In this document: positions 1 through 64,000 of the stretch, piece by piece | Numbering within the stretch: position 1 is the first letter of the stretch | How the letters are laid out: each line of letters starts with the position of its first letter | Origin: Thermodesulfobacteriota bacterium | GTDB taxonomy: Bacteria; Desulfobacterota_D; UBA1144; Nemesobacterales; Nemesobacteraceae | DNA length: 64,000 nt | Direction: 5' to 3' | Assembly: GCA_965200595.1 (NCBI GenBank) | Contig: CBDAUE010000002.1 | Span: 258,896 to 322,895, forward strand | The notes under the pieces: model-generated | What the model was told of the DNA's origin: nothing | The model's input: the letters and a program-made list of their open reading frames with translations, nothing else | Database searches by the model: none | Program-made: the position numbers and the translations under genes

Positions 1-224
1 TTTGCGATACGCACGACGAATTTCAGGTTGGATACGATCAGTTTCCTGGCGGCTTCAAGATCTCCGGTCTCCCTGTGCCTCATGGCAAGTTCGTACTCTT
101 CTTCCCTGCTGAGAACAGGGTAGTCCCTGATCTGCGCCAGATAGTTTTGCAGGGAATTTGAAGGTACGGGAAGAGATGAATTTATTTTCTCCTGTTTATG
201 TTTTTCTTCTCTATTTTCTGCCAT
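1..224 (-). CDS. RNA polymerase sigma-70 family sigma factor (RpoH/RpoD-like), N-terminal part only; the gene continues beyond the window start
   Basis: Reverse-complement of 1-224 translates MAENREEKHKQEKINSSLPVPSNSLQNYLAQIRDYPVLSREEEYELAMRHRETGDLEAARKLIVSNLKFVVRIAK. This is the region 1.2/2.1 signature of sigma-70 family factors (L..Y...I...P.L..EEE..L....GD..A...L..SNLR.VV.IA). ATG at 224-222. Confidence 0.6.
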   Translation of the reverse strand, partial: MAENREEKHKQEKINSSLPVPSNSLQNYLAQIRDYPVLSREEEYELAMRHRETGDLEAARKLIVSNLKFVVRIA

Positions 225-244
225 TTCACTCGGGATCAGGGTTG

Positions 245-272
245 TTGACTGTTTTTCTTATCTATATAAAAT
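245..272 (+). promoter_or_regulatory. Candidate sigma-70 promoter for tRNA-Asn: -35 TTGACT (245-250), 16-nt spacer, -10 TAAAAT (267-272)
   Basis: Near-consensus hexamers with good spacing, about 37 nt upstream of the mature tRNA 5' end. Confidence 0.35.
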
Positions 273-308
273 TAACTACTCCTTAGGGTTTTTCCTATTT
301 TCCGAAGT

Positions 309-384
309 TCCGGCGTAGCTCAGTTGGCAGAGCAGATGACTGTTAATCATCGGGTCGCAGGTTCGAGCCCTGCCGCCGGAGCCA
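309..384 (+). tRNA. tRNA-Asn (anticodon GTT)
   Basis: Cloverleaf by eye: acceptor TCCGGCG/CGCCGGA; D-arm TAGCTCAGTTGGCAGAGCA; anticodon stem GATGA/TCATC with loop CTGTTAA (GTT); T-arm GCAGG TTCGAGC CCTGC; 3' GCCA encoded. Confidence 0.9.
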
Positions 385-599
385 ATTTCCCGCCCGTCTA
401 GCTTAATTTGAGAAAATGAGTTCCGGCGGTTTTTATAAAAACTGTCGTTTGCTTATCGTCGTGCCAGAAGCCGTGGACAGCTATAGGTTCTTTTTGAATT
501 AGTCTGAAGAAATTGCTAAGCAGTTTCCCGTCAGGCAAAGTCTTCAATCCAGGTGATTTGCTTCAGTGCGAACGGTATCCATGTGCTGGGCGGGGCTGC

Positions 600-962
600 C
601 TAGATTAGATAGTAGATCAGCATGAACAGGTATCGCATGTTCGGGCTTGAGTTGTGAGTCTCAAGCCTTGCCGAAAGATCCCCTATGCCGCCGAAAAATG
701 AGTCATTATATACTTCCGCCACTCTTTTGAACTCATCGAACTTGATAAGCGGCGGTTCGCGGACAGCAAGCGGCCTCACGTTTTTCTCTGCAGAAGTTAT
801 CCTGATTCCCTCACCTTCCGTGGTGGCAAGAAACCACCGCTGGGAGTCTTCAAGCATGAGTTCTATGCCGCCTTCTGTTTTCTGTCTGAGAATTTCCCAC
901 TCTTTTTCTTTGGATTCGCTGAAAGGTATTTTTCTGTCTGCAAGCATTTTTCTCCCCGGCAA
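600..962 (-). CDS. Hypothetical small protein downstream of uvrA on the same strand
   Basis: 120-aa ORF co-directional with uvrA; no family recognised; the C-terminus looks odd (…NMRYLFMLIYYLI) and overlaps a hairpin at about 644-667. Confidence 0.3.
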   Translation of the reverse strand: MPGRKMLADRKIPFSESKEKEWEILRQKTEGGIELMLEDSQRWFLATTEGEGIRITSAEKNVRPLAVREPPLIKFDEFKRVAEVYNDSFFGGIGDLSARLETHNSSPNMRYLFMLIYYLI

Positions 963-1014
963 GACTGTTTTTAATACTCTATTCTACCCCATGCCGAAAA
1001 AATATATAACCCGC

Positions 1015-3762
1015 CTAACCGAGAAGCGGCCTTAAGTGCTTTGCGGTGTGAGAGTTTTTTGCCGAAGCAACCTGCTCAGGAGTGCCGGAGGCCACTATGC
1101 GTCCACCGCCGTCTCCCCCTTCAGGTCCGAGGTCGACTACATAATCCGCGCATTTTATCATCTCAAGGTTGTGCTCTATGACTATTACGCTGCTGCCGGC
1201 GTCAACAAGTCTGTTTAGAACTTCAAGGAGTTTTTTTATGTCGTCGATGTGAAGTCCGACCGTGGGTTCGTCAAGTATGTAGAGGATGTTGTTTTTTTCT
1301 TTTTTCGACAGTTCTCTGGCTATCTTTATTCTCTGCGCCTCTCCTCCCGAGAGCGTCGTTGCGAGTTGTCCGAGTCTGAGGTAGCCGCATCCGACATCCG
1401 CAAGAACCTTGAGTTTTTTTGTAACAACCGGGTTTTCCGAGAAAAAAGTCATTGCCTGATCGACTGAGAGGCCGAGTATGTCGTCTATGTTTTTTCCTTT
1501 GTATCTGTAGGCCAGAACCTCTTTTCCAAACCTCTTTCCTTCGCATTCCTCGCAAGTCACCGTCACGTCGGCTAAAAAATGCATTTCGACCCTGTGGCTT
1601 CCCTCACCCATACATTTCTCGCAGCGGCCTCCCCTTACGTTGAAGGAAAAATGTGAAGGGGTGAGCTTGCGCAGCTTCGCCTGGTAGTGTCCGGCAAGGA
1701 TTTTGCGTATGCTGTCGTAAACCTTTATATAGGTGACGGGGTTTGACCTTGAGGTTCTTCCTATTCCCGTCTGGTCAAGAATTATCACGTCGTCTATATG
1801 CTCTGCGCCTTCTATGCGTTTGTGTTTTCCGACCCTCTCGGCTTTCCTTCTGAATTTTCTTAGAAGGGCGTTGTACAGTATTTCATTTACAAGCGAGCTT
1901 TTCCCCGAACCCGATACCCCTGTTACGCACGTAAGAGTTTTTAAGGGAAAGCTAACGTCTATGTTCTTGAGGTTGTTTTCGCTCGCGCCGATCACGTCTA
2001 TTGAATTGCCGGCGGTCTTTCTTCGGAAACCGGGAACTTCTATTTCCTTTTCATTTGCCAGGTATTTTTTCGTGGTCGAGTTTTTTGCCGAACGCAGAAA
2101 GCTCTTCAGGGTTCCCTGATACACAATCTCTCCCCCGCCGTCTCCCGCCCGGGGACCGAGCTCCACTATGTAGTCAGCTGACTTTACGGTGTCAAGATCG
2201 TGCTCTATGAGTATTATGGTGTTGTTTCTTCCCCGCAGTTCTCTTATCAGCCCGTTTAGCCGGCTCATATCCCTTGGGTGCAGACCGATCGAGGGCTCGT
2301 CCAGGATATACAGGGTCTCGGTAAGCCGCGAACTCATCTGACAGGCAAGATTTATCCTCTGCGCTTCTCCGCCCGAAAGAGTGCGGGTGAGTCTTGAAAG
2401 GGTAAGGTAGTCAAGTCCCACGTGGGCAAGAAAATCAAGCCGCGAGTTTATCTCCTTTGTTATGTCAGAAGCAATCTCAAGTTCATAGGCGGACAGGTCC
2501 AGGCGGTCAAACCAGAGTTTAAGATCCTTTACGGATATCCGAGAGAGATCGAATATGCTTTTTCCTTCTATCAGCACGTTAAGGGCTTTTTGCTTAAGCC
2601 TGCTTCCCCCGCAGTCTTCGCAGGTAAAGGCAGAGCGGTATCTTGAGAGAAAAACCCTTATGTGGGTTTTGTAGTTTTTCCGCTCAAGCGCCTTGAAGTA
2701 TCCCCGCACTCCGCGGTAGTCCCCGTTTCCGTTCAGCACAAGTTCCCTTTGTCTTTCTGTGAGCTGCGCAAAGGGCTTTTCTATGTCTATTCCCGCATCC
2801 TCGGCGAAGCCGAGCAGCTTTGTCATCTGCTTTCTGTAGGAAGTTTTCGTGAACGGTTCCACGGCTCCTTCGGCGAGACTGAGACCGGGGTCCGGAACGA
2901 GCAGTTCGGGATCGGTTTCGAGGTTTCTTCCGAATCCGCTGCATTGCTCGCAGGCCCCGTAGGGGCTGTTAAAGGAAAAGGTGTTCGGGGTGGGTTTTTC
3001 AAACGCAATGTCGCAGAGATCGCAGCGAAGCTGTTTTGAAAAACGCAGGCTTTGTCCCGAGACGAGGTGTACAAATGCCCAGTCGCTTTCGGAAAAAGCA
3101 GCCTCGAGCGCTTCTGTGACCCTCGATTTTGACCGCTCGCCTAAAGTGGTTCTCGCTGTGACTATCTGAGCTGCCGAGTCGGTATCCCCGATGCTTTTTT
3201 CAATATCCCGGGTCTTTCCGTCCCTGTAGGTGCGCGAGTAGCCTTTTTTCATGTATTCTGAAAGGTCGGCTCTGTGTTCGGTCTCAAAGCAGATAACCGC
3301 TTTTTTCCCCGCAAATCTGTCCAGCAGCAGCCGGGCAAGAGACTGGGCGGAATGTTCCGTCACTTCCTCTTTGCATGCCGGGCAGCGGGTTTTTCCGATT
3401 TTTGCGAACAGAAGTCTCATGTAGTCGTATATTTCGGTTGTGGTGCCTACAGTTGAGCGGGAATTTATTACGCTGTTTCGGCTCTCAATGGCTATCGGGG
3501 CCGGAAGACCTTCTATGTCGTCCATACAGGGGCGTTCAACTTTTTCTATAAACTGTCTTGCGTAAGTTGAAAGGCAGTCGATGTACCTTCTGAGTCCTTC
3601 TTTGTAAACCGTGTCAAGCACGAGGGATGACTTGCCCGAACCGCTAAGACCGGTCACCACAGTAAACCTGTTGCGGGGAATACGGACATCTATACTCTTT
3701 AGGTTGTTTTCCCTCGCGCCCCTTATTTCTATGTATTCGTTTCGTTTAGCTGTTTTTGCCAT
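1015..3762 (-). CDS. uvrA: Excinuclease ABC subunit A (UvrA)
   Basis: 915 aa; two ABC ATPase modules (GLSGSGKSSL / GVSGSGKSSL Walker A; LSGGEAQR signatures twice); zinc-finger Cys pairs (CDLCD, CEQC, CEEC); N-terminus MAKTAKRNEYIEIRGAREN is typical of UvrA. Confidence 0.97.
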   Translation of the reverse strand: MAKTAKRNEYIEIRGARENNLKSIDVRIPRNRFTVVTGLSGSGKSSLVLDTVYKEGLRRYIDCLSTYARQFIEKVERPCMDDIEGLPAPIAIESRNSVINSRSTVGTTTEIYDYMRLLFAKIGKTRCPACKEEVTEHSAQSLARLLLDRFAGKKAVICFETEHRADLSEYMKKGYSRTYRDGKTRDIEKSIGDTDSAAQIVTARTTLGERSKSRVTEALEAAFSESDWAFVHLVSGQSLRFSKQLRCDLCDIAFEKPTPNTFSFNSPYGACEQCSGFGRNLETDPELLVPDPGLSLAEGAVEPFTKTSYRKQMTKLLGFAEDAGIDIEKPFAQLTERQRELVLNGNGDYRGVRGYFKALERKNYKTHIRVFLSRYRSAFTCEDCGGSRLKQKALNVLIEGKSIFDLSRISVKDLKLWFDRLDLSAYELEIASDITKEINSRLDFLAHVGLDYLTLSRLTRTLSGGEAQRINLACQMSSRLTETLYILDEPSIGLHPRDMSRLNGLIRELRGRNNTIILIEHDLDTVKSADYIVELGPRAGDGGGEIVYQGTLKSFLRSAKNSTTKKYLANEKEIEVPGFRRKTAGNSIDVIGASENNLKNIDVSFPLKTLTCVTGVSGSGKSSLVNEILYNALLRKFRRKAERVGKHKRIEGAEHIDDVIILDQTGIGRTSRSNPVTYIKVYDSIRKILAGHYQAKLRKLTPSHFSFNVRGGRCEKCMGEGSHRVEMHFLADVTVTCEECEGKRFGKEVLAYRYKGKNIDDILGLSVDQAMTFFSENPVVTKKLKVLADVGCGYLRLGQLATTLSGGEAQRIKIARELSKKEKNNILYILDEPTVGLHIDDIKKLLEVLNRLVDAGSSVIVIEHNLEMIKCADYVVDLGPEGGDGGGRIVASGTPEQVASAKNSHTAKHLRPLLG

Positions 3763-3772
3763 CGGTTTTTCC

Positions 3773-3810
3773 GCCCCGGATTACCGGTCCCGGGGCTTTT
3801 TTTGTTTCTT
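3773..3810 (+). terminator. Intrinsic-terminator-like hairpin plus U-tract on the + strand in the divergent uvrA/glyA intergenic region
   Basis: GCCCCGG (3773-3779) / CCGGGGC (3790-3796) forms a 7-bp GC stem with a 10-nt loop ATTACCGGTC, followed by CTTTTTTTGTTTCTT. No upstream + strand gene ends here. Confidence 0.4.
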
Positions 3811-4025
3811 CGGGCGCATCTGCGGCGAAATTGAGGTTTGCCGGGGCATTCGGTATTCTTCTTTACTAGGGAAGGTGAAATATCCCGTGATTTCTCGCTT
3901 TAACTTTACACAATTATCGAGCGGCTTTTTTTCAGCATGCGGCAGTTTTGCCGGGCCGATGCGCCGAACGGCGCTTGGCGTTTTATGGTCGTTTTCACAA
4001 TACTTTTTTGTTTCGAGGTGAGCAG

Positions 4026-5276
4026 ATGATTCGTCTAAGGACGGTTGATGAGCAGATAGCCGAAGCTATCCGCATGGAAACACAGCGTCAGGAATGGAAG
4101 CTTGAGATGATAGCGTCTGAGAACTACGTGAGCGACGCCGTTATGGAGGCTATGGGATCTGTGCTTACCAACAAGTATGCCGAAGGTCTTCCCGGAAGGC
4201 GTTATTACGGGGGTTGCGAATTCGTTGACGTGGCCGAGAATCTGGCGCGGGAAAGAGCGCTTGAGCTTTTCGGGGCAGAAGCCGTTAATGTGCAGCCGCA
4301 TTCGGGAGCCCAGGCGAACATGGCAGTGTTTTTCTCCGCCCTTAAGCCCGAAGAGACCGTTCTGGGCATGAAACTTGATCACGGAGGACATCTTACCCAC
4401 GGCCACCCCGTTAATTTTTCAGGACGGCTCTACAATGTCGTTGCCTACGGAGTTTCAAAGGAAACGGGGACGATTGATTACGATGAGGTCAGGGATCTTG
4501 CGCTTAAGCACTCCCCCGGACTTATAATCGCGGGCTGGAGCGCTTATCCGAGGGATCTTGACTACGCTAAGTTCAGGAGCATAGCTGATGAGTGCGGAGC
4601 GCTTCTGCTTGCAGATATGGCGCATCCTGCGGGGCTTGTGGTCGCTGGGCTTTACTCTGATCCCGTGCCGCACTGTGATTTCGTTACGACAACCACCCAC
4701 AAGACCCTTCGCGGGCCGCGAGGCGGGATGATAATGATGAAGGAGGAGCACGCAAAAACCGTAAACAGCAGGGTTTTTCCGGGAACCCAGGGTGGTCCTC
4801 TTATGCACGTAATAGCGGCCAAGGCCGTTGCGTTTAAAGAGGCTCTGGGTCCTGAGTTTTTAGAATATCAGCGCCAGACCGTAAAAAATGCAAAGCGTCT
4901 GGGAGAGAATTTAGTAAACGCGGGACTTAAGCTCGTGTCGGGCGGAACCGACAACCATCTGATTCTGGTTGATCTTACAGAAACGGACTTTACCGGACAG
5001 CTTGCCGAGCAGACGCTTGAGCGGGCGGGCATAACGGTCAATAAAAACGCTATTCCCTTCGATCCCCGTCCTCCCATGGTAACAAGCGGTGTAAGGATCG
5101 GAACTCCCGCGATTACCACAAGAGGGATGAAGGAACCGGAAATCGATGTGATATCGGGTCTCATCATGGAAGCTCTTGACAATCATGACAACGAAGGGGT
5201 TCTCGACAGGATAAAGCAGGACGTAAAGGAGCTGTGCCTCAGTTTTCCCGTCTACGGACACAGACTCGGCGAATGA
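4026..5276 (+). CDS. glyA: Serine hydroxymethyltransferase (GlyA)
   Basis: [36 protein letters not shown]…; PLP lysine context [13 protein letters not shown]; 416 aa from the ATG at 4026 (the ORF-track start at 3948 is probably too far upstream). Confidence 0.95.
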
Positions 5277-5279
5277 GAA

Positions 5280-5738
5280 ATGAAGTGTCCTTTCTGCAAA
5301 TCTGACGATACAAGGGTAGTTGATTCAAGAGAAGGAAAAGACGGTCTTTCCGTAAGGAGGCGCAGGGAGTGCAACGACTGTCAGGAAAGATTCACCACCT
5401 ACGAGAGAGTTCACCACGCAGAGGTTATAGTGGTGAAAAAAGACGGCCGCAGAGAAGAGTTTGACCGCAACAAGATAATAGCCGGAATGCGCAAGGCCTG
5501 CGAGAAAAGACCGGTAAGCACCGAGGTCATAGAGGATTTCGTCTCCGGTCTTGAAAAGGAGCTTCTCGAGAGGGGGGAGCGGGAAATATCAAGCGAAGAT
5601 ATAGGCAAAAGGCTTGTAGACAAGCTTTATGATATCGATCAGGTCGCGTACGTGAGGTTCGCTTCGGTGTACAGGTCGTTTAAGGACGTAAACGAGTTTT
5701 TAAACGAAGTAACCGGTCTTCTTAAGGAGAAGAAGTAA
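5280..5738 (+). CDS. nrdR: Transcriptional repressor NrdR
   Basis: MKCPFCKSDDTRVVDSRE… zinc ribbon plus ATP-cone; 152 aa. Confidence 0.93.
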   Translation: MKCPFCKSDDTRVVDSREGKDGLSVRRRRECNDCQERFTTYERVHHAEVIVVKKDGRREEFDRNKIIAGMRKACEKRPVSTEVIEDFVSGLEKELLERGEREISSEDIGKRLVDKLYDIDQVAYVRFASVYRSFKDVNEFLNEVTGLLKEKK

Positions 5739-5743
5739 GCCGC

Positions 5744-6526
5744 ATGCTGGTTGATTCTCACGCCCATCTGCTCAGCATTGAAGACCCCGAGGGTGCCGTC
5801 TCGAGGGCTTCTGCCGAGGGAGTAGGGAAGATCATATCCATCGGTACGGGAATTGAGTCATCCCTTGCCACCATTGAATTTTCAAGAAAATACAGGGGAG
5901 TTTACGTGTCGGTCGGAGTGCATCCGCACTCCGCATCGGATTTCAGTGAGCAGGTGATGCGGGAGTTTGATGCAATGGCCGAAGATCCCAGGGTGGTGGC
6001 GATCGGAGAGACCGGCCTTGACTATCACTACATGAGTTCTCCCAGAGAAGATCAGATAAGGTCGTTTGAAGCGCATATTGAGCTTGCAGGGAGGCACGGA
6101 CTTCCTTTTGTGGTTCACGCAAGGGATGCGGATGAGGAGCTGCTTTCGATCCTGCGTAGCGCCGATCTCAGCTCGAAACCTGGAGTCATTCACTGTTTTT
6201 CCGGGGATTACGAGACGGCCAGAAAATATCTTGATCTCGGGTTTTTTATTTCCTTTTCGGGCATAGCGACTTTTAAAAGAGCGGAGGAGGTAAGGGATGC
6301 GGCGGCAAAAATTCCGATCGACAGGCTTTTATACGAAACGGATTCTCCCTACCTGGCGCCGGTGCCCCGCAGGGGAAAACCGAACGAACCTTGCAATGTG
6401 GTCTATGTGGCAAGGCTTCTCTCGGAGCTTAGGGGACTGTCTTTTGAGCAGTTCACCGAGAGCGTTTTTGAAAATGTGCTGGAGCTTTTCCCGAAAGTGT
6501 CCGGCGACAGAGAAGGTCTTATCTAA
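5744..6526 (+). CDS. tatD: TatD-family metal-dependent hydrolase (DNase)
   Basis: MLVDSHAHL… GETGLDYHY…; 260 aa. Confidence 0.9.
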   Translation: MLVDSHAHLLSIEDPEGAVSRASAEGVGKIISIGTGIESSLATIEFSRKYRGVYVSVGVHPHSASDFSEQVMREFDAMAEDPRVVAIGETGLDYHYMSSPREDQIRSFEAHIELAGRHGLPFVVHARDADEELLSILRSADLSSKPGVIHCFSGDYETARKYLDLGFFISFSGIATFKRAEEVRDAAAKIPIDRLLYETDSPYLAPVPRRGKPNEPCNVVYVARLLSELRGLSFEQFTESVFENVLELFPKVSGDREGLI

Positions 6527-6552
6527 CTGAAGGGAGATCAGAAGGAGTTTTT

Positions 6553-7503
6553 ATGAGCGGAAAATCAAAAATAGCCTTGACGATGGGAGATCCGAACGGG
6601 ATAGGTCCCGAAGTGTGCATAAGGGCTTTTTACGACGGTTTCTTTGAAGACATATACGATATTGTGTTTATCGGAAGCGAGCAGGTGCTCGGCAGGGCTA
6701 ACGATGAGTTCGGAAAGGGCGGTCCTCTGTCGATTATAGATCCGACGGATTTTTCCCTGGGGGATATCGAAGCGGGTGTCATGTCCGAAAAAGCGGGCAG
6801 GGCGTCTGTTACCTGCATAGAAAAAGCCGTGGCAATGGCCCTTGCCGGAGAGGTTGACGCTGTGGTTACGGCCCCAATAAGCAAAAAATCAATACACATG
6901 GCGGGTTCTCCTTATCCGGGACACACGGAGATGCTTATGGATCTTACGGGAGCTGAGAACGTCGTGATGCTTTTTGAAGGAACAAGATTCCGGGTTGTGC
7001 CCGTTACGATACATGTTCCGCTTCGCGAAGTTCCGGACATGATTACGGAACAAAGCGTTTATGTTACCGTTTCCATATCCGCCCGGGAGCTGAAGGAAAG
7101 ATTCGGCGTCAAAGATCCCAAGATAGTTGTCTGCGGACTCAACCCGCACGCAGGAGAGTCTGGGTCTTTCGGAAACGAGGAGCAGGAGCATATAATTCCT
7201 GCTCTTGAGAATGCAAGAGCCGAAGGAATATCGGTCGAGGGACCCCTTCCGGCGGATACCCTTTTCTACGATGCTCTTCGCGGCAAGTGGGACCTTGTGG
7301 TCGCCATGTACCACGACCAGGGTTTTGTGCCCTTCAAGATGCTTTCTTTTGATACCGGGGTCAACGTCACCCTGGGGTTGCCTATACTGCGGACTTCTCC
7401 TGACCATGGAACCGCTTTTGACATAGCGTGGAAAGGGGCAGCTCGGCCCGAGAGTATGATCCAGGCGATAAAAGTAGCCATGGAGATATGCGACGTAAGG
7501 TAG
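6553..7503 (+). CDS. pdxA: 4-hydroxythreonine-4-phosphate dehydrogenase (PdxA)
   Basis: LTMGDPNGIGPEV…; 316 aa; PdxA family size and motifs. Confidence 0.9.
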   Translation: MSGKSKIALTMGDPNGIGPEVCIRAFYDGFFEDIYDIVFIGSEQVLGRANDEFGKGGPLSIIDPTDFSLGDIEAGVMSEKAGRASVTCIEKAVAMALAGEVDAVVTAPISKKSIHMAGSPYPGHTEMLMDLTGAENVVMLFEGTRFRVVPVTIHVPLREVPDMITEQSVYVTVSISARELKERFGVKDPKIVVCGLNPHAGESGSFGNEEQEHIIPALENARAEGISVEGPLPADTLFYDALRGKWDLVVAMYHDQGFVPFKMLSFDTGVNVTLGLPILRTSPDHGTAFDIAWKGAARPESMIQAIKVAMEICDVR

Positions 7504-7592
7504 TAAAGCACAAAGAGAAGTGGACCCCAAAAACTGGACAGGGTCTTAAGTGTATTTTCTTGGTATTCTAAAGAGTATACAGGAGGTACATA

Positions 7593-7883
7593 ATGAAGAG
7601 TAAAAGACGTAATCATTCACCGCAGTTCAAGGCAAAGGTAGCGGTGCGGCGATAAAAGAAGACAAGACAGTAGCGGAGCTTGCCCGGCAGTTTGAAGTTC
7701 ATCCCAATCAGATAAGCACGTGGGAGAAGCAGGCGCTTGACAGCCTTGCGGACAAAGTGTTCGCCAAGGGAGGGGACGGCAAGGCAGGGGGCGGGGGGGG
7801 GGAAGTACGTAAACCAGCTTGAATCCAAAGTGGGCCAGCTGACCCTGGAGAACGATTTTTTATCAAAGGCACTCGGTCGCTAG
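7593..7883 (+). pseudogene. IS3-family transposase OrfA, disrupted (1-nt deletion near 7655 relative to copy 2; G10 homopolymer at about 7790-7800 shifts the frame again)
   Basis: Compared with the copy-2 orfA 5' part ([42 protein letters not shown]), copy 1 reads [20 protein letters not shown] and then continues out of frame. Confidence 0.8.
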
Positions 7884-7903
7884 ATCGGGAGCGGTGCAAG
7901 AAG

Positions 7904-8225
7904 TTGGCAGTGCGCGGCCGGGCACTTTCTTTGGTAAGGAAGTGTGAGCTGCTGGATATAAATCGCTCAAATATTTACTACACACCTGTGGGGATATCCC
8001 CGCAGGACGAAGAGATTATGAAGAAGATCGACAGGATCTGTATGAAGTATCCGTTTAAGGGTTCAAGAAGGATGGTGTACGCCCTTAAGGCGCAGGGCTT
8101 ACAAGCGGGCAGAAAGCGTGTTATGAAGCTCATGAGGCTTATGGGGATACGGGGGCTTGCCCCCGGTCCCCAGACCACGAAGAAAGGGGGTGCGGAGCAC
8201 AGGATATACCCGTATCTGCTTAGGA
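7904..8225 (+). pseudogene. IS3-family transposase OrfB, N-terminal fragment (TTG start in the ORF track; integrase core domain missing)
   Basis: …RKCELLDINRSNIYY…IDRICMKYPFKGSRRMVYALKAQGLQAGRKRVMKLMRLMGI…HRIYPYLL, then similarity to copy 2 stops at 8225. Confidence 0.8.
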
Positions 8226-9112
8226 GAAAGACAGAGGTGGTCCCCTTTTTTAGACAGCATTTTTGTTTTCTTAAGTGTATTTCCACCAGCGCATAAACAT
8301 CTTTAAAACTCCCAAAACCATAAACTCTCTGCTCTGTTTGTCTCATTGCTTCAAGCCACATTCTTCTGTGCTGTCCCAAGACCATAGTAAACCTCATCCG
8401 GTGTTTTCATTCCAAGCCCCTGATGTGGTCTTTTTTCATTGTAAAAATCTATCCACTTCCCTATACCTGCCTTTGCCGAGGCAACGGATTCATATGCCAT
8501 CAGATACACTTCCTCGTACTTAACGCTTCTCCAAAGCCTCTCCACAAAAACATTGTCTCTCCAGCTTCCCTTGCCGTCCATGCTTATCTTTATATCTCTG
8601 TCTTTAAGAACTCCCGTAAACTCTTCACTTGTGAACTGGCTTCCTTGATCGGTGTTGAATATCTCGGGCTTATCATACTTGTAAAGCGCTTCTTCCAGAG
8701 CCTCCACGCAAAAACTGCTGTCCATTGTGTTAGACACTCTCCAGCTAAGAACCTTGCGCGAGTGCCAGTCCATTACCGCACACAGATACACAAAACCCCT
8801 GCTCATCTCTATATACGTTATGTCTGCCGCCCATACCTGCCCGGGAAGCTCTACAGTCTTCCCCCGCAGCAGATACGGGTATATCCTGTGCTCTGCATGC
8901 TTATCTGATTGGGATGAACCTCAAACTGCCGGGCAAGCTCCGCTACTGTCTTGTCTCCTTTTACCGCCAAAAACGCTACCTTTGCCTTGAACTGCGGTGA
9001 ATGATTACGTCTTTTACTCTTCATTATGTACCTCCTGTATACTCTTTTAGAATACCAAGGAAATACACTTAAGGTGCTGTCTGATTTTTGGGGTCCACTT
9101 CTGCTTGTTTGT
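8226..9112 (-). mobile_element. IS3-family element, copy 2 (inverted relative to copy 1): IRL + first 42 codons of orfA, an internal deletion of about 450 bp, then orfB from HRIYPYLL to the stop, and the IRR
   Basis: IRL at about 9062-9112 (revcomp CACAAACAAGCAGAAGTGGACCCCAAAAATCAGACAGCACCTTAAGTGTATTT); IRR at about 8226-8290 (GGAAATACACTTAAG…GCTGTCTAAAAAAGGGGACCACCTCTGTC); deletion junction at 8897/8898. Confidence 0.85.
8351..8897 (-). pseudogene. IS3-family transposase OrfB, C-terminal DDE integrase-core portion (no start of its own; fused in frame to the orfA 5' remnant 8898-9024)
   Basis: HRIYPYLLRGKTVELPGQVWAADITYIEMSRGFVYLCAVMDWHSRKVLSWRVS…FNTDQGSQFTS…ERLWRSVKYEEVY…KRPHQGLG. Classic IS3 OrfB rve motifs. 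Confidence 0.85.
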
Positions 9113-9413
9113 GACTGAAGTTATATTTATATTAATAGTGTTACTGTTTTTTTCCTTTCAAGCTAATGCCCAGTATAGAGATGCAGACCTCCAGGGCCGG
9201 GATTTTTCCAATCAGAATTTAAGTGGGGCAGATTTTAGAAGAGCGGATTTAAGAGATGCAATCTTAAGTCATGCAAACTTAAGCCGTGCGGATTTAACAG
9301 GGGCAAAGTTGTTTCTTGCGAACTTATCAGGAGCAGACTTAACAGGTGCGGAATTTTTCAATGCGAGCTTAACAGGTATGAAATTAAAGGGAACAATTTT
9401 AGAGAAACGATAG
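9105..9413 (+). CDS. Secreted pentapeptide-repeat protein
   Basis: Signal peptide MFVTEVIFILIVLLFFSFQANA, then tandem A(D/N)L(S/T)GA(D/K/E)(L/F) pentapeptide repeats; TTG start at 9105 lies inside the IS IRL region. Confidence 0.7.
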   Translation: MFVTEVIFILIVLLFFSFQANAQYRDADLQGRDFSNQNLSGADFRRADLRDAILSHANLSRADLTGAKLFLANLSGADLTGAEFFNASLTGMKLKGTILEKR

Positions 9414-9735
9414 TTTTATACCCTCAATCTTTGCTTTTTACCTATTTAAAGGGTACTCAGGGCATATTTGGGGGTTTTCCAGATACGAAAACTTATGAAC
9501 TTGAGAGCCAATGGTGATAGGTCCGTAGATGTGTGGGGTAAAGAGTGGAAAGTTTTTTAGTTGCCTGTCACCTTAAATGCAACAGAATAAGCGGAGGTTT
9601 GATCTTTTCTGACTGCTAACAGGTCCAAGCACCATGCTTACACTGGAAGAAACAGATTTTAGATTGTCACCATGTAGTGTATAAGCTTATCTAAAGAAAT
9701 ACGAAGCGTTAGGAACGCTACGATGGCCAGCAAAC

Positions 9736-11424
9736 TTAAGCTTCAGCCCCTAAAAAAACATAGAAGCGTGTTTTTTCAATGACTTGCCGATCAACGATCA
9801 GCCCGGGCAGATCGGAATATCCCGAATTAACCGGATCGATTGATAACGATCCATCCTGCAGGTTTGAGCTATTCAGGCTTAGTTTAGCTTGAGCCTGAGT
9901 GAGAAAAGGGCACGAGTTATAGGACTGATAACCAAGGGCCGTTCTTAGAAGTTTTTCCCGTGGATCGCCAAGCTGGTAGCTATAGTCATTATCCGCAACG
10001 AAACAGGAAGGCGAAAAACCATTGTCGTAATCGGCCTCTCCCCTGTCATTAACTATCTTGAGCTGTATAGAGAAGTATGTTGTGCCGCAATTGTCCTGCG
10101 GAAAAAAGCCGTGGTACTTGCCGCGCGTGGTCGAACCGATCCTGATTACGTCTATGCCGATGCCGAGCAGGCTGTTTATAATCAGTTCGCTTGCAGAAGC
10201 GGTTTGCTCGGTAGTCAGGACAAAGAGGCGTGGAAGATCAAGGGCCGGCAGTCTCTCTGTACTGCCGTTTCTGTATCTTAAGACATCTGTAAAGGGAATT
10301 GAGTAACCGTCTCTTTTGTCATTGTACTGGATTTCCGCGAAGGTTTTTCCTCTGCCGGCTGATCCGGCCACCATCGACGCTATAATCTGCGTGATGGAAA
10401 TTGTTCCGCCGCTGTTATAGCGAAGATCAACAATAAGATCATCAATCCCTTCTCCTTCCGAAAACATGTTGGCGGCGTCTATGAGCGGTCGGGCGGCAGT
10501 AACAATATGGGTGTTAAACAGCATGTATCCTACGCGGTCTCCGTTGGAGTTGATAAGAATTTTTGCGTTCTGTACAGGATGCACAGTTATTTCTCTGGCG
10601 GTCATTGTAACAGAGCGCTGCGAAGAGTGTGTGCCGGGATTTTTTACGGTAAATGTGTGCGTATCGCCTTCAGACGGGCTCAAAGCAGCGTTTATTCTTT
10701 CTATTTCTTCCTGGCTTGTGGAATTTACGATATCAATGCCGTCAACGCCAAGGATCTCGGTTCCGCGAACGAAATTGACGGCGGCTGAAGCGGCTGGTGA
10801 GCCGGGTTCGGTATAGGTCACAATCAGCTTTCGCGGAGGAGAGGATCTTAAAATTCTGAATCTGGCGCCGTATCCGGCCGCAATTCCCTGCTCGGACAGG
10901 CGTCGATATTGCTCGGTCGGACTTGAGTAATGAAACCTGTCCTTTGCTTTTCCGGAAGATGTTGTCTCTTTTGTTTTCATAAGTTCAAAATATTCCGGCG
11001 TGGTGCAGCAGGCCGGATCTGTATCTTCGATTTCATCGTACCAGAGATAGGTTCTGTGACTCCAGGACCGAAGCCAGTTGTTTTCGTCCACATATGTTCC
11101 CTGTCTGGCGTCTTCGCTTGCAGCTTTTCGGGGGTCTTCGCAGTACTGGTAAAAGCTCTCTTCGGGGCAGAATACGTTTTCCTGCCATGGTTCATCTCTG
11201 GTACTGCAGGCCAGAGGTGTCGGAACCGGTCTTGTTGGTTCTGAAGGTGCTGTTTCAGGCGGTTCTGGGGACAGGGTCTCTTCGGGATCTGGCGAAGAAG
11301 ATGTCTCGCTGCCGCCGCAGCCCGCAAAACCGGCCGCCAGAACCAGAACCGCAAGCACCCACAGGCATCGCGGCGTTAATCCACATAAAAAACGGCTGTT
11401 TTTACTTTCACCTAGAAAAGACAT
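9736..11424 (-). CDS. S41-family C-terminal processing peptidase, lipoprotein
   Basis: Lipobox LAAGFAGC; S41 signatures DLRYNSGG and TEQTASASELI (catalytic Ser context); 562 aa; exact start uncertain. Confidence 0.65.
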   Translation of the reverse strand: MSFLGESKNSRFLCGLTPRCLWVLAVLVLAAGFAGCGGSETSSSPDPEETLSPEPPETAPSEPTRPVPTPLACSTRDEPWQENVFCPEESFYQYCEDPRKAASEDARQGTYVDENNWLRSWSHRTYLWYDEIEDTDPACCTTPEYFELMKTKETTSSGKAKDRFHYSSPTEQYRRLSEQGIAAGYGARFRILRSSPPRKLIVTYTEPGSPAASAAVNFVRGTEILGVDGIDIVNSTSQEEIERINAALSPSEGDTHTFTVKNPGTHSSQRSVTMTAREITVHPVQNAKILINSNGDRVGYMLFNTHIVTAARPLIDAANMFSEGEGIDDLIVDLRYNSGGTISITQIIASMVAGSAGRGKTFAEIQYNDKRDGYSIPFTDVLRYRNGSTERLPALDLPRLFVLTTEQTASASELIINSLLGIGIDVIRIGSTTRGKYHGFFPQDNCGTTYFSIQLKIVNDRGEADYDNGFSPSCFVADNDYSYQLGDPREKLLRTALGYQSYNSCPFLTQAQAKLSLNSSNLQDGSLSIDPVNSGYSDLPGLIVDRQVIEKTRFYVFLGAEA

Positions 11425-11614
11425 TTTTCCGTTCTATCTCCTTGTGCTAAAAAGTACTTTATGTTTCAGACCTTTCAAATCTGCGGGCATTTCACAGATA
11501 CCTTCTCGGACAGACGGTGTTGCGTGCGGTATGGTTGACCCTTGTGCGCTTTTACGGGTTCCTTGCAGCCGGACACTTTTGTCCGGATTCCTGAGAGTCG
11601 ACCTTAGCTTTAAG

Positions 11615-12367
11615 CTACATGCGGGTCCGGGAAGTTTCGGATTCTACCATCAGGGGAAGTATTTCTCCCGATTTTCCGAGTACGCTTGCGTCGTAAAGGC
11701 CCGTGCCCGGGGTTCTTTCTATGTTGATTTCCACCACGGGCTTTTCGCTTTTTTTCGCTATGAGTCCCATTGAGGCCGCCGGTTCAACTATTCCCGAGGT
11801 TCCCACTATCAGAAAAAGATCGCACTGCTCTATGGCAAACAGGCACCTGTCTATCCTCTCCATGGGGATAATCTCTCCGAACCAAACGGTATTGGGCCTC
11901 ATTATCCCGTCGCAGACATCGCATCTGGGAGGCAGCTGCGCAATGGGCACCTGATAGTTTTTTTCCACTTTTTCGCATTCAGTGCATTTAAGTTCCCACA
12001 GACTTCCGTGGATCTCTATTATGTTCCGTGTCCCCGCCGCGGAATGAAGGCCGTCTACGTTCTGCGTTATCAGCGTGAAATCTTTTTTCTCCTTTTCAAG
12101 AGCGGTTATGGCAAAGTGACCCGGATTGGGCTTGGCATTTTTCATTATGGCTCTTCTGGAGTCATACCATTCCCATACAAGCTTGGGATTTCTCGAAAAG
12201 GCCTCGGGGGTGGCAAGCTCGTGGGGGTCATAATTTCTCCAGAGGCCTTCTTCTCCCCTGTATGTGGGAATGCCGCTTTCAGCCGAGATTCCCGCCCCTG
12301 TAAGAACGACGATTTCGCTTGAGCCGCTTACAAGTTCGTATGCTTTTGCGATATCTTTTTCCATGTC
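11615..12367 (-). CDS. cobB: NAD-dependent protein deacylase (Sir2/CobB family)
   Basis: GAGISAESGIPTYRG…GLW…QNVDGLH…; Zn ribbon CTECEK…CDVCDG; the start MEKDIAKAYELV at 12367 is preferred over the longer ORF starting at 12460. Confidence 0.88.
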   Translation of the reverse strand, partial: DMEKDIAKAYELVSGSSEIVVLTGAGISAESGIPTYRGEEGLWRNYDPHELATPEAFSRNPKLVWEWYDSRRAIMKNAKPNPGHFAITALEKEKKDFTLITQNVDGLHSAAGTRNIIEIHGSLWELKCTECEKVEKNYQVPIAQLPPRCDVCDGIMRPNTVWFGEIIPMERIDRCLFAIEQCDLFLIVGTSGIVEPAASMGLIAKKSEKPVVEINIERTPGTGLYDASVLGKSGEILPLMVESETSRTRM

Positions 12368-12428
12368 CCGGCAACCTCGGGGTATGGTAACCGTTATGCG
12401 GGTTTTTTCCCATTGGCCACCGTAAAAA

Positions 12429-12851
12429 ATGGTCGGAGAAGCGGGATATTTTCTTGACAATTCATCACCTGATACTAACCTTTTGCGTGTTGTGTTAGAG
12501 CAGTATGTTCCTGTCCTCCTGATAATAGTAATAGCGATCGTTCTGGCCGCGGCGCTGATTTCCGTTTCCTATCTGTTCGGTCCGAAAAGATACGGAAGCT
12601 GGCGCAAGCTTATTCCGTATGAATCCGGAATAGTTCCTAGGGGAGATGCGAGGGAGAGGATTTCGCTTAAGTACTACCTGGTAGGAGCTCTTTTCATACT
12701 GTTTGACATAGAAATCGTGTTCCTTGTGGCCTGGGCGGTTGTGTTCAGGGAACTTGGCATGGTGGCGCTTGTTGAAGTGCTGGCGTTTCTTTTTATTGTA
12801 ATCGGCGGTTACTTTTACGTTCTCAAAAAAGGAGCCCTGGAATGGGAGTAA
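12429..12851 (+). CDS. nuoA: NADH-quinone oxidoreductase subunit A (NuoA); the true start is probably downstream, near 12481
   Basis: …[32 protein letters not shown]…[40 protein letters not shown]…; the ATG at 12429 would sit 62 bp from the divergent cobB start and contains a TTGACA -35-like hexamer. Confidence 0.8.
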
Positions 12852-13327
12852 GCAGCGGATCACTTCTCGGCGGAGACGGTTTTTTAACGACCAAGATTTC
12901 CGCGGTTGCCAACTGGGGAAGAAAGAACAGCCTGTGGCCCATGGCTTTCGGAACGGCCTGTTGTGCGATTGAGATGATGGGGACTTTCTCATCAAGGTTT
13001 GATATCGCAAGGTTCGGGGCCGAAACCGTCAGATTCTCGCCGAGACAGGCGGATCTGATGATAGTTTCCGGGACCATAACCTACAAGATGGCTTCGGTCT
13101 GCAGAAGGATCTACGAACAGATGCCCGAGCCCAAGTGGGTAATAGCGATGGGGTCGTGTACATGCGGCGGCGGACCTTTTGACAGTTACGCTGTCGTCCA
13201 GGGGATAGACGAGTTTCTTCCCGTGGATGTTTACGTCGGCGGTTGTCCCCCGAGGCCCGAAGCCCTCATTGATGCCGTCATGAAAATTCAGAAGAAAATA
13301 GATAACGAGGCTCCCCCGATCGTATGA
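12842..13327 (+). CDS. nuoB: NADH-quinone oxidoreductase subunit B (NuoB)
   Basis: CCAIEMM…[10 protein letters not shown]…[10 protein letters not shown] Fe-S ligating motifs; overlaps nuoA by 10 nt. Confidence 0.95.
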
Positions 13328-13842
13328 GTTCCCCTCCTTGCCCTGTCGGTCAGATAAGGGAGAAAATAAGCGGATACATCCTCTCGGAAAGCGAATTCCG
13401 CGGGGAAACCACCTTTGCCGTAAAAGCAGAATCAATAGTCGAGTGCTGTTCGCTTCTGAAAAACACGCTCGGTTTTGCTTACCTCGTGGACATTACGGTT
13501 GTCGACTACCTTACGGTTAAATTCCCGAGGTACGAGGTTGTTTATCTCCTCCACCGCTTCGGCGAGGACTACGAAGAGAACCTGAGAATAAGGCTTAAGG
13601 CCTCGCTTGAGCAGGACAATACAGAGATCGATTCCGTAACGTCTGTGTGGTCCGGGGCGAACTGGCATGAACGGGAGGCTTACGATATGTTCGGGATAAC
13701 TTTTGTGGGACATCCCGACCCGAGAAGAATACTTATGCCCGAAGATTACGACCAGTTTCCGCTGAGAAAGGATTTTGACGTGAGAGACCGCGAATCTTCA
13801 AAACAGTGTTTCGAGCGGGCTCTTGACGAAGGGTTTGAGTGA
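13324..13842 (+). CDS. nuoC: NADH-quinone oxidoreductase subunit C (NuoC, 30 kDa)
   Basis: …[30 protein letters not shown]…; overlaps nuoB by 4 nt. Confidence 0.93.
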
Positions 13843-15071
13843 TGGAAAGAGTAGAGATAGTAACAGAAGAATCCGGCACAGAGGCCGACGGTACAACAAA
13901 GCAGACCATGATGCTCAACATGGGGCCTCAGCATCCGTCGACCCACGGGGTTTTGCGGGTGGTCCTTTATCTTGACGGGGAGATAGTCAAGGAAGCCGTT
14001 CCCCATATCGGCTATCTGCACAGGGGAATAGAGAAGCTTTGTGAGGATATCACCTACCAGAAATGTCTTCCGTACACCGACAGGATGGATTATCTGGCCT
14101 CGATATGCAACAACATAGGCTTCATACTTACTGTCGAGAAGCTCCTCGGAATTGAAGATGAGATTCCCCCGAGGGCAAAGGTGGCCGAGGTTATAATGTT
14201 TGAGCTCGGAAGAATTGAATCCCACCTGATAGGCATAGGCGCAAACGCCATGGACCTCGGTGCGATGACCGCTTTTCTTTTCTGCTTCAAGGAAAGGGAG
14301 CGCATCTACGAGATTCTCGAGATGGTGTGCGGAGCGAGACTCACGACTTCATACCCCAGGGTGGGAGGCCTTCCCATGGATCTCCCTGAAGATTTTCCGG
14401 ACACGATAAGGAATTTTCTTAAGATATTTCCCCAGACCTTAGACGAAATAGACAGGCTTCTTACAAGAAACAAGATATGGATTGACCGCACCAAGGGAGT
14501 GGCGGTTATAAGCAGGGAGCAGGCGGTTGATCTCGGTATTACCGGTCCCATACTGAGAGGAAGCGGCGTTCCCTACGACGTGAGAAAAGCCGTTCCTTAT
14601 CTTGATTACCAAAACTACGAGTTCGACATACCGGTTGCCAATGAGGGAGATGCGTACGCCAGGTACCTGTGCAGGATGGAAGAGATGAGACAGAGCCTTC
14701 GCATAATCAAGCAGGCTCTTGACAATCTTCCCGACGGGCCGCCCTACATAGCGGACCTTCCCGATATCGTCCTGCCCGAAAAAGAACTTGTATACACCAA
14801 AATGGAATCCCTTATAAGGCATTTTGTGCTGGTCTACAACGGTTTTGAGACTCCTCCGGGGGAAATATACCACTCCGTTGAGAACCCCAAAGGCGAGCTC
14901 GGTTACTACATAGTGAGCGACGGTACTGGAAAACCCTACAGGATGCGGGTTCGGGGGCCGTCTTTTGTGAATATGCAGGCCCTTCCGGGTATGGTAAAGG
15001 GCGGCTTTGTCTCCGATGTTGTTGCCGCGATAGGAAGCATCGACATAGTGCTTGGGGAAGTTGACCGCTGA
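13839..15071 (+). CDS. nuoD: NADH-quinone oxidoreductase subunit D (NuoD, 49 kDa)
   Basis: MMLNMGPQHPSTHGVLR…; 410 aa; overlaps nuoC by 4 nt. Confidence 0.95.
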   Translation: MMERVEIVTEESGTEADGTTKQTMMLNMGPQHPSTHGVLRVVLYLDGEIVKEAVPHIGYLHRGIEKLCEDITYQKCLPYTDRMDYLASICNNIGFILTVEKLLGIEDEIPPRAKVAEVIMFELGRIESHLIGIGANAMDLGAMTAFLFCFKERERIYEILEMVCGARLTTSYPRVGGLPMDLPEDFPDTIRNFLKIFPQTLDEIDRLLTRNKIWIDRTKGVAVISREQAVDLGITGPILRGSGVPYDVRKAVPYLDYQNYEFDIPVANEGDAYARYLCRMEEMRQSLRIIKQALDNLPDGPPYIADLPDIVLPEKELVYTKMESLIRHFVLVYNGFETPPGEIYHSVENPKGELGYYIVSDGTGKPYRMRVRGPSFVNMQALPGMVKGGFVSDVVAAIGSIDIVLGEVDR

Positions 15072-15084
15072 TTAAAAGCCAAGT

Positions 15085-15744
15085 TCAGGGAAAAGTCACT
15101 GTACTTGCTTCTTTAGGTTTTTCAAACTCAAAAAACGAATCTGCAATTCCGAGGTTGACTTCCGCGGTGCCTAGCTTTATGATCGTCGTGTTTCCGAAGA
15201 TATCGCCGATTATGATTTCTCTTAACATATAGGTCTTGGGATCAACTGCTATGGCCACCTGCTTTGACTGTTCATGATTTTTCTGTTTCAGGTCAAGGAG
15301 GATATTTCCCCGTTCGTCCGTGCTTCCGGCACCTTGGCGAACATCGAAAAGACGGTCAAGGTCCTCCAGTATGGAGATGACCGTATAGGAACCTAAAGAG
15401 TCTGCCCAGACGTTTTCAAGTTCCATCTCGGTTACCTGATTCTCCCTGCTGTCAAAATACCGGACCTTTTTTCCGTCAGAAACTATCGTGTCTTTCCACG
15501 GCTGTTCGTACTGCCATTTCATCATGCCGGGTTTTTTAAACCACACCTTGCCCGAGGAGGTGATTTTCTCATCAAGGTCCTTTATCTGGGTTTCCTGGGT
15601 AAAGGCAGAGTGCAGGTTGTTTATCGAAGCGTATTTTTTCTGAATGCCTTTTACAACGGCGTCTGTGTCCTGTGTCCTCGACGGCTCGGCAGTTAAAAGA
15701 AAGGATGCGGCAAAAAGCGCCACCGCAAGTGCGATTTTTCTCAA
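15085..15744 (-). CDS. lolA: Outer-membrane lipoprotein carrier protein LolA
   Basis: Signal peptide; F.Q…SGKVWFKKPGMMKWQYEQPWKDTIVSDGKKVRYFD LolA core; sits directly downstream of ftsK, as in E. coli. Confidence 0.85.
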   Translation of the reverse strand: MRKIALAVALFAASFLLTAEPSRTQDTDAVVKGIQKKYASINNLHSAFTQETQIKDLDEKITSSGKVWFKKPGMMKWQYEQPWKDTIVSDGKKVRYFDSRENQVTEMELENVWADSLGSYTVISILEDLDRLFDVRQGAGSTDERGNILLDLKQKNHEQSKQVAIAVDPKTYMLREIIIGDIFGNTTIIKLGTAEVNLGIADSFFEFEKPKEASTVTFP

Positions 15745-17981
15745 TCCGGATCTCCCGCGTCCGTTTTAATCATGTTTACGTAGACTTCTCTTGGTTTGCC
15801 GGCGGCTCCCTGAGGGCCTATAAGACCTTCTTTTTCCATTACCTCGACAATCCTTGCCGCACGGTTATATCCTATCTTCAGTCTTCTCTGTATCATGGAG
15901 ATGGAAGCCTGTCCCGTTTCGGCTATTATCTCAAGTGCGGTTTCGTAAAGCTCGTCTTTTTCGTCGTCGCTCACTCCCGCACTCTCATCCTCCGAGTCAT
16001 CTTTTGTTATTTCTTCTATGTAGATCGGGTCTGCCTGGGATCTTAGAAAATCCGTTACCCGTTTTCTTTCATCGTCAGATATAAGAGCGCCCTGAAGTCT
16101 TAACAGATTGCCTCCCCCGGATGTGAGAAAAAGCATGTCTCCCTTGCCCAGCAGAGTCTCCGCTCCTCCGGTATCGAGAATGATTCTTGAATCCACTTTT
16201 GAAGATACGAGAAAGGATATGCGGGCCGGGAAGTTAGCCTTTATAAGTCCCGCCACCACATCCGCCGAGGGGCGCTGCGTTGAGACTATTATATGAATTC
16301 CCGCCGCTCTGGCTTTCTGCGCAAGTCTTATTATCGAGTCTTTCACGTCGCTTGGGGAAACCATCATCAGGTCGGCAAGCTCGTCTATTATAATGACTAT
16401 GTAGGGAAGCCACCTGAGCTGTTTTTCCTCAATCTCAAGAGCTTCAAGCTTCCTGTTGTAGCTGTCTATGTCCCTTACCCCTTCTTCTGAGAGCATCTTG
16501 TATCTCGAATCCATCTCCACAACCAGCCACTTAAGGGCGGCAACGGCTTTTTTCGATTCGGTTACCACCGGGTGGAGCAGATGGGGAATGTTCTCGTATA
16601 TGGACAGCTCAAGCATCTTCGGGTCTATCATTATCATCTTGAGCTCATAAGGAGTCGCTCTGTAGAGCAGGCTTGTGATCGCGGCGTTTAGCAAAACGCT
16701 TTTGCCCGAGCCGGTAGTTCCGGCAATCATGAGGTGCGGGGCGGTCTGGAGGTCCATGTAGCGCGGTCTTCCGGATATGTCCTTTCCTAAAGCGATGGTG
16801 AGCATCGATCTTTTCTCCGCAAACGAGCTGCTCTCGAAAAGCTCCCGAAGCACCACTGTTTCCCTACTCTCGTTGGGAACCTCTATTCCGACCACGTCCT
16901 TTCCCGGTATGGGGGCTATGATCCTTATGCTGAACGCCTTAAGCCCCATTGCCAGATCGCCTTCAAGGGACGATATCTTGTTTATTTTTATTCCGGGGGC
17001 CGGCTTGTACTCAAACATCGTGATAACCGGTCCGGGACGTATTTCCATTACCTTTCCTGTGACTCCGAAGTCGGCAAGCTTCTCCTCGATCAGAGCGGCT
17101 TTCTGGTACATTGCGTCCTTGTCTATCTCCACGGATGTGCCGATTTTCGGGTCAAGCAGGTCAATTGAGGGCAAGGAGTGGTCAAGCCATCTGCTTTCGG
17201 GTTCTGCGGGTTCCGGCTCGGTTCTGCTCTCGGGGGCGGGAGGAGTGAAGACTATCTGCGGTTCGGCATCGGTTTTTTTATCGTGTTTTTGTTTGGGCTC
17301 TGCGGCTGCGGTTTTTGCCCTGACAGAAGCGGGGGTGGGCTTCGGTGCGTCTTGCTTCTTTTTTGTTTGCGTGCCTCCTCGCGCGGCGGTGCGTTTCAGC
17401 GCATCTATGATCCTTGCAGAGGCTCCCTTTAACGCGCCTTCAACAAACGGGTGTGCGGCCCTCACGAGGCTTTCTAGGATTTTCATTATGCTTGCGATTC
17501 TGGTTTCCGTCATTACTATTGCGCAGAGAAATGTGATAATTATGACGATAATATATGTTCCAAAAGTCCCAAGGATGTTCTGCGTGAATTCCCTTGAGAT
17601 CGCAAGACCCAGCCATCCGCCGGCCGGCGAATAGCCCAGAAGGGAGTTTTTTCCGTAAACGAGCCCGAGCAGGGTGGCCGAAGAGAGAAGGAAAAGGGTC
17701 GTGGAGCCGAGCTTCCAGTATATTTTCCGTGCGGGCCGCTTTTTTACGATCACGTATGACGCATAAAGCATCAATGCGGGAAATACGAAAGACAGCGTGC
17801 CGAAAGAACTTCCTAGGGAATGCGAAACGTAAAGGCCCGCATTTCCCATTGCGCCTTTTACGTCAATTTCAACAAGGTTGCTGAAGATCAGAAGGCTTGC
17901 AAAGGTAAACACGCCGAGGGCGAAGAAAAAAATCGCCATCGCATCCACAAATATGTCCTGAGTGTCCCTGCCTTTTTGCAT
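15741..17981 (-). CDS. ftsK: DNA translocase FtsK/SpoIIIE
   Basis: N-terminal TM segments; motor domain with Walker A GTTGSGKSV; C-terminal gamma wHTH (ETALEIIAETGQASISMIQRRLKIGYNRAARIVEVMEKEGLIG). Start placed at ATG 17981 (MQKGRDT…); the longer ORF to 18089 would overlap nuoN by 55 nt. Confidence 0.92.
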   Translation of the reverse strand: MQKGRDTQDIFVDAMAIFFFALGVFTFASLLIFSNLVEIDVKGAMGNAGLYVSHSLGSSFGTLSFVFPALMLYASYVIVKKRPARKIYWKLGSTTLFLLSSATLLGLVYGKNSLLGYSPAGGWLGLAISREFTQNILGTFGTYIIVIIITFLCAIVMTETRIASIMKILESLVRAAHPFVEGALKGASARIIDALKRTAARGGTQTKKKQDAPKPTPASVRAKTAAAEPKQKHDKKTDAEPQIVFTPPAPESRTEPEPAEPESRWLDHSLPSIDLLDPKIGTSVEIDKDAMYQKAALIEEKLADFGVTGKVMEIRPGPVITMFEYKPAPGIKINKISSLEGDLAMGLKAFSIRIIAPIPGKDVVGIEVPNESRETVVLRELFESSSFAEKRSMLTIALGKDISGRPRYMDLQTAPHLMIAGTTGSGKSVLLNAAITSLLYRATPYELKMIMIDPKMLELSIYENIPHLLHPVVTESKKAVAALKWLVVEMDSRYKMLSEEGVRDIDSYNRKLEALEIEEKQLRWLPYIVIIIDELADLMMVSPSDVKDSIIRLAQKARAAGIHIIVSTQRPSADVVAGLIKANFPARISFLVSSKVDSRIILDTGGAETLLGKGDMLFLTSGGGNLLRLQGALISDDERKRVTDFLRSQADPIYIEEITKDDSEDESAGVSDDEKDELYETALEIIAETGQASISMIQRRLKIGYNRAARIVEVMEKEGLIGPQGAAGKPREVYVNMIKTDAGDPD

Positions 17982-18034
17982 TTCCTGAATTCTGAAATAA
18001 AAATCCCTAGCGGGCGAAAGAAACCCCCTGCCGT

Positions 18035-19492
18035 CTAAAAGGCGATTGCTGCCAGAAGAGTGTTTGAGGCCTGAGCTGCCAGATCCCATGACACGAAAGG
18101 AAATATACCGAAAAAAACCGTCGCTGCCGCAAGCGCCGCAATTACAGCTCCTGAAAGCGGTTTGTTTTCGCTCGCCCCGTAGCTGTCTTCCCTCATAAAC
18201 GCGCAGACCAGCACCTTGAGGTAGTAATAAGCGGATATTACGCTTGCTATTATTCCTATTACCGCAAGCAGCGTCAGATTGGCGTCAACAGCAGCCAGAA
18301 ACACTCTGTATTTCCCGAAAAATCCTATGGTCGGAGGAATTCCCGCAAGCGAGAACATAAACACTCCGAGTGCGAGCGATGCGGCCGGTTTTCTTTTCCA
18401 CAGTCCCGATATCCTCTCAAAAGTGTCGCAGTCGTTCCCCTCCCTGCTCGCATAGGCGAGAATTCCGAAAGCCCCGAGGTTCATGAATGTGTAGGCAAAA
18501 AGGTAGTAAAGGACGCTTCCGCTTCCGACCGAAGGCTCCGACAGAACTGCCGCCACCCCGACCAGAGCGTATCCTGCATGCGCCACGCTTGAGTAGGCAA
18601 GCATTCTCTTCACGCTGCTCTGATATATGGCGGCTATGTTCCCCACTATCATGGTAAGCACTGCGGCGATCTGCACCGCGACCGTCATGTAGTTTTCAAA
18701 TTCCGGCGCGGAGCCGAGAAATATTCTCAGCAGCAGCACGAAAGCCGCCGCTTTTACCGCAACGGACATGTATCCCGTAACTGTGAGAGGCGCTCCGTCG
18801 TAGATGTCCGGCACCCACTGGTGAAGCGGCACGGCCCCTATCTTGAAAACAACTCCCGCCGCCACAAAGGCGGCTCCGCACACATACATCGGCAGATTTT
18901 CCGGATTTGCTATGATTTCCGAAATAAAAGTGGAGCCGGTGGCTCCGTACAGAAGGGCGATTCCGAACAGCAGAACCGCGGAGGAGAATCCCCCCAGAAC
19001 AAGGTATTTCACTCCCGATTCTGTCGAGTCAAGCGACCCGCTTCGAAACCCCGAGAGAATGTAGACGGCTATTGACATAATTTCGAATCCGACGAAAAGC
19101 GTCATGAGTTCGACCGAGGAAGCGAGGATCATCATCCCGCTCGTGCAGAAAAGCACAAGCGCGTAGAATTCCTCAAGCCATTGCGAGCGTTTCTCCAGGT
19201 GATCTTTTGAAAAAAGAATTGTCGAAAGCGCCGCCAGCAGAAAAAGGGAGTTGAAGTAGGCGGAGAAGGAATCAATTGCCAACGCGCCGGAAAACGCGGA
19301 ACTTTCTCCCGAGAATCTTGAGAAGTTAAGGACCAGCGAGAGTGCGGTTGCCGACACTGCGAGGATAAAAAGCGACCCCCTCCATCTTTTTTTGAGAATC
19401 GGGGCGCAGATGAGTATCAGCACGGCGGCGAGTATGAGCACGCACTCAGGAAGTATGGCCAGCGTGCTTTCAAACAGAGTCTGCAAATTCAT
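18035..19492 (-). CDS. nuoN: NADH-quinone oxidoreductase subunit N (NuoN; complex I antiporter-like subunit family)
   Basis: 485 aa polytopic membrane protein; N-terminus and TM pattern typical of NuoN/ND2. No nuoM/nuoL upstream. Confidence 0.8.
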   Translation of the reverse strand: MNLQTLFESTLAILPECVLILAAVLILICAPILKKRWRGSLFILAVSATALSLVLNFSRFSGESSAFSGALAIDSFSAYFNSLFLLAALSTILFSKDHLEKRSQWLEEFYALVLFCTSGMMILASSVELMTLFVGFEIMSIAVYILSGFRSGSLDSTESGVKYLVLGGFSSAVLLFGIALLYGATGSTFISEIIANPENLPMYVCGAAFVAAGVVFKIGAVPLHQWVPDIYDGAPLTVTGYMSVAVKAAAFVLLLRIFLGSAPEFENYMTVAVQIAAVLTMIVGNIAAIYQSSVKRMLAYSSVAHAGYALVGVAAVLSEPSVGSGSVLYYLFAYTFMNLGAFGILAYASREGNDCDTFERISGLWKRKPAASLALGVFMFSLAGIPPTIGFFGKYRVFLAAVDANLTLLAVIGIIASVISAYYYLKVLVCAFMREDSYGASENKPLSGAVIAALAAATVFFGIFPFVSWDLAAQASNTLLAAIAF

Positions 19493-19552
19493 AGTCGCGC
19501 TCCTCCCGTCGTGTGAAGTCTTGTTGGGCTCCCGGCTGTCTTCTTCATTACA

Positions 19553-20020
19553 TCAGTCCGGATCTTTAACCACTTCAAACTTTCTTTCTTCAAACCGCAA
19601 GTCCTTTTCGTCAATGTACCATATTCTCGCATCGGCAAATTTCCCTCGGTTTACCGAGAAAATTATATACGCCCATCCGGGCGATGCCACCTGCCTGTCT
19701 GTTTCCGAAGGCTCCGAAGGGTGGTCCGGATGCGAGTGGTATATGCCGACAATCTCAAGACCGTTTTGCCTAGCCCACGAATCTGCCTCTATGTAGGAGC
19801 GCGGATCAAGCTCGAAACGGTCCCTTAACCGTCTGCTGTCGATGTCTGCTGTTTCCTTAAACGCCGTTTCGGATTCGTCGTCAGCGACCAGATTGGCGCA
19901 TTTTCGGAAGTGAGTGACTGTATCTTCTTTGCCGATCATCACCCCGCACACCTCGCAAGGATAACCGGATTCGGCGTCCCGTGTCATGCCCAGATATGCT
20001 GATCTGTATATTTTCACCAC
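19553..20020 (-). CDS. JAMM/MPN+ metalloprotease (Mec+/CysO-cysteine peptidase-like)
   Basis: EVCGVMIG (E-x-CG) and HSHPDHPSEPSETD (HxHx7Sx2D JAMM motif); overlaps the cysM stop by 7 nt. Confidence 0.85.
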   Translation of the reverse strand: MVKIYRSAYLGMTRDAESGYPCEVCGVMIGKEDTVTHFRKCANLVADDESETAFKETADIDSRRLRDRFELDPRSYIEADSWARQNGLEIVGIYHSHPDHPSEPSETDRQVASPGWAYIIFSVNRGKFADARIWYIDEKDLRFEERKFEVVKDPD

Positions 20021-20955
20021 CAGAGTCTTTCGCTCAGATACCGTCTGCCCGAATCGGGAAGAATCGTCACGAGCACTCCCTCTTTAAGCCTTTTTGCGTA
20101 CTCAAGCGTTACGCACACTGCGGCTCCTCCCGAGTGACCCGCGAATATTCCCTCGGTATCCATAAGCCGCTCCATCATATTGTACGCTTTCTCAGTGGAG
20201 ATGAATATAACTTCGTCGGCAGCTTCCTCGTCGTATATTTCCGGAACTATTGATGTGGGCATATGCTTCATGCCTTCAAGCCCGTGAAGACTCTCTTCAG
20301 GCTGAATGGCGATTGTCTTTATGTCAGGATTGTATTCTTTAAGCCTTCTTCCCGTCCCCATGAAGGTTCCCGATGTGCCGAGTCCCGCAAGAAAATGGGT
20401 CACGCGGCCGTTTGTCTGTTCCCAGATCTCGGGTGCCGTGGTTTCGTAGTGAGCCAGCAGGTTGTTGATGTTGTTGTACTGGTCCGGCATGAAATATTTT
20501 TCGGGATTTTCCGCCTTGAGCCTCTGGGCCATTCTTATCGCTCCGTCCGAACCTTCAAGGGGGCTTGAGAAGATTATCTTCGCTCCGTACGCCTCGATCG
20601 CTTTTTTTCTCTCGGTGTTTACGTTCTGAGGCGTTACAATTTCAACTTCGTACCCGAGCGCGGCTCCGAGCATTGCGTAAGCGATCGCCGTATTGCCCGA
20701 AGAGGAATCCATAACGATCTTGTCTTTTGTAAGTTCTCCCGAGCGGATGGCCTCCTGGATCATTCTGCGGGCGGGACGGTCTTTTACAGAACCTCCGGGG
20801 TTAAACCACTCGGCCTTTGCGTAAATGCTGACTTCTGGGGAGCACTGCTTTGCCGTCTCGGAAAGTTCCAGAAGAGGGGTGTTGCCTATAAGGTCAGCCA
20901 CCGATTCGACTCTCAAGCCTCCGGCGGCGGAGGCTCCGGCTTCGGGTTTATACAT
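20014..20955 (-). CDS. cysM: Cysteine synthase (CysM/CysK family; PLP-dependent)
   Basis: …NPGGSVKDRPA… (PLP Lys), SSGNTAIAYA, glycine-rich GTSGTFMG; 313 aa. Confidence 0.9.
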   Translation of the reverse strand: MYKPEAGASAAGGLRVESVADLIGNTPLLELSETAKQCSPEVSIYAKAEWFNPGGSVKDRPARRMIQEAIRSGELTKDKIVMDSSSGNTAIAYAMLGAALGYEVEIVTPQNVNTERKKAIEAYGAKIIFSSPLEGSDGAIRMAQRLKAENPEKYFMPDQYNNINNLLAHYETTAPEIWEQTNGRVTHFLAGLGTSGTFMGTGRRLKEYNPDIKTIAIQPEESLHGLEGMKHMPTSIVPEIYDEEAADEVIFISTEKAYNMMERLMDTEGIFAGHSGGAAVCVTLEYAKRLKEGVLVTILPDSGRRYLSERLWW

Positions 20956-21251
20956 CAGCAGCGCTCGATGACTACCTTGTGGTAGCGGCCTTCTTCCTTC
21001 TTTACGGAGAGGACCCTGTGACCTTCCTGTTCCACGCTTCTCGGCAGATTGGAGAGAGGCTCTCCTTCGCAGAGCCTTACTTCAAGGACTTCCCCGCGCT
21101 TCATCTGTTCAAGCTTGAGCTTGGTTTTCACAAACGTCATCGGACAGATGTAGTCGGTTATGTCTATTTTTTCCTTGCTTTGCGTGTTGTCCATTTTAAA
21201 TTCTCGTGCGTGATTTCCGGTTAAGACTATCACAGTATGTGTTTTACTCAA
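20955..21251 (-). CDS. TusA-family (SirA/YedF/YeeD) sulfurtransferase-like small protein
   Basis: CPxP motif in …ITDYICPMTFVKTKLKLEQMKRGEVLEV…; the stop TGA overlaps the cysM ATG (TGATG); the actual start may be the internal Met (MDNTQ…). Confidence 0.7.
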   Translation of the reverse strand: MSKTHTVIVLTGNHAREFKMDNTQSKEKIDITDYICPMTFVKTKLKLEQMKRGEVLEVRLCEGEPLSNLPRSVEQEGHRVLSVKKEEGRYHKVVIERC

Positions 21252-21961
21252 ATGGCTTTACCGGTGCCATTTCGGGATTCTGTCCACGATATCGCGGATT
21301 CAAATATTTTTCTGCCGTCCTCCGAGCCCAAAATGCTCTCGAAACCGCGCTCGGGATGAGGCATCATGCCAAGCACGTTGCCTTGGCTGTTCGTGATTCC
21401 CGCTATGTTGTCCTCCGCACCGCTCGGGTTCGCTTCGGCGCTGAGTTCCCCCTGCTCCCCGCAGTAGCGCAGAACTGTTCTGCTTTGCAAGGTGTTGTCC
21501 CCGCCCGGGGGCAGAACGAAATTGCCCTGCGCGTTTGCGACCGGCAGTTTCAGCACTTCTCCTCTGCGCAGAAGACATGTAAAGGGCGTATCGGCATCCT
21601 CGACCTTTACGTTTGTCCATCTGCAGACGAATTTCAGCGAGGAGTTGTGGATGAATGCCCCGGGAAGAAGACCCGATTCAACAAGAATCTGAAACCCGTT
21701 GCATATTCCTATCACCGGGACTCCGTCTGCAGCAAGTTCCCTGAGGGGATTTATCACCCCGGAGAACTGCGATATGGCTCCCGCGCGAAGATAGTCTCCG
21801 TAGGAAAACCCCCCTGGTATCACTACGCAGTCGATTCCCTCAAGGGAAGTTTCCTCGTGCCATATAAGTTCGCAGGGTCGGCCCAGGATTTTTCTTATGG
21901 CGTGGTAGCAGTCGTGATCACAGTTAGACCCCGGAAAGAGCAGAACTCCGAAGCTTGTCAT
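21248..21961 (-). CDS. purQ: Phosphoribosylformylglycinamidine synthase subunit PurQ (glutaminase)
   Basis: MTSFGVLLFPGSNCDHDCYHA…GICNGFQIL…HPE; 237 aa. Confidence 0.93.
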   Translation of the reverse strand: MTSFGVLLFPGSNCDHDCYHAIRKILGRPCELIWHEETSLEGIDCVVIPGGFSYGDYLRAGAISQFSGVINPLRELAADGVPVIGICNGFQILVESGLLPGAFIHNSSLKFVCRWTNVKVEDADTPFTCLLRRGEVLKLPVANAQGNFVLPPGGDNTLQSRTVLRYCGEQGELSAEANPSGAEDNIAGITNSQGNVLGMMPHPERGFESILGSEDGRKIFESAISWTESRNGTGKAI

Positions 21962-21962
21962 C

Positions 21963-22217
21963 TTATATCTTCTCCACCTTTACTGAAGAGTCTTCAATCA
22001 CCGGGTTGGAGAGGAGCCTGCGGCACATCTCGTCCGCTTTGCGGCCTACCTCCTCGGCTGATTCGCCTTCCATGGTAAGTTCCACGATTTTCCCCACCCT
22101 CACGTCTGACACTTCGCTGAATCCGAGACCGCAAAGAGCGTTAAGCACAGCTTTGCCCTGGGGGTCAAGCACAACGGGCTTGAGTTTAACCTCTATTCTT
22201 ACAGAAAACTGTTTCAT
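21963..22217 (-). CDS. purS: Phosphoribosylformylglycinamidine synthase subunit PurS
   Basis: …VKLKPVVLDPQGKAVLNALCGLGFSEVSDVRVGKIVEL…; 84 aa. Confidence 0.92.
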   Translation of the reverse strand: MKQFSVRIEVKLKPVVLDPQGKAVLNALCGLGFSEVSDVRVGKIVELTMEGESAEEVGRKADEMCRRLLSNPVIEDSSVKVEKI

Positions 22218-22265
22218 CTGCTGTCTGCCTTCTCCGGAGCGGATCCCGCGGGATGCTTGCTGTTC

Positions 22266-23117
22266 TCAAGAAAGAAGCATGCCGACAATTCTTTCAAGCT
22301 CCTCGGAAGAATAATACTCTATTTCTATTTTACCTTTTGTGCTGTTGCGGCTTATTTTTACCTTGGTCAGGAATTTTTCGGCAAGCTCATCGGTGAGCTG
22401 GCTTGTGAAGATATCTTCTTTTGGCTCCTGCAGACCCGGTTTGTCGGCAGGTTTTACCTGTGCGCTCTTTTTTTTTACAAGCGCTTCTGTCTGCCTTACC
22501 GTAAGGTTTTTTTTCAGCACTTCGCCGAGCAGGGAATCCATTTCCTCCGGGGAGCGGGCTCCGAGAAGCGCTCTTGCGTGCCCCGCCGCTACGGCCCCCG
22601 AGACAAGTGCCTGCTTTGTTTTTTCCGAAAGCTTAAGAAGTCTCAGATGGTTTGTGATGACCGAGCGGTTTTTCCCCGTCCTTTTGGCTATCTCGGTATG
22701 GGTAAGCCCGAAGCGCTCCGCAAGCTTCTCATAAGCTTCGGCTTCTTCGATGGGATTTAAATCTTCTCTTTGTATGTTCTCTATTAAGGTGAGTTCCGCA
22801 ACGTCCTGATCCGAGGCTGTTATTATCACGACAGGCAGTTTTTCGAGTTCAGCCATCTTTGCCGCTCTGAACCTGCGTTCCCCGGCCACTATTTCAAAGC
22901 CGCCGTTTTCTTTGCGGACGACAAGCGGCTGTATTACTCCCTTCTCCCTTATGGAGTCTGCGAGTTCCTCAAGGGCTTTTTGATCGAACTGCTTTCTGGG
23001 CTGGGAGGGATTGGGCTTGAGCAGGTTTGCACTCACCATCTGGTGCCCAGTGGATTCAGTTTCCGGATTCTTCGGAATAAGGGAGTCAAGTCCTCTTCCC
23101 AGGGTTCGTTTTCTCAC
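22266..23117 (-). CDS. parB: Chromosome partitioning protein ParB (Spo0J)
   Basis: MRKRTLGRGLDSLIP…IQPLVVRK…GERRFRAAKMAEL… ParB box and HTH. Confidence 0.93.
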   Translation of the reverse strand: MRKRTLGRGLDSLIPKNPETESTGHQMVSANLLKPNPSQPRKQFDQKALEELADSIREKGVIQPLVVRKENGGFEIVAGERRFRAAKMAELEKLPVVIITASDQDVAELTLIENIQREDLNPIEEAEAYEKLAERFGLTHTEIAKRTGKNRSVITNHLRLLKLSEKTKQALVSGAVAAGHARALLGARSPEEMDSLLGEVLKKNLTVRQTEALVKKKSAQVKPADKPGLQEPKEDIFTSQLTDELAEKFLTKVKISRNSTKGKIEIEYYSSEELERIVGMLLS

Positions 23118-23907
23118 GCCAGCTGGCCTCCGCCGCTTTGTTTATTATCTCGTTTGCGAGTTTCATATAGTTTTGCGCTCCGCTCGACTTGATTTCGTAG
23201 AGCAGAAGCGGTTTTCCGTGGCTCGGCGCCTCGGCAAGCTTCACGTTTCTGGTTATTACGGTGTCGAAGGTCTTTTCTCCAAAGTGGCTCCTTACCTCCT
23301 CGGCCACTGAGTGACATATGTTATTACGGGAATCGAACATCGTCAAAAGATAACCTTCCACCTCAAGCGAAGGGTTGAGTCTCTGCTTTGCAAGGGATAT
23401 GGTCGTCTGCAGCTGTCCTATTCCTTCAAGCGCGTAATATTCGCACTGAACCGGTATGAGCACCCGGTCGGTTGCGGCAAGCGCGTTTATGGTGAGCAGG
23501 CTGAGAGAAGGCGGTGAGTCTATGAATATGTAGTCGTACCTGTCCCTTGCCTGATCGATGATTTTTTTGAGACGGTATTCCCTTTTTTCAGTTTCTATAA
23601 GGTGCATCTCCGCCCCGGTGAGTTCGTTGTTTGCCGGGCACAGGTGCAGATAGCCGTTTAGAAGCTCGGGGTAGACGTCAATTATCGTGTCCTCAAGCTT
23701 TGCCTCTCCGAGAATGACATTGCAGATGTTTTTCGAATTAACCGACTCCTTGTCAATCCCGAGTCCTCCTGTTGCGTTTCCCTGCGAGTCAAGGTCTATG
23801 AGAAGCGTGCGCAGGTTCGCCGCAGCCAGAGAGGCTGAGAGGTTTACCGCGGTCGTGGTTTTGCCGACTCCCCCCTTCTGATTTACCACGCATATTACTT
23901 TTGACAT
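23086..23907 (-). CDS. parA: Chromosome partitioning ATPase ParA (Soj)
   Basis: MSKVICVVNQKGGVGKTTTAVNLSASLA deviant Walker A; 273 aa. Confidence 0.95.
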   Translation of the reverse strand: MSKVICVVNQKGGVGKTTTAVNLSASLAAANLRTLLIDLDSQGNATGGLGIDKESVNSKNICNVILGEAKLEDTIIDVYPELLNGYLHLCPANNELTGAEMHLIETEKREYRLKKIIDQARDRYDYIFIDSPPSLSLLTINALAATDRVLIPVQCEYYALEGIGQLQTTISLAKQRLNPSLEVEGYLLTMFDSRNNICHSVAEEVRSHFGEKTFDTVITRNVKLAEAPSHGKPLLLYEIKSSGAQNYMKLANEIINKAAEASWREKTNPGKRT

Positions 23908-24003
23908 TTGGATATGAAAAAATGATAAACTTGCGGATGTTATCAGTCAAATAAGTCTTGGCAGAACACCGCCACGGGCAGGATTTTAAGGGAGAACCAA
24001 GTC

Positions 24004-24459
24004 TTGATAAACAGGATATGCATTGTTTTTTCAACTTTTTTCGGGCTGGGGTTTGTCCCCGGAGCTCCGGGGACCGCGGGAACTCTTGCAGCGGTCGGGG
24101 TCGTGTATCTGCTGGCCCAGGCAGGTGGCGCGGTTTTTTATTCGGTGTTCACGCTGGGGCTGATTCTCGTCTCCTTTGCAGCCGCCGGCCGCTGCGTGCC
24201 GGTACTTAAAAGAGAAGATCCGCCGCAGGTCGTAATTGATGAAGTGTGCGGATTTTTGGTGTGCATGCTTTTTATCGCTCCGAGCACCTTTAATCTTGCG
24301 GTCGGTTTTTTCCTGTTCAGGTTCTTCGATATAGCAAAGCCGTTTCCCGTACGAAGATTTGAGAAGCTTCCCGGGGGGTATGGAATAGTGATGGATGACG
24401 TTGCGGCCGGGGTGTGCGGCAACCTGTGCCTTCAGGCGATTATCTTCCTTTCCAGTTAG
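24004..24459 (+). CDS. pgpA: Phosphatidylglycerophosphatase A (PgpA)
   Basis: …FFGLGFVPGAPGTAGTL…DEVCGFLV…DIAKPFPVRRFEKLPGGYGIVMDD…. Confidence 0.85.
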   Translation: MINRICIVFSTFFGLGFVPGAPGTAGTLAAVGVVYLLAQAGGAVFYSVFTLGLILVSFAAAGRCVPVLKREDPPQVVIDEVCGFLVCMLFIAPSTFNLAVGFFLFRFFDIAKPFPVRRFEKLPGGYGIVMDDVAAGVCGNLCLQAIIFLSS

Positions 24460-24471
24460 AATTGCAGGGCG

Positions 24472-25716
24472 ATGTGCGTTGAAATAATCACGACCGGAAA
24501 CGAGATAATGAGCGGTCTTACGCGCGACACCAACTTTGCCTGGATAGCCGCACAACTGTCCTCATCCGGCATTGAAGTCAGACATCACTGCGCGGTTGCC
24601 GATAATCTTGAGGATCTTCTTGCCGCTTTTGCCGCGGCCTCGAAAAGATCCAGATTCGTCGTGGTCACAGGAGGGCTCGGCCCCACAGAGGACGACCTCA
24701 GCGCGCTTGCCGCCTCGAAGTTTCTCGGAACTCCCCTTGTTTTCAATCAGGCCGTGTACGAGGACATTGCCCTTAAGCTTAGAGAGAGGGGAAGAGAGCC
24801 CAACGCCCGTCATGAAAAACAGGCCATGCTTCCTGAAAAAACGACTATTATCGATAACCCCGTCGGTACGGCCTCTGGCTTCAGCCTTGTTTCCGGCAAC
24901 TCGAAATTCTATTTTCTTCCGGGCGTTCCGAGGGAATTCAGACGTATGTTCTCAGAACATGTTTTCCCTGATATAAGCGGGGTTGCGCAAAAGGGGAACA
25001 TCCTGCGCGTAAGGGTGGCAAGAACGTTCGAGCTGGGTGAATCCGAGGTGGCGGAGAAACTGGCGGGATTCTCCCCCGAAGGGGTGGATGTCGGATACAG
25101 AATCCGCCTGCCTGAAATTCACCTTCGGCTTACGGCCTCGGGCCGTGACGGCGAGCTGCTCGATTCGCTGCTGGGCGACGCCTGCGCTCAGGCGAAACAA
25201 AGACTCGGGGACTTTCTTTTCTCCCTGGAGGACGAAACCATAGAACAGGTGACCGCGTCCTTGCTGATTAAAAAAGACCTGACCCTCTCTGTCGCAGAAT
25301 CCTGCACGGGCGGGCTGTGCTCAAGCCGGCTTACTGACATTCCCGGAAGTTCGGCTTATTTTCTGGGAGGAGCTGTGGCCTACAGCAACGATTCGAAGGA
25401 AAAATTTCTCGGGGTGGCTTCTGATACGCTCGCACGCTTCGGCGCTGTGAGCGAAGAGGCGGTTTCTGAGATGGCCCGCGCGGCAAGAGAACTTTTCGGA
25501 ACGGACATAGGGATTTCCATATCCGGGATTGCGGGTCCGGGAGGCGGAACCGCTGACAAGCCCGTGGGTACGGTTTGGTTCGGATTCAGTCATGCTTCCT
25601 CGGGCACTTTGTGCGAGAGACGGAATTTTACCGGAACGAGGGATGAGATAAAAAGTTTTGCTGCTTCAACAGCAATAGATATGGTTAGAAAGTTCTGTCT
25701 TGATTATGTAGCATAG
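24472..25716 (+). CDS. cinA: CinA (competence/damage-inducible protein; MoCF-binding domain plus NMN deamidase PncC domain)
   Basis: MCVEIITTGNEIMSG…; C-terminal CinA_C (…AESCTGGL…); directly upstream of recA. Confidence 0.88.
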   Translation: MCVEIITTGNEIMSGLTRDTNFAWIAAQLSSSGIEVRHHCAVADNLEDLLAAFAAASKRSRFVVVTGGLGPTEDDLSALAASKFLGTPLVFNQAVYEDIALKLRERGREPNARHEKQAMLPEKTTIIDNPVGTASGFSLVSGNSKFYFLPGVPREFRRMFSEHVFPDISGVAQKGNILRVRVARTFELGESEVAEKLAGFSPEGVDVGYRIRLPEIHLRLTASGRDGELLDSLLGDACAQAKQRLGDFLFSLEDETIEQVTASLLIKKDLTLSVAESCTGGLCSSRLTDIPGSSAYFLGGAVAYSNDSKEKFLGVASDTLARFGAVSEEAVSEMARAARELFGTDIGISISGIAGPGGGTADKPVGTVWFGFSHASSGTLCERRNFTGTRDEIKSFAASTAIDMVRKFCLDYVA

Positions 25717-25759
25717 TGGCTTTAAGAACCCCGAAAGTTCAAACGGAGATTAAGACGAA

Positions 25760-26779
25760 ATGAGCGATGCGAGCGAGAAAAACAAGAACATAGACGTAGC
25801 AATCAGCACCATAGAGAAGCAGTTCGGAAAGGGTTCCATAATGAGACTTGGAGAAGACGCTTCCCTCTCGGACATTCCGGTTATCACATCGGGTTCCCTA
25901 GGGCTTGACATAGCTCTCGGAGTCGGGGGTTTTCCCAGGGGGAGAATCGTCGAGGTTTACGGCCCGGAGGCTTCCGGCAAGACCACCATAGCGCTCCACG
26001 CAATCGCCGAAGCCCAGAAGGCCGGCGGAATAACCGCGTTTGTGGATGCCGAGCACGCTCTTTCGACAAGCTATGCGTCAGCTCTTGGTATCAAAGTTGA
26101 GGATCTTCTTATTTCGCAGCCCGATTTCGGAGAGCAGGCCCTTGAAATCGTCGACACCCTCATAAGAAGCAATGCGGTTGACCTCATAGTTGTTGACTCT
26201 GTTGCGGCCCTTACCCCTCGCGCGGAAATCGAGGGAGAGATGGGAGACACTCACGTGGGTCTTCAGGCAAGACTTATGTCGCAGGCGCTTCGCAAGATAA
26301 CGGCCAACGTGAGCCGATCGAAAACCATAGTTATTTTCGTTAACCAGCTTCGCATGAAAATCGGGGTTCCGGCGTACATGAACCCCGAGACGACCACCGG
26401 TGGCAACGCTCTTCGGTTCTATTCATCTGTGAGGGTTGAGATAAGGCGCATCGGATCTCTTAAGGACGGGGACCGTATAATAGGCAACAGGGTGAGGGCG
26501 AAGCTTGTCAAGAACAAGGTTGCTCCGCCTTTTAGGGAAGCGGAATTCGAAGTGGTTTTCGGAAGGGGAATATCAAAGCTCGGGGAGCTTGTGGACCTGG
26601 GAACCAGGTTCAACGTGGTGAAGAAAAGCGGCACCTGGTATTCCTATGAAGGGGAGAGAATAGGACAGGGAAGGGAGAATTCCAAAAAGTTCCTCCACGA
26701 AAATACGGAGATCCGCGAAAAAATAAGAGATGGAATCATAAAAGCCTCGGGGATAGGCTCTTCTGAGGAAGAGGAATAA
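25760..26779 (+). CDS. recA: Recombinase RecA
   Basis: …[12 protein letters not shown]… Walker A; 339 aa; canonical RecA over its full length. Confidence 0.98.
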
Positions 26780-26824
26780 TCGCAGACCTTCCTTTAATGT
26801 TTTGTTTCCGGCTGAGAAATACAT

Positions 26825-27511
26825 ATGAAAATTCTGGGAATCGAAACGTCTACTTTTTCGGGAAGCGTGTCGCTATCCGATGACGACACCCTTCTTTGCG
26901 AATACGTTTTTAACACCGGTCCGAGACACAACGAGGTGCTTGTTCCCACGATAAAGAGGCTTCTTTCGGATTGCGGGCTCGAAAAAAATGATCTGGAAGC
27001 GGTATGCGTGTCAGTGGGTCCGGGGTCGTTCACCTCTCTTCGCATAGGGGTCTCAACGGCAAAAGCCATCTGCTATTCGCTGGGAGCGGACCTTGCGGGA
27101 GTTCCGTCCCTTGAGATTCTCGCATCAAACGCGCTTTGGTGCGGAGACGATGTGTGCGCCTTAACTGATGCCGGCAGGGGAGAGGTTTTCTTTTCTTTTT
27201 ATAATTCTGAGAGCCGGGAAATGGCTCCCGCGCAGATCGCCACGCCGGAGTCTGTGTGCGCAGGGGTCAGAAAAAAGACTGTTTTTGTGGGAAGCGGGGC
27301 CCTGCTTCACGCAGATCTTATAAGGGATTCGGTCGGAGAGGCCGCCGTGCTGCTGCCTGCGAATCTTAACACCCCGAGGGCTGCCGGCTGTGCGCTTCTG
27401 GGAAAAAAGAAGATTCTCTCAGGGCAAAAGGATGATCCGTACACTCTTACTCCCTTCTATCTTCGCCGCTCCGCCGCGGAAAGCAAAGCCGCATCTGCTG
27501 ACAGAAGGTGA
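26825..27511 (+). CDS. tsaB: tRNA threonylcarbamoyladenosine biosynthesis protein TsaB (YeaZ)
   Basis: MKILGIETSTFSGSVSL…; 228 aa; inactive Kae1/TsaD-paralogue fold. Confidence 0.82.
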   Translation: MKILGIETSTFSGSVSLSDDDTLLCEYVFNTGPRHNEVLVPTIKRLLSDCGLEKNDLEAVCVSVGPGSFTSLRIGVSTAKAICYSLGADLAGVPSLEILASNALWCGDDVCALTDAGRGEVFFSFYNSESREMAPAQIATPESVCAGVRKKTVFVGSGALLHADLIRDSVGEAAVLLPANLNTPRAAGCALLGKKKILSGQKDDPYTLTPFYLRRSAAESKAASADRR

Positions 27512-27619
27512 AAATCTTTTTTCCTGCTGACCTTGAAGTTGCCTGTGCGCAGTGATAGATTAAGCGAGCGGGGTTGTGTGTATTCCGCGTTTAAAAAAAA
27601 TTTAGGGAGACATAGTGAA

Positions 27620-29332
27620 ATGGCCAAGATGCTCGGCGCGCAGATGTTCTTTGAGACGCTTCTTCACCAGGGTATTGACGTAGTCTTCGGACTGCCGGGA
27701 GGTTACGTTCTCAAGGTCTATGACGTGATGACCGATTATACCGACAGGATAAATCACGTGATGGTGAGGCATGAGCAGGGAGCCGCGCATATGGCCGACG
27801 GTTACGCAAGGGCCTCGGGAAAACCGGGAGTGGTGCTCTGCACCTCGGGTCCTGCGGCAACCAACACCGTTACAGGCATCGCGACGGCACAGATGGACTC
27901 TTCTCCCATAGTTATTTTTACGGGGCAGGTGCCTACGCAGTACCTTGGAAGCGATGCATTCCAGGAAGCCGACCATATCGGCATAACAAGACCCTGCACA
28001 AAGCATAACTACCTTGTGCGGGAGCCCCGGGATCTTCCAAGAGCCATGAAGGAAGCTTTCCACATAGCCGGCACCGGAAGACCCAGTCCTGTTCTGGTCG
28101 ATATGCCCAAGGACGTTCTCATAGGAGAGGACGAGCTTGTGATTCCAGAGGATCACGAAATAAACATAAAAGGCTACAAGCCCAATACCAGGGGAAATCC
28201 TTCGCAGATAAAAAGAGCTGTGGAAATGCTGCTTGCCTCAAAACGCCCCGTTATTTATTCCGGAGGAGGGGTTATCTGGTCCGGTGCCACCGATGATCTG
28301 CTTGAGCTTTGCCACCGGCTTCAGATCCCTGTGGCTTCAACGCTTATGGGCCTTGGAGGCTATCCGGCAAGCGACCCGCTTTTCATAAGCATGCTGGGGA
28401 TGCACGGTTCCTACGCGGCCAACATGGCCGTTACCGAATCGGACCTGGTTATCTCAATCGGCGGGCGGTTTGATGACAGGGCTACCGGAGGGAATTTCGA
28501 TGAGTTCGCCCCCAACGCCCAGATTATCCATATAGACATAGACCCCTCGTCGATAGACAAGAACATACATGTTGACTGTCCTATAGTGGGGGATGCCAAA
28601 GTCGTGCTGCGCCAGATACTGGATGCTCTGCCCGGGGAGATTGACCTTGAGGGAAGGGAATCCTGGCTGCGGCTGATACGGGACTGGGCCGAGAAATATC
28701 CGCTTACCTATTGCCAGGGAAGCGAGAAGATTCTTACGACCTATGCCATAGACATGCTTTACAAGATCACCAAAGGAAATGCCATAATAGTTTCCGACGT
28801 GGGTCAGCACCAGATGTGGGTAGCCCAGTTCTACAAGTTTGAAAGGCCGAGAACCCATCTTACCTCCGGGGGACTGGGAACCATGGGATTCAGTTTCCCC
28901 GCGGCTATGGGAGCCAAATACGCTAGACCTGACGAGCAGGTTATATGCGTTGCCGGCGACGGAAGCTTCCAGATGAATTTCCAGGAGCTTGCCACCGCGG
29001 TTGAAAACAACATGGATCTTAAAATTATTGTTTTCAACAACGGTCATCACGGAATGGTGAGGCAGTGGCAGACGATGTTTTTTGAGGGCAATTACTCATC
29101 ATCCCGGTTTGAGGTTCTGCCGGATTTTGTTAAGCTCGCAGAAGCGTTCGGCGCCCGCGGCCTTCGCGCTGTGAGGCCCGAGGAGCTTGAGCCCACCCTA
29201 AAAGAGGGCCTCAACACTCCGGGAGTTGTCCTGATGGAGATAGAAGTCGACTGTACGGAGATGGTGTATCCGATGATAGCCCCCGGCGCATCGATGGACA
29301 ACATGATAATGATGCCCGCGGATCTTGCCTGA
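27620..29332 (+). CDS. ilvB: Acetolactate synthase large subunit (ThDP-dependent; IlvB/IlvG/IlvI family)
   Basis: MAKMLGAQMFFETLLHQGIDVVFGLPGG…; ThDP motif GDGSFQMN…NN; SD GGGAGA before the ATG at 27620. No ilvN-like small subunit follows. Confidence 0.9.
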   Translation: MAKMLGAQMFFETLLHQGIDVVFGLPGGYVLKVYDVMTDYTDRINHVMVRHEQGAAHMADGYARASGKPGVVLCTSGPAATNTVTGIATAQMDSSPIVIFTGQVPTQYLGSDAFQEADHIGITRPCTKHNYLVREPRDLPRAMKEAFHIAGTGRPSPVLVDMPKDVLIGEDELVIPEDHEINIKGYKPNTRGNPSQIKRAVEMLLASKRPVIYSGGGVIWSGATDDLLELCHRLQIPVASTLMGLGGYPASDPLFISMLGMHGSYAANMAVTESDLVISIGGRFDDRATGGNFDEFAPNAQIIHIDIDPSSIDKNIHVDCPIVGDAKVVLRQILDALPGEIDLEGRESWLRLIRDWAEKYPLTYCQGSEKILTTYAIDMLYKITKGNAIIVSDVGQHQMWVAQFYKFERPRTHLTSGGLGTMGFSFPAAMGAKYARPDEQVICVAGDGSFQMNFQELATAVENNMDLKIIVFNNGHHGMVRQWQTMFFEGNYSSSRFEVLPDFVKLAEAFGARGLRAVRPEELEPTLKEGLNTPGVVLMEIEVDCTEMVYPMIAPGASMDNMIMMPADLA

Positions 29333-29429
29333 TTTAGCACGAGACGCCCCGGGCCGGACTCGGGGTTGTTTTCCCGTTTTCATATATAATTCTCCCCAAG
29401 ACTGCACGTCAGAGTCTTCCGGCACCGTT

Positions 29430-31853
29430 ATGGCTTCAGAAAAAATTGTTCAGGTGGCTTTGCCGATTAACTCCGAACAGCTTTTTCTGTATTCGGTTCC
29501 GGAATTTTTCCGGGAAGGGATCGCTGCGGGCAAAAGAGTGTTTGTGCCCCTGGGAAACCGCAAAGCCATAGGATATGTGGTTGGGGACGGGGCGGAGGAG
29601 GAAGTCGGTTTCAAGATTAAAGACATAATCGATATTCTTGATGAACTGCCGCTTTTTGATGAGAAGCGCCTGCAGTTTTTCCGCAGGGTCTCTGAGTACT
29701 ACATGGCGCCTCTGGGAGTTGTGCTTAAATTCGCCCATCCTTCCGGGCTCGGCAAAAGCGTCGGGAAGACCGTGCGGATCACGGACAAAGGGAAAAACCG
29801 CCTTGAGCAGGCGGCTCCTGCCCGCCTTGAGCGAAAAATCCTGGAGGCTCTTGCGCTTGAAGGAGAACTCTCTTCCGAGAAGCTTGTCGAACTTATCGAC
29901 GGAGCCTCTTTTGAGAATTTAAACTCTCTTAGAAACAGGGGGCATGTGGAGTTTGACTACAGGATCGTAAAAAATGACAAGATAAAGTACGAGAAGGTCT
30001 ATTCAGTCTGCTGCGACCCTGACACCGTCTCGGAGACAAGGCAGAAAAAACCGGCAAAGGGCGCCATACTTGAATTCATAAGTCAGCGCGGTTCCGTCCC
30101 CCGTTCGGAACTGGCAGAGATGTTCGGCAATTTCCAGGTTCACGTAAAGTGGCTTGTGGACAACGCTTTGCTCTCGGTGGAGCAAAAAGAGATCGGAAGG
30201 GACCCGTACGGGGCACTTGATGCGGAGCGGGAGCTTCCGAAGAAACTTACTCAGGATCAGCGTATGGCGATGGAGAAAATCCTGCCTTACGTGGACAGGG
30301 GGGAATATCGCTGTTTTCTTCTTCACGGCGTTACCGGAAGCGGAAAGACCGAGGTTTACTTAAGAACTGTCGGAGAAGTCATGGCCAGAGGGAAACAGGC
30401 GATCGTTCTCGTTCCCGAAATAGCGCTCACCCCGCTTCTGGTGAAAAGGTTCCGTTCGCGTTTCGGCGATGCCGTATCGGTGATTCACAGCGCTCTTAGC
30501 GAGGGCGAGAGGTTTGATGCGTGGAGGAGGGCCCGCAGCGGGGATCTGAGCGTGGTTATAGGTGCCCGCTCGGCGGTTTTCGCTCCGCTTGAGAATCTGG
30601 GCCTCGTGGTGGTTGACGAGGAGCATGAGTCCTCCTACAAGCAGAGCGAGGCGCCGCACTACAACGCCCGCGACGCTGCAGTCATGCTTGGAAACATATA
30701 CGGCTGTCCGGTGCTGCTGGGTTCTGCGACCCCTTCGCTTGAATCCTATGCAAACGCGATCAGGGGCAAGTACGAATATCTTTCTCTTCCCGCAAGGGTG
30801 GGTAGCAGCAGACTTCCCGATGTCGAACTTGTGGATATGAAAAACATAAATGAAGCTGTTTTCTCCCCGCGCCTGCGCGACGCCCTGATGGAGAATTTCG
30901 CCCGCGGGCAGCAGTCGATTCTTTTCATTAACAGAAGAGGTTTTTCAAACTTTCTGGTCTGCGGGTCTTGCGGCGAAATCTTCAGGTGTCCCAACTGCTC
31001 CATAACCCTTACCTTTCACAAAAAAGACAATTCGATCAAGTGCCATTACTGCGGGATTGTGCAGGAATTCGACAACAGCTGCTCAAGCTGCGGGGCAAAA
31101 TACATGGGCAGGGGCCTAGGAACCCAGAAAGTGGAGGAGCAGGTAAGAGCCATGCTTCCCGATGCCAGGGTCTTCATTATGGATCGGGACTATGCGAGCG
31201 GGAAAAACAAACTTCTTGACCTATACAGAAAACTTGAGTCCGGGGAGGTGGACATTCTTGTCGGGACCCAGATGGTGGCCAAGGGACACGATCTGCCGGG
31301 GGTTACACTTGTGGGTGTTCTCTCGGCCGATCATATGCTCGGCATTCCCGATTTCCGCTCGGGAGAAAGAACTTTCCAGGTCCTGGCCCAGGTAGCCGGA
31401 AGAACGGGCAGGGGGACAAAACCCGGCAGGGTCATTCTGCAGACATATAATCCGGAACATCCTTCGGTAAGATTTGCCGTCTCCCATAACAGTTCCGGGT
31501 TTCTCGAAGAGGAGCTTGAACTGAGAGAGTCTCTTGGTCAGCCTCCTTTTTCAAGGTTCATATCCTTAAGAGCAAACGGACTTGATGAGGAGAAAATGCG
31601 TGATTTCGCCGAAACAATGAAGCGCACGGCCGAGAAATTTCTTCTCAATCTTCCCCCGGGGTCGCTAAGAGTGCTCGGCCCCTCCGAGGCTCCTATATAC
31701 AAACTGAGAAACAGGTTCAGATGGCAGACCATTGCCGTGTCACAGAATCTGGGGATGCTTCGCAGCTACGCTTCGGCACTTTACGATTCGTTGAAAAAAC
31801 ACGCCTCGGGAATTAAACTTACGGTTGATGTTGATCCATATGATTTTATGTGA
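29430..31853 (+). CDS. priA: Primosomal protein N' (PriA helicase)
   Basis: MASEKIVQVALPINSEQLFLYSVPE… (3'BD), Walker A GVTGSGKTEV, DEEH, Cys-rich Zn region (CGSCGEIFRCPNC…CHYCG…CSSCG). Confidence 0.93.
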   Translation: MASEKIVQVALPINSEQLFLYSVPEFFREGIAAGKRVFVPLGNRKAIGYVVGDGAEEEVGFKIKDIIDILDELPLFDEKRLQFFRRVSEYYMAPLGVVLKFAHPSGLGKSVGKTVRITDKGKNRLEQAAPARLERKILEALALEGELSSEKLVELIDGASFENLNSLRNRGHVEFDYRIVKNDKIKYEKVYSVCCDPDTVSETRQKKPAKGAILEFISQRGSVPRSELAEMFGNFQVHVKWLVDNALLSVEQKEIGRDPYGALDAERELPKKLTQDQRMAMEKILPYVDRGEYRCFLLHGVTGSGKTEVYLRTVGEVMARGKQAIVLVPEIALTPLLVKRFRSRFGDAVSVIHSALSEGERFDAWRRARSGDLSVVIGARSAVFAPLENLGLVVVDEEHESSYKQSEAPHYNARDAAVMLGNIYGCPVLLGSATPSLESYANAIRGKYEYLSLPARVGSSRLPDVELVDMKNINEAVFSPRLRDALMENFARGQQSILFINRRGFSNFLVCGSCGEIFRCPNCSITLTFHKKDNSIKCHYCGIVQEFDNSCSSCGAKYMGRGLGTQKVEEQVRAMLPDARVFIMDRDYASGKNKLLDLYRKLESGEVDILVGTQMVAKGHDLPGVTLVGVLSADHMLGIPDFRSGERTFQVLAQVAGRTGRGTKPGRVILQTYNPEHPSVRFAVSHNSSGFLEEELELRESLGQPPFSRFISLRANGLDEEKMRDFAETMKRTAEKFLLNLPPGSLRVLGPSEAPIYKLRNRFRWQTIAVSQNLGMLRSYASALYDSLKKHASGIKLTVDVDPYDFM

Positions 31854-31862
31854 CCCTGTATT

Positions 31863-34661
31863 ATGAGAAAGAAAATTCCTTTTCCCGACGAGGAAAACGC
31901 ACGCTTAACCCTTGAGAGATTCGGTGAGATAAACGGCAGACTCTCCGCGAAGAAACGAAAAGCCCTCCGCATCATCTCTTCGCACAGCAGATTCCTCGGC
32001 AATTCAATCATAAGAAACCCACGCACGCTGAACGTGCTCACTAACGAAAAAACGCTGGCGAGAAAAAAAACGCTTTCTTCCCACAGACCTGCACTCGCCT
32101 CGATTGTGAGGAATTCGCAGAATTCAGATCAGTTCTCCGAAAAGCTGAAGGAATACAAATACACCGAACTGTCAAGAATAATCTACAGAGAGATTCTGGG
32201 TCTGTGCACGTTTCGCCAGACACTGGAGGAGATTTCCGACCTGGCGGGTTCTGTGGTAAGGGCGGTGCTTGATTTTCACAGGTCCCGAATCAACAGCGAA
32301 GACCAGTTTGATTTCGTAGTGCTGGGCATGGGAAAGCTCGGCGGAAGACTCTTGAATCTCAGTTCCGACATAGATCTGGTTTATCTTTACAGAAGCGAGG
32401 AGTATCCCGAGCAGATATTGACGCTTTTCTCATCAGTTACCAGGACGATAAGCTCCCTCTCGGCCGGAGGGTTTCTCTACAGAGTCGACCTGGGTCTGCG
32501 TCCGGGCGGGAACAGAAGTCCGGTGGCGGTGTCGATTGAAACGGCCCTTGATCATTATTACAACTGGGCCGAGACCTGGGAGAGAGCGGTGCTGCTAAAA
32601 GCCGCCCCGATTGCCGGAGATATTGAACTCGGTCGCGAGTTCCTAGAGGAGCTTGAGCCGATAATATACCGCAAGCTGCTTGATTACGAATCCATAGAGG
32701 ACCTCAAGAACATGAAGCTTCGTCTTGAAAGCATCCGCAAGGAAAACGACGTTAAGCTCGGCAGGGGAGGAATAAGGGATATAGAGTTTTTCGTGCAGGC
32801 CACCCAGCTTATGAGCGGAGGAGCGGTGAAAAGGCTAAGAGGGCTTTTAAACACCATCGACGGCCTTGCCGCCATGGCCGCAACGGGTTTCATAACCGAA
32901 AAAGTAAGGGAGGAGATGACGCACTGCTATCTTTTCTTAAGGAAGGTGGAACATTCGATTCAGCTGTGGGATGAGCGTCAAACGCACAGCATTCCCACAG
33001 ACGAGAGTTCTCTTGCAAGACTCTCAAGGAGGATGGGCTTTGAGAGCCCGGATGATTTCACAGACGCTTACGAGCAGATTACCTCGCTGGTAGTGAAAAA
33101 CTATGAAAGCCTGTTTGTTGACCCTGGAGCAGAGCTTGAAGAGAAAGGAAAAGAATTCTGGGAGGTGGCGGATTTTATAGCTGAGGGAAATATAAACCAC
33201 GAGGAGGCGATTTCGACCTTGGGAAATCTCGGTTTCTCGGCACCGGACGACGCGATCGAAATCATCTCAAGCCTCATGGATCCCCACAGGGCCGGCCTCA
33301 CGGAAAGGGGAAGGGTCCTTTCAAAAAAAGTCATACCGGCTTTTCTGTCAAACATAATCAGGCTTAGCAACCCGGATTCGGCACTCATGAATCTTGAAAG
33401 ATTCATCTCCGGTCTGGGATCCAAGATGTCGGTTTACTCGCTTCTTACGGAGAACCCGGAAATTATCTCTCTTCTCTCCAAGCTGTTTTCGAGAAGCGGC
33501 ATGCTGTCTAATTTTCTTATCAGGCATCCCGAGTATCTTGACTCGATCATACTAAAAGACGTAACGCGGTTCTACAATTCAAAGGAAACACTGGCTTCGG
33601 CGCTTGCAGAAGCCGTTTCAGTGGAGGAGTTTTTCGAGGACAAGCTAAACGCTCTTAGAAGTTTTAAGCACATTGAGTCGCTCAAGCTTTGCTTCAGGGA
33701 GCTTTCAGAGGAGCTTGACCCGATTTACGTGGGTAAATATCTGTCGATGGTTGCTGACGTGGTGATGGACTCGAGCCTTGACCTCGCCAGGGATTCGCTC
33801 AAGTGTTCTGCGGGAAAAAGAAAGCTTCTTGATAACATGGTTGTCCTGGGACTTGGCAAGCTCGGAGGAGGGGAAATGAGCTATGCTTCGGACCTTGATA
33901 TAATCTTCATTTACGAAGGAGACGACCACGAACTTTTCTCCAGATACGGTCAGAGATTTATCTCCAATCTTTCGGTCTACACCTCCGAGAGCTTCTGCTA
34001 CAAGGTGGATGTGGAACTGCGCCCGTCTGGAAACTCGGGCGCCCTTGTCACCTCCCTTGACGCATTTGAGGAATACCATGAATCAAGCGCCCATGTCTGG
34101 GAAAAACAGGCTCTTGTAAAAGCCCGTGCAGTTGCCGGAAATCCTGCGCTTGGCGAGAAGGTAATGAAAGTCATCGAAAGTTTCGTTTATACGGAAAAAC
34201 TTCCTCCGGATTTTCGCAAGGAAATCCACGGGTTTCGCGGAAGGATTGAAAACGAGCTGGCAAACGAGACGGAATCCAAGTTTAACCTCAAGACGGGCAG
34301 AGGAGGACTGGTTGACGTCGAGTTTTTAGTGCAGATGCTTCAGCTTGCCCACGGGCCTGAACACCCTGAACTGAGAACGCCAAGCACCATGGAAGCCATC
34401 CGTGCGCTCAGGCGGTGCGGGCTGATCGGGAGCTGGGAGGCTAATGCGCTTTCCGGAGGATATCTGTTTTTGAGAAGAATGGGCAACCTGCTCAGTCTGC
34501 TAAACGAGAGGGCCAAGAATGAAATCACGCCGAGGGATTTTGACCGGATCGCGGTTGAGTTCGGTTTCGGCGGCGAGGGAAATTTTCTAAAAGATGAATA
34601 TGCGCGCGTGACCGGGGAGATCAGAGGAATTTATAACAGGTACTTTATTGGAAGTGCTTAA
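31863..34661 (+). CDS. glnE: Bifunctional glutamine synthetase adenylyltransferase/adenylyl-removing enzyme (GlnE)
   Basis: Two nucleotidyltransferase modules (GMGKLGGRLLNLSSDIDLVYLY and GLGKLGGGEMSYASDLDIIFIY); 932 aa. Confidence 0.9.
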   Translation: MRKKIPFPDEENARLTLERFGEINGRLSAKKRKALRIISSHSRFLGNSIIRNPRTLNVLTNEKTLARKKTLSSHRPALASIVRNSQNSDQFSEKLKEYKYTELSRIIYREILGLCTFRQTLEEISDLAGSVVRAVLDFHRSRINSEDQFDFVVLGMGKLGGRLLNLSSDIDLVYLYRSEEYPEQILTLFSSVTRTISSLSAGGFLYRVDLGLRPGGNRSPVAVSIETALDHYYNWAETWERAVLLKAAPIAGDIELGREFLEELEPIIYRKLLDYESIEDLKNMKLRLESIRKENDVKLGRGGIRDIEFFVQATQLMSGGAVKRLRGLLNTIDGLAAMAATGFITEKVREEMTHCYLFLRKVEHSIQLWDERQTHSIPTDESSLARLSRRMGFESPDDFTDAYEQITSLVVKNYESLFVDPGAELEEKGKEFWEVADFIAEGNINHEEAISTLGNLGFSAPDDAIEIISSLMDPHRAGLTERGRVLSKKVIPAFLSNIIRLSNPDSALMNLERFISGLGSKMSVYSLLTENPEIISLLSKLFSRSGMLSNFLIRHPEYLDSIILKDVTRFYNSKETLASALAEAVSVEEFFEDKLNALRSFKHIESLKLCFRELSEELDPIYVGKYLSMVADVVMDSSLDLARDSLKCSAGKRKLLDNMVVLGLGKLGGGEMSYASDLDIIFIYEGDDHELFSRYGQRFISNLSVYTSESFCYKVDVELRPSGNSGALVTSLDAFEEYHESSAHVWEKQALVKARAVAGNPALGEKVMKVIESFVYTEKLPPDFRKEIHGFRGRIENELANETESKFNLKTGRGGLVDVEFLVQMLQLAHGPEHPELRTPSTMEAIRALRRCGLIGSWEANALSGGYLFLRRMGNLLSLLNERAKNEITPRDFDRIAVEFGFGGEGNFLKDEYARVTGEIRGIYNRYFIGSA

Positions 34662-36083
34662 ATGAATCAAAGAAGATGCGTTTTTTTTCTTGCCGACGGC
34701 GCAAGGATTGATGTCTTCACTGAACTTCTAAAAAGGGGCGACCTTGAAAACATACAGAAATACGTTGTTGAGCCCGGAGGTTTTTTTAAGGGGATCACGG
34801 TTTTTCCTTCCACGACGGGTCCTGCCTATACACCGTACCTTCTCGGCAAGTTTCCCGGCAGGTGCAACCTTCCCGGCATAAGGTGGTTTGACAGAAGGTA
34901 TTACTGCGGGACTCCGTTTTCCCTGCGAAGATTCAGAAGCTATGCCGGTCCCCAGTCTTCTCTTATCAACCATGACATAGAGAGCGACACCCCGACACTT
35001 TTCGGTCTGGTTCCTGGAAGCATCAGCATTCTTAACGAGATAACCAAGGGGATAAGTCCCGCCGGGGGGAGCAACAGGACTAAGTACCTTAAGTACTACT
35101 TAGTTGTAAAAAGCCATTTCACGGACAAAAGCGACAGTGTTGAAGAGGCCGCGGGAAGAATTCTGATTGATTCTCTGGGGAGTTCTCCGCGTTTTATTTT
35201 CTGCGTTTTCCCCGGAATAGATGCCTACTCTCATCGCTACCATCCGTTTCATGTCAAGGTTCTGGAATCGTACAGAAGGCTTGACCGTTACGTTGGCATG
35301 GTCGGGCAGAGACTTGCGGAGCAGGGAGAGCTTGACGATACGCTTTTCGTTGTTGGAAGCGACCATGGCCTTACGTCCACGCACTCCCATTTCGACTCCC
35401 TGGGTTTTCTTCAAAGACGGGGTTTTAAGCCGCTTTACTACACCAATGTGTTCAGGCATTTTCTCGATGCCGATTCATCTGTCATGGTTTCCGGAAACTC
35501 CATGGCTCATTACTATTTCAAAAATTCCGATGGATGGAAAAGACACACTTTCTGCGAAGAAGTAGCGGATATAGTTGAGAAACTCTCCCTGCGACCGGAA
35601 GTGGATATTGTCTGTGCCAGAACCGGCGGCAGGGGAGGGGAGGTGAAAATAACTAATCCCAGGGGGGAGGCTTTTGTGAGCATGGACGAAGAAGGTCTGA
35701 TCTGCTACAGAAATGTTTCCGGCAATCCTCTCGGCTACGGCTTTTCCTCAAAGAAAATGAATTATTCAGAGCTTCTTCGACTCACGATCGATTCTGACTA
35801 TCCGGATGCTCCTCTCCAGATCCTCCAGCTTTTCGAATCGCCTCGAACCGGCGACGTGGTGATCAGTTCAAAACCGGGCTATGACCTTAGGGCAACGCAC
35901 GAGAACCCCGAACATCACGGTTCTCACGGTTCCCTGCACAAAGACCACATGGAAGTTCCCGTTCTTATGAGCCGTCCGGCCCGATATGACTGCGTGCGAA
36001 CTGCAGATATCTTCTCGAGCATCGTCCGTTATCTGGGGTTTGAAATTCCCCCGGGAGTGGATGGAATGGATATTCTTGAGTGA
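34662..36083 (+). CDS. Alkaline-phosphatase-superfamily type I phosphodiesterase/nucleotide pyrophosphatase-like protein
   Basis: Metal/nucleophile motifs in the expected order: FLADGARID, FPSTTGPAYT (Thr nucleophile), IDAYSHRY, VVGSDHGLT, EHHGSHGS. ATG overlaps the glnE stop (TAAATG). Confidence 0.7.
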   Translation: MNQRRCVFFLADGARIDVFTELLKRGDLENIQKYVVEPGGFFKGITVFPSTTGPAYTPYLLGKFPGRCNLPGIRWFDRRYYCGTPFSLRRFRSYAGPQSSLINHDIESDTPTLFGLVPGSISILNEITKGISPAGGSNRTKYLKYYLVVKSHFTDKSDSVEEAAGRILIDSLGSSPRFIFCVFPGIDAYSHRYHPFHVKVLESYRRLDRYVGMVGQRLAEQGELDDTLFVVGSDHGLTSTHSHFDSLGFLQRRGFKPLYYTNVFRHFLDADSSVMVSGNSMAHYYFKNSDGWKRHTFCEEVADIVEKLSLRPEVDIVCARTGGRGGEVKITNPRGEAFVSMDEEGLICYRNVSGNPLGYGFSSKKMNYSELLRLTIDSDYPDAPLQILQLFESPRTGDVVISSKPGYDLRATHENPEHHGSHGSLHKDHMEVPVLMSRPARYDCVRTADIFSSIVRYLGFEIPPGVDGMDILE

Positions 36084-36089
36084 GCGGCT

Positions 36090-36587
36090 TTAGGAGAAGA
36101 TTTCCTCTATCTGACTGCTGACTTCCCCTTCTTTTTTCCTGAGCGCTATGGAAAGTTCCCTGACCACATGGGAATGGGCGTTCTCCATTATTCTTTTCTC
36201 GCCAAAAGAGAGGTTTTTTACCTTTTTCAGGTGTTGTATGTCCCTTAGCACTCTGGCTATTTCGTATATGTCGCCGCTTTTAACCTTATCGGCGTATTCC
36301 TTATACCTTTTGTTCCAGCTTTGAACTCCAAGTTTTGGTATTTGACCGTTTTCTTCCTTCAGTATGTCAAGGATTTTCTTCACTTCCTTTTTTGGCACCA
36401 CAGGCCTTAAGCCAACAGACTCTATGTTGTCGGTGGGTACCATGAGCTTTACATTGCTTTCAAGAACATTAAGTATGTAAAAGACTTTTTTTGAACCCAG
36501 TATTTCCTTTTCCTCGATTCCCTGAACCTCAACCACGCCGTAAACCGGATACACAGCGTTCTGCCCTGCTTTAAATTTTCTGCTCAT
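36090..36587 (-). CDS. carD: CarD/CdnL-family RNA-polymerase-binding transcription factor
   Basis: MSRKFKAGQNAVYPVYGVVEVQGIEEKEILGSKKVFYIL… (RNAP-interacting Tudor-like N domain); 165 aa. Confidence 0.85.
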   Translation of the reverse strand: MSRKFKAGQNAVYPVYGVVEVQGIEEKEILGSKKVFYILNVLESNVKLMVPTDNIESVGLRPVVPKKEVKKILDILKEENGQIPKLGVQSWNKRYKEYADKVKSGDIYEIARVLRDIQHLKKVKNLSFGEKRIMENAHSHVVRELSIALRKKEGEVSSQIEEIFS

Positions 36588-36668
36588 TTCATTAAATTAT
36601 ATCCAAAAAGGCACTGTACCTGATTTATGACCGGTTTGCCAGAAACCGGACGAGAAGGGGTCAGAACA

Positions 36669-37889
36669 ATGGATAAAAGCTGCGATTTTCTTGTTGTTGG
36701 CGGAGGAATTGTGGGTCTTGCAATCACAAATGAGCTTCTTCTGCGCGGCTTTGATAACATCATTGTTCTGGAAAAGGAAAGGAACTTGGGAGCGCATGCA
36801 AGCGGCCGTAACAGCGGAGTTCTCCATGCCGGGATTTATTACACGCCCGATTCTCTAAAGGCCCGGTACTGTATTGAGGGAAACCGGCTGATGAAGGATT
36901 TCTGCCGTGATAACGGAGTTGCCATATCTGAATGCGGCAAGGTTATAGTGGCGGATTCCGAGGAGAAGTTTGAAGGACTTCAGGCACTTCAGCAAAGGGC
37001 GCGGAGAAACGGGGTGGAATCGTATCTTATCGATGAAAAAGAGCTTGCGCAGATAGAACCGCATGCAGCTACGGTTGGCAAAGCCATATATTCTCCTGCG
37101 ACATCAGTGTTTGATCCTCTGGGCGTTCTCAATGCTCTTTGTTTGAAGATAGAAAAAACAGGGAGAGCACGCGTGTTTTTTGACACGGTTTTCACCGGAC
37201 GGAAAGAGGATCACACAGCCCTTACCAGTGCGGGAGAGATAGGTTATGGAAAACTCATAAACGCTGCCGGGCTCCATGCGGACATTCTGGCGCGCCAGTT
37301 TGAAGTGGGTCTTAGGTACAGAGCTATCCCCTTTATGGGTTCCTACAGAGAACTTACACAGAAAAGCGCTTACCTTGTCCGCGGCAATATCTATCCGGTT
37401 CCCGACCCGAGAATGCCTTTTCTGGGGGTCCACTATACGAGGAGCACCTCGGGACGTGTCTTTATCGGTCCCACCGCCGTGCCCGTCCTGGGAAGGGAGA
37501 GCTACGGATTTCTTGAGGATCTGGGCCTTGAGTCGTTCCGGTTTCTTTACAGAAACGCGTCGATGTTAATAAGTGACAGCGGTTTCAGGGCAAACGCGCT
37601 CTCCGAGGCGAAAAAATATCTGGGCTCCCACTTCTACTCAGAAGCCAGAAAGCTGATTCCCGGCCTTATGCCCGGTCATCTGGTAAGTTCTGCGAAAACC
37701 GGAATTCGCTCGCAGCTTGTGGACTGGAAGGAGAAAAAACTTGTTATGGACTACGTTGTCAGCAAAGAAGAAAACACCGTTCATGTGCTAAATGCCATAT
37801 CTCCCGCTTTTACCTCCTCAATGTCTTTTGCCAAATACGTGGTGGACATTCTGTTTGAAAAAGAAGTTCCCCAGACCCGGTTAACATGA
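36669..37889 (+). CDS. lhgO: FAD-dependent L-2-hydroxyglutarate oxidase/dehydrogenase (LhgO family)
   Basis: CDFLVVGGGIVGLAIT… Rossmann FAD motif; …RNSGVLHAGIYY…; start taken at MDKSC (36669). Confidence 0.8.
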   Translation: MDKSCDFLVVGGGIVGLAITNELLLRGFDNIIVLEKERNLGAHASGRNSGVLHAGIYYTPDSLKARYCIEGNRLMKDFCRDNGVAISECGKVIVADSEEKFEGLQALQQRARRNGVESYLIDEKELAQIEPHAATVGKAIYSPATSVFDPLGVLNALCLKIEKTGRARVFFDTVFTGRKEDHTALTSAGEIGYGKLINAAGLHADILARQFEVGLRYRAIPFMGSYRELTQKSAYLVRGNIYPVPDPRMPFLGVHYTRSTSGRVFIGPTAVPVLGRESYGFLEDLGLESFRFLYRNASMLISDSGFRANALSEAKKYLGSHFYSEARKLIPGLMPGHLVSSAKTGIRSQLVDWKEKKLVMDYVVSKEENTVHVLNAISPAFTSSMSFAKYVVDILFEKEVPQTRLT

Positions 37890-38043
37890 GACTTTTTTCC
37901 GGGAGTGTTTTTTTGTCGCCCCTCCTTCCCCTTATAAAAAAGGTTTCCCCGCATATATCCTTTTTTTCTTCTCAAGCGTAAAAGGGATCGGCAGCCTCAT
38001 TAAGCGCCGCTCAACACGTAATAAGCAATTTTTTTGTTTTTCC

Positions 38044-38072
38044 TTGAAAAATTCCGGCAATCGCATTTAATA
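38044..38072 (+). promoter_or_regulatory. Candidate sigma-70 promoter upstream of nuoF: TTGAAA (38044-38049), 17 nt spacer, TTAATA (38067-38072)
   Basis: AT-rich 240-bp intergenic region; the hexamers and spacing fit consensus. Confidence 0.3.
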
Positions 38073-38126
38073 TTTATCCGTTACTTATCCTTTTTCCCGT
38101 TTAGAGTTGCTGTAACCGGACTTGAA

Positions 38127-39389
38127 ATGCCCGAGCAGAAGATCATAAGAAATTACGTCGACAGGCCCAACTCCTGCACCATCGGGTCGTATTTATCCTC
38201 GGGCGGATACTCGGCCTCAAAAAAGGTCCTTGGTATGGCCCCCGGAGAAGTAACCGATGTGGTCAAGAAATCGGGTCTGCGGGGGAGGGGAGGGGCGGGT
38301 TTTCCTGCGGGGATAAAGTGGAGCTTCATCCCGCCCGACTCCGGAAAACCGGTTTACCTGTGCTGCAATGCCGATGAAAGCGAACCCGGAAGTTTCAAGG
38401 ACAGGGAGATTCTGGAGAAAGATCCCCATCAGATGATAGAGGGCATAATAATTGCCTGCTACGCTATCCGCTCCCACAAGGCCTATATATATATAAGAGG
38501 AGAGATGCCGTACGGAGCCAGACGGATACAGCAGGCCATAGAAGAAGCTTACGAACACGGTTATTTGGGAGAAAACATACTTCTGAGCGGTTTTGATCTT
38601 GATATGAAGCTCTATATGGGTGCCGGTGCCTATATATGCGGAGAGGAAACAGGTCTTCTTGAGTCAATAGAGGGAAAAAAGGGAGAACCGAGACCCAAGC
38701 CCCCTTTCCCGGCTCAGGTAGGCCTTTTCGGCTGTCCCACAATAGTCAATAACGTGGAGACGCTTGCATGCGTTCCCCATATAATAAACAACGGAGCGGA
38801 CTGGTTTGCCTCGATAGGGACTCCCAGAAACACCGGAACCAAAATCTTCGGGCTGAGCGGGCACGTTAACAAGCCCGGTCTTTACGAGCTTCCCCTCGGA
38901 ATAAACCTTCTTGAACTGATTGAAGAGTACGGCGGAGGAATTCCGCGAGGAAGAAAAATAAAGGCCGTTTCTCCGGGTGGTTCTTCTTCCGCAGTTTTTT
39001 CCGCGGACGAACTGGATATTGCGATGGATTTCGATACAGTGGCGTCTGCGGGATCCATGCTCGGAACTGCAGGAGTAACGGTTATGGATGAAACGGTGAG
39101 CATGATCAAGGTAGCCCAGAACCTTGCCCATTTCTACAGGGACGAGTCATGCGGACAGTGCGTTCAGTGCAGGGAGGGAACGTGGTGGCTTGAGAAGATA
39201 CTCAGGGAGATTGACGAGGGCAAGGGGTCCGTTGAGTACCTCGACATAATACTTGATGCATGCTCGCAGATGAGGGGAACAACCATATGTGCTCTTGCTG
39301 ACGGTTGCGCCATGCCCGTCGAATCAATAGTCATAAAGTTCAGAGACGAATTTGAAAATCATATAAAAAAGGGGTGTTCTCAGGGGTAA
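38127..39389 (+). CDS. nuoF: NADH-quinone oxidoreductase subunit F-like (NuoF/HoxF 51-kDa flavoprotein family), orphan
   Basis: MPEQKIIRNY…GLRGRGGAGFPAGIKW… (FMN/NADH site); C-terminal 4Fe-4S Cys motif ESCGQCVQCREG; no nuoE or nuoG adjacent. Confidence 0.85.
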   Translation: MPEQKIIRNYVDRPNSCTIGSYLSSGGYSASKKVLGMAPGEVTDVVKKSGLRGRGGAGFPAGIKWSFIPPDSGKPVYLCCNADESEPGSFKDREILEKDPHQMIEGIIIACYAIRSHKAYIYIRGEMPYGARRIQQAIEEAYEHGYLGENILLSGFDLDMKLYMGAGAYICGEETGLLESIEGKKGEPRPKPPFPAQVGLFGCPTIVNNVETLACVPHIINNGADWFASIGTPRNTGTKIFGLSGHVNKPGLYELPLGINLLELIEEYGGGIPRGRKIKAVSPGGSSSAVFSADELDIAMDFDTVASAGSMLGTAGVTVMDETVSMIKVAQNLAHFYRDESCGQCVQCREGTWWLEKILREIDEGKGSVEYLDIILDACSQMRGTTICALADGCAMPVESIVIKFRDEFENHIKKGCSQG

Positions 39390-39628
39390 GGAAGATTTTG
39401 CTCACCTTCGGCGAGCGCTGCAGTTTTGCGGTCAGCAGTAAACCCCGTCTTCGGAGTCAGCTGCCTCAGCCATTTTCCGGAAAGATTTTTCTTGTTGTAT
39501 CTTCTCATTGGGCGATTACGCTGTCGCTGAAGTAAACAGCCCTTTATGCTCTGCGACATGTTAGTTTGGCGTCTGTAAGCTTGCTGGAATACTTATGACA
39601 GGCAGTTGGAGAGGGATTATATTATTGT

Positions 39629-41056
39629 TCAGGGTTTAAGGGATTCTTCTAGCATTCCATTTACGATTGCGGGGTCCGCTTGTCCCCTTGTCGCTTTCAT
39701 AACCTGACCGACGAAAAAACCTAAAAGCTTTGTATCTCCATTCCTGTACCTCTCGACTTCTTTGGGGTTTTCTTCTGTCAGTCTGTCTATAATCAAGCGG
39801 ATTTTGTTTTCATCGGTAATCTGGGCAAGTCCCTTTTCCTTTACTATTTCTTCTGCGCTTTTTCCCCTGCTTATCATTTCAGAGAATATTCTCTTGGCGG
39901 TTTTACGGTTTACTTTTCCTGCCGCCAGAAAGTTAAGCAGCTCAGCCAGGTTTTTGGGCTTAACCGGAAATTCAGCTAAGTTGTTTTCGTCCTCAACTTC
40001 TCTTAGCATCTCGTTTAAGATCCAGTTGTTAACCGCTTTTTTGTCTTTTGCGTATTTTGCGCACTCTTCAAAGTATTCGGCAAGCGGTTTTGAGGATGAA
40101 AGCCTCTCGGCGTCGCTTCTGGCCATATTGAATTCATCGATAAACCTGCTGATTTTTTCTTCAGGCAGTTCCGGCAGGGACAGATAGATTTTCTCCAGAT
40201 AATCCTCCGCCACCGCAACCGGCAGAAGGTCCGGGTCCGGGAAATACCTGTAGTCGTGAGCTTCTTCTTTTGATCTCATTGCAAGCGTGACCCCTCTTTG
40301 GGAGTCGAAAAGTCTTGTTTCCTGGACCACAGTTCCTCCGCTTCGCAAAACCGCTTCCTGCCTTTTTATTTCGTATTCTATAGATTTTTGTATGAAGCGG
40401 AAGGAATTAAGATTTTTGATCTCGGTTTTAGTTCCGAGTTCGCTCTGCCCTGCCGGCCGTACGGAGATGTTCGCGTCGCAGCGCAGGCTGCCTTCCTCCA
40501 TGTTGCCGTCGCAGATCTCGATATATCTGAGTATTGTCCTAAGTTTCTTTACGTATTCAACAGCTTCTTCGGCGGTTGAAATGTCGGGTTCGCTGACTAT
40601 CTCCACAAGCGGCACTCCTGCCCTGTTAAGATCCACATGGCTTTCAAAATCGGAGTATTCGTGCACGAGTTTTCCCGCATCTTCTTCTAGGTGTATTCGT
40701 GTTATCCTGATTTTTTTCTGGCCGTCTCCCGAATCTATCTTGAGGTGTCCATTCAGGCAAAGCGGTTCGTCGTACTGGGAAATCTGGTAACCCTTAGGAA
40801 GATCGGGGTAAAAGTAGTTTTTCCTCGCAAACCTTGATTTCCGGGCGATTTCACAGTTGGTTGCCAGTCCGGCTTTTATCGCGTATTCAAGAACTCTCTC
40901 ATTAAAAACCGGTAGCACCCCCGGCATTCCCATACAGACTGGATTCACTTGGGAGTTAGGTGGGCTAGCGAATTTTGTTGAGGAGGAAGAAAATATCTTG
41001 GATTCAGTGGCGAGCTGTGCGTGCACCTCAAGACCGATTACCGCTTCGTATTCCAT
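39629..41056 (-). CDS. gatB: Asp-tRNA(Asn)/Glu-tRNA(Gln) amidotransferase subunit B (GatB)
   Basis: MEYEAVIGLEVHAQL…; 475 aa; canonical GatB. Confidence 0.95.
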   Translation of the reverse strand: MEYEAVIGLEVHAQLATESKIFSSSSTKFASPPNSQVNPVCMGMPGVLPVFNERVLEYAIKAGLATNCEIARKSRFARKNYFYPDLPKGYQISQYDEPLCLNGHLKIDSGDGQKKIRITRIHLEEDAGKLVHEYSDFESHVDLNRAGVPLVEIVSEPDISTAEEAVEYVKKLRTILRYIEICDGNMEEGSLRCDANISVRPAGQSELGTKTEIKNLNSFRFIQKSIEYEIKRQEAVLRSGGTVVQETRLFDSQRGVTLAMRSKEEAHDYRYFPDPDLLPVAVAEDYLEKIYLSLPELPEEKISRFIDEFNMARSDAERLSSSKPLAEYFEECAKYAKDKKAVNNWILNEMLREVEDENNLAEFPVKPKNLAELLNFLAAGKVNRKTAKRIFSEMISRGKSAEEIVKEKGLAQITDENKIRLIIDRLTEENPKEVERYRNGDTKLLGFFVGQVMKATRGQADPAIVNGMLEESLKP

Positions 41057-41086
41057 GCTTATAGTTCCTTCAGGGGATTTTTATTA

Positions 41087-41131
41087 AGCGTGGTTTCAAG
41101 TTTGAAACGCAACATTTAAGTAAACTAAAAG
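41087..41131 (+). repeat. IS30-family terminal inverted repeat (left end), copy 1 of a 45-bp direct repeat
   Basis: CGTGGTTTCAAGTTTGAAACGCAACATTTAAGTAAACTAA, located about 50 bp before the IS30-like transposase start; a near-identical copy lies at 55537-55580. Confidence 0.6.
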
Positions 41132-41182
41132 GGCAAGCTGCGATAGTCTTCGCAACCGTCTTTTAGATACCAAATCAATAAG

Positions 41183-41285
41183 GAGCGTTTAGATGAGAAA
41201 ACCAAAGCAACTTACCAAGGTAAAAAGATACCAGATTGAGGTCCTGTGCAAAGAAGGGCTCAACCAGAGGCATTTGCGTAGTAGG
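41183..41285 (+). pseudogene. IS30-family transposase, N-terminal HTH fragment (33 codons then a stop; IS30-like HTH continues out of frame to about 41511)
   Basis: MRKPKQLTKVKRYQIEVLCKEGLNQRHL matches the IS30-family N-terminus (…LT.EERYQIE.LLK.G.S…); the out-of-frame IAVLPGCGRSSPHKVEFRLN resembles IA..LGRS.STI.REI.RN. Confidence 0.55.
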
Positions 41286-41464
41286 GGGTTTTGAGATTTT
41301 TGGAAGCACACAGCGGAAGGGAGGGGAGGGTATTCCGGCAATTTCAAAGCCGAGTTGTCTGATTCAGGCTGATTCAGACACAACTCAGCACCAATTTCAC
41401 CCAGGAATCGCTGTTCTGCCCGGGTGCGGACGCAGCAGTCCACACAAGGTTGAATTCCGTTTAA

Positions 41465-43000
41465 ATTTTCTGGTGAATAATTTAAAGAAGGACTATCCGG
41501 TATCGGTATAAAACCCCGACACAAGGGATCTGATACGCTCCGTTCTGCCAGCCTTTGCGTGACCCACCGCAAGAGCCATTATCACTGCAATCGCCATACC
41601 CGCTCTGAAGGCCATCTTCGCCTTGCCCCTGATATAGTGCTTCTCAAACCTGAAGCTGCCCCCTATGCGTGAGTTTAAACGCTCAATGGCAGTTCGCTTT
41701 CTGTAAGCCCGGTTCCATGACGGACTGCCGTGCCGCGCGGGAGTAAAAATACGACGGTCACGCTCAAGAGACACCCGCACCACCCTGCCGTAACCATTGG
41801 TCTTTTTGCCCGCGTCACTGTGACACTTCTTCCAGCCCTTGCAGTCAAGATTGTACTCGGCGGCCGCCGGACAGCGGAACTTCAAAGTGCCTCTTTTCTT
41901 CTCAAGCCCGTAAGAAGCCATCCTGCGCTCCTTGCCGCTTAGCGGACAGCGACACCATATCTGTCCCGTCTCAGTATAAAGAATGTTGTCGTGCACACTG
42001 TTAAGAGGTCTCATGATCCTCTGCCCCGGAACATAGCTCTGCCCCTGCTTTTCCTCCCTCCACAGCCGCCTGATGTCTATAATCGGGCTGATCCTGTAAT
42101 CATCCCACAGCTTGGCTTTGAGCGGACCGCTGTCAAGCCCCCTGTCAGCAGTGAAGTACTTGCACCGCCCGGCAAGCTCGGAGTTATTGCCGAACAAACT
42201 GTCAGCCATCCGTTCACACTGTTTTATTTCGCTTGTCGAGGCTTCGGTCAGACTGAACGCAACCGGTATCTCATACTCGGTGTCGGCAATGATATGAAGC
42301 CGGTAGCCAAACCATTTTTTTACCTTGCTCCATTCCCTGCCGTCAGAATCAACTCCTCGGTACTTGTGCACGCCCCAGTTCGCGTCGGGATCAGACTTTT
42401 TGCCTGCCCTGCGGTTTGTTCTGCCTGTTGAATGACTCTTTATCGCCTTGCCGTCATAACCGAGGTGCTTGCCGAATTCGGGAAGCACCTCCATAAGCTC
42501 TTTGCACAGATGATTGTTTATCATCTCCGATACCAGACCCTGCTGCAGGTCGAGCTTTGCAAGGTTTGCAAGGAACCCGGAGAAGTTATAACTGCGGGGA
42601 GCAGAACTGCGAGACTCAAAATCTGTAATCTTGACCACGCCGCCGGGTTCAACCTCATACCTGTCACGTCTCTGCATAGGCACCGTGGAGAATCCGCAGA
42701 CGGCAAGCAGAGATGAATTGCGGTTAAGCTCCCGGATTAAAGACTCTATGGATTCGTGCCCGAACACTATCCCCGCCACAAAGGCCCTCCACATCGCAGA
42801 TACCGGGTACTGGTTGCGTCCGTTTTTGCGCATACACTCAAGAGCCCGGATGATATGGGCGTCGGGCAGGCTGTCAAGAACCATCTGAAGACGGTTAAAA
42901 TCCGATGCTCTATCGACTTGGTCCCAGCTGAAAGGTAGATTAAATTGTGTCGCCATGGGTTTGCTCCTTTTTTAAGGTTGGTATGCCTTTAATTATAACC
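41465..43000 (-). mobile_element. IS4/IS5-superfamily insertion sequence (approximate ends) inserted into the IS30-family remnant
   Basis: Single 487-aa DDE transposase; imperfect terminal IRs (CCTTCTTTAAATTATTCACC at about 41465-41490 reverse-complementary to CCTTTAATTATAACCC at about 42985-43000). Confidence 0.5.
41493..42956 (-). CDS. DDE transposase (IS4/IS5 superfamily; exact family not assigned)
   Basis: 487 aa; the C-terminal …RTAIERLNSRIGGSFRFEKHYIRGKAKMAFRAGMAIAVIMALAV is the characteristic end of DDE_Tnp_1-type transposases. Confidence 0.75.
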   Translation of the reverse strand: MATQFNLPFSWDQVDRASDFNRLQMVLDSLPDAHIIRALECMRKNGRNQYPVSAMWRAFVAGIVFGHESIESLIRELNRNSSLLAVCGFSTVPMQRRDRYEVEPGGVVKITDFESRSSAPRSYNFSGFLANLAKLDLQQGLVSEMINNHLCKELMEVLPEFGKHLGYDGKAIKSHSTGRTNRRAGKKSDPDANWGVHKYRGVDSDGREWSKVKKWFGYRLHIIADTEYEIPVAFSLTEASTSEIKQCERMADSLFGNNSELAGRCKYFTADRGLDSGPLKAKLWDDYRISPIIDIRRLWREEKQGQSYVPGQRIMRPLNSVHDNILYTETGQIWCRCPLSGKERRMASYGLEKKRGTLKFRCPAAAEYNLDCKGWKKCHSDAGKKTNGYGRVVRVSLERDRRIFTPARHGSPSWNRAYRKRTAIERLNSRIGGSFRFEKHYIRGKAKMAFRAGMAIAVIMALAVGHAKAGRTERIRSLVSGFYTDTG

Positions 43001-43809
43001 CATGGCGACCACTTAATCAGGTGATATCAGTAAGTTACCTGCTATTTTCCTTAAGTTTTTCAACGCAGATTACGGCTTGGGGTGGAATTTGCGGTCCTTG
43101 ACCAGAATCAGTCGTTTTTTAGGGGTTTTTACCAAGATTCTGGGGTGAAAAGTTTTTTCACCCCTCCTTATACCCCTGCCCCGTATGGCTATCCTTTACT
43201 ACGCAAATGCCTCGATTTTTATGTGAAATTTTAGAAATCGTACTATTTGAAGTGGGTTGGTTTTCTGGATTATTTGCTAGGGCCTGATTCTGCTTATTAT
43301 GAGGGTCAACTCAGAACCATAAGTTATTAAGCGAAGCAAAGTGAATAATTTTTTCTGTCGGGCTTTTCTTTTGACCGCTTTCCCCGCGGTTCCCTAAAAC
43401 GGTACGATTTACCGTAGAAGAAGATATACAAAGACATTCAGGGAATTGGACTTATCTATACTTTTGACCGGTCCACGTTTCTATCAGATGGGAAAACGGG
43501 ACAAGGCGGCCTTGCTTAATGCGCAATACTATGTGAGAGATGTCTGAAAGCGAGATGCTGTCCCGGTTCTGCTCACTATGCTGCTGATTTTTCAGTTCAG
43601 TGTAGTGCTTTACCAAGAGGACAAATTAATATCCGCTAGGACAGATTTCCGTTTTGAGCAAGTCGATTCGCGTTAATATGGACAACACTTGTTTGCTTGC
43701 TGTATAATGTTGCCTCAACAGTTTCGAGAAGAAAGAGAGATTAGCACGAGAAGCTTGGCTATCCTAATCTGCTTTTCCTTATCTTGCAACAATTTGGAGG
43801 CAACGAAAT

Positions 43810-44412
43810 ATGGAGAGGTTTGTTATTCCCCATCAGCATGAAATCACTAAAGAGGACAGGAGAAGGCTAAACGGCCACGGTTCTTTGATTCTATGGTTCA
43901 CAGGACTTCCGAGTTCCGGAAAGTCCACTCTTGCCAATGAAATCGAAAAAGAACTTATACAGAGAAACCACCGCACGTACATACTGGACGGAGACAATGT
44001 CAGAATGGGTCTTTGCAAGGACCTTGGTTTTTCCGCAGAGGACCGCGAGGAGAATATAAGGAGAATAGGGGAGGTATCGAAACTTTTCATGGACTCGGGA
44101 GTTATTGTTCTTTCCGCATTTGTTTCTCCTTACCGCGCCGACCGTGACGCGATAAGGGAGCTTGTGGAGGAAGGAGAGTTCGTTGAGGTCTTCGTCGACT
44201 GCTCCGTTGAAAAATGCGAGCAGCGGGATGTGAAAGGTCTTTACAAGAAGGCCAGAGAAGGGGTTATAAAAGGGTTTACGGGAATCGACGACCCGTACGA
44301 GGAGCCTTCTAACCCCGAAATCGTGGTTGACACGGAAAAACACTCGATCGAGGAGTGCAAGCAGCAGATACTCGATTATCTGGTCACCCGCGATGTGGTG
44401 AACATGGGATAA
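43810..44412 (+). CDS. cysC: Adenylylsulfate kinase (APS kinase, CysC)
   Basis: …GSLILWFTGLPSSGKSTLANEIEKEL…YILDGDNVRMGLCKDLGFSAEDREENIRRIGEV…SAFVSPYRADRD…; 200 aa. Confidence 0.93.
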   Translation: MERFVIPHQHEITKEDRRRLNGHGSLILWFTGLPSSGKSTLANEIEKELIQRNHRTYILDGDNVRMGLCKDLGFSAEDREENIRRIGEVSKLFMDSGVIVLSAFVSPYRADRDAIRELVEEGEFVEVFVDCSVEKCEQRDVKGLYKKAREGVIKGFTGIDDPYEEPSNPEIVVDTEKHSIEECKQQILDYLVTRDVVNMG

Positions 44413-44506
44413 GCAGAATCGTAAAGCTGTCTTCAGGTAGAGGCTTCTTTTATTCGTGGTTGTAGATAACAGCAAAATTGCATTAAAATCTTTCTGAGAA
44501 ACACAG

Positions 44507-45802
44507 ATGTCTGTTTCAAACAATGAATCAGGGTCTTTTTACTCAATGAGTCCCGCTGAACTGATCAGCCATATTGCGGAGAATTCAAAAAAAGCCTCAA
44601 GAATTCTGGCTTCCGCCCCGGCTTCCCAGAAAAACGACTTTCTTCTGCGCTTTGCGGAACTTCTAGAAGATGAAACCGATAATTTGCTCTCGGAAAATGC
44701 GAAGGATGTTTCCGACGCCGAACAAAAAGGTCTCTCAGCCGCCCTTGTAGACCGTCTCAGGCTTAATCCTTCAAGGATAAGTTCCCTTGCTGATGGACTG
44801 CGGCAGATAGCGGAGCTTCCCGACCCCGTGGGCAGGATATCGGCAAAATGGGACAGACCGAACGGACTTTCTGTTGAGAAGAAAAGAATTCCCTTGGGTG
44901 TTATAGGTATTATTTATGAGTCAAGGCCTGGGGTGACGGCTGATGCCGCCGGTCTCTGCGTTAAATCCAGCAATTCCGTGATTCTTCGTGGTGGCTCAGA
45001 AACGATAAGGTCAAATTTGGCCATCTCCCGACTTATGTCTGACTCTCTTTCTCGGAGCGGTCTTTCTCCATATACGGCTCAGGTCATCCCTGTTGCCGAC
45101 AGAGAGGTCGTGACCGAAATGCTCAAGCTTCAGGATAAAATAGATTTGATTATTCCCAGAGGAGGAGAGGGGCTTATAAGGTTCGTAGCGGACAATTCCC
45201 GGATCCCGGTCCTTAAGCACTACAAGGGGGTGTGCCATGTTTATGTGGACGAACATGCAGATCTTAAGGTGGCTGAGGAAATCTGCCGGAACGCGAAGAT
45301 CCAAAGGCCCGGTGTTTGCAATTCTATGGAGACAATGCTTGTGCATTGCTCTGTGGCGCGCGACTTCCTACCCGACGCAGTAGAACGGCTTGAGAAAGAA
45401 GGAGTTACCATAAAGGGTTGCGAGAACATGTGCAAACTTATTCCCCATGTGACCCCGGCGGCCAAAGATGACTGGTACGAGGAATATCTTGACCTTGTTT
45501 TAAACGTAAAAATTGTTTCGACAATTGATGAGGCTATAGGTCACATACAGACTTACGGTTCTATGCATACGGATGCCATAGTCACAAAACACCCTGAAAA
45601 CTCTGAGAAATTTGTAAGAGAAGTGGACTCTTCCGCGGTCATGGTTAATACGTCGACCAGATTCAATGACGGTTATCAGCTGGGTCTTGGTGCTGAAATA
45701 GGAATCAGCACTTCAAAACTTCATGCGTTTGGCCCAATGGGGCTTGAGGAACTGACCACTTCGAAATTCGTGGTAAGGGGAGACGGTCAGGTAAGAGACT
45801 GA
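44507..45802 (+). CDS. proA: Gamma-glutamyl phosphate reductase (ProA)
   Basis: 431 aa aldehyde dehydrogenase-like protein; …IPLGVIGIIYESRPGVTADAAGLCVKSSNSVILRGGSE… ProA signature. Confidence 0.92.
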   Translation: MSVSNNESGSFYSMSPAELISHIAENSKKASRILASAPASQKNDFLLRFAELLEDETDNLLSENAKDVSDAEQKGLSAALVDRLRLNPSRISSLADGLRQIAELPDPVGRISAKWDRPNGLSVEKKRIPLGVIGIIYESRPGVTADAAGLCVKSSNSVILRGGSETIRSNLAISRLMSDSLSRSGLSPYTAQVIPVADREVVTEMLKLQDKIDLIIPRGGEGLIRFVADNSRIPVLKHYKGVCHVYVDEHADLKVAEEICRNAKIQRPGVCNSMETMLVHCSVARDFLPDAVERLEKEGVTIKGCENMCKLIPHVTPAAKDDWYEEYLDLVLNVKIVSTIDEAIGHIQTYGSMHTDAIVTKHPENSEKFVREVDSSAVMVNTSTRFNDGYQLGLGAEIGISTSKLHAFGPMGLEELTTSKFVVRGDGQVRD

Positions 45803-45881
45803 ATTTCTTCGGGGCGGCTTGGGGAGGTTTTCGCAAAATTGTCCGGTTCTGCAACGCTGTGGCAGGGGGCTTGAAAAACAT

Positions 45882-47558
45882 ATGCTTGTTGAACTCAGGC
45901 TTAAAAACTTCGCCATAATAGACGAAATTTCCATTAATTTCGGGACAAACCTGAACATAATTACCGGCGAGACTGGTGCCGGAAAATCCCTGATTGTTGA
46001 TGCTATAAACATAATTCTGGGTGACAGGTTTACCGCGGATCACGTTAAATCAGAAGACAGGCAGGCGTCGGTAGAAGCTCTTTTCGAAATTCCGGGGAAT
46101 TGTGTTATCGAAGAGAAGCTAAAGCGAATAGGTCTGGGAGACTCCGAAGGAGAGCTTGTCATAAAAAGGGTTTTTAACTCGGGTGGGAAAAACAGAGCTT
46201 ATATAAACGGTTCAATAGCAACGCTAGGTACTCTCTCTGATTTGACTGACGGACTTGTTAACATGTTCGGTCAGCACGAACACCAGAATCTTCTTAAAAA
46301 AAGCAACTATTTGAGTTATTTAGATAGTTATTCTCAACTTGAAAATGAAGTCTCTGAATACAAAATCTCCTACTCGGGACTCGTGCGCGTGGAGAATGAA
46401 CTTGAAGTTCTCAGAAAAAAAGAGCAGAAGAGGACGGAAGGGGAAGCTTATCTCAGATTCCAGCTAGAAGAGATAAAAAAAGTTTCCCCGATGCCGAATG
46501 AGGATTCAGACCTTGAAGCGGAGAGGGTTAGGCTTGAGAACTCAGAGAGATTCTCGTCTTCGCTCGGCAGTGCGACCGAGTTTATATATGAGGGAGAGAG
46601 TTCGGCCATGGGCTTTCTAAAACAGGCCCTTTTGGATCTTGAGAAGGTTTCAGACCTTGATTTATCTCTCGGAGAACTTCGGGACAGAATCTCGGCCCTA
46701 CTCATAGAGACCGAAGATGTTTTCTATGGTCTGAGTGAATTCGCAGAAAAAATAGAACACAATCCACTGAGACTTGAAGAAGTGCTATTGAGGCTTGAAG
46801 ATATAGCCAGACTTAAAAGAAAGCACGGAGATTCAATCGAGGAGATAATAAAAAAGCAGCAGCGCATCGAATCCGAACTTGAAGGTCTTGAAAATTCGGC
46901 TGGGATACTTGAGGAAATCGAGCGAAAAAGAGATTCCATGAAAAAGAAAATTTCCGCTGCCGCTTCTTCAATATCCGCCGGGAGAAAAGAGGGAGCCGTG
47001 CGGCTTGAAGGTCTTTTCTCCGAGCATGCCGAGTCAGTTGGGCTTAAAAACTCCCGTTTTGAGGTGGGATTTTCGGAAAAAGATCTTTCGGGAGACGGCA
47101 AAGACAGCGTGCAGTTTCTTTTCTCTGCTAACCCGGGTCAGGCTACGAGGCCTGTTAACAGGGTCGCTTCCGGTGGAGAGCTCTCAAGAATAATGCTCCT
47201 ACTTAAAAGCTTCGTTTCGACAGGTGACATCGGCTCGATCTTCATATTCGACGAAGTGGATGCCGGCATAGGGGGAATTGTGGCCGAGAGCATAGGGAGA
47301 AAAATAAAAAATCTCTCGGACCACAGTCAGGTAGTGTGCATAACGCATCTTCCTCAGGTTGCGAAATTTGCTGACACCCACCTGCTTGTGGTGAAGGGAT
47401 TTGGGGACGGCAAAACAGATGTTTCTGTTGATGTCCTCGGTGAAGAGGAAAGGGTGGAGGAAATTGCCAGGATGCTTGCAGGAGAGAGTGTTTCCCAAAA
47501 AACCTTTGAAGTTGCCCGCGAACAGATAGAAAAAGCCAGCCGCCGTGCTCTGTCATAA
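45882..47558 (+). CDS. recN: DNA repair protein RecN
   Basis: MLVELRLKNFAIIDEISINFGTNLNIITGETGAGKSLIVDAINIILG… N-terminal Walker A; long coiled coil; C-terminal LSGGE… and DEVDAGIGG. Confidence 0.95.
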   Translation: MLVELRLKNFAIIDEISINFGTNLNIITGETGAGKSLIVDAINIILGDRFTADHVKSEDRQASVEALFEIPGNCVIEEKLKRIGLGDSEGELVIKRVFNSGGKNRAYINGSIATLGTLSDLTDGLVNMFGQHEHQNLLKKSNYLSYLDSYSQLENEVSEYKISYSGLVRVENELEVLRKKEQKRTEGEAYLRFQLEEIKKVSPMPNEDSDLEAERVRLENSERFSSSLGSATEFIYEGESSAMGFLKQALLDLEKVSDLDLSLGELRDRISALLIETEDVFYGLSEFAEKIEHNPLRLEEVLLRLEDIARLKRKHGDSIEEIIKKQQRIESELEGLENSAGILEEIERKRDSMKKKISAAASSISAGRKEGAVRLEGLFSEHAESVGLKNSRFEVGFSEKDLSGDGKDSVQFLFSANPGQATRPVNRVASGGELSRIMLLLKSFVSTGDIGSIFIFDEVDAGIGGIVAESIGRKIKNLSDHSQVVCITHLPQVAKFADTHLLVVKGFGDGKTDVSVDVLGEEERVEEIARMLAGESVSQKTFEVAREQIEKASRRALS

Positions 47559-47873
47559 AACGACGTAGAAAAATCGGCCTGAATTCAAGCAAACTTATCT
47601 TTGATCAAAACCGTCAAACCTCTCCGCCGCTATAGCTTCAAACAAGGTAATCCCGTTTATAAGTCTTTTGATATCTGTTTCGCTACGGCGTTGCGGTGCT
47701 TGAGAGAGAGTCGGTTTTGCGTGACAGGTTGAATTGTGTTGTCTGCACGATGCAATCAATCGTGGAGCAACCAGTTTCAGCTCTTGGAATGGCCCACAAA
47801 ACCTTTGTTCAGGTGAGATCCGGAATCTGATCCCGCAAAATTCTTCTGCTTTGTTTCCCATGGGCAATGAGAG

Positions 47874-48440
47874 CTAGCTGATTATCTTCTTCGTTTCATA
47901 GGAACAGAAAACCACCGCAGTGAGAACCGTTGTCCAGAGTCCGTTTTTATCTCCCACCGCAGTCTGCGTTATGTTTCTGCTTTTCACCTTATGGCCGCTT
48001 ATCTCCCATATGTCTTTCTGTTCGTCGTAACTTTTATCTGGATCAAAGGGAGCATTAAGGGTGGTAGCGAGCATATAGGCGGCAAGATCTTCGGCGTATT
48101 CCCCTGCTAGGGTTTCTTTCTGTCCGTAGCTGTGGTGTTCAGAGATATACCCGTGGCGTGTTTTGTCTTTCGGGATCGCAAGGCCGGTAGACGCGGCGAT
48201 GAGCCTGCTGGGCTCGTTTGTGGAGTTCTCGCTCATTACCACAAACGCTATCTGCCCGGGGGAGAGCATGGTGAGTCCCTGCTTTCTGCTTACGAACTGA
48301 CAGCCCGGCGGGAATATGCTTGAGACCTTGACCAGATTGAATTCTGCAATCCGCGCATTTCTCAGAGCGAGTTCAAAACTTGATAGCTTTTCCCTGTGCT
48401 TGCCTACACCCTTGGTTACAAAAGCTTTTGTGGGAGTCAA
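47874..48440 (-). CDS. pdaD: Pyruvoyl-dependent arginine decarboxylase (PdaD)
   Basis: [45 protein letters not shown]… matches the PdaD family (FxTxGxGxHxxxLxSFExAL…NLVxVSSIxPP); 188 aa. Confidence 0.8.
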
Positions 48441-48512
48441 ACCACATCTCCTTATGAGTCTGCATTCAAGTTATATTTACGTGATGAGTTTGTCAAACAG
48501 GGGGAAAATGCG

Positions 48513-49349
48513 ATGAAATTCGGAGCACACGTCTCAATAGCCGGCGGGATTGAGAATGCACCGCTTAGGGCGAGGCAGGTTGGATGCGAATGTTTTCAGA
48601 TGTTCACCCGTTCGCCAAGAGGCGGCAGACCTCCGGAGCTTGAAGATCGACTAATCGAAGCTTTTCTTCTTAACTGTTCCGAGGTTTCCATAAGCGATTA
48701 TTACGTTCACACTCCTTATTTTATAAACCTGGCTTCAGGAAAGGATGACCTGAGAGAAAAGAGCGTGGATCTTGTAAGGGAAGAGCTTGAAAGGTCAAGT
48801 GCCTTGGGGGTGAAATACATGATGACACATATAGGAAGCGCAAAGGGACTGCGAAGAGAAGCCGCGATAGACAACGTGATTGAATCCGTTTTGAGGATTC
48901 TCTCAGAATACAGCGGCACAACCCAGCTTCTCCTTGAGAACACTGCCGGGCAGGGGGATACCATAGGTGCCAGTTTTGGGGAGATTTCTCTTATATTGAA
49001 TCGTGTTGCATATGATGATCTTGGAGTGTGTATGGATACCGCCCATATGTTTGCCTCCGGATACGATATAAGGACCCGCAAAGGCGTAGAGGAAATGGTA
49101 GGGCAAATAGGTGCCACTTTTCCGCCGGGAACCGTGAAACTCATTCACGCAAACGACTCCAAAGCCGAGTTTAATTCCAGTAAAGACCGCCACGAACATA
49201 TAGGAGAGGGAAAGATAGGGATTGACTGCTTTGGGGCGATAGTCGGAAATCCGTTTTTTGAGAATCTCGACATGATAGTGGAAATGCCTCCGCCCGAGGT
49301 GTCAAAAGACATTGAGTTTCTTAAGAAACTCAGGGACGGGAATACTTAA
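48513..49349 (+). CDS. nfo: Endonuclease IV (Nfo; AP endonuclease family 2)
   Basis: MKFGAHVSIAGGIENAPLRA…YYVHTPYFINLAS…LLENTAGQG…; start at the ATG at 48513 rather than the ORF-track start at 48396. Confidence 0.92.
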   Translation: MKFGAHVSIAGGIENAPLRARQVGCECFQMFTRSPRGGRPPELEDRLIEAFLLNCSEVSISDYYVHTPYFINLASGKDDLREKSVDLVREELERSSALGVKYMMTHIGSAKGLRREAAIDNVIESVLRILSEYSGTTQLLLENTAGQGDTIGASFGEISLILNRVAYDDLGVCMDTAHMFASGYDIRTRKGVEEMVGQIGATFPPGTVKLIHANDSKAEFNSSKDRHEHIGEGKIGIDCFGAIVGNPFFENLDMIVEMPPPEVSKDIEFLKKLRDGNT

Positions 49350-49351
49350 CC

Positions 49352-50071
49352 TCACGGTGAGAGCAGAAAACCGGTTTTTCCTGCCTTTGAACCGTTAACA
49401 TAGATGTTTTTTCTCTCGTCAATAGCGACCCTTCCATTTGCAATCAGATCATGGACCACAAAAGGAAACAGCTTCCATTCCCCCTGTTTTCTTATTTTTT
49501 CTTCTATGACTGCCGCATCCTCTGTGCCGAAACCCTCAATGGATATGTCGGCCGACTGGGCGATCACGGTTCCGAATCTTGTTTCAGGGTCGTTTTCAAG
49601 ATAGACAGTGCATCTTATGGTTTTTTCTTCATTCTCTAAAGCCTGGACCCATGCACTTTTTCCTCTCACAAGATAATCTTTGGCCGTGTTTCCGGGGTAG
49701 AGGTTTACGACCCTATTTGCAAATCTCTCGGTAAACAGGTGGCTAAGCCTTCTTCTGTATCCGGCCAGCACAACGATATCCGGTTCAGAAATCTCTTCAA
49801 TGAGGGAAATCACCGCCGAATCGTAAAGCACTCGTCCGCTCTCATCGGAAGGGGCTTTGCCAAGATCTGCAAAAAACTTCGCGGAACTTATGGAAGAGGT
49901 TTTGATCTCGAAATTTTTTGCTTTTGTAAGAACATGGGATTCGGGATCGTTTGAAAAAACATGTTCTATTACTCCATAGTTTTTGTTGTTGTTCTGCTTC
50001 AGTTCCATCTGTCTTGAGTATATTTTCTCGAAATTTGTTCCTCTGCCCGAGGCAAGAACGAAAATTTTCAT
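49352..50071 (-). CDS. purN: Phosphoribosylglycinamide formyltransferase (PurN-like) with a C-terminal extension
   Basis: MKIFVLASGRGTNFEKI…VVLAGY…; about 40 aa longer than E. coli PurN at the C-terminus. Confidence 0.8.
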   Translation of the reverse strand: MKIFVLASGRGTNFEKIYSRQMELKQNNNKNYGVIEHVFSNDPESHVLTKAKNFEIKTSSISSAKFFADLGKAPSDESGRVLYDSAVISLIEEISEPDIVVLAGYRRRLSHLFTERFANRVVNLYPGNTAKDYLVRGKSAWVQALENEEKTIRCTVYLENDPETRFGTVIAQSADISIEGFGTEDAAVIEEKIRKQGEWKLFPFVVHDLIANGRVAIDERKNIYVNGSKAGKTGFLLSP

Positions 50072-50128
50072 CGGCCTGTGGGTATTTGAGTAAATTGGCG
50101 TTATTTGCATTGCTCTTTTTATCGTTTA

Positions 50129-52067
50129 GTTTCCTGACTTCCGCACTTTTGTAACGTAAGTACCTGATATTACACAAGCGGGTTCCCGCTTGTACACTAC
50201 ACAAGAGCTTTTGAGATGTTTATTAGTCAGCCGGGAGTCCCCGGTCTGTTTTTACCAGGAATCCGCAAGCATGGTCTGCCTGCTGAGCACCGCTCCCACA
50301 GCGGAGTAAAGAGATCTCTGCTCCGTGGTGCCCTGAGAAGGTATCAGATACCTCTTATTGGTTCCCCTGTCCACCACCAGGGACGCCTCAACCCTGCCAA
50401 GTTCTGACAGTATGGCCCCTTCACTCATCGGTTCCTTTCCCCCATGATAACAGTTGTGCCTGAACCTCAGTATGCGAAGCAGTACGAATGCCGTAAAACA
50501 GATGGCCATGTGAGCCTCCACTCTCCTTTGAGTCCAGTGAAACACAGGCCTTACAGCCATTGTGTGCTTCATGACACGAAACCCTTCTTCTATCTTCCAT
50601 AACTCCCCGTAACAGTCGTATATCCTGGAGGCATCGTATTTGTCAGCAGGAAGACTGGTCCATACCCCGTGAGGACCGTCAAACTTCTCATCCCTCTCCA
50701 CCGCTTCGGTGTCTACAGACACGGCCCCCGCTTCCACCTTGATGAACCTGCCCCTGCGTCCATTGCCCTTTATCCCCCCTGCTATCCTTCTCTCAAGTTT
50801 CTTTAAAGCCTCTTCCCTGTCCTGCGAGTCTTTCCTCGCTCTCTTCTCGCAGTGACGCAGAACAAGCCTCCGTCCTCCCACTTCCATATCCCCAAGTCTT
50901 TTACCTTCCCCTATCTCTTTCCAGTCACTGTGTGAGAATACCTTCTCGCTGTCCTCCTCGGACATCCCCCGAAGCCTTGCCGCTACAACCCACTCATACT
51001 TATTGCGCTTTAAGACCTCAAGATTCTTTTTGCTCATCATCCCCGCATCCCCCACAAACACCACCCTTTCAAGCTTGATCCTCTTCTTTAACCCCTCTAT
51101 AGCAGGCTCAAGAGTGCTTACATCAGATGTGTTCCCCGGAAACAGCTCATAACCCAAGGGAAGTCCGTCTTTGGTCTGAAACAGTCCCAGCACCACCTGA
51201 ACCCTGTGAGGCTTCCCGTCCTTGCTCCACCCCTTCCTTCGAAGATCGTCTTGCGTGTCGCTTGCAAACGAAAGGGTTGTAACATCGAAAAACACAACTT
51301 CAACCTTTCCTTCAAAAAGTCCCATAACTTCTTTGCTAACAATGCTCTGAAGCTTCTCAGTACGCTTCTCGTCAACCTTGTCCATCATCCTGTACAGCTT
51401 GTCCACAGACACTTCCATTCCAAATTCCCGAGACAGCTTCGCATGGGCTCTTTTGCTCTTCCCAGGTGCCGCAAGACGCATAAGCACTGCCTGACGGAAC
51501 AGCCTGCCCGCCATCTTGTTTCTCGCTCCCCATATCCTGTCAAACCCAAGCTGACTGTACAGTTCTCCAAACACTTCATGAAACCCAAGATTGTAACGAG
51601 CCTCCTCTTCAAGCAATCGGGCATCAACTATGGGCAGGGGTTTGTCCTTCTGCTTTGTTCTTCTAAGCTTTATCAGCTTCTCAGCAGTGTCTTCAGCGGG
51701 GAACAGTGTGGGCTGTACGCTCTGTTCAAGACGGTTCTTCTCCACATGTGCAGCTCGCACAAGAGCGTCAAGAGGTTCTCCCGGGGGAGCGGAGCCCATG
51801 TGACGCACTACCTTCTGGCGTGGCTCACCCTTTGAGTTCCTGTAGGAATGCACTATCTGCACCGATATGTTGACTGTGGTCTGGCGTTTTAGCTGTTTTA
51901 CGAACATGTTGAATATTATAAGGGAAAGCGGAGGCGATGTCGAGCACAAAATTAGACTGAGCACTACAAAACGATTTGAAGCAGGCTGAAAATCAATATC
52001 AAGTAATTACAGGTACTTACGAAACTTCAAAGGCCCGACTTAAAAAAAACATGCTGAAGTCAGGAAA
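50129..52067 (-). mobile_element. IS1634-family insertion sequence
   Basis: Terminal IRs TTTCCTGACTTCCGCACTTTTGTAACGTAAGTACCTG (50130-50167) and the reverse-complement of CAGGTACTTACGAAACTTCA…GAAGTCAGGAAA (about 52005-52067); single 570-aa transposase. Confidence 0.8.
50252..51964 (-). CDS. IS1634-family DDE transposase
   Basis: 570 aa; N-terminal …VQIVHSYRNSKGEPRQKVVRHMGSA… matches the IS1634-family hallmark (…VESYR.GGKVRQRV..NLG…). Confidence 0.8.
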   Translation of the reverse strand: MLSLILCSTSPPLSLIIFNMFVKQLKRQTTVNISVQIVHSYRNSKGEPRQKVVRHMGSAPPGEPLDALVRAAHVEKNRLEQSVQPTLFPAEDTAEKLIKLRRTKQKDKPLPIVDARLLEEEARYNLGFHEVFGELYSQLGFDRIWGARNKMAGRLFRQAVLMRLAAPGKSKRAHAKLSREFGMEVSVDKLYRMMDKVDEKRTEKLQSIVSKEVMGLFEGKVEVVFFDVTTLSFASDTQDDLRRKGWSKDGKPHRVQVVLGLFQTKDGLPLGYELFPGNTSDVSTLEPAIEGLKKRIKLERVVFVGDAGMMSKKNLEVLKRNKYEWVVAARLRGMSEEDSEKVFSHSDWKEIGEGKRLGDMEVGGRRLVLRHCEKRARKDSQDREEALKKLERRIAGGIKGNGRRGRFIKVEAGAVSVDTEAVERDEKFDGPHGVWTSLPADKYDASRIYDCYGELWKIEEGFRVMKHTMAVRPVFHWTQRRVEAHMAICFTAFVLLRILRFRHNCYHGGKEPMSEGAILSELGRVEASLVVDRGTNKRYLIPSQGTTEQRSLYSAVGAVLSRQTMLADSW

Positions 52068-52090
52068 ATGCTGTCTAAAAAAGGGGACCA
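52064..52090 (+). repeat. 27-bp solo fragment identical to the outer tip of the IS3-family IRR seen at 8226-8252
   Basis: AAAATGCTGTCTAAAAAAGGGGACCACC at 52064-52090 matches the reverse-complement of 8236-8263; it supplies the last codons and stop of the truncated IS1182 transposase ORF. Confidence 0.8.
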
Positions 52091-53064
52091 CCGCTGTCGG
52101 CAAGCAGATTCTCAGCCTTGCCAAGCCTCTGCTCATTCTCCTTTAACTGCTCAAGCACGGGCTCTATCTCACGCTTGTCGTTTGTGTTCTGCGTTACATG
52201 CCTGGTCACTATAAGTCTGCTCTCCACATCCACTGCACCCTGAGCGTTGTATGCCTGCTCAAATCCCCCTCCCGAAGGCATTATCCGCGAATCTCCGTCC
52301 ACAAGATTCACCTGATCCTTATCCCTCGGTCTGCTCCCTCCTGCCTTCTTCCCGCTTTGCTTCTCATACTGTTCCCGCTTCTCTACCTTCTCCCCGTACA
52401 CTTCTGACTCCCGCTCATACCTGTGCTTTGCCCGCTCCTGTATCTCACGCTTCGCTTCCCGTCTCTGAAGTTCTTCGGGAACATTCATATCCTCTGGCAG
52501 TTTAGAGTTGTCAGCCTCCCGTGCAAGTCTCATCAGTTCCTTCACTTCTTTGTTCAGCTGCTTTTCTATCTTCCTTGCCCTCTTCCAGCTCAGTGCCTTG
52601 TGCCTGCTCGCATTAGCCTTTATCTTCGTGCCATCCACACTCACCGTGCCCATCCCTATCTGTCCCGCTATCTGCAGTATCTGTACAAACAATACCCCAA
52701 GCTCCTTGCCAAACCTCTTGCGGAACCTGTTTATGCTGTCATGATCCGGATTGCTGTTAGCGCATATATACCTGTACGCCACACTGTCATATGTTGCCTT
52801 CTCAAGCTTCCGGGAAGAGAATGTCCCCGTCGCGTATCCGTAGAACAGAAGAGCCACCTTCATTCCCGGATGATACGCTGCCGACCCCCTGCCCGAATAC
52901 GCTTCCGTCAGCCTTCTCAGATCCAGCTGCTCAACTATCTCCACCACAAACCGGGCAAGATGGTCTTCGGGCAGATACTCTTCTATTGTAGGCGGAAACA
53001 TCTGCGGCGTCTTGCGGTCTGCTGATACAAACCTCCGTCTCATTGTCTTCTCCTTCTCAGACAT
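52075..53064 (-). pseudogene. IS1182-family transposase, C-terminally truncated (ends at LLADSGG where LADAGY is expected)
   Basis: …LPEDHLARFVVEIVEQLDL…GRGSAAYHPGMKVALLFYGYATGTFSSRKLE…DGTKIKANASRHKALSWKRARKIEKQLNKEVKEL…DGDSRIMPSGGGFEQAYNAQGAVD…; 329 of about 460 aa. Confidence 0.75.
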
Positions 53065-53089
53065 CTTGATACCGTTGTTTTAACATTAA

Positions 53090-54082
53090 ATGACCGCTAA
53101 AGCCCGACAGACTCCTAGGCGGATTATTAAAGCTCGTTTCTGGTCAAGCGATAGCAAAACGCCGCAGGCCACTGTCAGTGCCTGTTTTTATTTGGATATC
53201 AAAAAGCATGGGGAGCAGTCGACCTTTGTGAAGGTTGCGCCTGGAAAGTTCTTCCTTCGGGGTGTTCAGCCTGTTGCTGTTTGCGATGCGAAGGAACCGG
53301 AACCAGAAAACGAAAGTGATCCAACCAGCCCGAAAAAAACGTATTCATTTCTGGATGCCGCAGAAAAAGTTCTGGATCACTTTGGCAACCGAAACTCCAT
53401 GCATTATCGGGATATTACCCACAAGGCTATTAATCAGGGCTGGTTGAAAACCTCAGGCAAGACTCCCGAAGCAACAATGAATGCTCAACTTATAACAGAA
53501 ATCAAGCGGACAAAAACCAGCAGGGTGCCCGGGCGGTTTGTGCGCAATTCTCGAGGGCATTACAGTCTCGTCAAATGGATGAAAACAGGCTTGGAGTCTC
53601 AAATTTCCAAACACAATCAGGAAATCCGTAAAAATCTGCTCTCTCAGTTGATGGGTATGAGTCCAGTTCAATTTGAGGAGCTGGTTGGACAGTTATTGGC
53701 TGAGATGGGCTTTGAAAGCATCGAGGTAACCAAAATCAGTCGTGACGGCGGTATGGATGTTCGGGGCACTTTGCTTATCAGTGATGCGGTCCGGATTAAA
53801 ATGGCTGTTCAAGCAAAACGCTGGAAAGCTAATATTCAAAGTCCGATCGTTCAACAGGTGCGCGGCAGTCTTGGCGCACATGAACAGGGGCTGATTATTA
53901 CGACCAGCAAATTCAGCACTGGCGCTAGAAAAGAAGCAAATCAGCCGGACAAAACTCCCGTGGGCCTCATGGACGGAGAACAGCTGGTCTCGCTCCTGAT
54001 GGAATACGATATAGGTGTCCGCCGCATATCACATGACCTTTTCGAGCTGAAGGAACTGCCGACAGAAAAGGAAAATATATAG
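53090..54082 (+). CDS. mrr: Mrr-like type IV restriction endonuclease (HARE-HTH/Mrr_N winged helix plus Mrr_cat PD-(D/E)xK domain), with an about 80-aa N-terminal extension of uncertain validity
   Basis: Mrr_N: …YSFLDAAEKVLDHFGNRNSMHYRDITHKAINQGWLKTSGKTPEATMNAQL…GRFVRNSRGHYSL; Mrr_cat: LSPVQFEELVGQLLAEMGFESIEVTKISRDGGMDVRGTL…KMAVQAKRWKANIQSPIVQQVRGSLGAHEQGLIITTSKFSTGARKEA…. Confidence 0.8.
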   Translation: MTAKARQTPRRIIKARFWSSDSKTPQATVSACFYLDIKKHGEQSTFVKVAPGKFFLRGVQPVAVCDAKEPEPENESDPTSPKKTYSFLDAAEKVLDHFGNRNSMHYRDITHKAINQGWLKTSGKTPEATMNAQLITEIKRTKTSRVPGRFVRNSRGHYSLVKWMKTGLESQISKHNQEIRKNLLSQLMGMSPVQFEELVGQLLAEMGFESIEVTKISRDGGMDVRGTLLISDAVRIKMAVQAKRWKANIQSPIVQQVRGSLGAHEQGLIITTSKFSTGARKEANQPDKTPVGLMDGEQLVSLLMEYDIGVRRISHDLFELKELPTEKENI

Positions 54083-55573
54083 ATGTCTTCATTTCTATCA
54101 TGGGTTGATCATGACTCGAAAGCCAGAGAGCGTACTCTTCGAATTCTTTCCCTTTTTCAGGAAAGGGAAAGCCGTGACGAACTTGGACTTGCTTCGGTGC
54201 GAGACAGCTTTGCAGATCAATTATTCCCCGGCACAAGTACGATCCAAACACGCCTTCGGTACATGCTCTTCGTACCATGGATTTACAATTCCTTAGAAAA
54301 GAAAAGCCTCCCTGCGCCAAGTTTTGCGAATCAGGCTGAAAAGCTTGAAAGAGACCTTGTTCAGCCTTTATATGGATTCAGATGAGGCTGGTGTATTTAG
54401 TAAAACTGCAGGAAAGGGGCTTAAACGGTTGCCCAGTTCTGTATACTGGGCAGGTCTCGGAGCGTGGAGAATACGCCGTACTCAATTCTCACAGGATGAA
54501 TACCATCGGCGCATCGATGAAACCTATAGTCGCAGGAATGACCTTAAGGCTCTTGAGAAAGATGCTAAATCAAGAGGCGATGACATAGACATTGAGCGGC
54601 GTAGCGCCATTTCAAACTGGCATCCAAGCCTGCCATAGCCACCGCAAGATTTTCCAGATAAGGCTGATCTTGATTTGTCCCGGGAGGAAGCCGAATTCAT
54701 TTGTGACTGTATACAGAGGGCTTACCCTAACAGTCTACTCTCTTTTCTGTCATTGAACTCTAAACCAGCTGAAACCAGTGCCCCATGGGAGCATCCCGAC
54801 TACGGCAGCTTTTCCGATGAACATAAAAAACTTCTGACACATGCCAGGCTCTTCTCCGAAGTGATGCACGGCACGGCGCTTTCGTATAACGTCCAACTCG
54901 CCAAGCTTCGAAAGGATGATGAGCTTGTCGAAAGGCATCAAAAAAGTTTCAACAATTGGGTGAAAATCCTTCCTTTAAAGGAAATTGAGGGTTGGCAGCT
55001 GACACAGCTCTGGGATTTGACCGTCGGTCATGGGTACACCATTACTCCACAAATGCGTTCCTTTGTTCAGTGCTGGGTCGATTATACACTCGAATATCCA
55101 GATCCAAACAACCTTCTCTACGATACTGATGCGCTGAATCTTATAAAAAGAAGAGAAATGAGACTTAAAGGCCCGCGTTCCCGTTTTAGAAATCAAAGAG
55201 CGCTAGAACAGTGGGGAGGATCTTCCGGTGTTCGGAAGAAACTAGACTACCGGTGGCCAAATATAAAAGTGCTTCTAGACGACCTTGATCAAGGTATGAA
55301 TCGGTACGAAAAATGCTGAATCCAAACTCCCGAAGCCTATATACTTCCGCATTGACTCCTCCACCGGGAATGATCTTTGACGAAGCTGTTGCAACAACTT
55401 TTTCAATGGATCCCGCTTTACTACTTGAGGCTCCTGTTTATCTGGCGCTAATGGCGGCAGATGGCCAGTCAGATTCAGACCCGTTATTTGTACTTGAAGC
55501 AATCCGGAGATACTCAAAGAAAATCACTGTTTATGTACGTGGTTTTAAGTTCGAAACGCGACATTTGAAGTAA
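54083..55573 (+). pseudogene. Disrupted gene of unrecognised family, translationally coupled to mrr (TAGATG): two frameshifts (about 54330-54385 and about 55313), one in-frame TAG (54636-54638), and 3' truncation by the IS30 IR relic
   Basis: Four consecutive ORF-track fragments (frames 2, 0, 0, 2) read through as one about 497-aa protein; no Walker A motif; an Rx6H motif (RRSAISNWH) sits just before the amber codon; the last codons (…YVRGFKFETRHLK*) are encoded by IS30 IR sequence. Confidence 0.6.
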
Positions 55574-55580
55574 ACTAACA
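55537..55580 (+). repeat. Solo IS30-family terminal IR relic, copy 2 of the 45-bp repeat
   Basis: CGTGGTTTTAAGTTCGAAACGCGACATTTGAAGTAAACTAA versus 41087-41131 (4 substitutions, 1 indel); no transposase follows. Confidence 0.6.
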
Positions 55581-55681
55581 TGAACAGGATTTAGCAAGCT
55601 TGGCTTTAATCGTGACTTTGCTGTTCTCCTCGTTTGTTATAAATTGCTAACAGAGCATCATCCTATCATCGTGGAGGTAGC

Positions 55682-55834
55682 ATGACTGCAAAGATATGGG
55701 TACAAGTAGGTGGTTTTATAGCCGTTTTAGGTTTTCTCTGGAAGCTATCTCAGGATGTGGGTTATCTCCGCGAGAGAATGGTGAAGTTTGAAGCAGCAGT
55801 TAAAGGCTTTCTTAAAGGAAAGCAAAACGGATAA
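55682..55834 (+). CDS. Small (50-aa) single-TM hypothetical protein
   Basis: MTAKIWVQVGGFIAVLGFLWKLSQDVGYLRERMVKFEAAVKGFLKGKQNG; strong SD GGAGG 7 nt upstream of the ATG; below the ORF-track length cut-off. Confidence 0.45.
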   Translation: MTAKIWVQVGGFIAVLGFLWKLSQDVGYLRERMVKFEAAVKGFLKGKQNG

Positions 55835-55952
55835 TGTAATAAAAGATTTCTCAACCTTACATCGCATACCTGTAAGAGCGAATTCTCAGAAGTTGTGCTG
55901 AGCTCAAGGCAACACTTTTAATATGCTTATGGAATCTACATAATCGCTTGAA

Positions 55953-56046
55953 TATGTTGATTTTCTTCCTGTTTTTCGACATGTTTGCTTAACGTGTCGA
56001 TTTTTCTCCTTTTTTCGACACATTCTCCCAATAATGTTGATTTCAT
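55953..56046. repeat. Array of 2.5 related 28-bp hairpin units (7-bp arms, 14-nt pyrimidine-rich loop) immediately 3' of fic
   Basis: ATGTTGATTTTCTTCCTGTTTTTCGACAT (55953-55981), GTGTCGATTTTTCTCCTTTTTTCGACAC (55993-56020; perfect GTGTCGA/TCGACAC arms), partial AATGTTGATTTCATC (56032-56046). Confidence 0.5.
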
Positions 56047-56050
56047 CATG

Positions 56051-57130
56051 CTATCCCTTCAGCACCTGCAATAGCCGCTCATTGATGTAATATACCTCCC
56101 GGCCTGCTTTCACAGGGTGCAGCAGGTCAGCTTCAGCAAAGGCCTTTAGATAGGTCGAGGCGGTCTGTCGCTTGGCCAACCCCCGTTGCTCCAAAAAGCG
56201 GATTCTGCAGTAGGGCTGCTCAAAGATCAGCTTGATCAGTTCCTTGGAATAGGCCTTCGGGGTTTTTGCACGGGAAATCTCTTCTGTCTCTTCCATCAGA
56301 TCCGCAATCTGCTGGATCAGTTCTCGGGTCTCCCTTGCCGTCTCCTTGATGCCCCGTAGCATGAACAGAATCCAGTCCTCCCAAGCCTGCTCTCTGGTAA
56401 CCCGGCGCAACCCTTCGTAATAGTCCCGCTTGTGGCGGACAATGTAGCGGCTCAAACAAAGCACCGGCAGTTCCAGCAAGCCTCGCTCAACCAGATACAG
56501 AATATTCATAATACGCCCGGTTCGACCGTTGCCATCGCTGAACGGATGTATGGTCTCAAACTGGTAGCGCATAACCGGCAGTCGGATTAGGGGATCGAGA
56601 CCGCTTTGCTCGTCGTGGATGAACTGCTCCAGGTTGGCGAGCAACCCCTGCAGCCGCTCCTCACCCTCGGGAGGGGTATAGATGCTTCTGCCTCCACTGC
56701 CGGCCAGTCTGGTGCCAGGCAGCCGCCGGATGCCCATTTGCTTGCCCTTGATCATCTCCGCCAGATCGATAAACAGGTTGGTGCTCAGGGGGCGCTCCCG
56801 CAGCTTTTCGAATCCGCCCCACAAGGCCTGCTGATAGCGCAGGACTTCCCTAGTTTGGGGCGAGGCAGAAGATGCATCGGTGGCGGCTCGGTACAGCTCA
56901 TCCTTGGTGGCCAAGATGTTTTCGATCTCCGAGGAAAGGCGCGCCTCCTGCAGGACCACCGCTTTGATCAGGATATTCTGGTTGGGGATAATATTTCCCG
57001 CGCCCTTAAGTTCCGCCAGCTCGCGGGAGGCGGCCACAGCCTGCCTGAGCACCTGTACTGTCTCTAACGGCACGCCATGCGGCGGCAATGACGGGAGACT
57101 GTTGTAGGGGCGGTCTGAATCGAGACTCAT
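56051..57130 (-). CDS. fic: Fic/DOC-family protein (class II, N-terminal inhibitory helix) with a C-terminal winged-HTH
   Basis: Fic motif HPFSDGNGRTGR; upstream inhibitory motif SSEIEN (S-xxx-E-N); 359 aa; the locally GC-rich composition is a by-eye impression. Confidence 0.88.
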   Translation of the reverse strand: MSLDSDRPYNSLPSLPPHGVPLETVQVLRQAVAASRELAELKGAGNIIPNQNILIKAVVLQEARLSSEIENILATKDELYRAATDASSASPQTREVLRYQQALWGGFEKLRERPLSTNLFIDLAEMIKGKQMGIRRLPGTRLAGSGGRSIYTPPEGEERLQGLLANLEQFIHDEQSGLDPLIRLPVMRYQFETIHPFSDGNGRTGRIMNILYLVERGLLELPVLCLSRYIVRHKRDYYEGLRRVTREQAWEDWILFMLRGIKETARETRELIQQIADLMEETEEISRAKTPKAYSKELIKLIFEQPYCRIRFLEQRGLAKRQTASTYLKAFAEADLLHPVKAGREVYYINERLLQVLKG

Positions 57131-57349
57131 GTCTCCTCCTGACCGGTTTTTATGTCCAGTTCCGAAGACATCAGCTTCGGAGCGGCTTTCAGTTATACTA
57201 TGGATACACTACCGGATTCACCCGAGCAAGAAATGGAAGTGACTGTTTAGAAAAGAAACCGGACGATTAATCTGCTCCGTGGTTTTATGTTCCGGAATCG
57301 GACAGTTTAATTTGAAAATTCCAAGTACAGACTTGACGAAAAGTTCCCT

Positions 57350-57715
57350 ATGAATTCAAGTACAGTTGATCTTGACGAGATACTCAATGACTTCAGCAAA
57401 GTAGCCGAGGAGGCATCCCAAGAGAATTTTCCGGTTCCGCATAAAAGAGCGATAGAAAATGCAGAGTCTTTGATAAAAAGAACCTATGAGATCTTCCCCC
57501 GTCGTTTTGAAGTTTATCCGGACCAGGACGGAGCAATTGCCATTGATATCTACAACGGAAAAGGGAAATCAGTTCTTTTGTTATGTGAATCTAAAGGGGA
57601 AATCCTATTTCTAGCTGATGTGAATGGTGAGAGTTGCCGCAAACGCTATTCGCAATCAGGAATAAAGAAGCTTCCTGACGATTTCATAAAAAGGGCTTTG
57701 AGGCAGCTGCTATAA
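57350..57715 (+). CDS. Hypothetical protein (121 aa), divergent from fic
   Basis: ORF with no recognisable motifs; 220-bp divergent intergenic region shared with fic. Confidence 0.4.
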   Translation: MNSSTVDLDEILNDFSKVAEEASQENFPVPHKRAIENAESLIKRTYEIFPRRFEVYPDQDGAIAIDIYNGKGKSVLLLCESKGEILFLADVNGESCRKRYSQSGIKKLPDDFIKRALRQLL

Positions 57716-57860
57716 CCCTGTCCTCTGGCACAGATTTTTGAATATTTTTCTTAAGACCTCGGAAAAGCAATGGCTTGGCCGTCGCATATTTTCAAAAAGC
57801 TGTTAAGAGTGTACGGCAGAAGATTCCCTGTAACCTTATTAAGCTTGGGGATTTAATGAA

Positions 57861-58448
57861 GTGAAAACTATTGTAATTGCCACTAAAAACAAGGGAAAGC
57901 TAAGAGAGTTCGGATCAATTCTCGCCGGTGCCTACGACGAGATACTGTCTCTGGCGGATTTTGATCAGATTGCCGACATACAGGAAACAGGCCTTTCTTT
58001 TCGGGAAAACGCTCTTATAAAGGCAAAGACAACCTGCGATTTTCTGGGCATGGATTCTATCGGGGATGACTCGGGTCTGGTCGTGGATGCTCTGGGCGGA
58101 GCCCCGGGAATTTATTCGGCAAGATACTCGGGTGAGGGTGCCTCGGATGATAGCAACAACAAAAAACTTCTCTTTGAACTTAAAGGGGAGGAAAACAGAG
58201 ATGCCAAATTTGTGTGCTGCATAGCTTTGGTGCTTGCCGACGGAACGCAGGAGTTTTTTGAAGGCGAGTGCAGCGGGCAGATTATCCGGGAGAAAAGAGG
58301 CGAGGGCGGTTTTGGTTACGACCCGGTTTTTTATGTTCCCGAGTACCAGAAAACCATGGCTGAGCTCGGCCCCCGCATAAAAAACAGGATAAGCCACAGA
58401 GCCGTTGCCTCCCAGAAGCTTCTGTCGTATTTTTCGGATTCCGGATAA
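57861..58448 (+). CDS. rdgB: Non-canonical purine NTP pyrophosphatase (RdgB/HAM1 family)
   Basis: MKTIVIATKNKGKLREF…GFGYDPVF…; 195 aa. Confidence 0.92.
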   Translation: MKTIVIATKNKGKLREFGSILAGAYDEILSLADFDQIADIQETGLSFRENALIKAKTTCDFLGMDSIGDDSGLVVDALGGAPGIYSARYSGEGASDDSNNKKLLFELKGEENRDAKFVCCIALVLADGTQEFFEGECSGQIIREKRGEGGFGYDPVFYVPEYQKTMAELGPRIKNRISHRAVASQKLLSYFSDSG

Positions 58449-58602
58449 GCGCGGCTTTTGGTTCTGACCGCAATTTGCGATGTAAATCGAAGCGGCGGGC
58501 CGCGATAATTTCGTTTTTAATTGTAAGCTGCCCTCCAATTGAATATATTTAGACTCCGTCCTTTGTTTTTTACTGTTGTTCTAACCTGGCGGGGGGTTCT
58601 GC

Positions 58603-60216
58603 TTGAAAAGCGCGAAGTTTATTTTTGTCACCGGCGGAGTTATGTCTTCTCTTGGAAAGGGGATATCCGCTTCCTCAATAGGCTTTCTTCTTGAATGCTG
58701 CGGTCTTCGGGTCACGCTTCAGAAGCTTGATCCCTACATAAACGTCGATCCGGGCACGATGAACCCGTTTGAGCACGGGGAGGTTTTTGTTACCGATGAC
58801 GGTGCGGAAACGGATCTTGATCTCGGTCACTACGAAAGATTCACCAACGCCAAGCTCGGCAAGAAAAACAATCTTACAAGCGGCAAAATCTACGATTCCG
58901 TTATTTCCAAGGAAAGGGAAGGCAAATTTCTCGGAAAAACAGTCCAGGTGATTCCTCACATAACCGATGAGATAAAGTCGCGCGTGCTTGCCCTTAAAGA
59001 CGACAACGATGTCATTATAGTGGAGATCGGCGGCACCGTGGGAGATATTGAGAGTCTTCCTTTTCTTGAGGCTGTAAGGCAGCTGAGATCGGATCTCGGA
59101 AAACAGAACACCCTGTTCATACATCTCACCTATGTTCCCTTTGTCGCCGCGGCAGGAGAACTTAAGACAAAGCCAACGCAGCACAGCGTTAAGGAGCTTC
59201 TGCAGATAGGAATTCAGCCCGACATACTGCTTTGCCGCACCGAGGAAAAGTCTCTGCCAGAAGATGTCAAAAGAAAAATAGCCCTTTTCTGCAACATTGA
59301 GCAGAAGGCGGTGATCACGGCCAAGGACGTTGAGCACATATACGAAGTTCCGCTTACGTACAAAAAAGAGGGATTGGCCGAGATAATTGTTGAATATCTC
59401 GGCATGTGGACAAAAAAACCCGACATGGGCGAGTGGGAAGGGCTTGTTCGCAGAATAAAGAATATGAAAAAAACCGTGCGCATAGCCGTTGTCGGAAAAT
59501 ATGTTTCGCACGGAGATTCATACAAAAGCCTCCACGAGGCACTGTACCACGGCGGACTGGCCCATGATTCAAGCGTTGAAATAAAATACGTGAATTCAGA
59601 GCAGATGGACGGCATGTCCCCGGACAGCTACTTTTCCGATGTTCACGGCATACTTGTTCCCGGAGGGTTCGGGAAGAGAGGGATTGACGGCAAGGTCGAC
59701 GCCACCAGATACGCAAGGGAAAAGCAGATTCCGTTTTTTGGAATCTGCTACGGCATGCAGCTTGCCGTTGTTGAGTTTTCAAGAAACGTCTGCGGCATGG
59801 ATGACGCGGATACGACCGAGAACAACGGCGATACCAAAAACCCCGTTATAGACATAATGGAATCCCAAAAAAGCGTGAGCGAAAAGGGCGGAACAATGAG
59901 ACTCGGGGCCTATCCGTGCGTAGTAAAACCCGAAACACTTGCCGGCAGCATCTACGGAACTTCGCATATCTCCGAAAGACACAGACACCGGTTTGAAGTG
60001 AACAACAGCTACAGGGAAATGTTTGAGTCAAACGGAATGGTTCTTTGCGGTCTGTCGCCGGATGGAAATCTGGTTGAAATAATGGAACTTAAAGACCATC
60101 CTTGGTTTGTCGGCTGTCAGTTCCATCCAGAATTCAAATCAAAGCCCTTAAGCGCCCACCCGCTTTTCAGGGATTTCATAAGGGGGGCGCTTCGCTACAA
60201 GGATTCTCTTGGCTGA
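58603..60216 (+). CDS. pyrG: CTP synthase (PyrG)
   Basis: [21 protein letters not shown]…; C-terminal GATase ([10 protein letters not shown]…HRHRFEVN); 537 aa. Confidence 0.97.
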
Positions 60217-62241
60217 TTGAATCTCGAATCGCTCCGTTTGATGAACCTTCCTGCTATAAACGAACTTATTGCCTACAGAAAAAGAAGGGAGCCAGCCTTC
60301 GGGGTGGTTCTCTCTGTCCATCCTGAAAAACTCTCTGTTTTCTCAGAAGACGGAAAGCGCTACTCGGTTGAACCGAAAAAAATCGCGCTGATTACCGGAA
60401 TAACTGTTTCTGAGAGTCTTACAGACTCTGAGAAAAAACTCGAAATGAGAAAACAAAGAAGAGAACTTGAAGAGAAAAAAGACTCTGTTGACGTTGAGAT
60501 GCTGTGGGAGTGTGTTGTGGAAGAGCAGGAGACCGTGAGCTTTGAGGAGATGCTGGATCTGTATTCGGGGGCGGAGCAGATTTCTTCGCAGCACAGGCTT
60601 TTGCTTTTCTGGGCAGTGGATAAAAACACTGTTTATTTTACAAGAAGTGAAAACGGCTATCTGGTGCGCTCCCGCGAAGATGTCTCCAAAACGATTCGTG
60701 CCGTTGAACTCAGAGAGCAAAGAGAGCAAAAAGCGCAGGCGGCCGCAAGCTGGGTGCGTTCCGTCATAAACGGCAAAGTTCCCGCGGCGGTTGATGAGAC
60801 CCACAGCGAGTTCCTTGAACTGATCGAGCGGTACGTCATTGACCTTGACGGCTATGAGCGGGCTAAGGAGGCCAAGAAGTTTCTCTATGAAGCGGGACTT
60901 AAGGAAGTGGAATCGGGGGTTGAATTTCTTATAAGAACGGGTTTTTGGAGCAAAGACGATGATCCGGAATCAAAAAAAATCGCTTTTCACTTCACACGCT
61001 CGCCAAGAGAGCTTGAAGAGTCAGAAGCTTCTTTGAGCGCCGGGGAAAACTTCAAAGGCCTTGCCGAGAGAACGGAACTTGAAGTTTTTTCAGTTGACAG
61101 CGAGACCACGCAGGACATCGACGACGCCATCTCTTTTGAAATGCACGGGGATCGGTTCACCCTTGGAGTCCACATCTCAAATGTCGCCCATGCTGTAAGC
61201 AGAGGAAGTTTTCTTGATCAGGGAGCCCTTAAGCGTGCCGAGACGGTTTATTTCCCGGAAGGGCGTGTGGATATGTTTCCTCGGGACCTTGTGGGCAGAA
61301 AACTCAGCCTGACTTCAGGCGATCTACGGCCCGCTCTTTCTCTTTTTGCCACTTTTAACAGAAAAGACCTGACCCTGATCGATTATCGCTTTGAGGCTAC
61401 GGTCATAAGGGTTTCCCAAAATCTTACCTACGCAGAAGCAACCAGGATGTTTGGCAGTACGCAATGGGGAGAGCATCTGACATCTCTTACTGATTCACTC
61501 AGGCAGCGCAGAGTCAGCAAAGGGGCTTTTTTGGTTCAGCTTCCGGAACTCAAAATCAGGATCGGAGAACTGAACGGGATATCGGTCGCCAAGGACTATA
61601 TGGATTCCCCTGCCCACAATGTGGTTTCTGAATGCATGATACTTATGAACCGGCTTTCGGGAGATTTTTTCGATAAGAACGAAATTCCGGCACTGTTTCG
61701 CTCTCAGACCCAGGAGATTGATTCCGAAGCCAGAGAGCTTGACCCGAAAGACATTCTTTTTCCCGTAAAGGTAATAAAGCACTTAAAACCCTCTTTTGTC
61801 AGCTCGGCCGCTCATATCCACAAGTCTCTGGGGGTTGACTGCTATGTTCAGATGACCTCTCCCATCAGAAGATACACGGACCTTCTCATGCAACGCCAGA
61901 TTATATCCTGGCTTGCAGAACAGAAGATCTGCTACATGGAAAATGAGCTTGAAGACACAAACACGCGGGTGAGTCTTGCCACCAGGGAGATAAAAAACGC
62001 CCAGAGAAGCAGACACAGGTACTGGCTTATCCGCTATCTTCTGGAAAATGACATAAAGGGGGCAAGAGGCTACGTAAGTTCTAGGGGATATAATGGGTTT
62101 AACGTTTATATCCCGGAGTTTCTGATCGAACTTGCGCTTTCTAACGCAGGCGGCAGGGCTTTTGATATAGGAAGCGAACTCTCCTTATCCATCTGGGGGA
62201 TGGATCCTCTGAGAAGAAGGATACGCGTGAGTCCGGATTAA
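60217..62241 (+). CDS. rnr: RNB-domain exoribonuclease (RNase R/RNase II family)
   Basis: RNB catalytic motif VFSVDSETTQDIDDAISFE; 674 aa; the start abuts the pyrG stop. Confidence 0.8.
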   Translation: MNLESLRLMNLPAINELIAYRKRREPAFGVVLSVHPEKLSVFSEDGKRYSVEPKKIALITGITVSESLTDSEKKLEMRKQRRELEEKKDSVDVEMLWECVVEEQETVSFEEMLDLYSGAEQISSQHRLLLFWAVDKNTVYFTRSENGYLVRSREDVSKTIRAVELREQREQKAQAAASWVRSVINGKVPAAVDETHSEFLELIERYVIDLDGYERAKEAKKFLYEAGLKEVESGVEFLIRTGFWSKDDDPESKKIAFHFTRSPRELEESEASLSAGENFKGLAERTELEVFSVDSETTQDIDDAISFEMHGDRFTLGVHISNVAHAVSRGSFLDQGALKRAETVYFPEGRVDMFPRDLVGRKLSLTSGDLRPALSLFATFNRKDLTLIDYRFEATVIRVSQNLTYAEATRMFGSTQWGEHLTSLTDSLRQRRVSKGAFLVQLPELKIRIGELNGISVAKDYMDSPAHNVVSECMILMNRLSGDFFDKNEIPALFRSQTQEIDSEARELDPKDILFPVKVIKHLKPSFVSSAAHIHKSLGVDCYVQMTSPIRRYTDLLMQRQIISWLAEQKICYMENELEDTNTRVSLATREIKNAQRSRHRYWLIRYLLENDIKGARGYVSSRGYNGFNVYIPEFLIELALSNAGGRAFDIGSELSLSIWGMDPLRRRIRVSPD

Positions 62242-62424
62242 CTTTCGGTGCCCAGCACCTAGGTTCAGACAGGCAAGGTTGATGTCGGAACGGGAAAGAT
62301 TACTCTTTCAGTCCTCTTCCTGACATTCAGTACAATTTCTTGGAATCAGTTCTTAGAAGTATTACAAGTGTCTGTAGCTGCTGGATATAGCTTTACAGAA
62401 GACTGTTTGCTTACAGTAAGGTTA

Positions 62425-62637
62425 AAAAACGTTAAGGTTTGAGAGTGCAGCAATAATTGTAATGGCAGCTACCATTAAGCCTCCCAGCCTGATAAGCATT
62501 CTCTGTTCAAGCTCTTTAATATCTCGCTTTATATCCAGTCGAAGTTGCTCAATGTCTTGCTTTGTGGCCAGTTCAAGCTTTTTAATATCTCGTCGAACTT
62601 CTTCAATATCTCGCTTTGTGGCCAGATTGGACTCAAT
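62425..62637 (-). pseudogene. Start-less DUF1640/XhlA-like coiled-coil plus C-terminal TM small ORF (71 open codons between stops; no ATG/GTG/TTG)
   Basis: Minus-strand translation IESNLATKRDIEEVRRDIKKLELATKQDIEQLRLDIKRDIKELEQRMLIRLGGLMVAAITIIAALSNLNVF*; the heptad repeats LATK.DI..L..DIK.L correspond to the about 60-bp tandem DNA repeat at about 62505-62625. Confidence 0.45.
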
Positions 62638-62769
62638 TCAAGAATGATAAGCCCAATCCACAAAGCTTGCCGAATGAAGAATCCAGCGTCTTCTGTCGGC
62701 AAGGTCTCTATACAGATGTGCTGAATTCAGGATGTCGGAGCGGGAAGGGGAAGGGGTGGGATCGCTTTT

Positions 62770-64000
62770 TCAGTGCTCTTTTTCAAGTATTTCCAGGATT
62801 TCTTCAACCCTTGAGACCTTCACCCTAGGCCTTCCTTGCTTTTCGCCTTGTTTTTTTTCAAACCGGTCAACCTGCAGCCATTCATTGTAGGAGATATGTT
62901 TTTCATCAAGCAGTTCCTTTATGCTCTCATCCGAAGTGAGTTCTGGCCGCAGAGTGTTTTTCCTCTCAATGTCCTCGATCATGCAGCTTACGGTTTCAGC
63001 TGAGTCGGCCTTGTTTGTTCCGATAACGCCGGTCGGCCCGCGTTTTATCCATCCTGTGGTGTAAAGTCCAGAAACCGGACTGCCGCCCGTTTTGTCAAGA
63101 ACCCTTCCTTTTTCGTTGGGGATTGATCCTGACCTGTCGTCAAACGGCACATCCGGAAGAGGTATTCCCCTGTATCCGACGGAGCGGAAGACCAGATCGG
63201 CCGGAATCTCTTCTGTCTCGCCCGTGGGTTTGGGCCGAAGGGAGCCGTCATCGGATTTGTAAAGCCTGTTTCTCACGACCCTCACGCTTTTTACCCTGTT
63301 GTCCTCTCCTGCGACTATCTCTGTTGGGGAGACCAGAAATCTTATGACGATTTTTTTGGATTTGGAGGGAGTTCTCTCAGAAGCTTTTTTTATGAGATCT
63401 ATTTTAGTCTGGACTGACCTGTTCGGTTTACGCTCAAGCTCTTCAGGCGTAAGGGAATCGGATTCGGCTTCGTCCGCCAAGGTAAGGAGGTCCGCATCCT
63501 CAAGTTTTTCAAGCTCCCGAAGCTCAGGGTTGGTGAAGGCCGCCTGAGCGGGCCCCCTTCTTCCAAGCATCTGTATTTCCCTTATTCCGCTCCCGGCAAG
63601 TTTTTCAAGCGCGTAGTCTGCGATATCCGTTTTTTCCATTTCGTTTCTTGTGAGGGATAAAATTCTGGCAACATCCACCGCGACGTTTCCGACACCGACT
63701 ATGACGACCCTTTTGCCCGAAAGGTCAAAACCGAGACCCATGTGGTCCGGGTGGGCGTTGTACCAGCCTACGAACTCCGTTGCCGTGTGGCTTCCGATCA
63801 GGTCCTCTCCCGGTATTCCCATTTTTCTGTCGGTCTGAGCCCCTGTTGCGAAAACTATCTGGTGGTAACGGCTGGCAAGGTCCCCAAGCGTTATGTGTTT
63901 TCCGAATTCTACCAGTCCGAAAAACCTGAATTGAGGATTGGATGCAGTTTTGTCGTAAACCCTGGCTACGCTCTTTATTTTCTGATGGTCCGGAGCCACC
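62770..64000 (-). CDS. FprA/adrenodoxin-reductase-like NADPH:ferredoxin oxidoreductase, C-terminal 409 aa (the N-terminus lies beyond the window end)
   Basis: …GKRVVIVGVGNVAVDVARIL… NADPH-binding Rossmann motif; …FATGAQTDRKMGIPGEDL…; overall resemblance to FprA-type reductases. Confidence 0.6.
   Translation of the reverse strand, partial: VAPDHQKIKSVARVYDKTASNPQFRFFGLVEFGKHITLGDLASRYHQIVFATGAQTDRKMGIPGEDLIGSHTATEFVGWYNAHPDHMGLGFDLSGKRVVIVGVGNVAVDVARILSLTRNEMEKTDIADYALEKLAGSGIREIQMLGRRGPAQAAFTNPELRELEKLEDADLLTLADEAESDSLTPEELERKPNRSVQTKIDLIKKASERTPSKSKKIVIRFLVSPTEIVAGEDNRVKSVRVVRNRLYKSDDGSLRPKPTGETEEIPADLVFRSVGYRGIPLPDVPFDDRSGSIPNEKGRVLDKTGGSPVSGLYTTGWIKRGPTGVIGTNKADSAETVSCMIEDIERKNTLRPELTSDESIKELLDEKHISYNEWLQVDRFEKKQGEKQGRPRVKVSRVEEILEILEKEH

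Follow-up and report, generated by a model that had tools for sequence, protein, structure and literature searches.

Background

Islands and prophages integrated at tRNA and tmRNA genes have been catalogued (Islander; tmRNA database paper PMC11915505). The region described here shares with them that, in related genomes, variable DNA begins exactly where the tmRNA gene ends at its 3' side, that the cargo varies from one genome to another, and that one complete element of a relative has, besides a tyrosine integrase, a direct repeat in which 14 nt of the tmRNA end recur. The copy in the window, i.e. the whole 64,000-nt stretch of DNA analysed, differs in that it has lost adjacency to ssrA, the integrase, and both att sites, and appears to be a remnant moved by rearrangement. 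With IS-mediated chromosomal inversions the locus has in common an intact IS with non-contiguous flanks, the lack of a target duplication, and many near-identical copies, whereas here an inversion is deduced from one junction.

Related systems are also described for single genes of the region. Azaca consists of ZacA (DUF6361), the PLD nuclease ZacB, and the SF2 helicase ZacC, and DNA cleavage requires all three proteins (bioRxiv 10.1101/2025.07.10.664194). Mrr-family type IV endonucleases combine two HARE-HTH domains with Mrr_cat, an arrangement also found here in a protein with 69% identity to a stand-alone homologue of 338 aa, but with the first ~20 residues replaced by sequence of an IS1182 junction. 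The single-gene defence system SoFic and the Shewanella oneidensis AMP-transferase of Fic class II share all three domains, the active site, and the N-terminal inhibitory motif with a gene product of the region; the latter scores below the NCBI equivalog cutoff, and its anti-phage role is putative. Finally, capsid-forming phage-inducible chromosomal islands (cf-PICIs) and small prophages may be comparable to a related element (L090) with integrase, AlpA, TerL, capsid, S78 protease, portal, and connector genes, of which only orf121 and ~20 codons of its partner gene remain in the window.

The region analysed here, 7.7 kb of a genome of Candidatus Dadabacteria, is a broken remnant of an island of variable content that is found beside the tmRNA gene in this lineage. 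The locus is genuine, yet ordinary in kind: all components are of known kinds, and no new kind of system was revealed.

Location of the island

The region is flanked on the left by a purN-like formyltransferase gene (49352-50110, minus strand; Pfam Formyl_trans_N) and on the right by rdgB (57861-58448, plus strand; Pfam Ham1p_like). The purN-like product reached 86.8 bits with TIGR00639 PurN, below the cutoff of 150.1. It has 264 homologues, and those with a taxon name belong to Dadabacteria or Thermodesulfobacteriota MAGs; a metagenome scan with purN detected one 2-kb locus only. In the initial annotation, an island extending from 50129 to 57715 was thought to be inserted between these two housekeeping genes. 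On the left, contig L084, which is 100% identical to positions 43186-50132, departs from the window at 50132, close to the stated 50129, and runs into cdsA. The right edge has to be shifted to ~57840-57860, where homology with the relatives starts. An independently assembled contig, L001, contains the same sequence with one mismatch in 10,908 bases; its run belongs to the series that also includes SRR33960553, the other sequencing run from which L084 was obtained.

In 15 relatives, rdgB is 80-84% identical, heads a conserved rdgB-pyrG-rnr block, and is followed by conserved downstream synteny. On the other side, an alr-dtd-smpB-ssrA block stops exactly at the tmRNA 3' end in all eight relatives scanned for tRNA genes, and rdgB-pyrG-rnr follows after 0.1 to 8.5 kb of inserted DNA. 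These inserts comprise an MmeI-type restriction-modification gene, IS30, IS256, and other IS fragments, a Schlafen/AlbA_2 protein, and portal fragments. The hypervariable spot in the 15 related genomes is located between the tmRNA gene and rdgB and not between purN and rdgB. The locus map is corrected accordingly: the recombination hotspot of the lineage is the tmRNA gene and not purN. None of the island genes is syntenic in the 15 relatives, with the exception of orf121 in one of them.

The upstream neighbour of purN in relatives is cdsA, and the order purN-cdsA-ybeY is conserved in two complete genomes. In these two, purN and rdgB are on the same strand and 203 and 218 kb apart, whereas they are on opposite strands in the window. 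An uninterrupted purN-cdsA junction is also kept in L084. From the hotspot between ssrA and rdgB, the neighbourhood of purN and cdsA, and the empty junction in an identical contig it follows that the purN adjacency is secondary, a rearrangement or a mis-join at an IS1634 copy. As the uninterrupted allele occurs in the same run series, the rearranged form is not fixed, and this allele would also be compatible with a mis-join.

Neither a tmRNA nor a tmRNA fragment was found in the window, the 14-nt att sequence, present at both att sites of L090, is absent from it, and no integrase is encoded among the island ORFs. Adjacency to the tmRNA gene is seen at the orthologous rdgB-side site of the eight scanned relatives and not in the window copy. 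With no att repeat or tmRNA fragment left, descent from an ssrA island is deduced from rdgB synteny and orf121. An Rfam scan of 49-59 kb produced a match to RsaOG at chance level (26.5 bits versus 50, E = 1), which was rejected.

Insertion sequences

A complete IS1634-family element is located at 50130-52067 on the minus strand. Its inverted repeats of 21 nt each (50130-50150 and 52047-52067) are 86% complementary. The transposase gene spans 50252-51907, or up to 51964 if translation starts at an upstream GTG, and the product matches NF033559 with 344 bits (cutoff 100; E 1.6e-102); full transposase and terminal inverted repeats of the family are both present. The element has hybrid flanks. To the left is the site that is empty between purN and cdsA in L084, to the right is the end fragment of an IS3 element, and these flanks are non-contiguous in related genomes. 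When the flanks were compared for a target-site duplication, the signature of a simple insertion, no repeat was found. Within this assembly, three contigs encode 16 proteins with at least 90% identity to the transposase. Taking copy number from membership in this protein cluster, at least five full-length copies with no more than 2 differences in 570 residues from the window copy are present on the three contigs, plus fragments. Exact-protein look-ups of the transposase with both start codons and of the cluster representative returned no records, and a plasmid search with the element gave no match.

Between IS1634, by which it is cut, and a truncated IS1182 element, which it abuts, lies an IS3-family end of 31 nt (52068-52098, plus strand). 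Positions 52065-52098 match positions 8230-8263 of the same window, minus strand, in 33 of 34 bases (E 1.5e-13). There, a bona fide IS3-family copy has its rve ORF (8351-8806), which ends ~90-120 nt upstream of the matched site; the fragment matches the terminus of this copy. The adjoining IS1182-family element (52099-53105, minus strand) is represented by its 5' two-thirds, corresponding to positions 3-320 of 488 in NF033551. Its transposase ORF (52075-53064), the final few codons of which are provided by the IS3 fragment, reached 244.6 bits with a cutoff of 270 and is not a complete transposase; Pfam DUF772 and a partial DDE_Tnp_1 were detected. Contig L001 breaks at 53093, fitting a repeat boundary.

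A solo terminal inverted repeat of the IS30 family is located at 55538-55559 (plus strand). In relative L014, an IS30 transposase is flanked by inverted repeats at 2418-2439 and 3476-3498, and the solo repeat matches both of them (22 of 23 and 21 of 22 bases). The repeat motif has two matches in the window versus none in 100 shuffles, and an IS30 transposase is absent from the window.

The four IS components had been recognised before, and the profiles, the repeats, the 33 of 34 matching bases of the IS3 end, and L014 bear out each of them. Repeated insertion at one place, as proposed initially, is reflected by the nested order of IS1634 in IS3, IS3 in IS1182, and IS1182 in mrr. The view that every element is an IS-family fragment does not hold for IS1634, which is intact and multi-copy in the genome.

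Defence-type genes

An Mrr-type (type IV) restriction endonuclease gene covers 53090-54082 on the plus strand. Its identification in the initial annotation is substantiated by two HARE-HTH stretches and Mrr_cat (E 1.5e-26) in Pfam searches, and the product also matches PDC-S02 and mREase_IV of PADLOC. The D...(Q/E)xK nuclease motif is present as D223 and QAK. The gene is not full-length: about 20 N-terminal codons are lacking, homology begins near 53105, homologues start ~15-20 residues earlier (query residues 6-325 align to residues 21-335 of the subject), and the window has stop codons just upstream.

Downstream of mrr, a zacA pseudogene (54083-55319, plus strand) was detected by PADLOC ZacA and Pfam DUF6361. 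It is interrupted by a single frameshift (near 54370-54385) and a single in-frame TAG (54636-54638), and instead of one intact gene, three pieces spread over two reading frames match ZacA (positions 1-96, 97-176, and 190-395 of 396). The pseudogene sequence is also contained in the independent contig L001. The canonical zacA-zacB order is kept with overlapping stop and start codons, the zacB remnant (55313-55537, plus strand) matching positions 1-76 of 586 in PADLOC ZacB (E 3.6e-25). After ~76 codons zacB is cut at the IS30 inverted repeat, through which the ORF runs on to 55573. No ZacC match was obtained within the island by PADLOC, and an intact ZacB is likewise missing. Since zacA is broken, zacB cut, and zacC missing, and all three proteins are required, Azaca is non-functional here. 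The first interpretation of this part as mrr with a pseudogenised partner was right about the pseudogene but not about partnership with mrr. A single system of mrr and zacA was considered and rejected, because the closest mrr homologue is stand-alone in an unrelated context.

Between the IS30 repeat and the next larger gene, orf50 (55682-55834, plus strand) could specify a small membrane protein of 50 aa. GGAGG 5 nt before the ATG and a hydrophobic N-terminal segment agree with the earlier description of a small membrane ORF that has a Shine-Dalgarno sequence in front of it. It has no match in Pfam, PHROG, or PADLOC, and among the loci examined it was found only in contig L001. The hairpin repeats reported for this part were recovered by a terminator scan and RNA folding: a terminator-like hairpin followed by a T-run is located at 55976-56000 (plus strand) within a larger imperfect palindrome (~55929-56048), and its surrounding region folds with -46.4 kcal/mol (z-score -2.75).

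The only apparently complete defence-type gene of the island is a class II Fic gene of the SoFic type (56051-57130, minus strand), which encodes 359 aa with Fic_N, Fic, and SoFic-like_C domains. The product matches PADLOC SoFic at positions 9-359 of 361 (E 3.2e-114) and, with 461.5 bits at an equivalog cutoff of 550, is a relative and not a certified equivalog of NCBIfam NF046030. In addition to this architecture, it contains the active-site motif HxFx(D/E)GNGRxxR (HPFSDGNGRTGR at residue 195) and the inhibitory motif (S/T)xxxE(G/N) (SSEIEN at residue 66). As observed initially, the gene is GC-richer than its surroundings, with a GC content of 0.572 and a GC3 of 0.708 compared to a GC3 of 0.45-0.58 in flanking core genes, and it is compositionally foreign.

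Beyond SoFic, the compositional deviation expected of an island was found in part. Tetranucleotide deviation is significant over the IS elements only (z 2.6-3.9) and not over mrr or Azaca, so that composition alone would not have delimited the island; mrr and zacA are host-like.

orf121 and related integrative elements

The last gene before rdgB is orf121 (57350-57715, plus strand). It had been regarded as an orphan gene of 121 aa. The ORF was verified, but it is not an orphan, belonging instead to a small family borne by phages or satellites; only seven homologues were detected among 5.8 billion proteins, and a look-up of one of these returned no record. No family match was obtained in Pfam, PHROG, or PADLOC, and PHROGs were likewise empty for its partner. 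The fold, predicted with confidence (pLDDT 82), resembles only two viral proteins without names and has no counterpart among solved structures. Judging from homologue contexts, orf121 is left over from an integrative phage or satellite of ~10 kb, in which it was part of an accessory module at the tmRNA-proximal end. In L085, L086, L087, and L090, the homologue and a partner of ~130-136 aa are found immediately 3' of the tmRNA gene and adjoin portal, protease, capsid, and TerL genes. Of the partner gene, ~20 codons remain in the window (57716-57800, plus strand), as indicated by a blastn alignment of 57445-57798 with positions 9228-9578 of L012; in frame 1, the remnant reads SEKQWLGRRIFS compared to EEEQLGRRIFSE in L012. 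The remainder of the partner and the phage body are missing.

A complete element is present in L090 between the tmRNA 3' end and the 14-nt direct repeat, with a P4-type integrase adjoining rdgB. Its ~10.3 kb encode integrase, AlpA, TerL, a capsid protein, S78 protease, portal, and connector, and tail genes were not visible in it. We presume that elements of this type are comparable to cf-PICIs. It is conceivable, although rather doubtful, that orf121 and its partner form an undescribed two-gene accessory module, for example for defence, anti-defence, or a toxin-antitoxin-like function, on these capsid-encoding elements of ~10 kb. Such elements with the orf121 module are so far confined to Dadabacteria.

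History of the locus

Positions 50130-57860 are probably the rdgB-proximal remnant of an ssrA-rdgB island that decayed and was then moved to purN by an IS1634 inversion. According to this reconstruction, the tmRNA 3' end would serve as attachment site for integrase-bearing, capsid-encoding elements of ~10 kb, and defence genes and IS elements would accumulate there. The original cargo may have included an Mrr-type restriction gene, Azaca (zacABC), a SoFic gene, and the phage-end module of orf121 and its partner. First, mrr would have lost its 5' end to IS1182; IS1182 would then have received an IS3 element, and this in turn IS1634. An IS30-associated deletion may have taken zacC completely and zacB for the most part, the frameshift and stop codon would have arisen in zacA, and the phage body and attR may have been lost by deletion. 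Last, recombination could have taken place between two copies of IS1634, a highly expanded element, that were inverted relative to each other, one in the island and one at the purN-cdsA intergenic site. The resulting inversion of ~0.2 Mb would have parted the remnant from smpB-ssrA and set it beside purN. The host-like composition of mrr and zacA, which are hence not obviously recent imports, counts against this explanation.

That a single island inserted between formerly adjacent purN and rdgB genes and decayed in place is highly improbable. Both core genes flank the island in the window and its left edge coincides with an IS end, but within 10 kb upstream of rdgB none of the 15 relatives has any content of window positions 1-57.8 kb, rdgB follows ssrA there, purN follows cdsA in relatives and in the identical contig, and both genes are ~0.2 Mb apart on one strand in two complete genomes. 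An assembly chimera would leave the island content unchanged and make the purN adjacency artefactual: IS1634 simply inserted at purN-cdsA and a second copy, more than 99% identical, in the ssrA-rdgB island would have been joined via the ~1.9-kb repeat. The many near-identical copies, the SRR33960553 contig spanning the empty site at 100% identity, and an IS1634 without target duplication could be taken as signs of such a join. However, the missing duplication is equally expected from true recombination between IS copies, and the source contigs of 450-590 kb with many internal IS copies suggest a long-read assembly, in which reads normally cross a 1.9-kb repeat. A chimera is therefore considered unlikely, and the junction appears best explained by inversion between IS1634 copies. 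What looked like an insertion separating two housekeeping genes is the joint of a rearrangement, located at an IS that has expanded.

All items listed for the region in the initial annotation were recovered in place or a few bases away, and decaying foreign, mobile, or defence DNA at a recombination hotspot describes it well, as mrr, zacA, zacB, and the orf121 partner are all damaged. On another reading, defence by this locus would still be working, and Azaca alone would be dead. SoFic is full-length with catalytic and inhibitory motifs, and Mrr retains its second HARE-HTH, Mrr_cat, the D...QAK motif, and an in-frame ATG at 53090; it may be expressed from this ATG at the IS1182 junction by an outward IS promoter. 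Yet a simple scan revealed no promoter-like site upstream of SoFic, and Mrr may be destabilised, its first HARE-HTH having lost the first helix. Judged from their motifs, SoFic and possibly the shortened Mrr may still be functional, but a working locus as a whole appears somewhat less likely than a defunct one. When MAGs of this uncultured lineage are annotated, Azaca is best called a pseudogene and SoFic the sole intact defence-type gene in the region, and the contig join at IS1634 deserves a flag for checking. The ssrA-rdgB interval of Dadabacteria is a place to seek defence systems and small integrative phages or satellites.

Gene content of the region preceding rdgB

According to the ORF map and family scans of the window, a purN-like formyltransferase gene (49352-50110, minus strand) is followed by an element of the IS1634 family (50130-52067, minus strand) and a truncated transposase gene of the IS1182 family (52075-53064, minus strand). 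Downstream are a gene for an Mrr-type endonuclease (53090-54082, plus strand), three ORF pieces matching DUF6361/ZacA (54083-55319, plus strand), an ORF whose first 76 residues match ZacB (55313-55573, plus strand), orf50 specifying 50 aa (55682-55834, plus strand), a gene for a Fic protein of 359 aa (56051-57130, minus strand), and orf121 specifying 121 aa (57350-57715, plus strand). The gene rdgB occupies 57861-58448 on the plus strand; next come pyrG and an RNase II/R gene. The elements listed in the initial annotation were recovered in detail, and its view of the region as a hotspot island of mobile and defence DNA in decay holds in spirit; the site of the hotspot, the partner assigned to mrr, and the status of IS1634 as a fragment had to be revised. 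Every component of the region is of a known kind, so that it adds one more case of a familiar phenomenon, here in a phylum that has received little study.

A hotspot between the tmRNA gene and rdgB

The hotspot, which had been placed between purN and rdgB, is real but is anchored at the tmRNA gene, defining an ssrA-rdgB interval. By its rdgB protein, the genome belongs to Candidatus Dadabacteria, which several records place under Thermodesulfobacteriota. For comparison, 15 related loci with 80-84% identity at rdgB were used. While rdgB-pyrG-rnr is conserved downstream in all of them, no part of window positions 1-57,800 was found in the 10 kb upstream of rdgB in these loci. The relatives share a block of alr, dtd, smpB, and the tmRNA gene upstream of rdgB, and in all eight relatives scanned for tRNA genes it ends exactly at the tmRNA 3' end. 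From there to rdgB, inserts of very variable size are present: about 110 bp without content in locus L009, 0.6 kb with one 185-aa ORF in L003, 0.8 kb with one STAS-like ORF (119 aa) in L002, 1.5 kb with two ORFs in L008, 2.4 kb with genes for a DUF2335 protein, an orf121 homologue and its 134-aa partner in L012, and 5.2 kb with a Schlafen/AlbA_2 protein gene and IS fragments in L013. Alongside L009, loci L011 and L016 align throughout the 10 kb preceding rdgB. tmRNA genes are well-known integration sites (PMC11915505). In the window, no tmRNA gene, tmRNA fragment, or att repeat was found.

The two largest inserts carry further genes. The 8.1 kb of L014 include a portal fragment and a gene for a 958-aa MmeI-type IIG restriction-modification enzyme (4118-6994; PADLOC E 7.5e-299) with IS30 and IS256 on its flanks. 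In L015 (8.5 kb), a truncated phage portal gene lies beside a 1829-aa ORF (3924-9413, minus strand), whose sequence suggests a repetitive protein of the surface or adhesin type, and 14 nt of the tmRNA 3' end are duplicated at 3207-3220.

Origin of the purN junction

In two complete relatives, cdsA and ybeY precede purN, and purN and rdgB are 203 kb and 218 kb apart on the same strand; in the window, they are separated by 7.75 kb and are on opposite strands. A contig from another sequencing run (L084) is 100% identical to window positions 43186-50132 and then continues into cdsA, the uninterrupted purN/cdsA site being TATCGTTTAGTTT joined to TTATGCGATT. Exactly at this site the window departs into the left repeat of IS1634. 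The proposed insertion of the island between purN and rdgB is thus not upheld; with purN beside cdsA in the relatives and in L084, the purN junction is secondary. Because the right end of IS1634 abuts an IS3 fragment, the element is without target duplication and its flanks are not contiguous.

The simplest account of the junction is that two IS1634 copies in inverted orientation, the first at the purN/cdsA site and the second within the island, underwent homologous recombination, which would have inverted about 0.2 Mb. The main alternative, a mis-join by the assembler through the IS1634 repeat, is considered less likely. Copies of IS1634 are abundant: the transposase cluster, with identities of at least 90%, has 16 member proteins, distributed over three contigs of a single assembly (590,756, 491,545, and 450,856 bp). 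At least five of them are complete, with 551 or 570 aa, and the others are fragments of 106-459 aa. IS1634 is expanded in the source assembly, and its copies suggest ongoing IS activity and decay across the genome of about 1.5 Mb. The element in the window has inverted repeats of 21 nt and an intact transposase gene (NF033559, E 1.6e-102), at variance with the statement that every element is an IS fragment.

Defence genes

The Mrr protein contains two HARE-HTH stretches and Mrr_cat, and retains the nuclease domain with its D...QAK motif. Homologues align with a consistent offset of about 15 residues; in BLASTP, residues 6-325 correspond to 21-335 of a 338-aa protein with 69% identity. Stop codons are located immediately upstream of mrr in the window. 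Judged from this offset and these stop codons, the IS1182 insertion took about 20 codons off mrr, those for the initial helix of the first HARE-HTH domain.

The pseudogene downstream had been regarded as a partner of mrr. It is instead zacA of an Azaca system; the nearest homologue of mrr is a solitary gene. In zacA, the reading frame shifts once near 54370-54385 and is interrupted by a single in-frame TAG at 54636-54638. At an IS30 repeat, zacB breaks off with about 76 of 586 profile positions covered, and zacC was absent from the region in a PADLOC scan. DNA cleavage by Azaca requires ZacA, ZacB, and ZacC together (bioRxiv 10.1101/2025.07.10.664194). With zacA damaged, zacB cut, and zacC absent, the system in the window is therefore dead. 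The states of mrr, the zac genes, and the Fic gene are not errors of one assembly: an independently assembled contig (L001) spans 53093-64000, differs at a single base of 10,908, and has the same zacA pieces.

The stop codon of mrr is immediately followed by the zacA start codon (54082-54083), and zacA stop and zacB start overlap (55313-55319). Modified DNA is the target of both Mrr and Azaca. For Azaca, a preference for T4 DNA has been reported (bioRxiv 10.1101/2025.07.10.664194). The tight packing may indicate co-transfer of mrr and the Azaca genes in a single cassette, although the nearest relative of mrr stands alone.

The Fic protein shows Fic_N, Fic, and SoFic-like_C domains and matches SoFic in PADLOC (E 3.2e-114). 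The protein is complete in length; HPFSDGNGRTGR is found at residue 195, and SSEIEN, the inhibitory motif of class II, at residue 66. As had been noticed, its gene is GC-richer than its surroundings (GC 0.572; GC3 0.708 versus 0.45-0.58 in neighbouring core genes) and is the compositional outlier of the region. The Shine-Dalgarno sequence of orf50 (GGAGG, 5 nt upstream of ATG), its hydrophobic N-terminal half, and a terminator-like hairpin at 55976-56000 were also verified.

orf121 and its integrative elements

No family match was obtained for orf121 in scans, and only seven homologues were detected among 5.8 billion proteins. It is nevertheless not the orphan it was taken for: in three contigs, a homologue and a partner of about 130-136 aa adjoin portal, S78 protease, capsid, TerL, and AlpA genes, joined in L086 by an HNH gene. 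One of these contigs, L090 (IMG/VR UViG 3300002734_000009, positions 1-11172; the same contig as L085), contains an integrative element in complete form, about 10.3 kb long, extending from the tmRNA 3' end (1-253) to rdgB (10768 onward). It harbors an 84-aa gene, the orf121 homologue and partner, portal, S78 protease, capsid, TerL, and AlpA genes, and, on the rdgB side, a P4-type integrase gene (9263-10420, minus strand). Its attR, CGGCGCCTCCACCA at 10565-10578, is a 14-nt repeat of the tmRNA end and is followed by rdgB. Since no tail genes are visible in it, the element has the appearance of a capsid-forming satellite or of a Dadabacteria prophage of very small size.

Before rdgB in the window, only orf121 and a stretch of about 20 codons from the partner gene are left. 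The confident structure model of orf121 (pLDDT 82) had no match in PDB and resembles two viral proteins without names (TM 0.71 and 0.63). The orf121-partner module of Dadabacteria integrative elements is the only item with some potential novelty.

Insertion sequence remnants in the window

The IS1182 transposase at 52075-53064 covers model positions 3-320 of 488. Its break is separated from the right end of IS1634 by 31 nt (52068-52098), a fragment confirmed as an IS3 end by 33 of 34 bases matching the IS3-family terminus at 8230-8263. This right terminus recurs at 52065-52098. It is part of a region (7510-9108) with two partial IS3-family copies in inverted orientation, whose 211-bp arms (7510-7718 and 8898-9108) are 92% identical, and with an rve-domain ORF at 8351-8806 on the minus strand.

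The solo IS30 repeat also proved correct: positions 55538-55559 match the terminal repeats at either end of a relative's IS30 element, and the motif occurs twice in the window versus never in shuffles. A second solo IS30-type inverted repeat, CGTGGTTTCAAGTTTGAAACGC at 41089-41110, lies directly downstream of gatB and about 160 bp from a full-length IS1182/IS5-like element (41267-43213) with perfect 17-nt inverted repeats. Its 487-aa transposase (41493-42956, minus strand) contains DUF772 and DDE_Tnp_1 domains. In sequence, this element has no relation to the IS1182 fragment at 52.1-53.1 kb. L084 ends inside this element, at window position 43186, as expected at a repeat.

Follow-up and report, generated by a model that had tools for sequence, protein, structure and literature searches.

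The defence locus lies on the forward strand of the window, by which we mean the whole 64-kb stretch of DNA analysed, and comprises a 5'-truncated mrr gene (53090..54082), a zacA pseudogene (54083..55319) and the 5' relic of a zacB gene (55313..55540). An IS1182/IS5-like transposase gene fragment on the opposite strand (52075..53064; 329 of 441 aa, with DUF772 and DDE_Tnp_1 domains in Pfam) lies upstream of mrr, and a 41-nt relic of an IS30-like terminal repeat (55538..55578, forward strand) marks a deletion breakpoint in zacB. Insertion sequences of three types, IS1634/IS4-like, IS1182-like and the IS30-like relic, lie beside the cassette or interrupt it. A PyrG comparison placed the source organism approximately: the best named relatives, MAGs of Ca. 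Dadabacteria or Thermodesulfobacteriota, share 70–76% identity, and other hits reach 93%. zacA is the first gene of Azaca, a defence system of ZacA, ZacB and ZacC that was reportedly described by Millman et al. in 2022.

The mrr gene is an open reading frame of 330 codons whose product carries a partial HARE-HTH domain, a second HARE-HTH domain and Mrr_cat. In Pfam searches, residues 189–303 aligned to positions 3–115 of the 115-position Mrr_cat profile (PF04471, E = 1.5e-26), and HARE-HTH (PF05066, E = 2.3e-26) matched in two stretches, of which the first copy is truncated and the second complete. The catalytic D...QxK region (GMDVRG...VQAKRW) is intact and matches, in the alignment, the residues that relatives conserve. 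The top PADLOC match was PDC-S02 (1.5e-41), a candidate single-gene system. The first-pass annotation, made from the sequence alone, had read the gene as Mrr_N plus Mrr_cat; the catalytic half of that reading holds, but Mrr_N had no Pfam match at E ≤ 1 in the N-terminal region, which is occupied by HARE-HTH. In this the protein differs from E. coli Mrr, which has an Mrr_N domain where the window protein has two HARE-HTH modules instead. A look-up found no exact copy of the protein on record. With its C-terminal PD-(D/E)xK Mrr_cat domain and D...QxK residues, its N-terminal winged helices and the absence of an adjoining methyltransferase gene, the window copy resembles type IV enzymes of the Mrr family (PDC-S02, mREase_IV), and by analogy with that family it would be predicted to cleave DNA in a modification-dependent manner. 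It has been proposed that HARE-HTH domains read modified bases (PMC11037411, citing Aravind and Iyer 2012). Unlike such enzymes, however, the window copy has a 5' end truncated by an insertion sequence and shows relaxed constraint.

The truncation had been missed in the first pass. The IS1182-like element abuts mrr at an approximate boundary of ~53089–53093 and has removed the native start, the upstream region and ~19 native N-terminal codons. Homologues begin MNVQDAAIQILKDAGKPLH..., unlike the 5'-cut window copy, and all 36 metagenome matches to the protein (36/36) start at query residue 5 or later. An in-frame TAA (53087–53089) stands directly 5' of the ATG at 53090, and an independent short-read contig terminates at window position 53093, near the same boundary. 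The IS1182/IS5-like transposase belongs to a 90% cluster that has full-length members of 441 aa and, on contigs of the same assembly, numerous truncated ones.

In the remaining mrr frame, private changes were found at 49 of 218 columns that are otherwise invariant, as defined from four relatives, against 0–7 in the relatives themselves, and the branch omega of the window gene was 0.17 (0.10–0.26) vs 0.01–0.03 in relatives, that is, 6–17 times higher. This bears on a reading in which Azaca alone is dead and the truncated Mrr, expressed from the ATG at 53090, acts as a solitary modification-dependent nuclease. Such a nuclease would find some backing in the open 330-codon frame with Mrr_cat, catalytic residues and second HARE-HTH all preserved, in a branch omega still well below 1, and in the distribution of this Mrr subfamily, which is found mostly without Azaca and is hence able to work alone. 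Yet the first HARE-HTH lacks its ~19 N-terminal residues, the ATG has no Shine-Dalgarno sequence before it and an in-frame stop immediately upstream, and both the private substitutions and the raised omega speak against continued use. The failure to find a sigma-70-like promoter on the forward strand between 52700 and 53090 adds only weak evidence, as counts in that scan were at chance level and hence uninformative. We therefore regard a live solitary Mrr as unlikely, at about one chance in five's worth of credence. The mrr frame has probably lost its function or come under weaker selection, and an IS-borne or read-through promoter may still give residual Mrr activity.

Downstream, the TAG stop codon of mrr directly abuts the ATG of the next gene at 54083. 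This abutment had been read in the first pass as the sign of a two-gene operon; it is real, and is conserved in five other loci. The next gene had been described as a partner of ~500 aa from an unrecognised family, broken by two frameshifts and an amber codon. Searching profiles with the pieces of the partner returned a named family from end to end, an outcome that the first pass itself had set as refuting its description: the PADLOC profile ZacA (PDLC03828) matched in three pieces (5.4e-43, 1.4e-18 and 1.4e-61) that span its positions 1–96, 97–176 and 178–395 of 396. Pfam PF19888 (DUF6361) matched as well, while NCBIfam gave no match to any of five pieces of the locus. Intact 409-aa ZacA homologues are abundant and reach 77–78% identity with the window copy. 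These profile matches identify the Mrr partner as the ZacA protein of Azaca, with a length of ~410 codons; the final 86-aa frame that had been counted into the ~500 aa is the N-terminus of a separate protein, ZacB.

The zacA gene is a pseudogene, as had been proposed. A 1-nt insertion (T at 54371) shifts the frame; the base is absent from the five closest relatives, which read CCnyTr-ATGGAT in the DNA alignment vs CCTTTATATGGAT in the window, and homologous ZacA proteins read QPLMDSD over the junction. This is the single true frameshift, the second having been a misreading of the native zacA/zacB overlap. The amber codon at 54636–54638 was verified and corresponds to a GAG-to-TAG change, with GAG in four relatives and AAG in one; the column is variable in the protein alignment (E/D/A/K/V). 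We also considered programmed frameshifting or stop-codon recoding and rejected it, as every homologue is uninterrupted and the amber falls at a variable position. Three in-frame indels are further present, and the upstream Shine-Dalgarno sequence is degraded from GGGAG to GGAAA. Among 211 columns invariant in 12 homologues, the window ZacA has 19 private changes (close relatives, 0–4), and its branch omega is 0.37 (0.25–0.61), compared with 0.07 (0.04–0.12) for the intact relative L082. dN/dS is thus raised on the window branch in both mrr and zacA. Because omega stays well below 1 for the pair, selection acted along part of that branch.

The zacA stop and the zacB start overlap in ATGCTGA (55313–55319), an arrangement shared by L082, L003, L104, L011 and L002; the zacB Shine-Dalgarno sequence is gone from the window. 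Of ~604 zacB codons, the first 76 are all that remain. They match positions 1–76 of the 586-position PADLOC ZacB profile (3.6e-25) and are 93% identical to residues 1–76 of the ZacB of L011 by tblastn. In that homologue the PLDc_2-like region of this PLD-family nuclease lies at residues ~299–342, beyond the window breakpoint, and the catalytic HxK region is accordingly not retained. By tblastn, the rest of zacB was not found elsewhere in the 64-kb window, and the ZacC of L011 as query gave no ZacC in the window (best E = 1.3). In Azaca, ZacC is an SF2 helicase/ATPase of ~1060 aa encoded downstream of zacB (~600 aa). With ZacB and ZacC missing, Azaca activity is impossible here, and the system is certainly non-functional in this genome.

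Homology to zacB ends at ~55538–55540, exactly where the 41-nt repeat starts; breakpoint and repeat coincide, in line with the first-pass view that the downstream end had been cut at an IS30-like terminal repeat. The relic is 90% identical to positions 41089–41128 (E = 2e-6), and its 28-nt degenerate core occurs at two sites only in the window, with 0 expected in shuffled sequence. The second site belongs to a reference copy of the left end of the element (41089..41266, forward strand), which consists of the terminal repeat and 24 HTH_38-like transposase codons. We use the label IS30-like on the strength of this 24-codon fragment, since the only Pfam match of the 25-aa peptide was HTH_38 at E = 0.14, below threshold. 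The reference copy is itself cut by an IS1182-like insertion (41267–43213) with perfect 17-nt inverted repeats (41267–41283 and 43197–43213) flanking a DDE_Tnp_1/DUF772 transposase. Past 43213 the IS30-like transposase frame meets a stop, so this copy is also only a relic. As just 41 nt of the IS end are left at the zacB breakpoint, a later deletion must have taken the IS body too. Similar damage was seen in other Azaca loci, with an insert splitting zacB in L056, an internal zacB-zacC deletion in L059 and a zacB fused to an amylase fragment in L022. As an instance of IS-mediated erosion of defence islands, the window case shows nothing unusual.

Intact versions of the locus, whose existence in other genomes had been anticipated, were found. 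L082 retains all four genes (PDC-S02/Mrr 4e-41, ZacA 5e-145, ZacB 1e-179, ZacC E = 0), and the closest intact relatives of the window keep the canonical zacA-zacB-zacC order, as do nearly all of the 80 genome loci examined out of at least 597 ZacA loci detected. The window, L082, L003, L022, L001 and L104 share an identical TAG|ATG junction, and in these six loci, which come from different phyla, the Shine-Dalgarno sequence of zacA lies inside the last mrr codons. DNA and third-position trees place the six in one monophyletic group, with dS of 0.03–0.7 within the group and 1.1–2.7 to unlinked Azaca. A neighbour-joining protein tree of ZacA put the window outside the Mrr-linked clade. We judged this placement to be a long-branch effect of pseudogene drift and rejected it, since third-position and all-position DNA trees, together with dS, put the window beside L104. 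Neither family is linked to the other as a rule: Mrr_cat was found in 3/64 genes upstream of ZacA (61/64 unlinked), and ZacA follows 3/36 close Mrr homologues (33/36 unlinked). We also noted an Mrr gene 1.6 kb upstream in L025 and another downstream of zacC in L019, which hint at repeated co-location.

Collectively, our results suggest, with a probability of roughly 0.9, that a defence cassette of four genes, mrr-zacA-zacB-zacC, once stood here and that the locus is what erosion has left of it. Going by relatives such as L082, the intact ancestor would have carried these genes in that order. The product of the first would have been a type IV-like nuclease acting on its own, in which two winged-helix DNA readers of the HARE-HTH type accompany a PD-(D/E)xK Mrr_cat domain, and the next three would have been Azaca, that is, ZacA (DUF6361, all-alpha), ZacB (a PLD-family nuclease) and ZacC (an SF2 helicase/ATPase). 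The four genes were presumably co-transcribed, and translation of zacA would have been coupled to that of mrr, whose TAG abuts its ATG and whose codons contain its Shine-Dalgarno sequence. An IS1182-like element would then have taken out the mrr promoter, the start and ~19 codons, and the loss of zacB past codon 76 and of the whole of zacC would trace to an IS30-like element and a subsequent deletion. After that, zacA would have accumulated its other lesions: the +1 frameshift, the amber, three in-frame indels and numerous substitutions at sites that are invariant elsewhere.

Comparison with Azaca as described supports this assignment while setting the window apart. The near full-length match to the ZacA profile and, behind it, the start of zacB in an ATGCTGA overlap are what the system would lead one to expect; by contrast, a pseudogene zacA, a 76-codon zacB and no zacC make a remnant rather than a system. 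Azaca as described has three genes, whereas the window and its five relatives add an operon-fused mrr directly upstream. The published system needs all three proteins as well as the Walker A motif of ZacC, protects more than 10^6-fold against T4, and preferentially cuts T4-type hypermodified (glucosyl-hmC) DNA (bioRxiv 10.1101/2025.07.10.664194). Two further sources, 10.1101/2024.10.26.620412 and PMC10952713, likewise describe the domains of its proteins.

A further reading takes the ancestral Mrr to have been part of the Azaca machinery itself, as its fourth subunit or its sensor, in a distinct subtype formed by the six loci (window, L082, L003/L091, L022, L001 and L104). In this subtype the coupled Mrr would work together with ZacABC and might, for instance, allow more kinds of DNA modification to be recognised. 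If true, the window would hold a dead copy of this four-gene subtype. The identical stop/start abutment and the zacA Shine-Dalgarno sequence within mrr codons at all six loci argue for it, as does their single clade, in which the four genes travel together; Azaca, through T4 glucosyl-hmC DNA, and HARE-HTH/Mrr proteins are moreover both tied to modified DNA. However, the linkage is rare and arose once, ZacABC alone suffices in the published system, and within the clade decay has struck each module without the other: L001 has lost the Mrr catalytic core with ZacABC intact, and L022 keeps an intact Mrr and ZacA but has a truncated ZacB and no ZacC. Both modules also adjoin type I R-M and CBASS genes, neighbours that are expected of defence islands and fit that setting. 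We thus hold both the subtype and the suggested role of Mrr in it to be doubtful, somewhat more so than a surviving solitary Mrr.

Very improbable, finally, is the original proposal that Mrr and one ~500-aa non-ATPase protein of a new family made up a two-gene system, of the type IV or abortive-infection kind, that had not been described. It was right about the TAG/ATG abutment, and right that ZacA itself has no nuclease or NTPase motif. We also found no solved structural relative of ZacA, which is a property of the ZacA family rather than of the window copy. Against it, the partner fits a named family end to end, the ~500 aa are two genes, intact loci continue after ZacA with the ZacB nuclease and the ZacC helicase/ATPase, and the low co-occurrence counts given above hold in both directions. 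The HEPN-like Rx6H motif tentatively noted in the partner was also rejected: its R position is R in only 28/80 ZacA homologues (otherwise E in 11, D in 11, G in 8, and others), and the conserved motif at this site is W-H-P-x-L-P (W in 80/80, H in 75/80). A fold search with an AlphaFold model of ZacA, of good confidence (pLDDT 84), returned no HEPN and no other significant PDB fold match, and a profile built from the ZacA alignment found nothing below E = 0.1 among PDB sequences.

Single-base indels are a common type of error, and the frameshift and amber might have arisen in sequencing or assembly from a truly intact zacA. The Logan contig L117, reached through the Fic neighbour and reported in 6 samples, is 99.99% identical to the window over 53093–64000, with one mismatch at 53103, and contains both the T at 54371 and the amber at 54636–54638. 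As this independent assembly has every zacA lesion, the lesions are no artefact; zacA also carries its in-frame indels and an excess of non-synonymous change, and zacB and zacC are missing in any case, which leaves an intact zacA with hardly any credibility.

Overall, we consider the locus an ordinary decayed defence island. Recognising the "unknown partner of Mrr" as ZacA of Azaca removes a false lead and carries little weight as a discovery. The locus is nevertheless a clean case of IS expansion dismantling a defence island, in which the sequence reveals the order of the cassette-destroying events and the relaxation of selection can be measured. It also points to a small, horizontally spread Azaca lineage with an operon-fused HARE-HTH/Mrr type IV nuclease. 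Given the preference of Azaca for T4 hypermodified DNA, an intact cassette of the L082 type would offer a testable pairing of two modification-linked nucleases.

On the + strand, positions 53090-55573 hold a 330-codon open reading frame (ORF) followed by four collinear ORF pieces. The first ORF (mrr, 53090-54082) matched HARE-HTH (E = 2.3e-26, in two stretches) and Mrr_cat (E = 1.5e-26) in Pfam, and its best PADLOC matches were PDC-S02, a candidate single-gene system (1.5e-41), and type IV methyl-directed enzymes. The Mrr_N domain that the first-pass annotation had assigned to the product is in fact HARE-HTH; Mrr_N gave no Pfam match at E ≤ 1. As had been noted, the TAG of mrr abuts the next ATG (54083) with zero spacer. 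The downstream partner, previously placed in no recognised family, is ZacA/DUF6361 of the anti-phage system Azaca, matched at positions 1-395 of the 396 in the PADLOC profile: 54083-54385 (profile positions 1-96, E = 5e-43), 54324-54638 (97-176, E = 1e-18) and 54639-55319 (178-395, E = 1e-61), all + strand and all DUF6361 in Pfam. Since these pieces are consecutive along the profiles, they represent a single gene of ~410 codons; the partner is thus one broken gene, as proposed, but not one of ~500 aa, the final piece belonging to zacB. Among 8000 candidates scored, repaired ZacA had 2963 homologues; nearly all of the 120 listed are ~409 aa with PF19888 as sole domain, and the best among the matches listed are 77-78% identical. 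A good-confidence model of a family member (P0001) has an all-alpha fold, for which the PDB gave no significant structural match. A W-H-P-x-L-P motif (residues 180-185 of the repaired window protein) is almost invariant among 80 homologues.

The zacA lesions were located by aligning the protein and the DNA to those of the five closest relatives. One surplus T at 54371 shifts the frame where relatives read CAG CCn yTr ATG GAT (QPLMD), the amber codon reported earlier is a TAG at 54636-54638 in place of GAG (or AAG), and three further indels keep the frame: 3 nt lost after 54384, 6 nt gained at 55096-55101, and 3 nt gained at 55233-55235. A second claimed frameshift did not survive; it is the zacA/zacB gene boundary, where the zacB start codon and the zacA stop codon overlap (ATGCTGA) just as they do in intact Azaca operons, Mrr-linked or not. 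Assembly error, raised as a possible source of the lesions, is ruled out by an independent Logan contig that comes from SRR33960551 and is reported for six samples. This contig is 99.99% identical to window 53093-64000 with a sole mismatch at 53103, and therefore reproduces the frameshift, amber, indels, and zacB breakpoint.

The last piece (55313-55573, + strand) matched PADLOC ZacB over profile positions 1-76 (E = 3.6e-25) and shares 93% identity with the opening 76 residues of an intact ZacB of 604 aa; no further ZacB segment and no ZacC segment was found within the 64-kb window. ZacB homology ends at 55540, and a 41-nt stretch from 55538 matches 41089-41128 at 90% identity (E = 2e-6); its 28-nt core matches at two sites only, with 0 expected by chance. 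The copy at 41089 forms the outer end of a larger element; the first 24 codons of that element (MRKPKQLTKVKRYQIEVLCKEGLNQ) have HTH_38 as their only, weak, Pfam match (E = 0.14). IS30-family transposases typically carry HTH_38 at the N-terminus. The proposed IS30 inverted-repeat relic is therefore plausible as to family and right as to a repeat at the breakpoint, but the gene cut is zacB. Since only a 41-nt IS tip is left, a later deletion probably took the IS body, and probably the rest of zacB and zacC together with it. With ZacA broken and both ZacB and ZacC missing, Azaca in the window cannot function.

The mrr gene is damaged too. Its product lacks ~19 N-terminal residues that are present in four close homologues (MNVQDAAIQILKDAGKPLH...), none of the 36 metagenome matches to the Mrr query begins before query residue 5, a TAA lies in frame directly 5' of the ATG at 53090, and no Shine-Dalgarno was found before this ATG. 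An IS1182-like transposase fragment (329/441 aa), multi-copy in the same assembly, starts 25 nt from mrr, and 53093 is where the independent short-read contig stops. The Mrr catalytic region, GMDVRG...VQAKRW, has stayed intact. The Mrr part of the locus is probably inactive. Selection on the window copies of both genes is relaxed. Private changes, counted at columns invariant in the other sequences, amounted to 19/211 in window ZacA (12 homologues; close relatives, 0-4) and 49/218 in window Mrr (four relatives; close relatives, 0-7). Branch omega (three-taxon Nei-Gojobori estimates, bootstrap intervals) for zacA was 0.37 [0.25-0.61] in the window, 0.07 [0.04-0.12] in the intact four-gene locus L082, and 0.18 [0.05-1.00] in L104, another Mrr-linked locus; for mrr, the values were 0.17 [0.10-0.26], 0.01 [-0.01-0.04], and 0.03 [-0.00-0.13], respectively. 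The ribosome-binding sequences before zacA (GGGAG to GGAAA) and zacB (GGGAGGGA to GGTACGAAAA), each inside the upstream gene, have degraded as well.

The surroundings are rich in mobile elements. Directly upstream of mrr, 50252-53064 holds an IS1634/IS4-like transposase gene (570 aa, DDE_Tnp_1) and the C-terminally truncated IS1182-like one, whose protein cluster includes numerous copies from this assembly's contigs, some full-length and others truncated; the genome thus looks IS-expanded. A 34-nt inverted match (52065-52098 versus 8230-8263, 97%) joins the truncated end of this fragment to a site by an rve/rve_3 (IS3-like) ORF fragment (8351-8806), and may be a shared IS end or a rearrangement trace. 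At 41089-43213, nested relics comprise an IS30-like left end (terminal repeat and 24 transposase codons), cut at 41267, and the complete-looking IS1182-like element inserted there, which has 17-nt inverted repeats without a mismatch (41267-41283 and 43197-43213) and encodes a DDE_Tnp_1/DUF772 transposase of 487 aa; the IS30-like frame has no continuation in the sequence beyond 43213. The interval from the zacB relic to the housekeeping genes Ham1/RdgB and CTP synthase contains a 50-codon ORF (55682-55834), hydrophobic at its N-terminus and preceded by a GGAGG ribosome-binding site, and, on the opposite strand, a SoFic-like Fic/DOC gene (56051-57130; Fic_N, Fic, SoFic-like_C).

Mrr is not a regular partner of the ZacA family. 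Among 80 ZacA genome loci (70 with sufficient upstream sequence), Mrr_cat occurred in 3/64 upstream neighbours, each time with HARE-HTH, the others covering 72 different Pfam families, including three HsdR; conversely, ZacA-ZacB-ZacC followed Mrr in 3/36 metagenome loci that encode close Mrr homologues (47-85% identity). Linkage to Mrr is seen in the window, L082, L003 (a contig also listed as L091), L022, L001, and L104; Desulfobacterium, Desulfobulbaceae, and Spirochaetia MAGs are among the record titles. All share an identical TAG/ATG junction, with the zacA Shine-Dalgarno within the final mrr codons, so the suggested pairing recurs in five other loci, but not as a two-gene system, as ZacB and ZacC follow in L082, where the anticipated intact version has all four genes. 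In DNA trees, whether built from third positions or from all positions, the linked loci form one clade with the window sister to L104, and dS among them is 0.03-0.7 versus 1.1-2.7 to unlinked Azaca; a protein tree misplaced the window because of its long branch. Shared junction, monophyly, and low within-group dS together indicate that the linkage arose once and spread horizontally. Upstream of the L082 cassette, in the region noted at 143-5942, lie a CBASS-like oligonucleotide cyclase, an E2-like protein, a type I HsdR, and an unassigned 241-aa ORF, a typical defence island; several further Azaca and Mrr loci likewise have HsdR-like genes alongside. Homologues from the same Mrr subfamily are also found 1.6 kb upstream of zacA, separated from it by two genes (L025, 2495-3451), and, apparently frameshifted, downstream of zacC (L019, 16591-17482), which hints at repeated co-location with Azaca in defence islands.

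Within the linked clade, the two modules decay independently. L001 has kept ZacABC and lost the Mrr catalytic core (its mrr, at 462-1277, has an internal deletion that leaves only Mrr_cat profile positions 3-39). L022, from a Spirochaetia MAG, has kept Mrr and ZacA, with ZacB cut at ~residue 573 and joined to an Alpha-amylase_C (GlgB-like) fragment (11224-13248) and a 1536-aa PKD/Big_9 protein in place of ZacC. Such independent decay speaks for a pair of separable modules and against a single obligate machine. Among other Azaca loci that are damaged, zacB is split by a ~1.3 kb insert with a 400-aa ORF in L056 (11236-14368), and an internal deletion in L059 (11188-12125) joins ZacB residues 1-104 to ZacC residues 862-1071.

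Two papers describe Azaca as a three-gene system of DUF6361, PLD nuclease, and helicase (10.1101/2024.10.26.620412; PMC10952713; both citing Millman et al. 2022). According to a 2025 preprint, it protects >10^6-fold against T4, whose DNA it cuts preferentially in vitro; all three proteins, the ZacB nuclease, and ZacC Walker A residues are required, and mutating conserved ZacA residues had no effect (10.1101/2025.07.10.664194). HARE-HTH domains are proposed to read modified bases (PMC11037411). Taken with the preference for T4 DNA, this places two nucleases, both tied to modified DNA, side by side in the ancestral cassette.

The first-pass observation was largely accurate, and its interpretation is superseded: what the locus holds is known defence genes, in a copy that has decayed within an IS-rich genome. 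Mild novelty attaches only to a small Mrr-fused Azaca lineage, whose intact members are best for study.
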